This document shows, piece by piece, positions 1-64,000 of a stretch of 64,000 bases of DNA (position 1 is the first letter of the stretch; every line of letters starts with the position of its first letter). The notes beneath the pieces were generated by a model that was not told the origin of the DNA, ran no database searches, and worked only from the letters and a program-made list of their open reading frames with translations. Source of the DNA: Eledone cirrhosa. Taxonomy: Eukaryota. The stretch covers positions 59,396,001-59,460,000 of the forward strand of contig OZ024744.1 of assembly GCA_964016885.1 (NCBI GenBank). Reading direction: 5' to 3'. The position numbers and the translations under genes were made by a program.

Positions 1-729
1 TACATACATACTTATATTTAAGCTTTGACGTTGAATGGCACCACTATGCAAAGAAGCCAGTTGGTATCCAGTACTGGATGGCACCGATACGAGGAGCCTA
101 ACCCATCTCACTGCGTAGCCATAGTTTCGTGGGCCAGTATCGAATGGCTCCACCATGATGAGGAACAGGCCAGTTGGCTCTGCCGAACCCATCTCACAGC
201 GTAACCATAGTTTAGGGGCATGATACTAGATGACGCTGCTATGAGTAAGGATAGGTGCAGAACTGCAGTATGAGAAGGGACAGGCGGATATGGTCGTGTT
301 GAACCCCTCCCACAGTGGTACACCAGTTTCGGAGCCGGGCACTCTCCATGCAACAAACCATTCTCAATACGAAACCACATTTTGGGAGCCTAGAACTGCG
401 TGGCACGACTATGAGGAGGGGCAGGCCAGTCGGCTGCGCCGAACCCTACACACAGCAGCCCCCAGTTTCGGAACTGGGCTCCTTTCCATGCCATGAGCCT
501 TTCTCAGTATGAAACCTCAGCCCTTCACAAGATCACATCTAACTTCTGGAGCACCGCACTGGATGACCGCAATGAAACTCTCGTGGACCTGCCATTAACC
601 TTGTTTGCGGTGTGGGGATGGGCGGCGCCATTTCGATCCGATTCCGGCGTTGAGGTGTTGGAATGGGTCTTTTGTTGAACATTGTAGCGTCAGAGGACTT
701 GGTCATGTGTCATCCCCATTGGGAGATTT

Positions 730-1562
730 AGTTGAGTCAGGTCTGACCTTATTGTTTCATCCCATGTCTTCCTGGGTCTTCCTCTCTTGCAACTCTTAAA
801 GCCCTACCCCTCTTCAAGCGCATCACATGACCATACTACTGCAGTCTTCCCTCTTGCCCACAACATTTGATCCCTCTCATACCTAGTTTCACTCGTAATA
901 CATTAACACTTTACCGTTCACGTACACTTCTGTTACACATCCATCTGCTCATATATGCTTCGTTTATTTCCAGCCTCCATAAGTCCTCGGTATGCAGAGC
1001 CCATGTTTCACTACTATCTTGCATTGCTGAGTGCACGCAGGCATCGTACAGCTTGCCTTTTATCTTAAGTGAGATACCCTTTGTAGTTAACAGCCGCAGC
1101 AGCTCCCTGACCTTTTCCCAACCTGTTCTTACTCTCACAACTGTACTTTCTGCACTGCCACCCCCGCAGCTGATTTGGTGCCCCAGAAGCTATCAACTAT
1201 TTCTATGTGGTCTTCTGTGCATTTGAAGGGGCATGCTACCTGAGGGTTTTTGCCTACCGTCCCTGCACGGTTAACATATGTAGTCTGTGTTTTTCACCAA
1301 TCTGCCTGTTTTCCCACTACATCACTTGTGTACCCACCGTCTGCATTTGGTGTACTGGATAGAGTTTCTGCCCACTCCTTTCTTACATACCAAACTAGGC
1401 CATTTTCCAGAAGGTATAACAGCTCTGTTTCCTCTACTGCTCAAAGGATTTTGGTCTTGGACAAGTTGATTTTGAGGCCTTTTGTTTCCAAGTTGTGCCT
1501 CCATCTCTGAATTTTATTCTTTAACTCTGCCATAGACTCAGCTATCAGGGTAAGGTCGTCGT
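730..1562 (-). mobile_element. RTE-clade LINE fragment (RT C-terminus), decayed
   Basis: ORF pieces 911-1138 (RVRTGWEKVRELL..KGKLYDACV..SETW) and 1322-1504 (GKWP..CKKGVGRNSI..KCRRWVHK); same family as 20960-22150 and 57170-58295. Confidence 0.85.
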
Positions 1563-2715
1563 TGTATAGCAATTGCCACAGTCAACGGATCGTAAATTCT
1601 TCCGTTAAATCAATAGAATTCAGCAACCCTGTGCGCATCGCCTTCATTGACTTCACAAAAGCTTTTGACAACATCAAACTACCCAGTTTGTGGCAACTCT
1701 TAAACAAAACCTTAATTAACAAGAAATACATCAACCTACTGAAAGAAACTAACACCAACTCAACAGTATATATCAAAACAGATTTGGGAACTACACGGTG
1801 TATAGACATATTGAAGGGGGAAGTACTATCAGCACTTCTTTTCTGTATAGTTATAATTGCACTTATTTGCCAAACTGAAGAAGAATGCTCCTCCGACTAT
1901 CAAATAGGAGATAAAAGCCTATCAAATCTTAGCTATGCAGACGATATGGCTATCATGAGTTACTCTACAACTGATCTGCAAGACTTTCTGAATGTACGGG
2001 CCAAACATTCGCTGGAGGCTGACTTACACATCAACATCTCCAAAACAAAGTGTATGACACCTGATAAAAACAATGCCAATCTCCAACAGACAACCAACAA
2101 ATTGCTCAAGTTACGGAGTTTGATGATAGTTTGTGACCGAGATATACAAAGAACAATGGAATGGTTGCTGCGCAGTATCGCATCGCTCTAGGCTGGGCAG
2201 CTTTCAACAAGAACAAGGAAGTACTAACATCAAAACGAGTTTCCTATCGTTTGAAGGCGAAGATCTTTGATACTTAGACGCTACCAGTTGTGTTATATGG
2301 TCCTGACTGTGTTAACTGGATGACAAGGTCACTTCAGAAGCTCTCTACATTCCAGAACCACATCATGAGACTTATGACTGGCAAGCGGCTCAGCGACCGT
2401 ATCCGTATCAGTGAGCTGCTCTACATCACCAGGTTTAGACCAATCACATCAGTTGTCAGGTCAAGAGTGTTTGAACTGTATAGTTATATCAAAATATAGT
2501 TATATCATCTCGTGGTGTGAGTAGGTTATGCCTAGAAGGAAAGTTGGCTGGTAAGAGAAGCAGAGGTCGGCAGCCAAAACGATGGCTTGACAATGTCAAC
2601 TTATAGACTGGACTTGACCATTGCTCCTTAAACTCTGCTATTGGTGATCACACATTGTGGAGAAAAATATCTCATGTTAATGCACAGTCTGCAACTGGCG
2701 GAGTTTAGTGTCTAG
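1562..2715 (+). mobile_element. Non-LTR retrotransposon RT fragment (RTE/RTE-X-like), decayed
   Basis: ORF 1562-2191 has FIDFTKAFD, LSALLF, LSYADD; downstream LYG..W and GKRSRGR-type C-terminal motifs. Confidence 0.85.
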
Positions 2716-2719
2716 AGAA

Positions 2720-2761
<42 letters not shown>

Positions 2762-2890
2762 ATACTTGGGGAGGGTCATATTTGTGTAATATTGCCAGAA
2801 TTAATAATTCATTTGGGGAGGGTCATATTTGTGTAATATTGCCAGAAAAACTAATTCATCGCCGCTATATATATATATATATATATATAT

Positions 2891-3152
2891 TGGAAAATGT
2901 GTGTAATCCTTGGTACAGTTAGGTATATTAAGACAGGGGGGAAGAAAAAAACGGCTTCACTTGTGCTTTCAACAAATTTATTTTCTTCACAAAATCCAAA
3001 AAGAATTTATTTCCGGATTAGAAAAATTTTTTGTTTTTTTCTAATCCGGAAAAAATAAAATTTCTAATCCGGAAAAAAATTCTGTTTGGATTTTGTGAAG
3101 AAAATAAATTTGTTGAAAGCACAAGTGAAGCCATTTTTTCTTCCCCCCTGTC

Positions 3153-3158
<6 letters not shown>
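2891..3158 (-). repeat. Fold-back element in (TA)n (arms about 2926-3025 and 3060-3158, plus unpaired tail 2891-2925)
   Basis: tattaagacagggggg...ccggattagaaa is the reverse complement of tttctaatccgg...ccccctgtcttaata; AATAAA in the arm; (TA)n on both sides. Confidence 0.8.
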
Positions 3159-3204
<46 letters not shown>

Positions 3205-3931
3205 CCTCTCTTCTCTATAAGCCTTATATATCTTTTATTGGGCTGATAGTGTTCAGTTTAAGGAATTGCAGAAACCCAAGAAGCTAGATTTAACATCATT
3301 CTAGCGGGTCCGGGTAAGTTTTACATTCATTTAATTTATTAATTTATTGATATTTTATTTGAGTGACCCGAATCTTCCTGGTCGTTTATTTTCGGCTGCA
3401 TGGGTGATTTTAGGCATGATCTCTATGTGTTGGTATTTTAACGATAGTTATAGCTCTGATTTTTCCAAATTATTGAGCCCTCTGCCACATATATCGGATG
3501 TTGTTTATCGTGATTTCGTGGGCTGATATTCCGATTCTCGATTATTCTACTATATATATATATATATATTTGAAAAAAGGAAAAGAATGACTTCACTTGT
3601 AGTTCTAAACAATTTGATTTAATTTTATAATATTATAATATCATGAGTTGGTAGATCTAGTAAGTTCTTTGTTAACTTCGGTGGGAAGATTTTTAAAGAT
3701 TCCTGGTTAACTTTCCTGGAGAACTTTCTCGCATTCGTTGGTGGCGATTGTCAAACTGAGATTGTGTTGTGTTGTTATGTGTGACTATATATAAGAGAAA
3801 TTTGGATGTGTCTGGGGTGTGGGTGGGGTGTTAATGAGTGTGGAAGTGAAGGAGTGTTGATGAAGATTTAAAGGAATTAAAGCATACACATATACACACA
3901 TACATATATATATATACACATATATACATAT

Positions 3932-5485
3932 CTAGGGCGGGTAAAATTCCCGAGATCCATGGACGAGTTCTCTCCAGCGGTCTCTGTCCCTTATCATTGC
4001 TGCCATGTCCTGTGTCTCCCAGAGACCAGTGTCTGTCCTTAGGGCATCAACATACGTTAACCTTCGTCTTCCTCTTCCAGTGTGTCCATGCAGGGGCTCC
4101 CACAGGAACACCGAGTGCAGTGTCAACTCGGGATGTCGGTGAGCATGTCCAGCTAACCTCAATCTCCTCTGAGGCACTTTTGAGCTGAATTTTGGGAGGC
4201 TCCCTTACAGCTCTGAGTTTTTCATCTTCAGTGTATACTGATAAATGTTCAGAGCCATCCTCAGCATTCTCGTGTAGCACCCATCCACCATCTGAGTGAG
4301 ATTCTTGGTCAGTGTCCAAGTCTCAGACCCGTGCAGCAGCACAGACTCCACTACAGCAATGAAGAGGCGGATCTTCAGGTCTTTACGAAGATCCGACTTC
4401 CACACCGATCTCAAACTGTGGCACGCCGTCCATGCTTTGCTCCTCCTCTCGACCACATCATCTTCTGTATTCCAAATCTTCGCTCCCAGATACAGGAAAT
4501 CCTCAACCAACTCTAGTGGCTTCCCGCCTACATTAGTAATCTTCTCTGGCTTCTTAATATTCTCTACCAGATATTTTGTTTTAGTCTCATTCATTCTCAG
4601 CCCCACACTCATCGACACAGTCTCCACCTCCCGCATCAAATCCTCTGACTCCTTCACTGTGTTTGTCCCCAAATCTATGTCGTTAGCAAATTCAGCTTCT
4701 GATATCTTTTTCGCCTTAACTCTCCTGCTCTGAGCCAGTGTTACAGTAAAGCCAGAGTCCTGGTGTTTCTCCAGTGCAAGGCGCATACAATAGCCCACTA
4801 TGATGATAAAAAGGTAGGGAGCCAATGTATCTCCCTGGAGCACTCCAGCCAGTATCTCAAAGAACTCCGTCATCCCATCAGGTGTAATGACTTGGGCTTT
4901 GGTGTTGGTGTAGAGCAGTGATATCAGGTCCACTATCCTCTTGGGGATTCTATAAACCTGTAACATCTTCATCAGGCAATGACGGTCCACAGAATCAAAG
5001 GCCTTCCTAAAGTCAATGAAAACCATGACTGCAGCAAGGCACTTTGCTCTAGCTCCCTCTAATATCCTCCTCAGCATCAGGATGTGACTGGTGGTTGATC
5101 TTCCCTCTCTGAAGCCGTTCTGGTTGTCCCTGAGCTTCTTCTCCATCTCGGGCTGGGTCCTGTTAAGAATCATCCTGTTGAGGGTCTTTGCCACAAGTGA
5201 CGTCAGTGAGATCCCCCGGTAGTTGTTGGTGTCAAAGAGATCTCCCTTCTTTAGCACTAGGACGATGTTACTGATCCTCCACTGATTCGGGGCAACTCCC
5301 TTCTCCAGTGCTTGGTTACAGAACCCCAGGATGATATCATCAAAATTACACCTCTTCATCACCTCTGATGCTACTCCATCTTCTCCATAAGCCTTGCCAT
5401 CATTGATCTTCTTCTTGGCTCTCTGAAGCTCCTCTCTGGTGAAGGGTCTTGTCTCAATATCCAGTTCCTCAAACTGCCGCCTGTT
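3932..5485 (-). mobile_element. RTE-X-like LINE, 5'-truncated RT and C-terminus
   Basis: 428-aa ORF: KKGD..NYRGISL, NQNGFREGRST, FIDFRKAFDSV, GVLQGDTLAPYLF, FAND (degenerate YADD); C-terminal RRLRLAGH..LWEP. Confidence 0.93.
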
Positions 5486-5489
5486 ACAC

Positions 5490-5848
5490 ACAAAATGGTG
5501 AATGGTGACAGCAAGATAATTGATTGGGAGTGCTGTTGGGTTTTTTTTTAAGAGTGTTTAAGAAAGGGCTGTAAAAGTGCCGTCCTGCTGGTTCCATTTC
5601 AATAAAAAAAATTTTTTTGAAATACACAGTCCACTCTGTAATGTGGTCATGCAGGTAACACGGTAAAAAGCTCCCAGTCCACACTGTAAACGTGGTTGGT
5701 GTTAGGAAGGGCATCTAGCCGTAGAAAACCTGCCAGATAGTCCTATACGAGCGAGACACGGTCACCCGACCAATCTTGCCTCAAATGGGACAATTCTCGT
5801 CTAACCCATACTAGCGTGGAAGATAGACGTTAAACGATGATGATGATG
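5490..5848 (+). mobile_element. RTE LINE 3' UTR remnant ending in (GAT)n
   Basis: acacggtaaaaagctcccagtccacactgt and gacgttaaacgatgatgatg match the 3' ends at 58160-58295 and 20960-21180. Confidence 0.7.
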
Positions 5849-6319
5849 TTTTTCAAATTCGTTTCTTATAGCTGAATCAAGTCTCTTAAATTTATAAAGA
5901 ATACCTTCAGCAATTTTCTATATTAAAGATGAATCTAGGTGTGTGTCTGGTGTTGGTGGGGGGAGGGGGGGGGGTTAATAAGGTGTAAGATACATGTCTT
6001 TTGATAAGAATAGGATGACAGCAAAGAGAAGAATAAGGATAGTTTTGGATATTTGTCAGAAATGTATGTTGTTGATATTGGTTTGGGAGGGGAAGTGTGA
6101 GGAGGGACATGCTAGCTCCCATATTTGCTTCCCTACATGTAAACATACTTACAGCCCATATATATTACATACATACACACACACATACACACACATATAA
6201 ATACATATATATATACACACACACACATATATATATAGATATATATATACATATATAAGAATTAACTCTTCTGTCCTGTTTATTCATTTTCTACAGCTAC
6301 TAACCTCGCTTCATTTCAT

Positions 6320-6350
<31 letters not shown>

Positions 6351-6351
6351 G

Positions 6352-6399
<48 letters not shown>

Positions 6400-6724
6400 G
6401 TGAGATTTTCTTTAGAACTGCTGGACTAGCAACCTAGCAGCTCCCTCAAACACTGATGGTGATTATCACTAAATATTGATGTTGATTTGGTTATCAATAT
6501 TAATATTATTGGGTTACCCACTGAAGATTTATAAGAGCCCACTTGAATAAGTATCTGTTGATCTTATACAAGCTTCTACATAACTTGGTATATTTTCACC
6601 CAACTTGTAGAAATCTTATGAAACGAGTCGTTTGGGAAATGATATATCTCATATGAAATAATACAGCCAATTATCCACAATACAATATAGTTAGCACCCA
6701 AACGTTTAATTGGGAATATACTCA

Positions 6725-6890
6725 CGCTTCGACAGCTATTTCTGGGCTATTTAGTCCAGAAATAGCCGTCGAAACGGCTTGAGCTCTGCTATCGGGGTCA
6801 TACCTTTTCCTATTACCCACTATACTACCCTAAGTATTGAGTACTCTGGTGCGTTATGGTCCATCTGGTTCCTTACCACATCTCCTTCGT

Positions 6891-6894
<4 letters not shown>
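6725..6894 (+). mobile_element. Truncated 3' end of the hammerhead-bearing family seen at 46610-47609
   Basis: ttagtccagaaatagccgtcGAAAcggcttgagctc...ccttcgttata shared with 26195-26335 and 46610-46760; short inverted piece at the 5' side. Confidence 0.75.
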
Positions 6895-6930
<36 letters not shown>

Positions 6931-6933
<3 letters not shown>

Positions 6934-7689
6934 AAAAAGAGATGAAATCGAAAATGCAACTGGAGTCTTATTTTTTTTTTAAATATATATATTTATTTGG
7001 TTCTTTTACCGGTTTCGCAGTTCTTCTGCTTTTCAAAAGGTGAGTTGAGATGGAGGGTCTGTGGTTTTTCTCACATCTGGTTGGTCTCTGAATGTTACTT
7101 GTTTTATATGGAAAAAGTGGCTCGAAATGCCAGGTTTTTCGAGAAAGTAATTTGATTGGTTTGTCAATAATTATAATAAATTTCGCGCCAGTTCGCGTTA
7201 CAATAGTTCTTCAAATAAGAGGGGGGGGGGGGGGGGGTTGTCACAGGTTGTTTTAAAAAAAAGCCTTCGTGAGCCTCCTTTTTTCAAGTAAAAAGAAATT
7301 CAAACACTCATATATGAAAAAACAACCTGTGACAAACTCCCCCCCCCTCTTATTTGAAGAACTATTGTAACGCGAACTGGCGCGAAATTTATTATAATTA
7401 TTGACAAACCAATCAAATTACTTCTCGAAAAACCTGGCATTTCGAGCCACTTTTTCCATATAAAACAAGTAACATTCAGAGACCAACCAGATGTGAGAAA
7501 AACCACAGATCCTCCATCTCAACTCACCTTTTGAAAAGCAGAAGAACTGCGAAACCGGTAAAAGAACCAAATAAATATATATACTTTTAAAAAAAATAAG
7601 ACTCCAGTTGCATTTTCGATTTCATCTCTTTCATTTCACTCGTGTAGGACACGGTTATTTTTCATTTTGTAAAAAAAACCTCACTTTCT

Positions 7690-7690
<1 letters not shown>
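6931..7690 (+). mobile_element. Fold-back PLE pseudo-LTR-like element (arms about 6931-7255 and 7318-7633, tail to 7690) in (TA)n
   Basis: About 320-bp near-identical inverted arms, each with a hammerhead-like core followed by AATAAA. Confidence 0.8.
7527..7564 (+). ncRNA. Minimal hammerhead-like motif with U3:A8 core (mirror copy 7003-7040 on minus)
   Basis: cctt TTGAAAA gcag-aagaa-ctgc GAAA ccgg TA aaag; palindromic stem III ACCGGT; stem I weak. Confidence 0.55.
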
Positions 7691-7867
<177 letters not shown>

Positions 7868-7931
7868 ACAGAAGCGAAAACCAATCCAAACCAAACGGTG
7901 TGTTTTTTTATTATTATTTCCGGCAATATTA

Positions 7932-7976
<45 letters not shown>

Positions 7977-7979
<3 letters not shown>

Positions 7980-8759
7980 TTAGTTAAGCAAAACAAGACC
8001 ACAAATTTCACAAGGAAGACATTATTAAAAGATTGTCAACATATTTTAGTTTGATGTAAGGAATGTAGAGAATAATGATAATAATATTAATAATAATAAT
8101 GTCCGTTTACAATTGTTTCGCTACTCCATATAATATTTCTGGATCAAATGATTATATATCATTATGGATCTGGTTCAGTTGAAAATAATTAACATAGGTA
8201 AAGATAGAGCAGCTCATCGGAACTTCAAAAGGAATATAAATTAAAATAAGGAAAGAATGTTACATAAAGGTAATGTTCCATACATTGGTATTTCACTATG
8301 GTGTCCTGCGTATATCAATTGTCTGCCATAGTCGAGCAGTATTCTTCAGATTATGGCAGACAATTGATATACCCAGTTAACTTTGCCTTTCATCCTTCCG
8401 GGGTCGATAGAATAAAGTACCAGTAATGCATTGGTTAATTGCTGGCCTTGTGCCAAAAGTAGAAACAATTATTATTAATATTATTATTATTATTCTCTAC
8501 ATTCCTTACATCAAACTAAAGTATGTTGACAATCTTTTAATAATGTCTTCCTTGTGAAATTTGTGGTCTTGTTTTGCTTAACTAATGAATATTTCCAGCT
8601 CTGTGCACCTAACCTCTGCATGAACCCAGTCATCTAGCTGCTTTCCACTGCATATTGCACATTGAGCACATGCCTTTATGCTTTGGCTTCTAACTAATTC
8701 ACCAATCTCTCCCCTCCTATCTCCATCTCTCTCGTTAAGATTGGTTACTCTTGAACTGA

Positions 8760-8762
<3 letters not shown>
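7977..8762. mobile_element. Fold-back pseudo-LTR of the PLE family at 9577-14438, with an internal SINE fragment (8371-8468)
   Basis: 7977-8095 is the inverse of 8468-8590; 8100-8330 matches 11610-11890; hammerhead at 8105-8223 (minus) has a mutated core CCGATGA. Confidence 0.75.
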
Positions 8763-8801
<39 letters not shown>

Positions 8802-8804
<3 letters not shown>

Positions 8805-9411
8805 AATAAACGTGCTGCGTGGTTGCTAATGGGTTACATATGAATAAAGTTAGTCCTTCGTCAGTGATCTTCCAACCATCATTGGTATTTCATCGCTTTA
8901 AAGACTATATACTTCCGGTTGGTGCGAGCAACGGCTAAAAAAAGTCGTTGGGACACGTAAATAAAGGGGACATGAGAGTGTAAACAAACAAAGATGGTGA
9001 AGCAACGAAAAGTGAGGAAGAAAGAATCAAGTCCCAAATTTCCATGAATATAAGTTCGGTGAAATCGTGAACGAGAGAGAATAAAGACCATCAAACCTGG
9101 TTGGAATGTGAGCAACGAAGGAATTCCGTACAGGTCTAACGGGAGGAAGAAGGAATCTAGTCTGTGAATTCGGTGAACGTAAGTTTTCACCGAACTTATA
9201 TTCATGGAAATTTGGGACTTGATTCTTTCTTCCTCACTTTTCGTTGCTTCACCATCTTTGTTTGTTTACACTCTCGTGTCCCCTTTATTTACGTGTCCCA
9301 ACGACTTTTTTTAGCCGTTGCTCGCACCAACCGGAGGTATATGGTCTTTAAAGCGATGAAATACCAATGATGGCTGGAAGATAACTGATGAAGGACTAAC
9401 TTTATTCATAT
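8802..9411. repeat. Fold-back element in (TA)n (arms about 8838-9064 and 9186-9411, tail 8802-8837)
   Basis: The same text translates on both strands (ORFs 8879-9205 minus and 9164-9370 plus); terminal motif tgaaggactaac is shared with the PLE 3' end near 49820. Confidence 0.85.
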
Positions 9412-9492
9412 ATATATATATATATATATATATTGTACTATACATAGATCATTCTTTTTTCCTTTACCTTTTCTACGGAAATCCATAACGTG

Positions 9493-9580
<88 letters not shown>

Positions 9581-9694
9581 TTAGTTAAGCAAAGACAAGA
9601 CCACAAATTTCACAAGGAAGACATTATTTAAAGAAAGTCAACATAGTTTAAGTATATGTGAGGAATAAGGAGTGTAATTATAATTTAATGTAAG

Positions 9695-9754
<60 letters not shown>

Positions 9755-9830
9755 GGAGCGTGATTATAATAATAAGGAGCGTGATTATAATTTAATGTAA
9801 GGAATAATAATAATAATAATAATAATAATA

Positions 9831-11284
9831 GGTGTTTGTGAAGGAGACGGAATCAAGCACTCGACAATGAGGGAAAGAATAAGGAAGGAATGTTACCGCA
9901 GAGTAAGAGCAATCTTAAGAACGGAATTGAATGCAAGGAATAGGATCGATGCCATAAACACGCTTGCCATACCAGTAGTAACCTACAGTTACAATGTCAT
10001 CAACTGGTCAAGCACAGAGATCCGTAGGCTCGATACAAAAATTCGAAAATTCTTAACCATGCACAGAATGCATCACCCTAAGGCAGATATAGATAGAATA
10101 TATCTCCCTAGGAAAGAAGGAGGACATTGCGTTGAAAACTGCAACAATTGGATTATCCACATATCTAAGGAAATCACATGATTGGATGATCAAACTCGTT
10201 TTGAAACACGAAAGCATCAAAAGATCATATTCCATTACAAAAGATGCACAAAGATACAGTAATGGACTACAAATTTCAGAAGTCCCATTTACTGCTGAAA
10301 TGGAAAACACAGAAAAAGCAAAGCAGGTAAAAGTAACTGCAAAGAAAGAACTGCTACAGAAACTGGCTAAGAAATGGCAAGAAAGGCCTCTGTATGGAAA
10401 ATACCCAGAACGAGCTAACAATCCTGATGTTGACAAAACTTTAATCCATCAGTGGTTGGCATCCTCTGGACTGAAATCGGAGACTGAAGGACTGATTATA
10501 TCAGCACAAGATCAGTGTCTGCCAACAAAAAATTACCAAGCCAACATAATAAAAAATGGATGCAGCCCATTATGCCGTGTATGCAAAAAACAACCAGAGA
10601 CCATTGACCATATAATTTCAATGTGCAGTCCTATAGCTCCAACCGAATACCTAAACAGGCATGACAGAGCTGCACAATACATACATTGGATAATGTGTAA
10701 GCATTTTGACCTGTCCCATCAAAAGAATTGGTGGGAGCATCAACCACCTCCCATACTTGAAAAAGATCACATCTCAATCTTGTGGAACTTTAGCATCCAA
10801 ACAGACCGAAAAATAGATGCAAATAGACCTAATATAATATTGAAGGACTTTAAAAAGAGGGTATGCCTGCTAATTGATATGTCTGTTCCAATAGACAAGA
10901 ATGTATCTATAAAAACATTTGAAAAATTGAGCAAGTATAAGGACCTGGAGATAGAAATTGGAAAAATGTGGAAATTGAGAACTAAAACAATACCAGTGGT
11001 TATAGGCGCTCTGGGAATGATACCTAAGGGGTCTAATGATTACTTATCGCAAATCCCAGGAAACCCGCGTATAGGAGAAATACAAAAGATAGTACTAATG
11101 GGAACTGCCCATATACTAAGGAAGATTCTGTCAATATAAGTACATCACAAGTCTAAACACTAAAGATGCATGTGTGAATATGTATGTTCTTTCTTGAACA
11201 TGGCGGACCTTGTTGTCTCTTGAGGTCACTGGTTGTGACTTGGTGATAACTCGTATGAACATAAAGCAAGATAAATGCAACTGT
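9831..11284 (+). mobile_element. R4/Dong-clade non-LTR retrotransposon, 5'-truncated, in (TAA)n
   Basis: LYLPRKEGG-like motif, CRVC..ETIDHIISMC zinc knuckle, RHD, RPNII..LIDMSVP..KLSKY restriction-like endonuclease; (TAA)n on both sides. Confidence 0.92.
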
Positions 11285-11336
11285 AATAATAATAATAATA
11301 ATAATAATAAGGAGTGTGATTATAATTTAATGTAAA

Positions 11337-11393
<57 letters not shown>

Positions 11394-11419
11394 GGAGTGT
11401 GATTATAGTTTAATGTAAG

Positions 11420-11485
<66 letters not shown>

Positions 11486-11511
11486 GGAGTGTGATTATAG
11501 TTTAATGTAAG

Positions 11512-11559
<48 letters not shown>

Positions 11560-11610
11560 GGAGTGTGATTATAGTTTAATGTAAGGAATGTTAATAATGA
11601 TAATAATAAT
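11285..11610. repeat. Compound minisatellite: (TAA)n interspersed with ggagtgtgattatagtttaatgtaagga; same unit at 9667-9830
   Basis: Four copies right of the Dong insertion and three (one partial) to its left. Confidence 0.9.
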
Positions 11611-11614
11611 GTTC

Positions 11615-11736
11615 GTTTACAATTGTTTCGCTACTCCATATAATGTTTCTGGATCAAGTGATTATAGATAATTATTGATCTGGTTCAGATGAAGATAAGT
11701 AACTTAGGTAAAAAAAATGGAGCGGCTCTTCAGAAC
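11615..11736 (-). ncRNA. Type I hammerhead ribozyme in the PLE 3' pseudo-LTR
   Basis: Minus strand: gtt CTGAAGA gccgctccat..atggagtagc GAAA caattg TA aac; palindromic stem III ACAATTGT. Confidence 0.8.
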
Positions 11737-14637
11737 TTCAAAGGATAATGAAAATATTTATAAATATACTATGGAATAAGAAATATAAAGTAAAGTAAAG
11801 AAAGAAGGTTACGTGAATGTAATGTTCCATATATTGGTATTTCACGACGGTGTTTTGGATCTATTTAATTTCTGTTATAGACAAGCATTATTCATCTGTT
11901 GAGGCTATATTAAGCAATGTCTGCCAATGCATAACAATATGGCCGCCTGAGGATATTTACCTTACTAATTAGAGACAGGTTTCAAGGGAATTAACTCCTT
12001 GAGAATTTAACAATTTAGGTGATTTATAGCTAAGAAATGCTAATGAGCTTAAGTGAGAGATAGTGTAGGGGAGGTAACTTATAATTATCCAAGTCATTGT
12101 TAAATATTTAACATGTTAGCTATATGTAAAGTTGAGATTATATGATTATGTTGGGTCAAATGTTCTATTGGCGAAGGAATTTGCCCTTCGATGTTGACAG
12201 CTAATAGTTATCTCGTTTATATCGTTTATAGGTTTGGTCGTGATAGAGTTATGTAATAGGCCTCGGTAAGAGAGAGATCACAAGAGTTTCTTCGTCCATT
12301 GAACGCTGGGGATCTAGCCAAGATATCCCATGTTAGTGAGTGTTCAGTGTTGGTTAATTTAAGGTTTTTAATGAGCCTAGCTAGAGATGTTGAACATCTA
12401 TTGCTAGGGTCACGGAAGGAAAAAGAGTGCGCATTATAGCGTACCTTAAAAGGGTTAGAGGTAGAGCCAATATAGGAGCTAGTGTGTGATGCTGTTTTAA
12501 CAGTGCACCTATATACTATATTGGGTGTAAGGCATTGACCGTTTAGTGGGCATGCGTTAGGGTAGCGGCAATTGCAATTACTGCTGCGGTTAGTAAGGGT
12601 AGGGTTGTTTAAACTATGCGGCTGGTGTGTGCTAGAAGGATTAGGTGGGGGAGGTATGCTTCTAGAGTAAGTGTTTGTGTAGAGGCGTGGTGTATTTGAG
12701 GGGGGGGGTAGTGGTATCGCGGTGTGGGAGTTATACTGTCTTAGTTTATGATGGTTACTGAATGCGATGTGGCTAGCTAGGTTAGGTGTTGTGGAGAATG
12801 AGATTTTAATGTTGTTTTTAGAGTTTGTAGTATCTATTATTCGGGGGGAAATGTTTAGATAGGATAGAGAAGAAGCGTTTAGGGATATTAGTGGCTAAAT
12901 TATATGAGAAAGGGGGGTTAAGCCAGGTGATATTTCTAGGCCTATTTCTTCTAGGGGTACTAGTGGAGTTGGCAAGGGCTTTCATAGGGTTATTATTACT
13001 TGGGCGTTTATTATTTGTCATCCCATTGCTCGTTCCTATTCTAGGGTTGATTCTGAATCTGCTACTAGGAGTGGGAAGTAAGCCTCTACCACCATTACCG
13101 TTCCCTGTTTAGGTGCTGTTACTGCTAAAATACCGGCGTATCTGGCTACATGCTATTGTATTTCTAGTTCTAACGTTAAACTTATTATGGTTGTGGTGAA
13201 GTTCTGTGTTATGGCATTTAGGTATGTACTAAATGGACTGTTCATAACCAGATTCAGAAAGGGCCTTATTATAATATGGCGCATGGTTCATAAATATGTC
13301 CTCATTAGCGGATAGCATGGAGATTCTATACGAGATAGATTTAATGACTGCTCTAATGACTGCCGGTAGGTGGTTAGAGTGCGGGCTAATATATGTAAGT
13401 ATTTCACCTGGTTTATGATAAGGGTAATATAAGTTATTAAGATCTAGGGTAACGTCCAGGAAGTTTACTACTTTATGGTTCGGTTCGATGGTGATAGAGA
13501 GACCGTTATTTAAAAAAAATTTATGTAATTGTTTTTTGAACAAGTCGATGCCTCGATTAGTGCAAATGTGGACTGCAAATAGGGCGTCGTCCCTATATAT
13601 TCCGTCTTGCAGGGGTTGGATTTCAGCTTTGATGTTATGTAATATGTAGATTTCAACTAAATCGGTGATTTGCGCAGAGCCGCTTGAGCCCATAGTGATG
13701 TCAAAGTTGTCTGTCCTGTCCTTTCTGGTCCAGAATGAGCCATTGAATTCAATGATGGTCTGCCCAGCCATAAGTATGATGTTAATCTCGTTGTTAGTTA
13801 TGTCAGAGTTGGTGCTGGCTAGGGTTAATGCTTTGTTAAGCAGTGCCAGAGTTATTGAAGCGTAGTAGCTGTCAATGTCAAATTGGAGGAACCTCATCCA
13901 TTCCTTGAACCTTAGATCTGAGAACTATCTGATGACTTGGCCCATGTTGGACCACAGCTTGTAGGCAATACCATCTCGCAGCCGAGGGATGATCCTATCG
14001 AGAATGTTCTTGCTGATACGACCCAAGTCAGATGAGGTTGGGCTTATAAGCCTGATAGATGGGTTCTCAATAAAGTTTGGCTTGTGATTCTTGAGAGAGA
14101 ACCTAGGGGTTGTAGGTACATAAGGGTGGGTGAATCTATCCAGATGCAAGTCCTTAACCAGAGACTGGGCTTTTCGGTTAAGTAAGTTTACACTCGAGGG
14201 TGTAGTTTTTTTAATAGTTTTTATTAAGCTCCTTAAGAAGGAAAGAACTGTAAGTTTCAGGAGGCATGGTGTATAGATTTTTGGTTTTGTCAGACATAAC
14301 ATGTAAGAGGTGGCTATCCTTAAATTTTGTTATAGTTGTAGCTAATTTAGTAAGGATATTATTCTTATGTCTATAATGGTTGTTGAATTTAATGCTCCTG
14401 ACGAGGTTAAATAGATCTTTCTCAAAGGGGTCCAGCAGTATATATATATATATTGTTATACTTGGAGAGGGTCATATTTGTGTAATAATATTGCCAGAAT
14501 TAATGGCAATAATATATATGTGTATGTGTGTGTGATGGCTGCCCCATCATTATCGAGTATGTCCATTGCACGAAAAAAAAGCATAATGACAACAACAACA
14601 ACAACAACAACAATAATAATAATAATAATAATAATAA

Positions 14638-14822
14638 TTGTTTCTACTTTTGGCACAAGGCCACAATTACCCAGTGCATTACTGGTACTTTATTTTATAG
14701 ACCCGTAAGGATGAAAGGCAAAGTTAACCTCGGCGGGATTTGAACTCAGAATGGCAAGGGCCGTAACTCTACGCGCCAAAGCATGTCGTCTGACCCTCTA
14801 CCGATACTGCCAATCCACCGCC

Positions 14823-14824
<2 letters not shown>
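14638..14824 (-). mobile_element. tRNA-derived SINE with (ATT)n tail
   Basis: Minus strand: A box tggcagtatcgg, B box gagttcaaatcc, body ttaactttgcctttcatcc..gtaccagtaatg..ggccttgtgcc. Confidence 0.85.
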
Positions 14825-14855
<31 letters not shown>

Positions 14856-14857
<2 letters not shown>

Positions 14858-15008
14858 TGTTTCTATTTTAGGCACAAGGCCAGCAATTACCTAGTACATT
14901 ACTGGTACCTTATTTTATCGATCCCGTAAGGATGAAAGGCAAAGTTAACCTCGGCGAGATTTGAACTCAGATCATAAAGGGACGTAACTCTATGCCAATC
15001 CACCGCCC
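14856..15008 (-). mobile_element. Second SINE copy of the same family, internally deleted
   Basis: Same body and B box as 14638-14824; further fragments at 8371-8468 and 63935-64000. Confidence 0.8.
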
Positions 15009-15010
15009 TT

Positions 15011-15049
<39 letters not shown>

Positions 15050-15114
15050 TATATATATATATACACACACACATACATATCTATACACACACACACATAC
15101 ACACACACACACTC

Positions 15115-16230
15115 AAACAAACACGATAACAATTAACAGTGTTGCGATCGAATGTGGCTTTTTAGCCCAGCCAATGATCTAAAATGTCTTGCACAGAGTC
15201 GGCAACCAAAACATTCACTGGGAATAGTCGGCTGTGGTTGGAGTTCATGTACTTTTGCATGTCGTTTGAGCCCTCCTGCTGATTTACATTCTCTACCACA
15301 TGCTTGGCAAGCATGATGAGTAGCATCTCCAACAGCAGCCTGGTAGTCAACCACTGGTCTTACTTTATGACTGCGAAGATGACTTTCGAGTCCAGCTTTG
15401 CTTAGGCAGAGTCTCGCATAGATGCTGCATGTCAGCGCCATAGGAGGACCCTCGCCGTCTGGAAGTGCAACAGAAATGCCCTTCCTCACATCCCGATTTA
15501 CTTTCTCGTATGCGATTCGAGATGCCTCAAAGGCAACTTTTCCCTCATATACAGTCTTTCTCCATTTATTACGATCAGCAGCAATATTTTCCCATGTATC
15601 AGCAGAGATGTTAGGGTCTTTCAGAGAGGCTTTCAAGGAATCCTTATACCTCTTTTTTGGTTTATGTGGCCGTCGTTTTCCTTTAACTAACTCTCCATAA
15701 AAGAGTCTTATTGGTATTCTAGAATCCTTCATCCTGGCAATGAGTCGTTGCTTAAGCACAAGAGCCTCTATACTGTCACACATAGAGCTTTCCAAAATCT
15801 CGACATCACTGATGTGGTCCCTCCAGTGAACGCCATGGATCCGTCTGAGACACATCTGATGGAAACGCTCCAATTGTTTAAGGTGGTGTCGATATGTGAC
15901 CCAGGTCACCTTGTACACCTTTACCTTTGTCTTCTTGCATATGTCTCGCCGACTCCAGAGGCGGCTTTCTAGCTTTCTGAAAGCATCATTTGCTTTCCTA
16001 TTCCTGAGTGGAATTTCACTATCAAGGTTGCTGTAACAATTGACAGTGCTTCCCAGTGATCAACCACTCCAAATCGTTTACCATACACATAGATATTTGG
16101 CTCACTGTACTGCTTACAAGGGGCAGGTTGGTACATGACGGCGGTTTTCTTGAGACTGACAGTCAATCCTAAGGCAGTGCAAGCATCAGAAAATGCATTC
16201 AAAATGTGCTGCATATCACTCTCTGGTCAT
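15115..16230 (-). mobile_element. RTE (BovB-like) LINE 3' part with C-terminal C2H2 zinc fingers
   Basis: GLTVSLKKT, LERFHQMCLRRI, RLFYGEL..GKR, then C..C-(12)-H..H fingers (CQACGREC..GLKRHAKVH; CRLCARHF..GLKSHIRSQH). Confidence 0.9.
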
Positions 16231-16299
16231 GTCTAACTTAATAGCACCACCTGGCGAAGTCTTTCAAATCAGGATTTGGACACCATGGCCCACTCAAGT

Positions 16300-20900
<4,601 letters not shown>

Positions 20901-20959
20901 CTTAAAAACATGCCTGTATAGTTCATATATATATATGTATGTATCTATATTTATGTATA

Positions 20960-22150
20960 TCATCACCATCATCGTTTAACGTCCTTCTTCCACGCTAGCA
21001 TCGGTTAGACGGGTTTGTTCCATTTGATGTGGGAATAGTCGGCAGACCATGCCTCGCGCAGATGGAGTGTCTCTGGCAGATCTTTTACAGCTGGATGACC
21101 TTCCTAACACCATCTACATTTACAGTGTGGACTGGGACCTTTTCACCTTGTCTCCAACACGACCACCTTACAGTATGGACTGTTGTGTCATCGAAACAGT
21201 GGATAGAATGAGAGCGGGAGGATGGAGTAGAGGTGTGGGGTGGGGTGTACATTGGGTTAAGAGATGCCTACTGACTGTAGGTTTGTATGCAATGTCAGTC
21301 GGGTCTTCTGTACAACTGCATGGCGCCAAAGGTCTCGATCCAGTGTCATTGTATTAGCGAGGTGTAGGTGAGCAAGGTCAGTTTTTATCACCTCGACCAG
21401 GTTTTCCTTGGTCTACCCACTCCGTAGCTTCCATCAATTTTCATTGCCCTGCACTTTTTTATACCGTTCACGTACATTATTATTGCACATCCATCGGAGC
21501 ATGCATGCTTCGTTCCTTTCCAGTCAGAGCAGGTCCTATGCACACAATGCCCATGTCTCACGACCATGTAATATCGTTCGTATACAAGCATCATACAATC
21601 TGCCTTTCATTTTTGGGAGAAAAACCCCTTGTGGCCAACAGCAATATTAGTTCTCTGAACTTTTTCTATCCCGTTCTATCTCTGGCTACTGTACTTTCAG
21701 GACACCCTCCTCCACTGCTGATTTTATCACCCAGGTAACAGAAAGTGTCTACTATTTCTATAGAACCATCTGGGCAGTAGAAGGAGCTAGTATCCAGTGG
21801 GCCCTTGCTATTTATTGCACCCGAGCATCGGCCACATATAGAATCTACAATCTTAGCTTACCTTTGATCCCACTATATCTTTCATGTTCCCATAGTTTGC
21901 ATTTGGGGCATAGAAGGCAATTTCTACCTAATCCCTTCTTACACATTGAGCATGGCCATTTCCCAGAGGGCACCTGTGCCCTATTCTCCTTTCTACAAAC
22001 TATAACTTTAGTCTTAGACAGGTTAACTTTAAGGACTTTTGATTCTAGTCCATGCTTCCATGTTTGAAATTTCTTCTCTAGTTCAGCCATAGATTCAACT
22101 ATGAGGGTTAGATCATCTACGTATAGAAGTTCCCATGGACCCGCTACTTC
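20960..22150 (-). mobile_element. RTE-clade LINE 3' portion with (GAT)n tail
   Basis: PWELLYVDDL, KVNLSKTK, GKWPCSMCKKG, GRPRKTW. Confidence 0.9.
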
Positions 22151-22570
22151 TATGCAATGGCACACACGTTACAGCCAGGAGGATGATGAACCATATCCTA
22201 GAGGTCACAATTCTTAGAGGCAATCATCAAGGATAAAATACACTTATTCCCAAGATTCCTTTCATCTCTTCCTCTACCTGTCTACCATTCAAATTCTCAA
22301 GACTTCAGTCCCTTGTTAGAGCCAGTTTTGCTACGACCGTACATAAAGCCCATGATCAGTTATATGTAAGTTGTTCGCGAGTGGAAACACCCAGAAATCT
22401 TCATATACCACGAACAGTAACAAAGAATCTGGAGTATCTAGAAGATTCTTTTACTGTTTATTTTTTTGTAACACACACACACCACGGTCGCCCTCACCTC
22501 ATACTGTAGACCAAACAAACATCCAATACAGTCATTTTCTCTTCTACCTGTCTTCTCTTATCATCTGTTT

Positions 22571-22599
22571 ACCTGGGTGAAGCTGGGTACTTCAGCTAG
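22571..22599 (+). mobile_element. Helitron-type 3' end (hairpin plus CTAG)
   Basis: cctgggtgaagctgggtacttcagCTAG resembles the Helitron end at 62397-62424. Confidence 0.55.
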
Positions 22600-23226
22600 T
22601 GGTTGATAGCTTCCGATACCTAGGTAATCAGTTTAACAAAGGAGGAGGGTGCTCTGAGGCCATAGTATCTACAATAAGGACGGGTTGGAAGAAGTTTAGG
22701 GAGTTGCTTCCTCTGTTGACAAAGAGGGGTTTCTCCCTGCGAACGAATGGTCGGTTATATGATACCTGTGTGAGATGCGCGATGCTGCATGGTAGTGAGA
22801 CATGGGCAGCAACTGCGGAGGATATGTGACGACTGGAGAGAAATGAAGGAAGCATACTCTATTGGATGTGCAATGTCAATGTGCGTGAACGACGAAGCAT
22901 AGATGAGTTGAGAAAGAAACTGGGTAAGAGGGGTAAGTTGTGGTGTGCAGGAGAGAAGACTGAGGTGGTATGGACATGTGATGCGCATGGAGGATGACCG
23001 CTGGGTAAAGAAGTGCCAAGAAATCCCAGTAGAAGGAAGACGCAGTAGAGGAAGACCACGAAAAACACGGGCGGAGGTGGTGAGAGCAGACCTCAGACCG
23101 CTGAAGCTCACCGAGGGGATGACGAAGGACCGTGACGAATGGAAAGATGCTGTGCTGAAAAGGACCCGTCCCACCGTTGTAAGCAGGGAAAAGCGGATGT
23201 AAAATGATGGTGATGATGATGATGAT
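22600..23226 (+). mobile_element. RTE-clade LINE 3' end with (GAT)n tail
   Basis: FRYLG, GWKKFRELLPLL, LHGSETW, RRLRWYGHVMRM, GRPRKT. Confidence 0.9.
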
Positions 23227-23696
23227 ATATATATATGAACCACGCTACGTTAGTGCTATCACTAATTAATTCTTGCACCTTGTGTAAATAAGACATCAAC
23301 AAACATAGTTTATTTACTAAATTGGCAAGATGATTTTGCCTATCATATCTCAGCATCTGGGTATAAAGTAATTGCTGATGAAATGTAATAACAGTAAAAT
23401 ACATCTGATATTGAATTAATTGTGATTAATTGAAGCTAAAATATTTACAGTAAGATTAAATATATATTTATTATACATAAACTTATTGTATATGAGTCCA
23501 TATACTTAGACCGTAATCCTCTATTTGTACCAACAGAAAAATACACACACAGAAAGACGGACTTTCTCAATCTAGCTATGGATCAGGCTAAAAGAATATA
23601 TGATAATACAATCACAACCGTCATCATCTCGAGTCTCTACAGTTTCTCTTAAGTCACTCACAATATGTTTATGAATAATAAACATCCATTTAATCT

Positions 23697-24020
23697 TGCG
23701 CACATGGTTTAGTGGTTAGGGTATTTGGCTCACGATCATAAGGTCGTTGAGTTTGATTCTCTGTGATGATTTGTGTCCTTGGGCAAGACACTTTATTTTA
23801 TGTTGGTCCAGTCCACTCAGCTGACAAATACGAGATCTACTCGTACTTCAAAGAACCAGCTTTGTCACACCATCTGTCATGCTCGATCTCCCTGAGAACT
23901 ACTTTAAGTCTACATATATCAGTGGAATGCACAGCTGCATGCACGTTTATTTCCCGAACAGACTGAACAGTTGATCGAGCCAACTAGAACACTCATCGTC
24001 GAAGTTGTCGGAGTACCATC
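23697..24020 (+). mobile_element. tRNA-derived SINE with CORE-like segment
   Basis: A box tggtttagtggtt, degenerate B box gagtttgattc, and gtgtccttgggcaagacactt. Confidence 0.7.
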
Positions 24021-24672
24021 AATAACATTTAAACTGTGATTATTATCAGAGTTACCTTGAGAATTTCCCTTCTATTACCTCCATCTCTGCAGGGTCGATG
24101 TTGTTCAACTTAGCACCAGGAAAGCTTTTTCTACAATGTCTGTCACGAGAACCATTTACCTAAACATCCCACCCCTAACCCACCTCATTTCACCATGTAC
24201 TGAAGGAGCTAACTCTTTCCGATTTCACTAGCATCAGTTATTATACAGCAAATTTTTTTAGCGATTTATTTATTAATCGAATATTTACTTAATTACGCAA
24301 ATTTGTATAAAATTGTGATCCTTCAAGGTACAGTAATGTGTTCCTCTAAGGCCTTTGCTTTAAAAGGGTTCCAAGCTGGCCTTATGGTAGTGCTGGCCAT
24401 GCCTTCCTTAACTCACCACACACAGTGCATACACACACCATCCATAGTGAACCGAAACCATGCCAGACTTGCAATTTTCTTAAAAGTCTCAACCTAGTCT
24501 CTTTGAACAGTTACTCAATTTTGATCTTAGTATTTCATGTGCATTGAAAAATCAAATTTCGTTCACTATCGTCTTAGCGGTAATGAGGAAGAAATAAATT
24601 AACCAAAATGTATTTTTAATATTGATCTGTTTACTATTTGTGACGGTCACACACACGCGCGCGCGGCACACA

Positions 24673-24808
24673 ATTAATAAGGCCAGTTTCTACAACGGTT
24701 TCTACATGCGCTTCGTTGAACCGGAGGGCCAACTTGTTAATAGCCCTCCGGTTCAACGAAACATACGGTCTTGGTAAGGCGCCTTTGTAGAAAACGGCTT
24801 GACTAATT
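24673..24808. repeat. Imperfect hairpin / MITE-like inverted repeat
   Basis: ttcgttgaaccggagggc / gccctccggttcaacgaa perfect core; outer tttctacaa / ttgtagaaa. Confidence 0.75.
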
Positions 24809-24849
24809 ATATTAAAACTCGCTCTACGGACTTGTCTGGATAGATCATC

Positions 24850-25240
24850 GTGCCCCCCTCAACAACAGATGCCGCGAACGAAACGTGGTCTACCAGTGCA
24901 ACTTGAGAACGGAATACTCCATTAACCGCCTGCGAGTTTAAGACCCGGTATTACCAACACAACATTCATTTAGAAACCCGACTCGGTGACACGCGACAGC
25001 ACTTTCTGGCCATATTTGGGACCTCCAAGACAACAATATTACCTATTATCTAAGTTGGAGCATACTTTCCAAAGCAAAATCTTACTCGGGAGGACGCGGT
25101 CCGTGCAGTTTATGTTCGGAGGAAACGATCCAGATACTGTTTGCAAAGCACCTATTGTTAAGCAAAAAGGATGAACTCGTTACTTCGTGTAAACACAAAA
25201 TATATAGGACATATCTTACCTTCAAACCTCCTCACGACCC
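24850..25240 (+). pseudogene. Decayed Naiad-type PLE GIY-YIG endonuclease fragment
   Basis: PLNNRCRERNVVYQC at about 24855-24900 and ELVTSCKHK at about 25173-25199; frameshifted. Confidence 0.65.
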
Positions 25241-26016
25241 AAATGGGTAGATCTCGGCTTTATTTCCTTCCCAATTACAAATTAAGATAAAGGAAACGTC
25301 AAGCATACTCAGGTAGAAATAGAATTTTTTCTTTGTTATTTACACTTTCTAAATACATTTAAGTGGATCTTTGCATACTTACACTATTATAAACAGTTCC
25401 TAATCTTCCTTAGGTAAGTCCGAAATATTTTCTCTTGCAAAAATTTAAATATACATATAGTCCTATGTAACCGGCTGAACAGATAGCTATGACACCTTAC
25501 GAGACTAAAAAGGTGGATTTTTGGGGTGTCTGAATATAAAAGAAAAAACAAGTAAATTAGTGTATGAGGTGCCCTTCCTGTGCCTCAGAGTAATTGATAA
25601 CTAGATTTCTTTATCAGGGACTGAATTAGTATTAAAATATAAATGCTTTGCTTCTTAACCAAATGTTAGATAGGCAAACGTAACTTAAACACTCTATACT
25701 AGCTACTTGAGATTCTTATACGCAGTAATTATATTCTTTCTCTCGTTTTTTTTTCTTATCCCTTTGAATTGAAGTTTACCGTTTTTATAGATTAAGATAG
25801 TTGTATAGGATTAAATCTCTCTTAATGCCGTGCGAGCACGACTGACTGGTTTGGCATCCTCAGGTCAGTCTGCCTTCCTCCTTGTAACTATGTACACAAC
25901 ATCCCAGATCATTGACCACTCCCCGTGACAGACAAGAAAAACAACAAACGTTTAGGATTTTTTGCTTAGATTTTTTTGCTCATTTTGCTCTGACTGCATG
26001 CCCATATATGGACTGT

Positions 26017-26112
26017 GCCCCTTGATAAGTTCAGCTAGATTCCCGCCGTTCTAATACTGGTGGCTTATTTCGGATCTAGTTGTCAAAACGGTCGGAGCTC
26101 AGCTGTCGTGGT
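26017..26112 (+). ncRNA. Decayed hammerhead with U3:A8 core
   Basis: gcccc TTGATAA ..cagctagat..atctagttg tc AAAA cgg..ctg TC gtggt; G12 lost; related to 47502-47595. Confidence 0.55.
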
Positions 26113-26130
26113 CCTGACTCTTTTCATATA

Positions 26131-26334
26131 TATAGGAACGAGTAAGACCCCGACGGCTGAGCTCAAGCCGTTTCGACGGCTAATTCTGGACTATTTAGTC
26201 CAGAATTAGCCGTCGAAACGGCTTGAGCTCAGCCGTCGGGCTCTTACTCGTTCCTATTACCCACTCTACTACCCTAAGTATTGAGTACTTTGGTGCGTTA
26301 TGGTCCACCTGGTTCCTTACCACATTTCCTTCGT

Positions 26335-26336
<2 letters not shown>
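26131..26336 (+). mobile_element. Short fold-back copy of the 46610-47609 family in (TA)n
   Basis: About 60-bp arms turning at about 26193 inside hammerhead stem II; 3' tail identical in kind to 46610-46690. Confidence 0.85.
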
Positions 26337-26369
<33 letters not shown>

Positions 26370-26399
26370 AAAAATTTGTTAATTTTTAAATTTATATTT

Positions 26400-26880
26400 T
26401 AAGATCGAGTAGCGTCTCAAGGAGGCCTTCACTGAAGGATCGTATGCTGCTTTCGCTAAACCAGGAAAAGTGAGGTGGATAAGAGAGCAGGTGGACGTGT
26501 TCGCGGTGGAAATCTGGAGGCTGGTTACACTAGCCGAATTCACAGAAGAAAACTTAGAAATGGCTCTGAGATGGCGTTCGTGAGTGGTTTCCCCGACGAA
26601 ATTTTGGTGACACTCCAACAGCTCCAGGGAAAAAACAAGATGTCCACGAAATAGCTGATTACACAGGCCCGCACGGTGACACGAGGCGTTTTAGCAGAAT
26701 GTTGCGGCATAAACAGCGACAGAAGCCTATAATTGTCGACATCAATCGATAAAGGACGAGGGGAGAAGAGCCCCCATGAAGGTTCAGCCGCGGGCATTCA
26801 AAGGTCAGTGCTTTAGTTGTTAGGGCCCGTACATGGCAAGGGATTGCAAGGAGTCGAAGCCTGAAATAATTTGCTACCGA
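26400..26880 (+). pseudogene. Decayed LTR-retrotransposon gag fragment
   Basis: EQVDVFAVEIWRL, FVSGFPDEI..LQQ, then zinc-knuckle remnant FKGQCFSC*GPYMARDCKE..IICYR. Confidence 0.55.
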
Positions 26881-27589
26881 CCTCATATCGGAAGTGCAGG
26901 CCAGGTCTCTCTCTTGGCCCATGTGCCGCAGCAGAGTGTGGACGTTTTGTGATGAATGGTGCGTAAGTTTGGCTGTCTTTGTCCAGACGCGAAACAGGTG
27001 AGCATCACGCTAGGAGATTCAGTTTAATATAAGAGGTAATAGTATCAACTCATGGTAAATAGTTCGAATTAAGTAATTATGTTACGAAAAAGCATATTCA
27101 TATTTGAAAAATGAGACGAATAATTAAATAAAGAAAACTCGCATATTCAATCACACGTCAAAACATGGGACATTGGAGTTTCCCTTTAATAATGTTTTTA
27201 TGGCAAACCAACACACTCGCAACACTGCTGCGGGTGATAGCGGGTCTGAGACATTGGAGTAACTAGGCACCCTCGTGAGCATCACCTGATACATCAGTAT
27301 GGAGAGCCGCTAACAATGAAAAGAACCCCTTTGTCAGTGGTCCAGCTTTCCTAAAACATATGTAGTTATATTTTTTCACCGTTGAAAAAGTTTTTAGCGG
27401 ACACTCTTCAAAATGCCGAAAATTGAGAACAAGGCAGTCGTTGAAGGAAACTGCAATTCCAACTGAAATTAAACGCTGTTTAGACGAACCGTGTTAACAC
27501 AATTTCTTTTCGCCTTATACAAAACAATGCAAACCATTTCTAGTTTGCATTGTTTTGTTTAGGATGAACATGTGGGACGTCCAATTACT

Positions 27590-27875
27590 GCTGTGCCTGC
27601 AGCATGATTAAGAAGTTCATATCGCAATCATAAGATACCAGGTTCGATCCCACTGCGTGATTTCCTAGGCAAATTTCATTTATCATAGCCTTGCAGCGAC
27701 CCATGCCTTATGAGTGAAATTGTGTAGACGGAAACTATTTGTAAGCCCGTCGAATGAACTCTTCCTGTAATTCAAAAAGCTGGCCTTGTCACATACCGTC
27801 TCGCATTAACGGTAAACGTATTCGCGGAATGCTCAGTCCCTTACACGTTAATTTCTCGAGCAGGTTCTTCCGTTG
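27590..27875 (+). mobile_element. Degenerate tRNA-derived SINE
   Basis: B box ggttcgatccc at about 27641; 3' part (gccttgtcaca..cacgttaatttc) resembles 23860-23960. Confidence 0.55.
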
Positions 27876-27971
27876 GTCGTACAACTACAACATTGGTCGC
27901 ACAACTACAACATTGGTCGCACAACTACAACATTGGTCGCACAACTACAACATTGGTCGCACAACTACAAC
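27873..27971. repeat. 20-bp tandem repeat (ttggtcgcacaactacaaca) x about 5
   Basis: Direct reading; no spacers. Confidence 0.95.
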
Positions 27972-28539
27972 GTACATAGTCGAAAGCGACGGAGGTCTAT
28001 TCTATTCCAACAATTGCAACAACTCCTCAGAAATAACTCCAGTGGAAGAATTGAATGATGACCGCCATCGAAAGAAATTATTGCGAGGGTTTCTGTGTCT
28101 GCCTTAAATTGTATGAATAAGGTGAGCATATTTTAAAATTCAGGCTGACAACTTCCCTCGCGTGCGCGCACACACAGATATATATATATAGTAGTGAATT
28201 TAAATCGATTTATTGACTTAGAAGCCAACGTGAATTGTCGATTTTGCTACCTATGCAAGTGCTCTACACCAGCCACAACCATGCATGGAAATTAGCCTTG
28301 GAGCATATCATATCTAGTCGTTCATAGGACAGCAGTACTCATCTAGAACGAATAGGTGGATAACGATCAGAGAAAACATAAGAATTCCAACAGTTTAACA
28401 AAGAAAGAGTTGAGATACTTACAGATTCTTCTTCACCCGGACCAGAATATGTTGGTTTCGACCCCAGAAAATATTTGCCAACCACAATTATATTGATATT
28501 ATATAAACTAGCAGAAAAAAACCACCTTTCGGGTGGTTC

Positions 28540-28885
28540 TCTGCTAGCATGTGTAGTGTGTATATTGATATAATAAGCAAATATATATGCATGTAGATAT
28601 GATACATCAAATAAAATCGTAATTGACTATATACACAGAAATGGAACGAAGACTGTGTTACACTGTCTTCCGTAATCAGTAACGTAATCCATGATACATT
28701 AAAAAAATACATTATATATCTGCTAGCATGTGTAGTGTGTATATTGATATTATATGCATGTAGATATGATCAAATAAAACCGTAGTGACAACATACACAG
28801 AAATTGAACGAAGACCGTGTTACACTGTCTTCTGTAATCAGTAACATAATCCATGATACATTAAAAAAAGACGATATTATATATA
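28540..28885. repeat. About 175-bp imperfect direct duplication, preceded by a CTAG-bounded palindrome (28508-28547)
   Basis: ctgctagcatgtgtagtgtgtatattgatat at about 28541 and 28720. Confidence 0.8.
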
Positions 28886-29164
28886 AACTGCATTAGGAGA
28901 AAATTAGTGACAGAAATATATGAATATTTATTTAAAATATCGCTAACCGGAACTGTTGATATTTGAAAATGTTAAAGAAATGAATAAGTAATAAAATATA
29001 TTTCATTAATAAAATATATTTAATGAACAGCCACGAAATTTAGTAGGTAAATCATGTAATATTCATTAATTATTTATTCAAAGTAATCCAACTTATTTTA
29101 CTAAGGGGATAAAAAATTATAAACAGTACGCAGTCCCGCGCTTCTTTATTATAGTTTAGATTGT

Positions 29165-29233
<69 letters not shown>

Positions 29234-29295
29234 GAAGTAATTCCGTCGGAAAAGTCCAGGAAAAACGATTTTTAATAAACAGACCAACATTTTTT

Positions 29296-29349
29296 CATTC
29301 TGAGGATTGAAAGCAAAATCTTTTGCTTTTAAGAAACCACTGGTAAATG
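29296..29349 (+). ncRNA. Type I hammerhead (family B)
   Basis: catt CTGAGGA ttgaaagcaaaa-tc-ttttgcttttaa GAAA ccactgg TA aatg. Confidence 0.85.
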
Positions 29350-29431
29350 GAATAATTGCCTTATGTTGTTTATTACATAACTATATATATATATATATAG
29401 TTATGTAATAAACAACATAAGGCAATTATTT

Positions 29432-29486
29432 CATTTACCAGTGGTTTCGTGAAAGCAAACAAATTTTGCTTTCAATCATCAGAATG
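29432..29486 (-). ncRNA. Type I hammerhead (family B)
   Basis: Minus strand: catt CTGATGA ttgaaagcaaa..tttgctttcac GAAA ccactgg TA aatg. Confidence 0.85.
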
Positions 29487-29796
29487 AAAAATTCCTGGTG
29501 TATTTATTGACATTAGATTTTAAAAACAAAAATATAATCTATATGAAAGTGAGGCTGGAAAAGGAAGAAGGAAAGGAAAAATAAACACACATGCACAAAC
29601 ACACAAACACAATTACATACACACACATATATACATACACATATATATACACATACATACACATATATATATATATAGATGTATATATATATATATATAC
29701 ATACACATACACATACATATACATATATAACAACATATCCATACATACACATACACACAAATACACAAACACGCACACACACACACATGTATGTAT

Positions 29797-29841
<45 letters not shown>

Positions 29842-30319
29842 CATACACACAATCATACATATACACACACGTACATACACACACATACATACACACATAT
29901 ATACACGCATACATACGCATGCAAAAATATAGATATATGTACACACACCTACATACGCACACAAACAAATAATTATAAGAAAAAATATAATAATAAAAAT
30001 ACCGTCACATAAGAATAAAAAATAAATGTAAAAATTATTATAAAGTGACAGCGATACAGGCAACAAATAAATGAACAAACACACGTGGTAAGCAATACAC
30101 ACAATTGCACATACACATACATACATAAAAATAAATACATACACACACATACAATTACATATACACATATATATATACATACACATATACATACACACAC
30201 ACACATATATGTATGTATACATAGTATGTACACGTACATACATATATGTATACAGACGTACAGAAGTATGAATATATATATATATATATACATACATGCA
30301 CACATATATATACATACTT

Positions 30320-30800
30320 ATATTTAAGTAACAGCCGTACTAAGAGTGGGAAATGAAATTTCGTTTCATTTTTTCCCGTTTATCGTTTTCGGTGCACCCG
30401 GCCGATTAACCCACACGATATGCAAATTGGGCTACTCAGCCGTTAATATGCATAAGGTAAGTATATACGTTCAACAATCTGGCAGGAAGGTATACGTTGC
30501 TGACGATAGCTAATAAGCTTGAAACTAGTACAGCTTTCCTCACAAACGAGCAACGATGGTTGCTAGACACTACGGCTTAATACGGGATGTTTGTTTACAA
30601 ACACACGGATCATTATAATAAATGTTCGGCGAATCCATACGTACATATATATATGTGTGCATGTATATATATATACATACTACTGTACGTCTGTATACAT
30701 ATATGTATGTACGTGTACATACTTATATTTATTTATTATTTGTCGTATTCCCAACTTTTTATTTTTATATATATATAATATTTATGTATTTTCTTATATA
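30320..30800 (+). repeat. Single unit of the ~420-bp hammerhead repeat (ribozyme 30494-30536) with block-terminal tail
   Basis: Matches units at 34893-46572. Confidence 0.9.
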
Positions 30801-30947
30801 TATATGTGTGTGTGTATATGTATATATATATATGTATGTATAAATGAAGTAATTCCATCGGAAAAGTCCAGGAAAAAAGAGTGCTCTATGTAGGCAACAG
30901 AGCTTAATTATTATTATTATGTAATAAACAACATAAGGCAATTATTC

Positions 30948-31001
30948 CATTTACCAGTGGTTTCTTAAAAGCAAAAGGTTTTGCTTTCAATCCTCAGAAT
31001 G
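30948..31001 (-). ncRNA. Type I hammerhead (family B)
   Basis: Minus strand: catt CTGAGGA ttgaaagcaaaa-cc-ttttgcttttaa GAAA ccactgg TA aatg. Confidence 0.85.
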
Positions 31002-31265
31002 AAAAAATCCTGGTTTGTTTATTGAATTTGGATTACAAAAACAAAAATGCAATCTATATGAAAGTGAGGCAGGAGAAGGGAGAAGGAAAGGAAAAATAAA
31101 ATAAAACTACACATGCAAACACACACACAAAAAAACCCAAAAGCATACTTACACACACATACATATATACATATACACATATATATAAAACGTACACTTA
31201 CATACACACATACATATATACACACATATACACATACATACATTAATACATATACACACACACAC

Positions 31266-31297
<32 letters not shown>

Positions 31298-31322
31298 GCA
31301 TACACACACACATATATATATA

Positions 31323-31376
<54 letters not shown>

Positions 31377-31607
31377 CACACATACACACACATACACATG
31401 TGTGTGTACAAGCATACACATACACACACATACACATGTGTGTGTACAAGCATACACATACACAAACATAGCCATACACACACACATATATATACACATA
31501 CGTACATTCACACAAACATACAAAACGTACATACATACACATACATGAATCCACTCCTCTACATATTCACACACGCAAATAAATATAAGAAAAAATATAT
31601 ATATATA

Positions 31608-33962
31608 TTGTTATACTTTGGGAGGGTCATGTTGCCAATAAGAAACACATGCACCAGTTGCTTTCAATTCAATTTATTATATATTTATATATTTATAAAT
31701 TTATAAATTTACAAACCTATAAATTTCTGGTTGGTTGGTTGGTTCCACAACCAGATAGTTGTTTATATATAGTCATAGTCCTTTCGTCACACACACTGTG
31801 ACCTCTTCAGTGACTGGGGATTCCTTTCTTTGTTTCTGTGCCTTTCCTTTCTTCTATCCTACGCCATTTTGTTTCTGTGTGTGTGTTGTGTGCTCAGTTT
31901 GCGCATGCGCCACATCCGGGTGTCTGCGTGTGTTTGTGTTCATTTATCTATTTGTTTATTTATTTATTTATTTATTGTTGGTTGGTTGTTTGTTCTATGT
32001 GTGTGTGTGTTTTCATTTTGTCCTGTGTGTGTTTTCATTTTGTCCTTAATTGTAAGTTGTTTGTTCTATGTGTGTGTGTGTTTTCATTTTGTCCTGTGTG
32101 TGTTTTCATTTTGTCCTTAGTTGTAAGTTGTGATGTTGCTGTTCCACTCATATTTTCTATTTAATTTTGGTTTTAATTCTTTTATGCTTACTGCCGCTGT
32201 AATTTGCCTAAACATTGCGTCTTTTCTGTGTGTGGATTCTATTTTTATTTCTATGTTCTCTAATCTACCCCTGTGTTCTATCTTAGCATGTTGGTAGAGC
32301 ACAGATGATTCTTTATTATCTTGGAGGTCTCGCCAGTGTTCATTTATTCGTTCCCCTATACTACGAGCTGTCTCACCTATGTACACTATATTTTTGTTTC
32401 TACATTGTCCTTCAGTACATCTTATGCTATACACTACATTTCTAGTTTTACAGTTAATATGGGGGCTTATTTTATAGGTTATACATTTCTTATCTATACA
32501 TGAGGGTCTTTGGAACGAGTATGTCTTGCTAATAAGTGTTTTTACGGAGGTACCTGGTCTTTCTACTATCTTAATATTGAGATTATGTTTATTTAGGGCC
32601 CTTCTAAATTTGTAGGCTAGTTCGCCTCTAGGGGTTGTATTGATGAACATTACACTCTGGTATTTATTGCTATCATACCATGAGTTTATTCTATTGGCCT
32701 TGTTCCTAGTTCTTTCTATTCTATTCCAAAATTTGCTCCTATACAAGGGGCAGGTCCTATTTATGTCATTATTTACCATTTTTTCCCATTTGGTTCTGGC
32801 TCCTTTATACACTCTGATTCTATCTCTCTGATTGTAGCCAGAGAACTGCATACGGTGGATGAAGTGTTGTATGTGTCTCTCTAGTTCTTCGGGGTTGCAC
32901 ATGCGGGACACATTTCTCATCACCCGTACCAAATCCGCAATCAGTATGTTGATTTTGGTATGGTCCGAAATGGCCGAGTTTCGGTGGATCAGATGTTTGG
33001 AAGTCATGGGTTTGGCATAATGGGAAGAGGATTTGTTTTTGGTTGTTAATAGTATCTAACCAGAGCTCTGTGTCTAGTACAGGTAATCGATGGTTGGGGT
33101 GTCTACTTGGGTAGTCTATAGTAACTCTAATGCTCTGGTGGATGGAGTTTGCTATTTGCTGGATGCTTTCCATTGTGTTTTTCTCTAGTTCCTGACTGTT
33201 CTTTAGTGGGGGTGTCTTAACTACGATGTTTATATCATCTACGTAGCGGGAGTACATTATCAGGGTTAAGCTGTCTTCTAATTGTTCTTTAAGTTTTTGT
33301 TTAAGTCTACTGTCCCACCATACCATGAATAAGTTAGCTATGTCGCCTGCAATGCTAACACCAATTGCTGCTCCTTCCTCTTGGGCATATGTTTTACCAT
33401 TAAATTTGAACATATGTTCCTTAAGGGTTAATTTTATGCTGGCCCCTACCGCATGTGCAATCATTTTCTTCAGTTCATCGTGGTTTTCGGGTGTCCGTAT
33501 GGCTCTGGTCCACCCGTTCCATCTATCTGTGTGGGTTTTCTTGGCCATTGAGGTAATGGTAGGTGGTCTGCCTCTTGCTGGTCTTGTAGGGCACAGGTTA
33601 CTAAGGTCATAAGTGTTTAGGTAACTATTACTATGGGTAAGCTTAAGTAGAAGTCCCAGCTCACTGGTATCAATCCCACGGAACTCAACCTTGCTCTCGC
33701 TGATCATTTCTACGCATTTCTCCACAGCAAAATCCACGTCAATAGATGGATACAGGGACACAACATCCATACTGCCTATTATGCAGTTTGTTAGGTCCCC
33801 AGATCGGTTACCCGCGCCGATTCTGCTGAGGAGGTCCTCCGTGCTGTCACACATATCTGGGGACATCTCAATGATGGGGCGTATGATCAGGGAGAGGAAG
33901 TAGGACAGTCTGTAGTTACTAGCAATGTTAGCCCCACAGACTGGCCGTGTTGGTGGTCCCGC
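31608..33962 (-). mobile_element. Penelope-like retroelement (RT plus GIY-YIG), 5'-truncated, one frameshift, 3' end in (TA)n
   Basis: GSMDVVSLYPSI, GAAIG, SRYVDD, LPVLD; second frame CKTRNVVYSIRC..VYIGETARSIGERINEH..E..LN. Confidence 0.93.
31771..31815 (-). ncRNA. Minimal hammerhead in the PLE 3' pseudo-LTR (family C)
   Basis: Minus strand: agtca CTGAAGA g gtcac..gtgac GAAA ggac TA tgact. Confidence 0.8.
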
Positions 33963-34248
33963 AACAAAAAGAATATATGGGGGGGGGGGGGGCCTAAGAG
34001 GAGGTAACATATAAGGGGAGGTAAGGGAGAAAAACATTTAGTAAATATACAAGAGTACAGAAGGTAGAATCAGCAAAATAAAAACCGTAGCAAAAGTAAA
34101 GAGCAGAGAAGGAGTACAGGGCGGTTGATTTATCATAAGAGTGTCAATCCAGTTACAGATCAGATGCGATTTCAGATGAGGACAGCATCTGAAGATCTCA
34201 GTCTTTGAGTTAAAGCAAGCGGAAGTGGCTCTCAAGTTTAGCAGAATC

Positions 34249-34510
<262 letters not shown>

Positions 34511-34615
34511 AGAGTTAAACAAGATTCATATGAATACATCTAAGAATGAGTTTTACACATACATATGTGTGTGTATGTATTTGTATGTATATGTTTGTGT
34601 ATATGTATGTATATA

Positions 34616-34692
<77 letters not shown>

Positions 34693-34696
<4 letters not shown>

Positions 34697-36150
34697 GGAA
34701 AAAATGAAACAAAATTTCATTTCCCACTCTTAGTACGGCTGTTACTTAAATATAAGTATGTACACGTACATACATATATGTATACAGACGTACAGTAGTA
34801 TGTATATATATACATACATGCACACATATATATATGTACGTATGGATTCACCGAACATTTATTATAATGCTCGGTGTGTTTGTAAACAAACAAACCGTTT
34901 ATCGTTTTCGGTGAACCTGGCCGATTAACCCACTCGATATGCAAATTGGGCTACTCAGCTGTTAATATGCATAAGGTAAGTATATACGTTCAACAATCTG
35001 GCAGGAAGGTATACGTTGCTGACGATAGCTAATAAGCTTGAAACTAGTACAGTGTTCCTTTGTCAGTGTTGAACAAACGAGCAACGATGGTTGCTTGACA
35101 CTACGGCTTAATACGGGATGTTTGTTTACAAACACACCGAGCATTATAATAAATGTTCGGTGAATCCATACGTACATATATATATGTGTGCATGTTTGTA
35201 TATATATATATACATACTACTATACGTCTGTATACATATATGCATGTACGTGTACATACTTATATTTAAGTAACAGCCGTACTAAGAGTGGGAAATGAAA
35301 TTTCGTTTCATTTTTTCCGTTTATTGTTTTCGGTGCACCCGGCCAATTAACCCACTCGATATGCAAATTGGGCTACTCAGCGGTTAATATGCATAAGGTA
35401 AGTATATACGTTCAACAATCTGGCAGGAAGGTATACGTTGCTGACGATAGCTTAATAAGCTTGAAACTAGTACAGCGTTCCTTTGTCAGTGTTGAACAAA
35501 CGAGCAACGATGGTTGCTGGACACTCCGGCTTAATACGGGATGTTTGTTTACAAACACACCGAGCTTTATAATAAATGTTCGGTGAATCCATACGTACAT
35601 ATATATATGTGTGCCTGTATGTATATATATATATACATACTACTGTACATCTGTATACATAGATGTATGAATCTTTACATACTTATATTTAAGTAACAGC
35701 CGTACTAAGAGTGGGCAATGAAATTTCGTTTCTTTTTTTCCGTTTATCGTTTTCGGTGCACCCGGCCGTTTAACCCACTCGATATGCAAATTAGGCTCCT
35801 CAGCCGTTAATATGCATAAGGTAAGTATATACGTTCAACAATCTGGCAGGAAGGTATACGTTGCTGACGATCGCTAATAAGCTTGAAACTAGTACAGCGT
35901 TCCTAACAAACGAGCAACGATGGTTGCTAGACACTATGGCTTAATACGGGATGTTTGTTTACAAACACACCGAGCATTATAATAAATGTTCGGTGAATCC
36001 ATACGTACATATATATATGTTTGCATGTATGTATATATATATACATACTACTGTACGTCTGTACGTGCACATACTTATATTTATTTATTATTTGTCGTAT
36101 TCCCAACTTTTTATTTTTATATATATATAATATTATGTATTTTCTTATAT
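34693..36150 (+). repeat. Hammerhead repeat block: inverted head (34693-34892) plus 3 units (ribozymes at 35013, 35435, 35858) plus tail
   Basis: Unit spacing 422-423 bp; acgttg CTGACGA tagc-taataa-gctt GAAA ctag TA cagcgt. Confidence 0.92.
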
Positions 36151-36189
36151 ATATGTGTGTGTGTGTGTATATGTATATATATATATATG

Positions 36190-36228
<39 letters not shown>

Positions 36229-36233
<5 letters not shown>

Positions 36234-37417
36234 TAAACGGAATAGAAAATGCTGACAAATTGTTCACAGTTGAAAAATGGTTTAATTAGGAATAAAAGAG
36301 TACCACAACTGAATACTAACTCATACAATCACTAATACTCTTTTATTCCTAACTAGCAGTAAAGCCCGGCGTTGCTTGGGGTCGCTCAGTAGCTGTGTTA
36401 AAGTTACAATGTTAAGTTTCTTTTTTGGCTTAAAAACTGTAGTGTCTACTGTGTAGACTTGCATGTGGTGTTTTTGATTAATATTCCCTCAACCAACAAT
36501 ATGCCTTATGAAGTTAAGAAAACATAACGATAACCCGAATGTTATAACAAAAGAGGATGCTGGGGATAAAAACTGCACTGGTTATTTATTAACAAAGATC
36601 GAAAATGTAAACACTGCAACGCAGAGAAAAACATTAGCGTAACCAAATTATCAGTTATGTCTGTCTGCACGCCTATATCACCTCTCTGCACGACTATCTG
36701 TCTGCACGACTGTCTGTCTGCACGCGTATATCACCTCTCTGCACGACTATCTGTCTGCACGCGTATATCACCTCTCTGCACGACTGTCTGTCTTCACGCC
36801 TAACGAAATTTACAGATACATATATTTTAAATAAACTTATATAATTTTTGCTTTTTTTTACGAAATATTTGCTTGTTTTACGTAGTCTTTAAATAGACTT
36901 GTTTTCAAGTAAAAATATTGTTTTAAAAGGCTTTTAAATGGAAATGAAGCAAAACGGAAGCTTAGGGTTCGAACTGATGAATTTTGCAGGTCAAAATTTT
37001 GCTGGCTCGACAACTGTTCGTGTATTGTGTTAATGTCATTTTAAACGCTGAGAAAGCCAGCGTAATTTTTTTAATTTTTGCACGCAGAAAATGTAAACAG
37101 AACAAAGGGAAATAACTCGTCACTTACGCTCAAAAATCGATACATTAGATTCGATTTCGTCACATAGGGTGGGTCAATTTGAAATATTTTTTTCCGATGT
37201 CTTCGCTAGGGTTCAATGTACAAGTATAGCAATTTCGGTGCAATTCCGTCAGAGATTCTAAGAGGAGATGAGTGCCAAAAATCGATAGACAGACAGACAA
37301 CCACAGCTTTATATATATAGATTAAACCATTTTTCAACTGTGAACAATTTGTCAGCATTTTCTATTCCGTTTACCAATATATAATAACTTGTGTGTTACA
37401 CCTCTATTCTTTTAACT
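36229..37417. repeat. Fold-back element in (TA)n whose right arm is split by a Helitron
   Basis: 36229-36302 is the reverse complement of 36337-36352 joined to 37322-37380. Confidence 0.85.
36353..37321 (-). mobile_element. Non-autonomous Helitron
   Basis: Minus strand begins TCTATATATATAAAGCTG..(TGTC)n and ends with a hairpin (ccaagcaacgccggg) then CTAG; inserted at A|T with no TSD; internal tgtctgcacg minisatellite at 36658-36800. Confidence 0.9.
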
Positions 37418-37470
37418 ATATATATATATATATATATATATAATGTATAAAAATCAATACAATATAATTA

Positions 37471-37540
37471 CCTCATTACCAGAGGTTTCCCGAATGAGGC
37501 GAATACGAAAGAAACGTCTTCATTCGTTCGTCAGACGAGG
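37471..37540 (-). ncRNA. Type I hammerhead (family D) near a (TA)n-abutting end
   Basis: Minus strand: cctcgt CTGACGA acgaatgaag..cctcattcgg GAAA cctctgg TA atgagg. Confidence 0.8.
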
Positions 37541-38225
37541 CAATATAAAACATGGGTAAATACTTGGAAAGTCTCATCAAGAAAAGCAAAAAAACAAAAA
37601 AGATATAGACAAATTAATTAGAATATGAAATATATAATAATCTTTCAAGAAATATAGTTAGGTGTGTGTATATGTATGTATATACGCTCACAGATGTGCA
37701 TATTTGTGTATGCACATATGTATACGTATAGTGAAAAAATGTGCGTAAATATATAATTTAGGGCAAATGTATCTGTATGTCTGTAATCTACAGACAGAAT
37801 AGATACATCATAAGAGTATGAAGCCACGCGCATAAACACACCTACATACACGTACACTTAGATGCGGAAGTAAAAAAGGTAAGGGAGTGTAATAATTAAA
37901 GGAAAGTATCAATGTCGATATATTTATAAAAATGGAACAATAATTTAGAAAGAAAAAAATAAAGAAAAGAAGACAAACATACACACACACGTATATCACA
38001 CAAAAGAAACGCAAAATTATACATGCTTATATACACACGCACACTTACACATCCATACGTTCGATACGTACACACACACACGCACATACATACACTCACG
38101 CATATTGACCTGTTTGCATGCACACGCAAAAAAATGAGTAAGTAAAAAAAGGGGGAGAAGAATAAAGGAACAAAACATAAAACCTAGATGTAAAAAAGAC
38201 GGATATAAAGACACATACACATACG

Positions 38226-38288
<63 letters not shown>

Positions 38289-38527
38289 GCACGCGCGCGA
38301 ACAAACATAGTCGCTCATGTACATATATAGAAAGTATACACACATTAAGGCGTTCAGCCACATTGATACAGGGTGTAAAAAACTTGTGGATAAGTAAGTA
38401 CAAATATAAAATTGTACGATTGGCTGCGCAAAAATAAAAAATAGAAAGAAAGAAAAAAATATATCTGGTGTGGAAAACGCAAATGACAAGTATAATAAGT
38501 TAGTGAGGGAAATAGGGAAGTAAAAAA

Positions 38528-39460
38528 TGCACACATATATATATGTACGTATGGATTCACCGAACATTTATTATAAAGCTCGGTGTGTTTGTAAACAAAC
38601 AAACAAACAAACCGTTTATCGTTTTCGGTGAACCCGGCCGATTAACCCACTCGATATGCAAATTGGGCTACACAGCCGTTAATATGCATAAGGTAAGTAT
38701 ATACGTTCAACAATCTGACAGGAAGATATACGTTGCTGACGATAGCTTAATAAGCTTGAAACTAGTACAGCGTTCCTTTGTCAGTGTTGAAAAAACGAGC
38801 AACGATGGTTGCTTGACACCACGGCTTAATACGGGATGTTTGTTTACAAACACACCGAGCTTTATAATAAATGTTCGGTGAATGCATACATACATATGTA
38901 TATGTGTGCATGTATGTTTATATATATACATACTACTGTACGTCTGTATACATATATGTATGTACGTGTACATACTTATATTTAAGTAACAGCCGTACTA
39001 AGAGTGGGAAATGAAATTTCGTTTCATTTTTTACGTTTATCGTTTTCGGTGCACCCGGCCGATTAACCCACTCGATATGCAAATTGGGCTACTCAGCGGT
39101 TAATATGCATAAGGTAAGTATATACGTTCAACAATCTGGCAGGAAGGTATACGTTGCTGACGATAGGTAATAACTTGTAACTAGTACAGCGTTACTAACA
39201 AACGAACAACGATGGTTGCTAGACACTACGGCTTAATACGGGATGTTTGTTTACAAACACACCGAGCATTATAATAAATGTTCGGTGAATCCATACGTAC
39301 ATATATATATGTGTGCATGTATGTATATATATATACATACTACTGTACGTCTGTATACATAGATGTATGTACGTGTACATACTTATATTTATTTATTATT
39401 GGTCGTATTGCCAACTTTTTATTTTGATATATATATAATATTTATGTATCTTCTTATATG
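38528..39460 (+). repeat. Hammerhead repeat block: partial inverted head plus 2 units (ribozymes at 38730 and 39151, the latter mutated) plus tail
   Basis: Unit spacing 421 bp. Confidence 0.9.
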
Positions 39461-39482
39461 TATGTGTGTGTGTGTGTATATA

Positions 39483-39521
<39 letters not shown>

Positions 39522-39663
39522 TTAAGAGTTAAACAAGATTCATATGAATACATCTAAGAATGAGTTTTACACACATACATATGTGTGTGTATGTATTTGT
39601 ATGAATGTTTTTGTGTATATGTATGTATGTATGTATATATGTATATATATATATATATATATA

Positions 39664-41136
39664 TACATTATGAAGAGAGAAGAAACATTTAGATATAATT
39701 AGTAATAAAATGTATCATACCTAAACTGCTCCTAAATTCCTCGACTACGTAGTTTCGTGGCATAAACAAAAACAATATATCAAAGATATAGAGTCCTTGC
39801 GAGGTCTGCCAACTTATCAAGAGGATACCTCATTTTACTAGTCTCAAGAACGCGTCTACACGACGTGAGAAAGAATCCCAAAAGGCGGAGGGGGAGATAG
39901 TCACGCGATATAACGGTCGAGAAACAGAGCTAAGCCTCTTATAACCACGAAGAAAATACCACGGAGGCGGAGGGGGTATTCATATCGAGGCCGTAGAAGA
40001 GGTAGTGAAGAAGGCGAGAAGTATGAGTAATGGAAGCTTTCCAGTTGTCCCCACACTTCAAAGATTGCTCGACCAGAGGGAGTTATTAATATATTTAGAA
40101 ACACACAGATACATGCGGACACACACATATATACATGAATGCATCCGCACCCAACTGTGAGTTAAGGGTGCCAACTTCACCGATGTTGCTCAATGAATGA
40201 CTGGGACAGACCAATTCAGTTTGAACCAGACTGAACCAGTATCAGAGTTAAAAATACATTATGAAGAGAGAAGAAACATTTAGATATAATTAGTAATAAA
40301 ATGTATCATACCTAAACTGCTCCTAAATTCCTCGACTACGTAGTTTCGTGGCATAAACAAAAACAATATATCAAAGATACAGAGTCCTTGCGAGGTCTGC
40401 CAACTTATCAAGAGGATACCTCATTTTACTAGTCTCAAGAACGCGTCTACACGACGTGAGAAAGAATCCCAAAAGGCGGAGGGGGAGATAGTCACGCGAT
40501 ATAACGGTCGAGAAACAGAGCTAAGCCTCTTATAACCACGAAGAAAATACCACGGAGGCGGAGGGGGTATTCATATCGAGGCCGTAGAAGAGGTAGTGAA
40601 GAAGGCGAGAAGCATGAGTAATGGGAGCTTTCCAGTTGTCCCCACACTTCAAAGATTGCTCGACCAGAGGGAGTTATTAATATATTTAGAAACACACAGA
40701 TACATGCGGACACACACATATATACGTTATATCGCGTGACTATCTCCCCCTCCGCCTTTTGGGATTCTTTCTCACGTCGTGTAGACGCGTTCTTGAGACT
40801 AGTAAAATGAGGTATCCTCTTGATAAGTTGGCAAACCTCGCAAGGACTCTATATCTTTGATATATTGTTTTTGTTTATGGCACGAAACTACGTAGTCGAG
40901 GAATTTAGGAGCAGTTTAGGTATGATACATTTTATTACTAATTATATCTAAATGTTTCTTCTCTCTTCATAATGTATTTTTAACTCTGATACTGGTTCAG
41001 TCTGGTTCAAACTGAATTGGTCTGTCCCAGTCATTCATTGAGCAACATCGGTGAAGTTGGCACCCTTAACTCACAGTTGGGTGCGGATGCATTCATGTAT
41101 ATATGTGTGTGTCCGCATGTATCTGTGTGTTTCTAA
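39664..41136 (-). mobile_element. Non-coding PLE-type element: 591-bp tandem repeat (39664-40254, partial 40255-40724) plus inverted copy (about 40727-41136), in (TA)n
   Basis: Duplicated pseudo-ORFs 39901 and 40492 offset by 591 bp; third copy is the reverse complement. Confidence 0.9.
39738..39825 (-). ncRNA. Hammerhead with U3:A8 core (family E); further copies 40329-40416 (minus) and 40815-40902 (plus)
   Basis: tcctc TTGATAA gttggca..tgccac GAAA ctacgtag TC gagga; palindromic stem III ACTACGTAGT. Confidence 0.8.
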
Positions 41137-41143
41137 ATATATA

Positions 41144-41196
<53 letters not shown>

Positions 41197-41200
<4 letters not shown>

Positions 41201-41830
41201 GGAAAAAATGAAACGAAATTTCATTTCCCACTCTTAGTACGGCTGTTATTTAAATATAAGTATGTACACGTGCATACAGATATGTATACAGACATACAGT
41301 AGTATGTATATATATATACATACATGCACACATATATATATGTAGGTATGGATTCACCGAACATTTATTATAAAGCTCGGTGTGTTTGTAAACAAACAAA
41401 CCGTTTATCGTTTTCGGTGAACCCGGCCGTTTAACCCTCTCGATATGCAAATTGGGCTACTCAGCCGTTAATATGCATAAGGTAAGTATATACGTTCAAC
41501 AATCTGGCAGGAAGGTATACGTTGCTGACGATAGCTAATAAGCTTGAAACTAGTACAGCGTTCCTAACAAACGAACAACGATGGTTGCTAGACACTACGG
41601 CTTAATACGGGATGTTTGTTTACAAACACACCGAGCATTATAATAAATGTTCGGTGAATCCATACGTACATATATATATGTGTGCATGTATGTATATATA
41701 TATATACATACTACTGTACGTCTGTATACATATATGTATGTACGTGTACATACTTATATTTATTTATTATTTGTCGTATTCCCAACTTTTTATTTTTATA
41801 TATATATAATATTTATGTATTTTCTTATAT
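41197..41830 (+). repeat. Hammerhead repeat block: inverted head plus 1 unit (ribozyme at 41519) plus tail
   Basis: Same head, unit and tail as 34693-36150. Confidence 0.9.
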
Positions 41831-41870
41831 ATATGTGTGTGTGTGTGTGTATATGTATATATATATATAT

Positions 41871-41941
<71 letters not shown>

Positions 41942-42044
41942 AGAGTTAAACAAGATTCATATGAATACATCTAAGAATGAGTTTTACACACATACATATG
42001 TGTGTGTATGTATTTGTCTGTATATGCTAGTGTATATGTATGTA

Positions 42045-42109
<65 letters not shown>

Positions 42110-42113
<4 letters not shown>

Positions 42114-45100
42114 GGAAAAAATGAAACGAAATTTCATTTCCTACTCTTAGTACAGCTGTTACTTAAATATAAGTATGTACACGTACATACAGATATGTAT
42201 ACAGACGTACAGTAGTATATATATATATATATATATATACATACATGCACACATATATAAATGTACGTATGGATTCACCGAACATTTATTATAAAGCTCG
42301 GTGTGTTTGTAAACAAACAAACAAACAAACCGTTTATCGTTTTCGGTGAACCCGGCCGATTAACCCACTCGATATGCAAATTGGGCTACTCAGCCGTTAA
42401 TATGCATAAGGTAAGTATATACGTTCAACAATCTGACAGAAAGATATACGTTGCTGACGATAGCTAATAAGCTTGAAACTAGTACAGCGTTCCTTTGTCA
42501 GTGTTGAACAAACGAGCAATGATGGTTGCTGGACACTACGGCTTAATACGGGATGCTTGTTTACAAACACACCGAGCATTATAATAAATGTTCGGTGAAT
42601 CCATACGTACATATATATATGTATACCTGTATGTATATATATATACATACTACTGTACGTCTGTATACATATATGTATGTACGTGTACATACTTATATTT
42701 AAGTAACAGCCGTACTAAGAGTGGGAAATGAAATTTCGTTTCATTTTTTCCGTTTATCGTTTAAGGTGCACCCGGCCGATTAACCCACTCGATATGCAAA
42801 TTGGGCTACTCAGCCGTTAATATGCATAAGGTAAGTATATACGTTCAACAATCTGGCAGGAAGGTATACGTTGCTGACGATAGCTAATAAGCTTGAAACT
42901 AGTACAGCGTTCCTTTGTCAGTGTTGAACAAACGAGCAACGATGGTTGCTTGACACTACGGCTTAATACGGGATGTTTGTTTACAAACACACCGAGCATT
43001 ATAATAAATGTTCGGTGAATCCATACGTACATATATATATGTGTGCATGTATGTATATATATATATACATACTACTGTACGTCTGTATACATATATGTAT
43101 GTACGTGTACATACTTATATTTAAGTAACAGCCGTACTAAGAGTGGGAAATGAAATTTTGTTTCATTTTTTCCGTTTATCGTTTTCGGTGCACCCGGCCG
43201 ATTAACCCACTCGATATGCAAATTGGCCTACTCACCGGTTAATATGCATAAGGTAAGTATATACGTTCAACAATCTGGCAGGAAGGTATACGTTGCTGAC
43301 GATAGCTTAATAAGATTGAAACTAGTACAGTGTTCCTTTGTCAGTGTTGAACAAACGAGCAACGATGGTTGCTGGACACTACGGCTTAATACGGGATGTT
43401 TGTTTACAAACACACGGAGCATTATAATAAATGTTCGGTGAATCCATACGTACATATATATATGTGTGCATGTATGTATATATATATACATACTACTGTA
43501 CGTCTGTATACATATATGTATGTACGTGTACATACTTATATTTAACTAACAGTCGTACTAAGAGTGGGAAATGAAATTTCGTTTCATTTTTTCCGTTTAT
43601 CGTTTTCGGTGAACCCGGCCGATTAACCCATTCGATATGCAAATTGGGCTACTCAGCCTTAATATGCATAAGGTAAGTATATACGTTCAACAATCTGGCA
43701 GGAAGGTATACGTTGCTGACGATAGCTAATAAGCTTGAAACTAGTACAGCGTTCCTTTGTCAGTGTTGAACAAACGAGTAACGATGGTTGCTGGACACTA
43801 CGGCTTAATACGAGCTGTTTGTTTACAAACACACCGAGCATTATAATAAATGTTCGGTGAATCCATACGTACATATATATATGTATGCCTGCATGTATAT
43901 ATATATACATACTACTGTACGTCTGTATACATATATGTATGTACGTGTACATACTTATATTTAAGTAACAGCACTACTAAGAGTGGGAAATGAAATTTCG
44001 TTTCATTTTTTCCGTTTATCGTTTACGGTACACCCGGCCGATTAACCCACTCGATATGCAAATTGGGCTACTCAGCCGTTAATATGCATAAGGTAAGTAT
44101 ATACGTTCAACAATCTGTCAGGAAGGTATACGTTGCTGACGATAGCTAATAAGCTTGAAACTAGTACAGCGTTCCTTTGTCAGTGTTGAACAAACGAGCA
44201 ACGATGGTTGCTTGACACTACGGCTTAATACGGGATGTTTGTTTACAAACACACCGAGCATTATAATAAATGTTCGGTGAATCCATACGTACATATATAT
44301 ATGTGTGCATGTATGTATATATATATATATACATACTACTGTACGTCTGTATACATATATGTATGTACGTGTACATACTTATATTTAAGTAACAGCCGTA
44401 CTAAGAGTGGGAAATGAAATTTTGTTTCATTTTTTCCGTTTATCGTTTTCGGTGCACCCGGCCGATTAACCCACTCGATATGCAAATTGGCCTACTCAGC
44501 GGTTAATATGCATAAGGTAAGTATATACGTTCAACAATCTGGCAGGAAGGTATACGCTGCTGACGATAGCTTAATAAGCTTGAAACTAGTACAGTGTTCC
44601 TTTGTCAGTGTTGAACAAACGAGCAACGATGGTTGCTGGACACTACGGCTTAATACGGGATGTTTGTTTACAAACACACGTAGCATTATAATAAATGTTC
44701 GGTGAATCCATACGTACATATATATATGTGTGCATGTATGTATATATATATACATACTACTGTACGTCTGTATACATATATGTATGTACGTGTACATACT
44801 TATATTTAAGTAACAGCCGTACTAAGAGTGGGAAATGAAATTTCGTTTCATTTTTTCCGTTTATCGTTTTCGGTGAACCCGGCCGATTAACCCATTCGAT
44901 ATGCAAATTGGGCTACTCAGCCTTAATATGCATAAGGTAAGTATATACGTTCAACAATCTGGCAGGAAGGTATACGTTGCTGACGATAGCTAATAAGCTT
45001 GAAACTAGTACAGCGTTCCTTTGTCAGTGTTGAACAAACGAGTAACGATGGTTGCTGGACACTACGGCTTAATACGAGCTGTTTGTTTACAAACACACCG

Positions 45101-45295
45101 AGCATTATAATAAATGTTCGGTGAATCCATACGTACACATATATATATGTGTGCATGTATGTATATATATATATACATACTACTGTACGTCTGTATACAT
45201 ATATGTATGTACGTGTACATACATATATTTTTTTTATTATTTGTCGTATTCCCAACTTTTTATTTCTATATATATATAACATTTATGTATTTTCT

Positions 45296-45300
<5 letters not shown>
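42110..45300 (+). repeat. Hammerhead repeat block: inverted head plus 7 units (ribozymes at 42448, 42868, 43290, 43710, 44130, 44554, 44974) plus tail
   Basis: Spacing 420-424 bp; catalytic core conserved in all seven. Confidence 0.93.
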
Positions 45301-45332
<32 letters not shown>

Positions 45333-45348
45333 ATATATATATATATAT

Positions 45349-45405
<57 letters not shown>

Positions 45406-45502
45406 AGAGTTAAACAAGATTCATATGAATACATCTAAGAATGAGTTTTACACACATACATATGTGTGTGTATGTATTTGTCTGTATATGCTTGTGTATA
45501 TG

Positions 45503-45577
<75 letters not shown>

Positions 45578-45581
<4 letters not shown>

Positions 45582-46572
45582 GGAAAAAATGAAACGAAAT
45601 TTCATTTCCCACTCTTAATACGGTTGTTACTTAAATATAAGTATGTACACGTACATACATATATGTATACAGACGTACAGTAGTATGTATATATACATAC
45701 ATGCACACATATATATATGTACGTATGGATTCACCGACATTTATTATAAAGCTCGGTGTGTTTGTAAACAAACAAACAAACAAACCGTTTATCGTTTTCG
45801 GTGAACCCGGCCGATTAACCCACTCGATATGCAAATTGGGCTACTCAGCCGTTAATATGCATAAGGTAAGTATATACGTTCAACAATCTGGCAGAAAGGT
45901 ATACCTTGCTGACGATAGCTAATAAGCTTGAAACTAGTACAGCGTTCCTTTGTCACTGTTTAACAAACGAGCAACGATGGTTGCTGGACACTACGGCTTA
46001 ATACGGGATGCTTGTTTACAAACACACCGAGCATTATAATAAATGTTCGGTGAATCCATACGTACATATATATATGTATGCCTGTATGTATATATATATA
46101 CATACTACTGTACGTCTGTATACATATATGTATGTACGTGTACATACTTATATTTAAGTAACAGCCGTAGTAAGAGTGGGAAATGAAATTTCGTTTCATT
46201 TTTTCCGTTTATCGTTTACGGTGAACCCGGCCGATTAACCCACTCGATATGCAAATTGGGCTACTCAGCCGTTAATATGCATAAGGTAAGTATATATGTT
46301 CAACAATCTGGCAGGAAGGTATACGTTGCTGACGATAGCTAATAAGCTTGAAACTAGTACAGCGTTCCTTTGTCAGTGTTGAACAAACGAGCAACGATGG
46401 TTGCTGGACACTACGGCTTAATACGGGATTTCTGTTTACAAACACCGATCACTATAATAAATGTTTGGTGAATCCATACGTACATATATATATATATGTG
46501 TGCATGTATGTATGTATATATACATACTACTGTACGTCTGTATACGTATATGTATGTACGTGTACATACTTA
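45578..46572 (+). repeat. Hammerhead repeat block: inverted head plus 2 units (ribozymes at 45903, 46323)
   Basis: Spacing 420 bp; ends in (TA)n. Confidence 0.9.
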
Positions 46573-46576
46573 TCTA

Positions 46577-46609
<33 letters not shown>

Positions 46610-46613
<4 letters not shown>

Positions 46614-47605
46614 CGAAGGAAATGTGGTAAGGAACCAGGTGGACCATAACGCACCAAAGTACTCAATACTTGAGGTAGTAGAGTGGGTAATAGGAACCAG
46701 TAAGACCCCGACAGCTGAGCTCAAGCCGTTTCGACGGCTAATTCTGGACTAAATGAACATTTATCCTGGTATTTAAATAGCCGATCTTCTCAAGGGGTAA
46801 TTCCATATATGGTCAAAGTGATTGTCAAAAATCAGTAGTAATTCTGTGGTTGCAAATTAGTAGGGGAGATGGTGGCTAAACCTGCCAGTAGGAGAAAGAG
46901 GGGAGGGGGTGGAGTAGACCCAATCAAGAGTTGGTAGTGCCAGCTACAGCTGGGCATGAGGTCAAAGAAGATACAGGGGAGGGGGAGGGGGAGGAAGTCG
47001 GAACGGTAGGTAGAACAATGGGGGGTAGAAATAGGAAAGAAAAAATACTGAGAGTGAAGAAAAGCAAATAAGTGTAAAGAAAAAAGTAAAGTAAATTAAA
47101 TTCTACGACCTAGGTGTCAGGCTATTGTTAGGCGAGAATAAAATAAAGAAAGATTATTTTATTCTCGCCTAACAATAGCCTGACACCTAGGTCGTAGAAT
47201 TTAATTTACTTTACTTTTTTCTTTACACTTATTTGCTTTTCTTCACTCTCAGTATTTTTTCTTTCCTATTTCTACCCCCCATTGTTCTACCTACCGTTCC
47301 GACTTCCTCCCCCTCCCCCTCCCCTGTATCTTCTTTGACCTCATGCCCAGCTGTAGCTGGCACTACCAACGCTTGATTGGGTCTACTCCACCCCCTCCCC
47401 TCTTTCTCCTACTGGCAGGTTTAGCCACCATCTCCCCTACTAATTTGCAACCACAGAATTACTACTGATTTTTGACAATCACTTTGACCATATATGGAAT
47501 TACCCCTTGAGAAGATCGGCTATTTAAATACCAGGATAAATGTTCATTTAGTCCAGAATTAGCCGTCGAAACGGCTTGAGCTCAGCTGTCGGGGTCTTAC
47601 TGGTT

Positions 47606-47609
<4 letters not shown>
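46610..47609 (-). mobile_element. Near-perfect fold-back element (arms about 46690-47146 and 47154-47609, tail 46610-46689) in (TA)n
   Basis: About 455-bp arms with a roughly 7-nt loop; one hammerhead per arm. Confidence 0.92.
47502..47595 (+). ncRNA. Hammerhead with U3:A8 core (family F); mirror copy 46705-46798 on minus
   Basis: acccc TTGAGAA gatcggcta..tagccgtc GAAA cggcttgagctcagctg TC ggggt. Confidence 0.82.
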
Positions 47610-47644
<35 letters not shown>

Positions 47645-47646
<2 letters not shown>

Positions 47647-48189
47647 CGTTTCTGAATTTGTTTAGCAAGATTCTTTATCTGAAATCGTGTGTTGAAACCG
47701 ATATTGTTATACTTTGGGAGGGTCATGTTGCCAATAAGAAACACACGCACCAGTTGCTTTCATTTCAATTTATTATGTATTTATAAATTTACAAATTTAT
47801 AAATTTCTTGCTGGTTGGTTGGTTCCACAACCAGATAGTTGTTTATATATAGTCATAGTTCTTTCGTCACACACTCTGTGACCTCTTCAGTGACTGGGGA
47901 TTCCTTTCTTTGTTTCTGTGCCTCTCCTTTGTTCCGTCCTACGCCATTTTCTGGCGTACGACAGAACAAAGGAAAGGCACAGAAACAAAGAAAGGAATCC
48001 CCAGTCACTGAAGAGGTCACAGAGTGTGTGACGAAAGAACTATGACTATATATAAACAACTATCTGGTTGTGGAACCAACCAACCAACCAGAAATTTATA
48101 AATTTGTAAATTTATAAATACATAATAAATTGAAGTGAAAGCAACTGGTGCGTGTGTTTCTTATTGGCAACATCACCCTCCCAAAGTAT

Positions 48190-48197
<8 letters not shown>
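47645..48197 (-). mobile_element. Fold-back pseudo-LTR of the PLE family at 31608-33962 (arms about 47701-47946 and 47952-48197, tail 47645-47700)
   Basis: Matches 31606-31870; hammerheads at 47851-47895 (minus) and 48003-48047 (plus): agtca CTGAAGA ggtcac..gtgac GAAA gaac TA tgact. Confidence 0.9.
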
Positions 48198-48231
<34 letters not shown>

Positions 48232-48916
48232 GTATATATATATGTATATATATGTGTGTGTGTGTATGTATATGTGTATGTGTATGGGTATATGTATATG
48301 TATGTGTATGTGTGTGTGTATGTATTTATTTTTATGTGCAATTGTATGTATTTTAAAAGAATTCATTACACTTAATATTATTGCTCCTTAGGTTGAGCTG
48401 AAAGTAGCCTCATATATACGGCTGTTATATCTAGCAGTACGGTTATGAGGCTAGCTAGAAACTGTAAACCATGTGCGTTACACAGTCTTTTAAATTATTT
48501 AGAAGTGAAGCATATCAATTTGTTCCTGGATGTTTACTGAAGAGAGCAGGACATGATATCCTTACACTTTTTTTTATCTCGAAACATATTTGGATTTTAA
48601 AGTTTAAACTTATCTACGGAACAGGTTTGATTTTGAAATTTAAATGTGTCTAAACATCAAGGCCTTTTGGCAATACAGTTCGTCTTTGTTGATTTATTAT
48701 TTTAAATCGATATGGACAGACTGTAATATTATAATTAGTATACTTCATTCTAGCTAAGTAAATTTTCTTTTACAATATAAATACAGATATGTTGGTATTT
48801 GTGTTTCATCATATATATTAATTTATATTTAAATGTTTTATATTTAAATGTTTTACACGGCTCAGAAATATTTCTTTCTTTGAGCTAATTTCATTGTAAA
48901 AGAATTCATTACACTT

Positions 48917-48965
<49 letters not shown>

Positions 48966-48968
<3 letters not shown>

Positions 48969-49302
48969 AAAGTTCTGTTTAAATTGTTGGGATACAACAA
49001 GCAAATATTTTTATAACTGATACAAAGCACTCAACAAATATTTGGAGTAAAAATACGATATTAACAAATGGAAACTATATTTATAAAACCATATTTATTT
49101 CATTATACATATTTCAAGGACACCAAGTTAAATTATGGTGCGCTTTCATCAGATAAAACATATATTATATATTATATATTATATAGATCTATATTATATT
49201 TTATCTGCTGAAAGCACACCATAGTTTAACTTGGTGTCCTTGAAATATGTATAATGAAATAAATATGGTTTTATAAATATAGTTTCCATTTGTTAATATC
49301 GT
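48966..49302 (-). mobile_element. Fold-back element with hammerhead-like core (arms about 49055-49160 and 49198-49302)
   Basis: Minus strand 49157-49101: CTGATGA aagcgcacca..tggtgtcctt GAAA tatg TA; the plus arm has CTGCTGA; stem I imperfect. Confidence 0.7.
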
Positions 49303-49375
49303 ATATATGTATATATATGTGTGTATGTGTATGCATGTGTATGTATATGTGTATGTATATATGTGTGTGTATGTA

Positions 49376-49432
<57 letters not shown>

Positions 49433-49466
49433 TTGTGTGTGTGTGTGCGTGTGCGTGTGTGTGTAG

Positions 49467-49530
<64 letters not shown>

Positions 49531-49636
49531 ATGTGTGTTTATTTTTCCTTTCCTTCTTCCTTTTCCAGCCTCACTTTCATATAAATTATATTTTTGTTTT
49601 TAAAATCCAATGTCAATAAATACACCAGGATTTTTT

Positions 49637-49691
49637 CATTCTGATGACTGAAAGCAAAATTTGTTTGCTTTCAAGAAACCACTGGTAAATG
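49637..49691 (+). ncRNA. Type I hammerhead (family B)
   Basis: catt CTGATGA ctgaaagcaaa..tttgctttcaa GAAA ccactgg TA aatg. Confidence 0.85.
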
Positions 49692-49844
49692 AAATAATTG
49701 CCTTATGTTATTTATTACATAACTATTAAGCTCTGTAACCTACATAGAGCACTCTTTTTTCCTGTACCTTTCCGACGGAATTACTTCATTTATATATATA
49801 TATAACAAGGATGATTGGTTAGTCCTTCATTACGTTTATTGGTT

Positions 49845-49928
49845 GGTGACACGCGTTTCGCTACTGATCTGCTCAAGGTTCGATCTGTATCCATCTGACC
49901 CGACTCTGTATCCGCAGCTCGTCAGACC
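49845..49928 (-). ncRNA. Type I hammerhead in the PLE 3' end
   Basis: Minus strand: ggt CTGACGA gctgc..gtagc GAAA cgcgtg TC acc, followed by AATAAA. Confidence 0.8.
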
Positions 49929-51239
49929 CCTTGTAATGTTAATAGAAAAATGAATACGTGCTGTATGATAAAGTTCCTATGGTGGTCATTAAAGTTTGTT
50001 TTGATTGGTGGATTAATTCATAGGGATGTTATTGCCTGTAGTGTATGTGGGGGGTGGGGGGTGATAAGTTGGTGGTGACGGTCGCAGGTTGAAGTGGGCT
50101 GTGGTGTGGGGGTGCTGGTTATTGGTAGACAGTTTGGCATGTAGATGTGGCTGATTTTTGTGTGTGGTATGGGTGTGGTGTTGTTGTTTGTGATAAAGAT
50201 GAAAGGTTGAGGTGTTTATGGTGGTGTGATGATTGTGTTTGTGGTGTCATTTCCATAAGGAGATACATAGACACACTTAGTCTGACAAATACGTTGTATA
50301 CATACACACGTGTATATATATAGAACCACTGGAGATGGCGTTGTACACATATACTTACACACAGACACACACACATGCGTTGTTTAGGGCGGGATGATAT
50401 GTGTTGGTGATGTTGATGATTGTTGAAATATGGAGATGTGCCTGGTGGTGGTGGTGGTGGTGGGTGCGACAAAATATTTACAGGATCGAATTTTACGATG
50501 GATTACAGGTCAAAAAAGGACATAGGGAACACGGGGGGTGGGGAACAAGGTTGTGAATAAGGGATGGTGGACGTATGGCGATGTGTTTGGTGGTGGGGGT
50601 GATTTGTTCGACATTATATTTACAGGATCGGATGTTACAATGGGTTACAAGTTAAAACCTGACAGAGAAGACACCTAGAACACAATGTTACTGGGATGAG
50701 GGATGTATGGCGATGTGTCTGTTGGTGGGGTGATGGGTGTGACATGATATTTACAAAATCTGAACTTCCAAAGGGTTACATGTTATATAATTCAAATGCA
50801 CTGAGATGAGGGACGGCGTGGCAAGGCAAAGGTAGTTATCACTATGTTGAGTCAGGGTTAGTGTGTGGCCCTCGGCCGAATATTTGTGCAGAGAAGGTGG
50901 TCATCCTGGTGTGTCTACAATTTATAATTATGTCAGACCTAGAGTTTATCGCAGATTTCAATTTAATTATCTCAGCCGCCTCGGCCAGGCATAACCTGCA
51001 GTGGTTTCTGTCGCTGGGGAGTTGGGCCACACGTCTTTTAACTGACCATTTGATCTGGAATTCGATGTTCTTGTCTTTGAGGTCCCAGATCAAGTCCGCC
51101 AGTCTAGTTTGGGATCGTTTGAGCCTGTGTTTAAAGGAGCTTATGCGGTTATACCAGCGCTCCTTAAACGTAGTCGATGTCGCACCTATATAGGAGTACT
51201 CTTTTCTGCCAGCTGTGACATCGCACCGGTAAATAATGT

Positions 51240-51629
51240 ATAGTTAGGATGAGAGGTTAAATATTATCTATATCCGTTTACATTGTTGTTATCGGTCTTC
51301 GAAGGATCTTAGTTATAAGCGATATAATTGAAATACCTTAATCGAAGAGTTGGTAGCTTCTCATCGGTAATACATGCTCAACCCTCTATAAATATAATTT
51401 TATATGTCGCAAAAGGAATGTAGGAGCCATTTTACAATACATCTTCGCGCGTCTGTATCATCTCCCGGTCAGCTCGGTCTGTCTGGCCTCCCGAGTGCTC
51501 TCTGAGGTTTTTCACCAGAGAACGAGAGTGAGATTGACCATGTATTCATACGCAACTTCCCATTGGTCAGTTTGTCCTTATTGCGTATGAAAATGTTGCT
51601 GTTGCTAGGTGCGACGTAGTTCCACTACA
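51240..51629 (-). repeat. Gypsy 3' LTR (5' LTR survives only as 55492-55604)
   Basis: 51517-51629 matches 55492-55604; minus strand starts TGTAGTGG directly after the PPT. Confidence 0.9.
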
Positions 51630-54600
51630 CCACCCTCTGCTTAGACTGGAAAGCAGTCGATAAAAATGAGGAGGTCTGCAAAGGTAACATAAGTCATGCA
51701 AAGCAAATACAAAAATGAGGAAAAAAGGGAAAAAAGAATAATTCATATGTAAATTGTTTTACAAAGTTTCTTGGGCCAATGGACCTGACCTGACGACCAC
51801 TACGAATTGTCGTGATGTATATTGAAGGTAAAGGAGTGTTTGTATGTGATTGTGGTGTTTGCGGTGGTGCTTGTATTGACACATTGTAGGAGGGGGGAGT
51901 ATGAGGCTCTGGTGTGAGAGCATCTGTGTAGGCCCGCTTCAATCTGTCAATAGAGAGTGTGTCTTTATGTCCATTAATGTCAATGGCGAAATGTTTATCT
52001 GTACGTACAAGTACACGATAGGGTCCAGAATAAGGTGGAGTGAGAGGACTTCTCACTGCGTCATTTCTGACAAAACATGGGTCCACGAGGCAATGTCCCT
52101 CGGAACCGAAGATTTAATGGTTTGTTGCCTAGTGTTCATAGGAGGCAGGACTTGAAAATACGCACGCAAACGGGTCACATATAGTGTAGGGTCCTGAGTA
52201 GCAAGGTCAACTAGGGCAAGCATCTGCCCAGGAAGAGATAATGTAGTGCCATACAAAAGCTCAGCTGGAGAGAATCCAAGGTTCTCTTGCATTGAAGTGC
52301 GGATACCGAGTAATACTATGGGGAGGTAGTTGCTCCAATGTAGAGTATCCAGATAGGCACGCAATGCGGTCTTTAACTGGCGATGAAAACGTTCTACCAT
52401 TCCATTAGATGCACGGTGGTAACTTGTAGTCCTGATGCGTTGAGCGCCGATGATATTCGATAGATCCCTGAAAAGTTGGGATTCAAACTGCCTACCACGA
52501 TCTGTAGTAATAGTGGTAGGAACCCCATAGCGCGATATCCATCCTGAAACCAGGGCTCGCGCTACAGATTCAGCAGTAATGTCACTAAGAGGAATGGCTT
52601 CAGGCCATCGGGTGAAACGGTCAATACAGGTCAGGATGTATGAACATCCACGACTGGCAGGCCAAGGTCCCACGATATCAATGTGTATGTGGCAAAAACG
52701 TGCGTCAGGTGTGCTAAATGTGCCGACAGGTGCGCGAATATGTTTATGCACCTTCGACTTTTGACAAGATAAACAGGAACGTGACCAAGCAGTGATATCA
52801 CTTCTCATATTCGGCCAGAAGAATCTAGCTGAAATGAGTTTCACTGTGGCGGAAATTCCGGGGTGTGCCAAACTATGTAGAGAATCGAAAACTATTCGAC
52901 AATGAGTCTCTGGTACCAGAGCGCGAGGTGAATCTGTCGCAGTATCACACAGAATCTGAGAGTCCGAAGTGGGTACAGGCAGGTATTTAAATTTGCAGGT
53001 TGCAAATTCAGGTGAAGACAGATCCAACGACTCTAGGGTGGGCTGTTCTGCAGCCACAAGATGCAAGTCAACAGTCGCAGGTGCTGACAAAGCATTGATG
53101 GGTAGGCGAGATAAGGCATCCGACGCTGTGTTTTGATCACCCGGTATATGACGAATGTCATTCGTAAACTGGGATATGAAGTCCAAGTGACGAGTTTCTT
53201 TGTCCGGATTGAAACTGCGTGCGAACGTAAGTGGACGATGGTCAGTATAGATCGTAAACTGTTGGCCTTCCAGTGAATGCCGAAACTGTTTCACAGCAAG
53301 GAAAATTGTTAACAGTTCGCGGCCGAAGGTGCTATAGCGAGATTCGGCAGGCTTCAGGTGCTTAAAAAAGAAAGCAAGAGGTTGAAGCTGTTGTTGGTGG
53401 TTCTGCTGCAATACTGCACCTACCTCAGTGCTTGATGTATCAACAACCAGCGAAAACTGGGCACCAGACACAGAGTGAGCAAGCAGTGATGCGTTTGCTA
53501 AATTCTGTTTAGCTTTGGAGAATGCTTCAAGTTGAATGGGTCCCAAAGCGACTGGCTCGTTCTTCTTCTACGCAGGAGATCAGATAGTGGGGTTAAGAGT
53601 TCTACGCAATGCGGCATAAACCTAGGATAATAATTTAGGAAGCCTAGGAACTGCCACAGCTGTCGCAAAGAAGTAGCCTTCACTTTCTCAGGAAGTGGGA
53701 ATGTTCCCTCAGAGTTTATCACGTGGCCTAAAAAGACGAGTGAAGCAGCGCCAAAAATACACTTCGCAGGGTTAATGCGAACTTGGTACTGCCTAAATCG
53801 TTCAAACAGTTGGCGGAGGTGCGAGATATGGTCCTCCGGTGAAGCACTCGCGATGAGAATATCGTCGATGTAGCAGTATACAAAATCCAGGTCGCGGACG
53901 ACTTCGTCCATAAATCGCTGAAAGGTACTAACAGCATTGCGTAGTCCAAAAGGCATTGTTAAAAACTCGAATGCACCGAAAGGTGTAGTGAGAGCAGTTT
54001 TAGGAATGTCTGCAGGATTCACATGAATTTGATGGTATGCTCTCTGATCAGGCCCAATTTTGAAAAGATAGTACATCCATGAAGCGAAGAAGTGAAATCC
54101 TGGATGTGAGGAATTGGGTAACGGTCCGGCACGGTGATCGAATTTAATCGCTGAAACTCTCCAGTGGGATGCCAGTCTCCCGAATGTTTCGGCACCATGT
54201 GCAAAGGCGAGGCCCACGGACTGGAAGAAAGGCGAATGATACCCAACTGCAGCATATGGTTAAACTCTGCCTTAGCCGCTTTCAATTTTTCCGGAGCAAA
54301 GCGACGCGGGCGTGAATAAATGGAGCACCCTTAGTCTCAATAAAATGTTTGGTAGAGTGAGTAGGGGTATCTACCAGAAAGTTCAGGTTCGTTAATTCCG
54401 GAAAGGAATGCAAAGGCGTATGATACGGGTCATCCGAAGCAGCGATGTAGAAGACTGGACTGATAGGCTGGATTACAGACGTACGTCCAAGCGCAGAAAG
54501 ATTCGTAGTTGCGTCCAATAAACGACATGTCCGCATATCAACCATAAGATTGAAATGATGCAAAAAATCAGCACCCGGAATAGGATATGACAAATCAGCT

Positions 54601-55604
54601 ATGGTGAAAATCAATAAGAAATCTCTACGTAAATCCAGGTCTAAAGAGCGAGAGATTTGTCCATAAGTAGGGATAGCTGAATGGTTTATAGCTTGTAGTG
54701 ATATGTGTGAGAGAGGAGGTTTCTCTTTCAAGAGTTTTAACGGCCAAATGCTGCAAGACGCACCCGTGTCGACGAGGCAGTGTGCATGCGAGAAGGAATC
54801 CGTAATGAAAAATGCACGACTTTCAGTACTGAATTGCGAAGAAGACGTCGTGCTTAATTCTCCGTTACTTCGTTTCCCCGGAGTAAAAAGGAACAAGGCT
54901 GGATACATTTATGAGCAGAGGTTCCGAAACGGTTATGGTAAACGCATGCTCGCGATGGTGAAGGTTGGAAACGACGACGTGAAGAATTCGAGCGATTCCG
55001 CGACCGTTGTCGGGGAGATCTCGATCTGGATAAACGAAGAAGTTGTACCTCCTTCGTAAGGTCAAGGATGGCTTTTAGTGTTTCTTCGTTGGTCGAAGTG
55101 GCGCTGGCTGAAACTGATGCGACAGGAAAAGGTGAATCATTTGTTGCAAGTCGTGATGGGGTAGTAGTGGTCGAATTGCCGGAGTACTCCAAAATGTTAT
55201 CAGTGGATGACGCCAACTGATCCACCGAACTGGTTTCGGTCATCGCTGCTAAAATGGCCTGAACATTAGGCGGCAGCCTAGAGAAGAAAAGGTGCGTGAT
55301 CATGGCGCTGTCGGCCGGTGCGTCTTCCGCCAGCTCTCTCATCCTCCGTAAGAGCTGTGTAGGTGTATAGTCGCCAAGGTGCACATCGTTAACTAGAGTG
55401 CGAAACTTCCTTTCCGCCGAGACAGAAGTGCGGTTAATAATTTCTTTTTTTATGCAGCTATAGGTCGCCTCCGCAGCCGGGTTGGGAATTAAGAGAACGA
55501 ATGTGAGATTGACCATGTATTCATACGCAACTTCCCATTGGTCAGTTTGACCTTATTACGTATGAAAATGTTGCTATTGCGAGGTGCGACGTAGTTCCAC
55601 TACA
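51240..55604 (-). mobile_element. Ty3/Gypsy LTR retrotransposon, decayed (gag, PR, RT, RH, IN), with TSD AATGT
   Basis: LVDTGA; SSPWASPLHMV, PDRYPIP, MPFGL, YIDD; HHCC and [19 protein letters not shown]; GPY/F; PPT at 51630-51641; TSD at 51235-51239 and 55605-55609. Confidence 0.96.
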
Positions 55605-56556
55605 AATGTTTTTAACGAGGCACTCCCTGTTTAGTGGGCATTCTACTCGCTTTTTGCAGTTGCAGTTAGGGAGTTACAGGTTTGATGGCACGTTGTCAGT
55701 TGTTCGTATTCTGTGTGGAGCTGGCATGTGGGTTGTTGTGTTGTGTGTGTGGTTTTGTTCTGGGTTGTGTTAGTGGTTTGTTGTGGAGCTATCATGTGTT
55801 TGCGTATTTTTTTCCTATTAGTGTGTGCTATCGTGTCGCCTAGATTTGGTGCTGAGGGGAAGGAGAATTTGACAGTGTGTCTATTGAAGAGCTTGTGGTA
55901 TTTATGTGTGTGTGGGAAGGATTGTTCCAGAGCTCTGAAGAAGGTTCCGGGTATATTGGTGGTAACGTGTATGGAGTACGGGGCGTTGTACCATCTCACA
56001 GGTCTACTTCGGGCTTTACGGTGTTTAGTGTGGTTGTTGTGGTTTGGTGGTTGCGTGGGTGCGTTTTGGTCAAGCGTATTTGTCATAGGGGTTCCTACTA
56101 TTCTATTGGTGTTATGTCTCGGGTCTCTATTACTACGTATACGCGTGCGATATTCAGAGTCCTTATTGGGGTTGGAGAGTAAAGCTTTATCTCGTTGGCA
56201 GTTGTGTGTAACGCTGCCTGTCCTGCCGACTAAGGAGGGTCTTAAGTTAGTATTTGTTCTAGGTGTGGGGTCCTCGTCTATATGCGTTTCTAGGGGTCTG
56301 TTTCGGTTTAGCGGCGTTGCGGTTCTAGTTGGGTCATTGTAAGTTATCTTCTCATTGTAACCAGCCTTTTAAAGTGCGGAGTTATAGTATTCCGCGTGCT
56401 GGTTGAAGATAGTTCTATTTGCCGACAGGGTGGACACTCTATAGGAAACGCTTTTAACTATTGAGTTAATTATGCTCCTAGGGTGGTTGGAGTGTCTGCT
56501 GACATATTTCAGGTTTTCATTTGGTTTATGGTAAGGGCGGTAGAGACCTGTGTCTG

Positions 56557-57172
56557 GTTAATTTATTTGGCAATCAATGTTTATCATTGGTTGACCAGCG
56601 GTTAAAAATACAGATATAAATGTATATATATATATATATATATAGTCTATCAAAGTTCTTTCGTTGCACATCTGCAACATCATCAGTGGTACTATTATGT
56701 TTCCTCCTGTTGTATTCTATGTCTACGCCATTTTTATTTTTATTCATTTATTTATTTGTCTCTGTCTCTGCGCATGCGTTCGCGTGTGTGTATAATGACT
56801 TAAGGGAAATATAAATAAATAAATAAATAAATATATACACAAATACAATAACAGCAAACACATATAAACACACACTAGTGAACAAAGATAGAATACGAAA
56901 ACAAAAACACATACACTCAAACGCAAACACACACAGCAAACATTAAACACACATGCAAACTCATGCGCAGAGACAAGAATAAATAAATTAATGAATTAAA
57001 ATAAAAATGGCGTAGACATACAATACAATAGGAGGAAAAATATTAGTACCACTGATGATGTTGCTGTTGTGCAACGAAAGAACTTTGGTAGACTATGTAT
57101 ATATATATCTATATCTGTATTTTTAACCGCTGGTCAATCAATGATAAACATTGGTTGCCAAATAAATTAACT
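56557..57172. mobile_element. Fold-back element with diverged arms (about 56557-56780 and 56960-57172), each with a minimal hammerhead
   Basis: Plus 57047-57090: tacca CTGATGA t gttgc..gcaac GAAA gaac TT tggta; minus copy 56648-56691. Confidence 0.8.
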
Positions 57173-58295
57173 CTCATAGCTGATTCCATGGCTGAACTAG
57201 AGAAGAAATTCCAAACATGGAAGCATGGCCTAGAATCAAAAGGCCTTAAAGTTAACTTGTCTAAGACTAAAGTTCTAGTGTGTAGAAAGGAAAATAGGGC
57301 ACATGTGCCTTCTGGGAGATGGCCATGCTCACTATGTAAGAAGGGAGTAGGTAGATACTCCATTCTATGCTCCAAATGCAAACTATGGGTATATAAAAGA
57401 TGTGGTGGGATCACATGTAGATTTTATATGTGGCCGATGCTCAGGTGCAGTAAGTAGCAAGGGCCCAGTGGATGCTATGTCCTTCAACTGCCCAGATGGT
57501 TCTATAGAAATAGTAGACACTTTCTGTTACCTGGGTAATAAAATCAGCAGTGGAGGAGGAAACAGGATGGAAAAAGTTCAGAGAGCTAATACCGCTGTTG
57601 GCCACAAAAGGTTTCTCTAAAAACGAAAGGCAGATTGTATGATGCCTGTATACGAACAGCAATGTTACATGGTACTGAGACCTGGGTGTTGTGTGCAGAA
57701 GACCTGCGTAGATTAGAAAGAAACGATGCTTGCATGCTCTGATGGATGTGTAATAGTAATGTGCGAGAATGGCAAAGCATAAACGAATTGAAAGAGAGAC
57801 TAAGCATAAGAGTTATCAAATGTTGTGTGCAGGAGAGGAGATGGTATTGGTATGGACATGTGATGTGTATGAAGGACAACAACTGTATAAAAAAGTGCAG
57901 AGCGATCAAAATTGATGGAAGCTATGGAGTGGGGAGACCAAGAAAAACCTGGGGCGAGGTGATAAAAACTGACCTTGCTCACTTACACCTCTCTAATACA
58001 ATGTCACTGGATCGAGATCTTTGGCGCTATGCAGTTATACAGAAGAACCACCTTCCCTTGCATACAAACTTAAACCTACAGCCATTTCGGTCCACAGTAA
58101 AGTGGTCGTTTAGGTGACACAACAAAATGCACCCAGTCCACAATGTAAAGTGGTCGTGTAGGAGACACGGTAAAAAAGCTCCCAGTCCACACTGTACGAG
58201 TGAGACGCAGTCTCCCGACCATCAAGTGGGACAAAACCGTCTAACCTATGCCATCATGGAAGATGGATGTTAAGCGATGATGATGGTGGTGATGA
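57170..58295 (+). mobile_element. RTE-clade LINE 3' portion with (GAT)n tail
   Basis: KGLKVNLSKTK, GRWPCSLCKKGVG, WYGHV, GRPRKTW. Confidence 0.9.
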
Positions 58296-58406
58296 TATAT
58301 ATATATATATACATGCACACACATGTTACACGTTTGTTACATATTACACTAAAACACATGTATGAGAGAAACAGCAAGAAGCAGAAATCAGGAGAGTCAG
58401 AATCGA

Positions 58407-58409
<3 letters not shown>

Positions 58410-58482
<73 letters not shown>

Positions 58483-58520
58483 TGTGTGAGAGAGAAACGG
58501 AGAGAAACGGAGAGAGAAAC
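58410..58520. repeat. (GA)n microsatellite
   Basis: Direct reading. Confidence 0.95.
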
Positions 58521-58598
58521 GCAGCAAGAGATTAAGATTCAATGAAGTGTTTGCATAAATCCAAGAAAACTAATCAGAAACAGCCAACGGTATATATA

Positions 58599-60749
58599 TA
58601 TAACAGGACACTGGGTTGTATGTACAATATTTATTTAACAAGGTTGAGCTATGTAGAGCAGAATAGTTGACATGCCAAGAGAGATGAAAGGATGAATGAA
58701 AGTTATTTGTTACCGTTTTGAAGTCATCGCGCAAGAGACCAAGAGGTCTTTACATTACCATGTTCAGGTTGCCAGAGAGTATACCCTCGGCGGAACGCGC
58801 CTGGCTGAAGGGCCAGGCAGGTTAAAAGAGAGGGAGATAGCTTTCAGCTCTCTCTTTTATAGGGTCCCTGGACGGGAAGTAACTCCAGCTACTTCCTGTC
58901 TAGAGAGCGCTACTGGTGATGTGATCGTCACAACAAGGGAGGCAACTCTTGCTACATTATCCCCCGCCAGATTTTTAAAACAAAAATCGAATCAACCATG
59001 TATGAAGTAAGATGGCGAGCATGTAACACCAAAGTCCAGGCATGAAAATTACAAAAAAATAATGTTTGCAATAAAAGCAAAACAGCAAAATATAAACATG
59101 CAAAAATCAATGATAGATATCAAGGTAGCCAACCGCTCTTGGCCAGAGAACGACTGGACATCCATCTATCCATCACACAAAGATACAATGTAATCAATCT
59201 AAAAGAAGAAGTCAAAGGAGCAAAGAAACGTGCTCGAACATAGTTATTAAAAAAAAGTTCAAATGTTCAAAATACAGTTCACAGGTGACAGCAGGAAAGA
59301 AAGTGTGTTCTCCAGAGAATGTATGCAGGTGGTTTCTGGACTGTGGTACAACGTGAAATTCCCAACCTCCGAAGGCGGTGGGACTTTCTCACAGGAAGAG
59401 TGCTGCAAAAATAAATTCTCTGTTTTGTTCTGCTAGTTTTGGTTGTTGATAAAGCAAAGATGAAGCTGTGTTGTTGTCTCGCGAAGTGAGCCTATTCGAT
59501 GTTGTTTCCATTCACAGTAAAAAGTTCCCCAGAAAAAATGAGTTGCGCAAAGTGCTAGAAATAACAGCCAAAGTAGATGGTCGATGTTGAGAACGCGTTG
59601 ACTTGGATGGGTCAAGAGGCCAGCGACCATAAAAATAATCATTCTGAATAAATGCGCAGTTTTCAACGGCAAATTTACGTGGTAAATTTTTAAACCGGCA
59701 AATAGGAGAATATAGCTTAAGGCTGGAGAATCATTGGCAAGAAACATTATCTATGGCGTGTGTTATCTCAGTGAGTCGAGATATGTGCCGAAACGAGGTT
59801 AAAGTCAAGTTGAATAAAAAAAATATTTTTATTGCGCGAGAAAATGGCGCGAAAATGATAGTGCAACAGGTCGTTGGCAGCCATTTTGAAACATTTGTGT
59901 GTGAACGTGATATGATGAAAAAGAAAGAAAGGCTATATTCACTTTGTATAACAAATATGGCGAGGGTTCAATTTTTTTTTTTTTTTAAAAGCGATGAAAA
60001 AGCAGCGAAAAAGGTTCAGTTGAATGTTGAATATAAGAATACAGGAGTCCAAGTCATTTTGAGTATTCGTAGTGAGACGGACGAATGATATATGCAGTGA
60101 TTGAAACACATTTAAACGATGTAAACACGTGAGGTGAAAAGCAAAATTTTGTCTTGTTTGTTTGCTGCTGAGGAAAAGATTACTTATATTTTTCGTTATA
60201 GACAAAATCCATATGGAATGTTGTAGAAGAAAATGTAGACAAAATCCATGTGGAAAGTTGTGAGAGGAATTTTTTCTTTTTGAAATACTGCTAATTAATT
60301 TTCTTTTTTTCATATTCACACAACACTAGGTCCTATTTTTTTTCTCGGGGTCACCAATTATAACAGGGTGACTGAGGTGTATTTACGATATTTATTTAAC
60401 AAGGTTGAGCTATGTAGAGCAGAATAGTTGACATGCCAAGAGAGATGAAAGGATGAATGAAAGTTATTTGTTACCGTTTTGAAGTCATCGCGCAAGAGAC
60501 CAAAAGGTCTTTACATTACCATGTTCAGGTTGCCAGAGAGTATACCCTCGGCGGAACGCGTCTGGCCGAAGGGCCAGGCAGGTTAAAAGAGAGGGAGATA
60601 GCTTTCAGCTCTCTCCTTTATAGGGTCCCTGGACGGAAGTGACAAAGAAGGTTCTGCCACCTTAACGGGAAGTAACTCCAGCTACTTCCTGTCTAGAGAG
60701 CGCTACTGGTGATGTGATCGTCACAAAAAGGGAGGCAACTCTTGCTACA
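58599..60749 (-). mobile_element. Non-autonomous LTR retroelement (LTRs 58599-58956 and 60359-60749)
   Basis: Direct repeats starting TGTAGC on minus; PBS TGGTGACCCCGA (60345-60356, complementary to tRNA-Trp 3' end); PPT ggcgggggataa next to the left LTR; no recognisable internal ORF. Confidence 0.9.
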
Positions 60750-60751
60750 TA

Positions 60752-62128
60752 TCTATACTATAAAGCTGACGGCCGTATGTAAGTAACAAACTTTCCGCCA
60801 AGCGGCTGGACCAAATGGCACCAAAATTTGCACCATAGATGTAACTTTTAACACTTCCGGTTATACGACATTCCTAACGTCTTCACGAACCAAAGTATCA
60901 TCTTCCAGTTTTCTTTCGGTTGCAACGTTTTTCGAAATATTAACTTCTGCGTTCACAGATTGATTTTTTTTAGTTTCAGAGATTCCGTTAAGGGTGAAAG
61001 CAGCGATTCTTTGCTTAAACGTTAATCTGTTATTTTAATATATATATATATATATATAATTATATATTTGGGTACAGATATTTTTGCATACACAAAAACA
61101 AAATATAAACAAACGTATTTATTTCACGAAAGCATAGACGGCTTATCGTCATTGTTACTGCCGATATGCCACCCAAAAAGTCCTAGCCTGGCCGCAAGAT
61201 CAGATTTTCCAGAACAAAAAATGTTACTAGAGCAACAGAGACAGGTTAAGATTCGCGATTACCATCAACAAAGCTCAGGGTCAAACCCTAAAAGTGGCTG
61301 GCCTTCATCTGGGAAAACCATGGTCAAGTGTATGTTGGATGCTCTAGGTTGAGCTCGCCAAACAATCTCTTCATCTTTGCTCCCGAGGGCCGAACAAAAA
61401 ATATTGTATACTCTGAGGCTCTAACAATGTCATTTATGTATTTTCTGTTACTTGGAATTTCCATTATTGTTGTACAAATTATTGTAAAGTTTGTTAAAAA
61501 ATGTGTTCTCTGTTCAACCTTTTTTGTTGTAACTATCAATTTTCCTTAACGTACTGGCTGAGAAAAGAAACATCTTTAAGTTTACCCAAGCCAAATGTAT
61601 TTATTAACATTTCTATCTGCAGGTTCTTAGCAAGCTTACTAGAGCATTAGTATGGTGTTCAATTCTCATATCGTTTTTGATTGATATGGTGCATATATCG
61701 CAGCTATTCATATGTTTTAAATATTAGATATCGATTGCTGATGTATATTGTACGACAGAATTAGCTGAAAAATATTTTGAATGAACAAATAAAAGAGATA
61801 TAAAAGAGAGATGTTTGTTGGTTGGTTCCTTCGCGTATCACACGAAAAAAACGGAAAGTGACAATCGAAAAGTATGTACAGGATTGGGATAAGAGTATAT
61901 CCAGGAAAGTTTATTGATACTAATTTTATAACACCAAAGAAGAAGAAAGACATACCACGTATGCTAACCAACCTGACTGCTATTTCTAGCAGGTTGGGAA
62001 TCAACCATAAGGGATTCTCTCTGCGAGTTCGTTGTCAGTGATGATCGTGTTTCGCGGCCTATGTCTCCGATTCCAACGGTGGTTTACACACACACGCGCA
62101 TACGCACACACACGAACACTCACACAAG

Positions 62129-62162
<34 letters not shown>

Positions 62163-62424
62163 CACATACACACACACATATATATATATACACACACACG
62201 AACACTCACACAGGCACACACACACACATATATATATATATATACACATACACACACACATATATATATATACACACACACTCACACTCACACACACATA
62301 TATACACAAACATACACACAACACACACTGTAAACAAGACAATGCATTCAATACAGATGTTTTCTATTCTGCCGGACTTCTCTTATCATTTGTTAACCTT
62401 GGCGAAGCTGGGTACCTCAGCTAG
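60752..62424 (+). mobile_element. Non-autonomous Helitron carrying a helicase C-terminal remnant
   Basis: Starts TCTATACTATAAAGCTG and ends hairpin plus CTAG, between A and T; about 61250-61425 encodes FAITINKAQGQTL..HGQVYVGCSR..TKNIVYSEAL (PIF1-like motifs). Confidence 0.9.
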
Positions 62425-62435
62425 TATATATATAT

Positions 62436-62600
62436 TTACTATATAAATGGCAATTTCTGTCTGTCTGTGTGTAACCAGTTGGCGTCTAAACCAGTGATCC
62501 AATCCTGATGAAACTTCACACACAAGTTAAGCTAATATTCAGAAACAGGTCTGGCTAATTGGATTTCAATAATGGAACCCCTGGAGACATTAAACCCTCC
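62436..62600 (+). mobile_element. Probable 5' end of another non-autonomous Helitron
   Basis: tttactatataaa..(ctgt)n..ccaatcctgatgaaacttcacacac resembles Helitron 5' termini; 3' end not located. Confidence 0.5.
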
Positions 62601-63934
62601 CCCTCACTACTCCCTTCCTCCTCCCACAACTTAGTCCTCCAAAACAAGGCAACAACTTTTTTTTTGTTCTTCATTCTGTAGAGAAAGAGAGAGAGGGCAT
62701 GATAGAGAGGAGATAAGAGAGAAAGAGAGGGGATGAGAGAGAGAGAGAGAGAGAAAGAGAGCCAAAGAAAGAGAGAGGGGGATTAGGGAAGAGAGAGAAA
62801 GAAAACAGAGAAATGACAGCATAGTTCAATAACTAACTTTTATTTATTTATTTTTTAAACACTTCTTAACTAACTCCTTTCTTAACGTTATTTCTCTTTC
62901 TCTCCCTCTTTCACAAAAGTTGTAATAAGACTGTGTGTATGTGAGCGTGTGTGTGTGTCTCCGCGTTCTTAAATTAGAGACAAGTGTGTGTGTGTGTTTA
63001 TCACCGTACTTAAGTTAGTGACTTATATACCTCTGTCTCATGTATATATATATATATGAAGCAAAAAAGAAGGGTTGTATGTGACACCTCGATCTACTAG
63101 AAATATTAGCAAAATCCATTTCAAATCACAGCGAAAAGTCTTACACACACACACACACACATGCATGTGTGTATGTAATGGAAGCCACTATAACTGTTGG
63201 TGTACCTAAAAGAAATAGAAAACAAATCTCCCTCAAATAAGGTCCTACTGCCATAGAGGTAAAAGTTGGTGAAAGCTACAGTGTAAACATTTTAATTAAT
63301 CCAGGATCTGCCGCACTTTGGGCCAAGGAGTGTAAAATCTCCAAATATCAGTCATTCTCTGACAGGTTTGTTGTTGAGCCCATAGCAATGGAGACTTCTA
63401 GTGTCCTTGGCCCTAGGGTTACCTCCCAACTCACCACCATCAGCATAGAGTTGGCTACCCATAGGGGCGACCCTCGATCTCCCTCACCATCCCCCTCACC
63501 ATCCTCTATTCCGACCGCCGGGGCTGCTGGGCAGCCAGTGCGTGGGCCACCATTTGCTCATAATAGTCAGTGATGGGGAGATCGGGAGAGATGGAGGCAC
63601 TGACAGTGGGAGTTTGGTTCCTGGTATATATGTATATATTTACCACACTTATACACATTTAAATAAACTTTCCTGAATTACAGAAACGAGTAAGTAAATT
63701 CTTCATTCATTCATAAACCAACGGTAAACTTATTTTATTATTTTATTTTATTTATGCTTTTTAAAATAGCCTCCACATTTTGTTTGAATTTCAGAGGTTC
63801 TGATTGTGCAAAAAATAAAAAAAAGTATAAATAAAATCTAAATTTATTTTTTTGGTCATGCCCTTTTCACTGAAAACAAACCTAATTATTCTTCCAAGTG
63901 CGAAGCATTATATATGCTGACTGTAATAGGGAGC

Positions 63935-64000
63935 TTACGGGGTCGATAAAATAAAGTACCAGTAATGCACTGGATAATTGCTGGCCTTGTGCCTAAAGTA
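63935..64000 (+). mobile_element. SINE 3' fragment (family of 14638-14824)
   Basis: cggggtcgataaaataaagtaccagtaatgcactggataattgctggccttgtgcc. Confidence 0.8.

Follow-up and report, generated by a model that had tools for sequence, protein, structure and literature searches.

The block array and its surroundings

The window, the 64-kb stretch of DNA analysed here, belongs to a single 3.0-Gb assembly, in which all genome searches were made. It has a G+C content of 38% and is rich in TA, CA and TG microsatellites, and its long reading frames outside microsatellite read-through, five of which were scanned by profile, look like transposon remnants. The window contains 16 copies of a 422-bp unit (reference unit 42750-43171), all on the plus strand and arranged in six blocks, with one unit in block 0 (at 30376) and 3, 2, 1, 7 and 2 units in blocks 1 to 5. 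In every block the last unit is incomplete, stopping at position 369-374 of 422. Blocks 1, 3, 4 and 5 open with a head, which is an inverted copy of unit positions ~219-422, while a tail follows each of blocks 0-4 and is absent after block 5. Where the linkers between blocks are free of insertions, the distance from tail start to head start is 345-347 bp.

To the left, the array is bordered by an inverted arm (29397-30222, minus strand) of a Penelope-like element (PLE) that we call host B. This arm spans the element's 3' region, beginning immediately behind the TA tract of the spacer and reaching a 3' end, and was assigned by BLAST to three loci (L001, L030 and L036) and by reading out the sequence beside host copies. 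Block 0, or insertion A0 (30223-30731, plus strand), consists of an inverted arm (30223-30321, unit positions 274-366), a direct piece (unit ~362-422) and one unit cut at 374 and carrying a 12-bp deletion; both of its outer ends lie at T1, one of two end positions defined below. It is followed by tail copy 0 with its TG/TA tract (30732-30822, plus strand) and by later insertions in that tract (30823-34250, minus strand), so that 3.4 kb separate the first tail from the first spacer. These insertions include an inverted host-B 3' end (matched by BLAST at 30843-31034) and a broken Penelope-like reverse transcriptase (RT)-endonuclease frame (32117-34037; RVT_1, E 8e-05, below the curated cut-off).

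From there on, all array components lie on the plus strand. A spacer copy (34508-34602) precedes block 1 (34693-36083), which comprises a head (34693-34898) and three units and is followed by tail copy 1 with its TG/TA tract (36084-36229). Other DNA (36230-38526, unstranded) lies between blocks 1 and 2, and the spacer as well as ~125 bp of the head are missing here; block 2 (38527-39391) has a 75-bp head remnant and two mosaic units, and is followed by tail copy 2, a TA tract and the spacer at 39522 (39392-39618). A later two-armed insertion of another dispersed repeat (39663-41140, unstranded) occupies the TA tract before block 3 (41197-41762), which consists of a head and a single unit; tail copy 3, TA tract and the spacer at 41939 follow (41763-42035). 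Block 4 (42110-45232) has a head and seven units, among which units 2-4 were duplicated late to give units 5-7: the pairs 2/5 and 3/6 differ by 3 and 6 substitutions and other pairs by 10-18. After tail copy 4, TA tract and the spacer at 45403 (45233-45499), the array ends with block 5, or insertion A5 (45578-46573), whose head ends at T2 and whose two units end at T1 and run directly into (TA)n. Further later insertions (46613-48193) precede the point at which host B resumes (48194-49790, plus strand), interrupted and partly deleted, with the sequence that follows the spacer and then a 3' end at 49790.

The block pattern is real, yet less regular than had been claimed. The original prediction was right about the positions of a 41-nt spacer sequence, which occurs exactly at 34508, 39522, 41939 and 45403, and about the unit counts of 3, 2, 1, 7 and 2, to which we add the one-unit block at 30.2-30.7 kb. 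The tails said to close four of five blocks lie at 36084, 39392, 41763 and 45233, with a fifth at 30732, and the short deletion noticed 3' of the ribozyme is the 12-bp deletion, which four terminal units have in common (30.5, 35.9, 39.2 and 41.5 kb) but which is absent from those at 45.0 and 46.3 kb. The inverted opening piece holds in that its junction starts all five blocks, but the block 2 head is reduced to 75 bp. Likewise, the proposed order of spacer, (TA)n and head is found in direct contact in three of five blocks, but not in block 2, which has no spacer and is preceded by 2.3 kb of other DNA, or in block 3, which the 1.5-kb insertion parts from its spacer. The extent given for the array, 34508-46572, misses its true start at ~30.2 kb. 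Macrosatellites are uninterrupted arrays of many near-identical multi-kb units; with six blocks of 0.5-3.1 kb, and with other repeats breaking up the TA tracts of three of the five linkers, this array is short, old and broken by later insertions, and is no macrosatellite in the usual sense.

The locus specificity that had been proposed for the higher-order block was borne out by genome searches, whose match counts are lower bounds. All four matches to the unit-to-tail junction fell within the window, where a fifth copy has diverged, as did all four matches to the 12-bp deletion. A loose search for the inversion junction placed 5 of 17 matches in the window, the other 12 having different junction letters, and a second search placed 5 of 6 there, the outside match again differing at the junction. 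Since inversion junction, unit-to-tail junction and deletion were found only here, the array is locus-specific, and since reversed patterns gave no match in any of the six genome searches, the block pattern is not due to chance. The same searches did return 108 and 19,273 matches for the dispersed parts. The 12-bp deletion was also considered as a variant of the whole family and rejected, its short form occurring in none of 65 dispersed matches.

The dispersed unit and the host element

By its motif and distribution, the 422-bp unit is a dispersed non-LTR retrozyme of the minimal-hammerhead kind, whose cleavage and circular RNA are predictions. The reference unit carries a minimal type I hammerhead motif (42870-42909, plus strand) with both core strands, a 4-bp stem II and a palindromic stem III, and a predicted cut after 42904 (unit position 155). 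The core strands, stem II and GUA site are present in 16/16 units and the motif is intact in 15, and genome-wide the motif has at least 19,273 matches at up to 2 mismatches. An Rfam search at gathering score gave no match. A 121-nt region folds better than shuffled sequences (z score -3.34), which the 51-nt core alone does not (-0.17); stem I is predicted to extend as a long helix, whose 3' strand is taken out by the 12-bp deletion, with a predicted change from about -29 to -15 kcal/mol. In the frame list of the window, none of the frames that overlap the units reaches 150 aa, and the unit is accordingly non-coding.

In these features the unit resembles animal non-LTR retrozymes as described in the relevant parts of a 2020 paper (PMC7229834) and of a preprint (bioRxiv 10.64898/2026.07.22.740005): these too are non-coding, arranged in tandem and a few hundred bp long, carry one type I hammerhead motif per unit, are dispersed in thousands of copies and occur alongside PLEs. 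At 422 bp it slightly exceeds the 170-400 nt given in the former and lies within the 51-972 bp of the latter. Compared with the elements treated in those portions of the two sources, its motif is of the minimal PLE type, and its units here form a second-level repeat together with a piece of another element. The preprint also treats unequal crossover as the accepted route of local retrozyme expansion, and in it 8 of 9 predicted elements failed to cleave (bioRxiv 10.64898/2026.07.22.740005).

Dispersed retrozyme insertions were surveyed by a BLAST census, for which loci L041-L079 came from the first 100 exact motif matches on contig C1, a choice biased to young copies, and L080 from the junction matches. 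A two-armed layout, with an inverted arm followed by a direct arm, was found in 29 of 47 clusters and 25 of 40 sampled loci. The positions of the arm junctions are scattered across the 40 loci, while 66 of 76 outer ends fall at T1 (unit position 368-375; 31 ends) or T2 (417-422; 35 ends) and mostly run into (TA)n. According to the sections on insertion structure in PMC8557442 and PMC11167929, PLE insertions comprise partial tandems, an inverted 5'-truncated copy and a tail of 30-40 bp defined by two RT start sites. The retrozyme shares with them the two-armed layout and the AT-rich targets, and T1 and T2 lie ~50 nt apart, like those two start sites. It differs in encoding no protein and in being known here without an autonomous partner: neither tblastn of the window's PLE frames against 80 fetched stretches nor the unit maps revealed a frame with the 422-bp unit as its repeat. 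We infer that the retrozyme is mobilised by a PLE enzyme. The predicted PLE insertion layout is therefore right for head plus units, which form a Penelope-type two-armed insertion as in the 29 of 47 clusters; the tail belongs to another element and is host DNA, not the PLE tail of those sources.

Judging from their dispersed copies, tail and spacer come from inside the 3' region of host B, a different PLE of the Hydra type. The spacer, which had been taken for a locus-specific flank, has at least 108 matches genome-wide. Loci L001-L040 were taken from the 100 spacer matches listed, pairs first; in these 40 stretches a tail precedes 26 of 50 dispersed spacers, and no spacer is followed by a head. 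As for the tail, which had been read as the insertion's own, one common upstream sequence, that of host B, stands before 34 of 35 dispersed copies and a retrozyme unit before none, and it is because dispersed tails follow host B and never the unit that we assign both pieces to this element. The condition that had been set for refuting locus specificity thus has a mixed outcome: both pieces are dispersed, but never with the 422-bp unit. The whole block as a mobile unit was likewise rejected, its junctions being confined to the window and no dispersed spacer leading into a head (0/50). In L001, the broken host B frame translates into RT motifs, a CxCX5C linker and an endonuclease-like end; no endonuclease region was recognized by Pfam in the four other frames scanned. 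The order of RT and GIY-YIG-like region, the CxCX5C linker and the (TA)n insertion match what section 11 of PMC8557442 gives for Hydra-clade PLEs, whereas the long, microsatellite-rich 3' region of host B sets it apart from that description, and its class is read from motifs in one broken copy.

Downstream sequence of host B flanks the array on both sides, on the minus strand to the left (29397-30222) and on the plus strand to the right (48194-49790). Read from these flanks, the array is nested inside one two-armed host B copy whose centre is missing. The window lacks the host sequence that would be expected on the left side of A0 (the closest match has 20 mismatches in 57), and a deletion or a template jump must therefore be added. 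Precedents for both exist among the dispersed loci: at L005 a retrozyme piece replaces host sequence, and at L004 a retrozyme arm is joined directly to an opposite-facing host-B piece.

Two end insertions and hybrid blocks

The array is bounded by two complete two-armed insertions. A0 has its own arm junction (274/362), both ends at T1, and a right end that abuts the (ATTT)n run of host B before the tail. A5 has ends T2/T1 and lies in the (TA)n after the spacer. From this placement, the two founders were likely ~350 bp apart originally and in the same orientation. As they also differ in junctions and diagnostic bases, the notion that one PLE-type insertion was amplified is likely wrong.

Blocks 1-4 each start with the inversion junction of A5 and end with the A0 junction to the tail, as is seen in block 1, a hybrid with a right-founder start and a left-founder end. 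The diagnostic bases follow the same division. At position 202 the four deleted terminal units have A, the majority base of the family (31 of 36 loci), and the 12 remaining units have G or T. An A at position 20 marks every one of the five first units and recurs in three non-first units and in 1 of 36 dispersed loci. In block 3 the sole unit is recombinant, combining the first-unit base at 20 with the terminal deletion and the terminal-unit base at 202, and its founder switch likely lies at 20-30. The last unit of block 4 meets the tail without the 12-bp deletion, which puts the switch after position 224. For most units single crossover points cannot be read, because the window units are mosaic; in the last unit of block 2 the switch range is 66-166, which does not discriminate for or against the ribozyme cut at 155. 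The unit variants bear out the earlier idea that unit number changed, by exchange between units.

The array probably arose from two retrozyme insertions in the same orientation, flanking a ~350-bp piece of host B, and grew by unequal recombination. A Penelope-type RT would have made both insertions, one at (ATTT)n before the tail and the other in the (TA)n that follows the spacer. The units of the two founders (~95% identical) would then have recombined out of register, duplicating tail, spacer and head repeatedly and altering the number of units, n, and other elements would have inserted into the TA tracts later. We think it likely that two founders and unequal exchange suffice to account for the junctions, the diagnostic bases and the variable n. 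No host function is indicated.

Tandem duplications produced by non-allelic homologous recombination (NAHR) between neighbouring same-orientation repeats, and higher-order satellite repeats, are close known parallels. The locus shares with them hybrid repeats where new junctions form, founders preserved at both ends and a variable copy number. It differs in that each of the repeats that recombine is a short tandem array in its own right, so that a single exchange alters n along with the number of blocks. Distances among the four full heads are nearly equal (4-8 differences in ~200 bp), and early growth of the array may therefore have been fast; the window units show 1-10 differences from the family majority at ~265 sites, a divergence similar to the distances between heads, which suggests that expansion began soon after insertion. 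Several observations were counted against the two-founder exchange: the host sequence missing to the left of A0, the equidistant heads, which would also fit one amplification burst, the position-20 base in three non-first units, and the block 1/2 boundary, with no spacer and little of the head left.

Alternative origins and a second nested locus

The rivals to two-founder exchange differ from it mainly in the origin of the founders. Both could have come from one retroposition, if a Penelope-type RT began on a host-B RNA in which A5 was already present and switched to a retrozyme RNA at T1, with unequal DNA exchange following. This would explain the missing host B centre and is in keeping with both A0-host B junctions lying at T1, with the left arm and the right end of the array both linking T1 to one and the same region of host B, and with the direct join at L004; tandem and inverted PLE inserts are described in the pertinent part of PMC8557442. 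Genome searches found no source locus with the A5 junction, however, the left and right T1-to-host junction sequences differ, and the deletion at insertion seen at L005 offers another precedent, so that we regard a single retroposition as unlikely. The version put forward originally, in which one insertion and its flank were tandemly duplicated through chance microhomology between the unit and (ATTT)n, draws on a microhomology of ~6 nt where unit and tail meet and on the local nature of the junctions. It is very improbable, given that block 0 has its own inversion junction, that the unit-to-tail junction sits at T1, the usual end of the family, and that at 202 the terminal units have the majority base of the family, which the other 12 lack.

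Other rivals replace the exchange itself. A DNA circle excised between the founders, amplified by rolling circle and re-integrated in place, with n diverging later, would yield near-equidistant heads and blocks that all run head to tail. We consider it improbable, as the derived states group the blocks in conflicting ways (junction length unites heads 1 and 3 versus 2, 4 and 5, position 187 unites blocks 2 and 3, and position 30 unites blocks 1 and 3), spacers 4 and 5 differ at 1 of 96 positions, and block 4 contains the younger three-unit duplication; because of these conflicts and that duplication, stepwise exchange would be needed anyway. Equally, a block might be a mobile RNA, cleaved from ribozyme to ribozyme into a chimeric circle (unit end, tail, spacer, head, unit start) and reverse-transcribed repeatedly. 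It is compatible with this that 15 of 16 units retain an intact hammerhead core and that dispersed arrays with identical or alternating units exist (L047 and L079), but the block junctions are not dispersed, the circle requires a pre-existing chimeric junction, and founder switches lie off the cut at 155, at 104-128 at the locus L061 described below, after 224 in block 4 and likely at 20-30 in block 3. We find such an RNA route hardly credible. An assembly artefact is just as implausible: the region is repeat-rich and no read piece spans the block junctions, yet the copies differ by 2-4% and carry private insertions and structured shared variants. When four sequencing runs were compared with 41200-41840, the unit family was present in all four, and pieces across block junctions were lacking because simple repeats were skipped in the comparison.

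An independent case was found on contig C1 (L061/L081), where two neighbouring insertions with different junctions surround a third element, and where this element and the head of the right founder are duplicated. The duplicated element belongs to the family of the repeat inserted before block 3. The L061 hybrid unit agrees with the right founder at 7 sites (2-104) and with the left founder at 14 sites (128-372), a site pattern that is that of one clean crossover at 104-128. As this crossover does not coincide with the ribozyme cut, it speaks against an RNA-circle route. A founder switch at the cut was accordingly ruled out for L061 and block 4, and likely for block 3.

The array is a real, locus-specific, two-level structure, and both its element types and its process of expansion are already known. 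A keyword search of the open-access literature, which does not in itself show absence, found no two-level array from nested retrozymes. The locus offers a worked example of how nested retroelements can give rise to a two-level satellite, one in which founders and hybrids can still be told apart, and illustrates that tandem retrozyme arrays need not mean rolling-circle RNA copying, this one having been reshaped at the DNA level. It is conceivable, if doubtful, that a Penelope-type RT hops between autonomous-element and retrozyme RNAs within one integration and so creates chimeric inserts with direct repeats; with ~19,000 units crowding the same TA tracts, this would make a recurring nursery of composite higher-order satellites, and the array and L061 would be two of them caught early. 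L061 is the second nested-retrozyme example, its layout occurring at 1 of the 40 sampled loci, and its left founder is itself duplicated with an 800-bp period.

Elements nested around the window array

The locus of the window array, the six blocks of retrozyme units (dispersed 422-bp minimal-hammerhead repeats), is a nest of two-armed palindromic elements inserted in TA tracts. Further palindromic repeats of this layout in TA tracts lie at 36230-37380, 39663-41140, 46613-47610 and 48920-49300 of the window. A further Penelope-like family, whose RT-endonuclease frame is broken, occupies 31602-34250 and 47645-48193; its terminal repeat carries, as judged by eye, a second hammerhead-like motif near 31790-31815 and 47865-48040, and frames akin to the broken one were found at 15 fetched loci. 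At 52053-55552 we also recognized a Gypsy-like LTR retrotransposon remnant, with pieces of gag, protease, RT, RNase H and integrase in reading frames assessed by eye.

Unit patterns in dispersed retrozyme arrays

Unit comparison revealed a second higher-order retrozyme array at 19.618-19.625 Mb of contig C1 (L061 and L081), in which one whole insertion was duplicated (800-bp duplication) and a single clean crossover was seen. The same type of comparison showed a period of two in a ten-unit inverted arm (L079:2523-6732; C1 near 49.584-49.588 Mb), where adjacent units differ at 13 sites while every second unit is identical across the last six. This alternation fits either a two-unit circle copied by rolling circle or a dimer recently duplicated as DNA. 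A two-unit period was present at L057, too. Elsewhere, seven near-identical units (L047:3427-6392; 0-4 substitutions) form an array, as would be expected if one template had been copied repeatedly.

Joins with host B and matches elsewhere

Retrozyme sequence meets or replaces host B, the Hydra-type Penelope-like element, at two sites. In L004 (2295-2900), a 5'-truncated retrozyme arm abuts, without a gap, a host B piece of opposite orientation, possibly reflecting a two-RNA insertion. In L005 (100-365), a 148-bp retrozyme piece occupies the place of the expected host sequence, including the tail.

On contig C4 (203.9-204.7 Mb), five matches to the spacer, another host B piece, follow each other on one strand at 124-150 kb intervals, then one reversed; the series is probably a large segmental array.

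Sequencing runs X4 to X20, labelled as other organisms, contained 12-40% of the words of the retrozyme unit, which may stem from relatives, contamination or transfer. X4, the sole run among them aligned to sequence, yielded short pieces.

Follow-up and report, generated by a model that had tools for sequence, protein, structure and literature searches.

A dispersed family of U3:A8 hammerhead repeats in Eledone cirrhosa with two fixed 3' ends and probable Penelope-like mobility

The window analyzed here, a 64,000-nucleotide stretch of the Eledone cirrhosa genome (assembly GCA_964016885.1, contig OZ024744.1, positions 59,396,001 to 59,460,000 of the forward strand), contains one insertion of a young, dispersed family with about 7,000 hammerhead motifs. 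This family is probably a non-coding, non-autonomous retroelement (non-LTR retrozyme) that depends for its mobility, in the cycle proposed below, on the reverse transcriptase-endonuclease of a Hydra-clade Penelope-like element. Its thousands of young copies point to two sharp rules: one start site is used per arm of an insertion, and all units of an insertion come from one monomer.

The insertion (locus L003) occupies positions 39663..41142 of the window and consists of two head-to-head arms, with both outer ends in (TA)n. Arm 1 (39663..40725, minus strand), which has the ribozyme sense, is 1,063 nt or 1.8 units long; its 5' end lies at unit position 200 and its 3' end, at 39663, is the fixed site S1 (+80 from the predicted cut). 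Arm 2 (40725..41142, plus strand) is inverted and 418 nt long; its 5' end lies at unit position 419 and its 3' end, at 41142, is the fixed site S2 (+245 from the predicted cut). The arms are joined head to head at 40725. The direct repeat of 591 nt and the inverted arm of 418 nt are real, with 99-100% identity between copies. The left (TA)n target tract is found at 39640..39662 and the right one at 41143..41197, where it adjoins an inverted arm of an older 420-bp hammerhead family. Two paralogous copies of the flanks (41979-42110 and 45443-45578) are empty sites with plain (TA)n at this place, which identifies 39663-41142 as an insertion; any target-site duplication would be masked by insertion into (TA)n. 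The initial annotation had described a 591-bp tandem-plus-inverted element at 39738..40902 within the (TA)n of the neighboring family. Its repeat structure and its target are borne out, and its boundaries move outward to those given above.

Exactly three U3:A8 hammerhead motifs were found by a descriptor scan of the window, the same three that had been recognized initially: motif A (39738..39825, minus strand; U3 at 39820, A8 at 39815, predicted cut after 39743), motif B (40329..40416, minus strand; predicted cut after 40334), and motif C (40815..40902, plus strand; predicted cut after 40897). Each contains a perfect 5-bp stem I, the core UUGAUAA, GAAA, C17, and a 10-nt palindromic stem III (ACUACGUAGU). 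The predicted ribozyme is a type I hammerhead with a Watson-Crick 3-8 pair (U3:A8) and a G10.1-C11.1 stem II. A stem II had been listed for all three copies; in motif C one pair of it is lost through a G for C at 40880. Motifs A and B represent two consecutive tandem units, each with a type I hammerhead, and lie 591 nt apart. As had been proposed, they bracket a predicted 591-nt monomer between two predicted cleavage sites (39743..40333, minus strand), which would be released and circularized from the window element. The unit is non-coding (longest ATG frame, 75 codons), has a GC content of 41.6%, and contains two GC-box-like 10-mers at positions 359 and 441. In an Rfam scan (E<=1), no hammerhead family was found among the 150 of 261 matches listed; the matches among those listed were rejected as microRNA-type noise from hairpins and microsatellites.

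By folding, the palindrome forms a duplex of -12.9 kcal/mol and no hairpin alone, as expected for a ribozyme working as a dimer. Folding of the monomer favors the inactive form by 1.6 kcal/mol. As a circle, the 591-nt unit folds at -173 kcal/mol vs. -134 +/- 6 kcal/mol in 30 shuffles (z -6.2); its hairpins are conserved between subfamilies, and in 4 of the 61 pairs both partners differ. An alternative pairing is open to the 3' strand of stem I, with sequence immediately downstream of the cut (unit positions 1-71), and the same re-pairing is possible in the 5' region of a Hydra-clade element discussed below (L156:1750-1805). Such re-pairing, for which the alignment fold gives a weak signal, could inactivate the ribozyme after transcription or circularization.

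Genome-wide, a loose motif pattern gave 7,430 matches in 3.0 Gb, with 2 matches for the control. The 19-nt U3:A8 core pattern had 7,083 exact matches vs. none for the reversed control, and thus the motif is not due to chance. With 1.85-2.4 motifs per locus, this corresponds to roughly 3,000-4,000 insertions. Many copies are 99-100% identical to the window unit. The window's own subfamily, set apart by the bulged base of stem II, accounts for 771 matches in the genome. Identity to the window unit drops to 72-95% in older subfamilies, and between the oldest of these and a sister subfamily it is only 65-71%. About 7,000 hammerheads of this family are invisible to CUGANGA searches.

The expectation that U3:A8 would preserve the 3-8 pair agrees with the genome, in which 7,083 of 7,111 cores have U3:A8. 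The remaining 28 carry a single change, either at position 3 (14 cores: 8 C, 4 G, and 2 A, every one with A8) or at position 8 (14 cores: 8 G, 4 U, and 2 C). All 28 are unpaired at 3-8, and no C3:G8 copy of the family was found genome-wide. Each position is changed in 0.20% of cores, vs. a within-locus unit disagreement of 0.21% (147/70,521). In 16 of the 18 loci with at least two scored cores, the change is confined to one unit; in the other two, a position-8 change is present in both tandem units (L201, U3:U8; L203, U3:G8). These single changes are post-insertion decay at the background rate and not paired change. The initial annotation had set paired against random change at positions 3 and 8 as a genomic test; within the family the test is ill-posed, and its outcome is neither paired change nor refutation. 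The core is rare but no surprise and not new: several natural U3:A8 hammerheads are already published, with in vitro activity cited (Perreault, 2011, PMC3088659), and about 1,300 U3-A8 motifs are described in association with Schistosoma Penelope elements (Cervera and de la Pena, 2014, PMC4209133).

Selection, initially claimed for activity, finds support at the level of the fold in comparisons between subfamilies. In the young subfamilies 384 of 591 unit sites are invariant, so little can be learned from the constancy of positions 3 and 8 among them. A hand count of 45 sister-subfamily motifs, with positions 3, 7, and 8 left free, gave U3:A8 in 42, G3:A8 in 2, and U3:G8 in 1, with N7 being A in 21, G in 20, and U in 4. 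Among 17 chosen rows, 96.6% of cells are paired and 7 of 19 pairs are changed on both sides, counts that are inflated by related rows, come from loci retrieved with patterns fixing part of the motif, and reflect largely one subfamily split counted many times. The both-side changes are located in stem I, stem II, the stem II extension, and the palindrome (two palindrome pairs in the sister subfamily); the register of stem II varies between subfamilies, and only its first two pairs were counted. Overall, the core is kept and the stems covary over roughly 35-45% cumulative divergence, with N7 and the stem II bulge varying freely. On these alignments, retention of U3:A8 together with a free N7 and covarying stems supports selection for the fold.

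Candidates for a C3:G8 ancestor, 34 matches in all, were rejected: 33 trace to a look-alike motif that the sister subfamily carries upstream, and 1 is a chance upstream match. The look-alike is intact in only 13 of 34 similarity-selected rows of this subfamily and was therefore not counted as a second core. At L206:1501-1520 and L216:1500-1520, the U3:A8 half core is preceded by a canonical-looking half core, about 12 nt upstream, that has its own partial stem I strand. Speculatively, this preceding half core may be left over from a duplication that made the paired change possible.

The anatomy of the insertions was analyzed in two sets: set 1 comprised 80 loci of one contig (C1) in listed order, and set 2 comprised 44 loci chosen by high similarity, array length, or core variant, including the window locus. 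Measured from the predicted cut, S1 covers +72-86 (mostly +80) and S2 covers +235-253 (mostly +245). Of the 136 arms in set 1, 128 have their 3' end at one of these two sites, and 113 of the 128 continue directly into TA; the 5' ends of arms are scattered. Both sites are located about 10 nt past a long predicted hairpin. Among the head-to-head pairs of both sets, 72 of 80 combine S1 with S2, 1 uses the same site twice, and 7 have an end elsewhere (46, 0, and 6 in set 1; 26, 1, and 1 in set 2). One S1+S2 pair is a local duplicate, which leaves 71 pairs after its removal. The lengths of the two arms of a pair are uncorrelated (rho 0.10, p 0.40). Arms are up to 4.5 kb long, with several cut sites read through without scars, and arrays reach 14 copies of a site per insertion. 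The 5' ends are about three times denser around the cut, within a 36-nt window chosen after inspection of set 1 (18 vs. 34 in set 1 and 9 vs. 18 in set 2, the second figure of each being for 200 nt of flank, about six times wider). Such enrichment would be expected if some templates were cleaved linear RNA or if the polymerase stalls at this point. The family shows 5' truncation, partial tandems, an adjacent inverted 5'-truncated copy, and extension at one end only. Seen across the genome, the window locus is one of thousands of Penelope-type insertions, and its inverted copy belongs to the way in which they insert; neither point can be read from a single window.

The comparison of variants took in sites covered at least 3 times per locus and arms with at least 93% identity to the window unit, and it left out L006, L052, L117, and L128 as cut, double, misaligned, or duplicated. 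Of the variants private to one locus, judged against about 120 loci out of some thousands in the genome, 17 (15 events) were found in all units and 61 in a single unit, with 3 in between, in some units. Twelve of the 17 all-unit variants span both arms. At L180 one private variant is present in 14 of 14 units, and at L192 four variants are present at 7-8 of 7-8. A variant starts in one unit, yet fills arrays; the arrays must therefore have been rebuilt repeatedly from one unit. Arms of the same locus diverge by 0.42% vs. 1.79% for different loci, and in only 9 of 49 loci is the partner arm strictly closer than every other haplotype, with 24 ties and 16 cases in which it is not the nearest. Older arrays are heterogeneous unit by unit. 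Taken together, the distribution of variants suggests one monomer template per insertion, most likely a circle, and rolling around this circle would be the simplest route to the arrays. Two observations are not explained by a simple circle: a variant tract common to two units on opposite arms at L180, and a variant in 2 of 5 units at L033. Related retrozymes are reported to be expressed as circles in coral (PMC7229834). None of the sequencing runs listed is recorded as RNA. Two runs of unrecorded kind each yielded one self-closing contig (591 or 590 nt, depth 8), which was rejected as a sign of circles, since low-level tandem DNA would assemble alike.

A possible source of the enzymatic machinery was found through an ORF beside one 591-nt copy, which led to an abundant Hydra-clade family of Penelope-like elements, several of them with full open frames. 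Out of 112,494 first-look candidates, the 84 matches that were scored had 92-98% identity. The intact 817-aa protein has RWR, DKT, and CxCX5C motifs and a C-terminal YIG endonuclease motif, and it is by these motifs that we assign it to the Hydra clade; a 521-aa part of it had no match in Pfam. The element carries its own C3:G8 hammerhead with an 8-nt palindrome and ends at about +64 or +199, in (TA)n. Among 20 loci, all six insertions with both ends visible use one site per arm, i.e., the same two-site rule as in the 591-nt family. At least several other Hydra families are present in this genome at about 45% identity. Beyond low-complexity stretches, no similarity of the 591-nt unit to the examined Hydra family was found in 12 loci, and no 591-nt copy contiguous with an ORF, nor any autonomous parent, was found among the loci fetched. 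Hydra ORFs beside some 591-nt copies were considered as a parent and rejected as separate insertions in the same TA tracts. The missing similarity lowers the case for 'derived from' and not that for 'works like'. The helper likely belongs to the Hydra clade, and the family described here is a candidate for it.

Other repeats are also found around the insertion. The 420-bp family (window 30232-46573) has 14 canonical C3:G8 motifs with a 6-nt palindrome. Its inverted arm has two different ends (unit 217 and 273), and the same arm junction recurs at least four times, which indicates one old insertion amplified locally with its flanks as a higher-order repeat. Every other repeated hammerhead family encountered in the fetched DNA has a C3:G8 core; one 420-bp copy, at L191:1601 (minus strand), has U3 and G8. 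Further type I hammerheads with C3:G8, which differ in their palindromes and form at least eight families, were found in TA tracts of the fetched loci (e.g., in L044, L080, L118, L122, L133, L154, L163, and L166), and the genome is very rich in them. Broken Hydra-clade ORF pieces, 34-51% identical to the intact 817-aa protein, are located at window positions 12229-14438 (minus), 24855-25229 (plus), 50893-51237 (minus), and 55784-56551 (minus). Two overlapping frames at 32120-34037 (minus), with a weak RVT_1 match, belong to another reverse-transcriptase family that is also found at L039, L041, and L046. Several frames at 52056-55552 (minus) resemble gag-pol pieces of an LTR retrotransposon, and the segments at 1511-2188, 4208-5557, 10093-11136, and 15136-17943 are presumably LINE-like reverse-transcriptase fragments. 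Two inverted repeats were found at 46690-47610 and 47701-48197: the first is perfect and 457 nt long, with a 7-nt spacer, and the second is 97% identical and 246 nt long, with a 5-nt spacer; part of the second recurs at 31605-31870.

The proposed cycle takes as its basis what can be read from the genome, namely the copy number, the (TA)n target, the two fixed 3' ends with one site per arm, the uniform units, the ribozyme covariation, and the same end rule in the autonomous Hydra element. A tandem transcript would be cut by hammerheads acting as dimers through the palindrome, and the 591-nt monomer would be closed to a circle. The helper protein would then cut a (TA)n tract, and cDNA would be primed from both DNA ends at +80 and +245 of the same RNA, one site per end. 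Each polymerase would roll around the template for a variable distance, and the two incomplete cDNAs would be joined head to head over an overlap of a few bases; alternatively, one arm alone would be joined to the target. Transcription, cleavage, circularization, the identity of the helper, and the order of events are the steps that we infer. A wider reading, put forward tentatively as a real possibility, is that Penelope-like integration is two-headed and asymmetric: one protein complex would hold one RNA at two stem-loop-marked sites, each broken DNA end would be primed at a different one, and on a circle made by the ribozyme both heads would roll and produce whole arrays in one step. Priming of each DNA end at a different site would explain why inverted insertions have a tail at only one end. 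If the two-headed reading is true, this genome would hold its cleanest natural record, with both a U3:A8 retrozyme and an intact helper.

Three other explanations have to be weighed against this cycle. With the same helper and two-site priming, the template could be a linear multimer that escaped cleavage, or RNA transcribed from a DNA circle outside the chromosomes; the ribozyme would only trim transcripts, and the uniformity of arrays would come from young sources or from DNA-level conversion and unequal crossover. Scar-free passage of arms through several cut sites fits this explanation, as do the L180 tract and the L033 variant. In the anole element, hammerhead mutants are reported to insert normally in vitro with unprocessed RNA as the main substrate (PMC11167929), and local amplification by unequal crossover was proposed for retrozyme arrays (10.64898/2026.07.22.740005). 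We nevertheless consider a linear template unlikely, as the 15 events fixed in all units, with 12 sites across inverted arms, would need repeated one-unit bottlenecks, the heterogeneity of older arrays indicates that post-insertion homogenization of DNA is weak, and 5' truncation would shorten the arrays at each round, yet the arms reach 4.5 kb.

An inverted arm could also arise by self-priming (fold-back), possibly on an antisense template, rather than by priming from both DNA ends. This is the published model for rotifer Penelope elements, drawn from palindromes at inverted junctions (PMC3846280), and the junctions between arms in our loci mostly overlap by a few bases, overlaps of 1-14 nt being common. 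The 5' ends of the two arms lie within 15 nt of each other in 7 of 71 pairs, which is close to the permuted mean of 3.8 (p 0.08). Since 22 of 71 pairs have arms of which neither includes the whole of the other, and since the 5' ends are not reliably close, the second arm does not appear to be a fold-back copy of the first; moreover, fold-back itself does not give one S1 end and one S2 end. Its role in forming the inverted arms is accordingly very doubtful. Similarly improbable, and slightly more so in our judgment, is that the hammerhead is an inactive relic on a Penelope-type non-autonomous repeat, with U3:A8 as a founder accident. The 28 unpaired changes with no C3:G8 relative, the inactive form favored by monomer folding, and the weak in vitro cleavage reported for minimal Penelope hammerheads (PMC4209133) are in line with a relic. 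It is opposed by the core and covarying stems maintained across the subfamilies while N7 and the stem II bulge drift, and by single changes that accrue at the decay rate, mostly within one unit.

The kind of element, its U3:A8 core, and its one-sided tail are already known; the 591-nt family adds unusually clear genomic evidence on the mechanism. In the literature, the origin of Penelope-like tandem and inverted structures and the role of retrozyme circles as transposition templates are described as open (PMC8557442, PMC11167929, 10.64898/2026.07.22.740005). The two rules and the intact candidate enzyme of this genome make both questions directly testable in vitro. Neither a one-site-per-arm count nor an argument from shared private variants to a monomer template was found in searches of an open-access library; subscription papers and supplements may hold either, or this family itself.

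Metazoan non-LTR retrozymes (Cervera and de la Pena, 2020, PMC7229834; 10.64898/2026.07.22.740005) resemble the window family in having non-coding tandem units with a type I hammerhead, a GC content below 50%, a well-folded predicted circle, and co-occurrence with Penelope-like elements. The window family differs in its U3:A8 core, its stem II region of about 57 nt, and its 10-nt palindrome; its 591-nt unit is above the range of 150-450 nt in one source (PMC7229834) and within that of 51-972 nt in the other (10.64898/2026.07.22.740005). Its short dispersed arrays, inverted arms, and two fixed ends were not found described for these retrozymes in the accessible text of either source. No parent pLTR was found for the window family. 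A 2026 preprint (Li et al., 10.64898/2026.07.22.740005) connects retrozymes with Penelope-like elements, suggests that the arrays arise by local DNA amplification, and describes the mechanism as unresolved; in the same work, no cleavage was seen for 8 of 9 Xenopus retrozyme dimers.

The minimal Cercyon hammerheads of Penelope-like elements in Schistosoma mansoni, with about 1,300 matches (PMC4209133), share with the window family the U3-A8 covariation, a short stem I, a dimer-type stem III, and motifs close together on opposite strands. As described there, Cercyon motifs are heterogeneous and mostly single, whereas the window family is near-identical, young, and arranged in tandem monomer units. 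The Penelope pattern combines partial tandems with a truncated copy in inverted orientation and a one-sided tail (PMC8557442, PMC3846280). Hydra-clade elements (Craig et al., 2021, PMC8557442) combine a (TA)n target, a hammerhead near the end, 5' truncation, partial tandems, an inverted 5'-truncated copy, and extension at one end only, as does the window family; the 591-nt element differs in having no ORF and a 'tail' of 165 nt rather than 30-40 nt. Finally, the anole element Poseidon cuts AT-rich DNA and extends both strands in vitro (Frangieh et al., 2024, PMC11167929), using two internal start sites of reverse transcription downstream of the hammerhead that match genomic ends, which fits the ends of the 591-nt family. 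In the available account of Poseidon, there is no strand difference in the start site and the ribozyme is dispensable; the 591-nt family, in contrast, uses one site per arm, and its arrays point to a monomer template.
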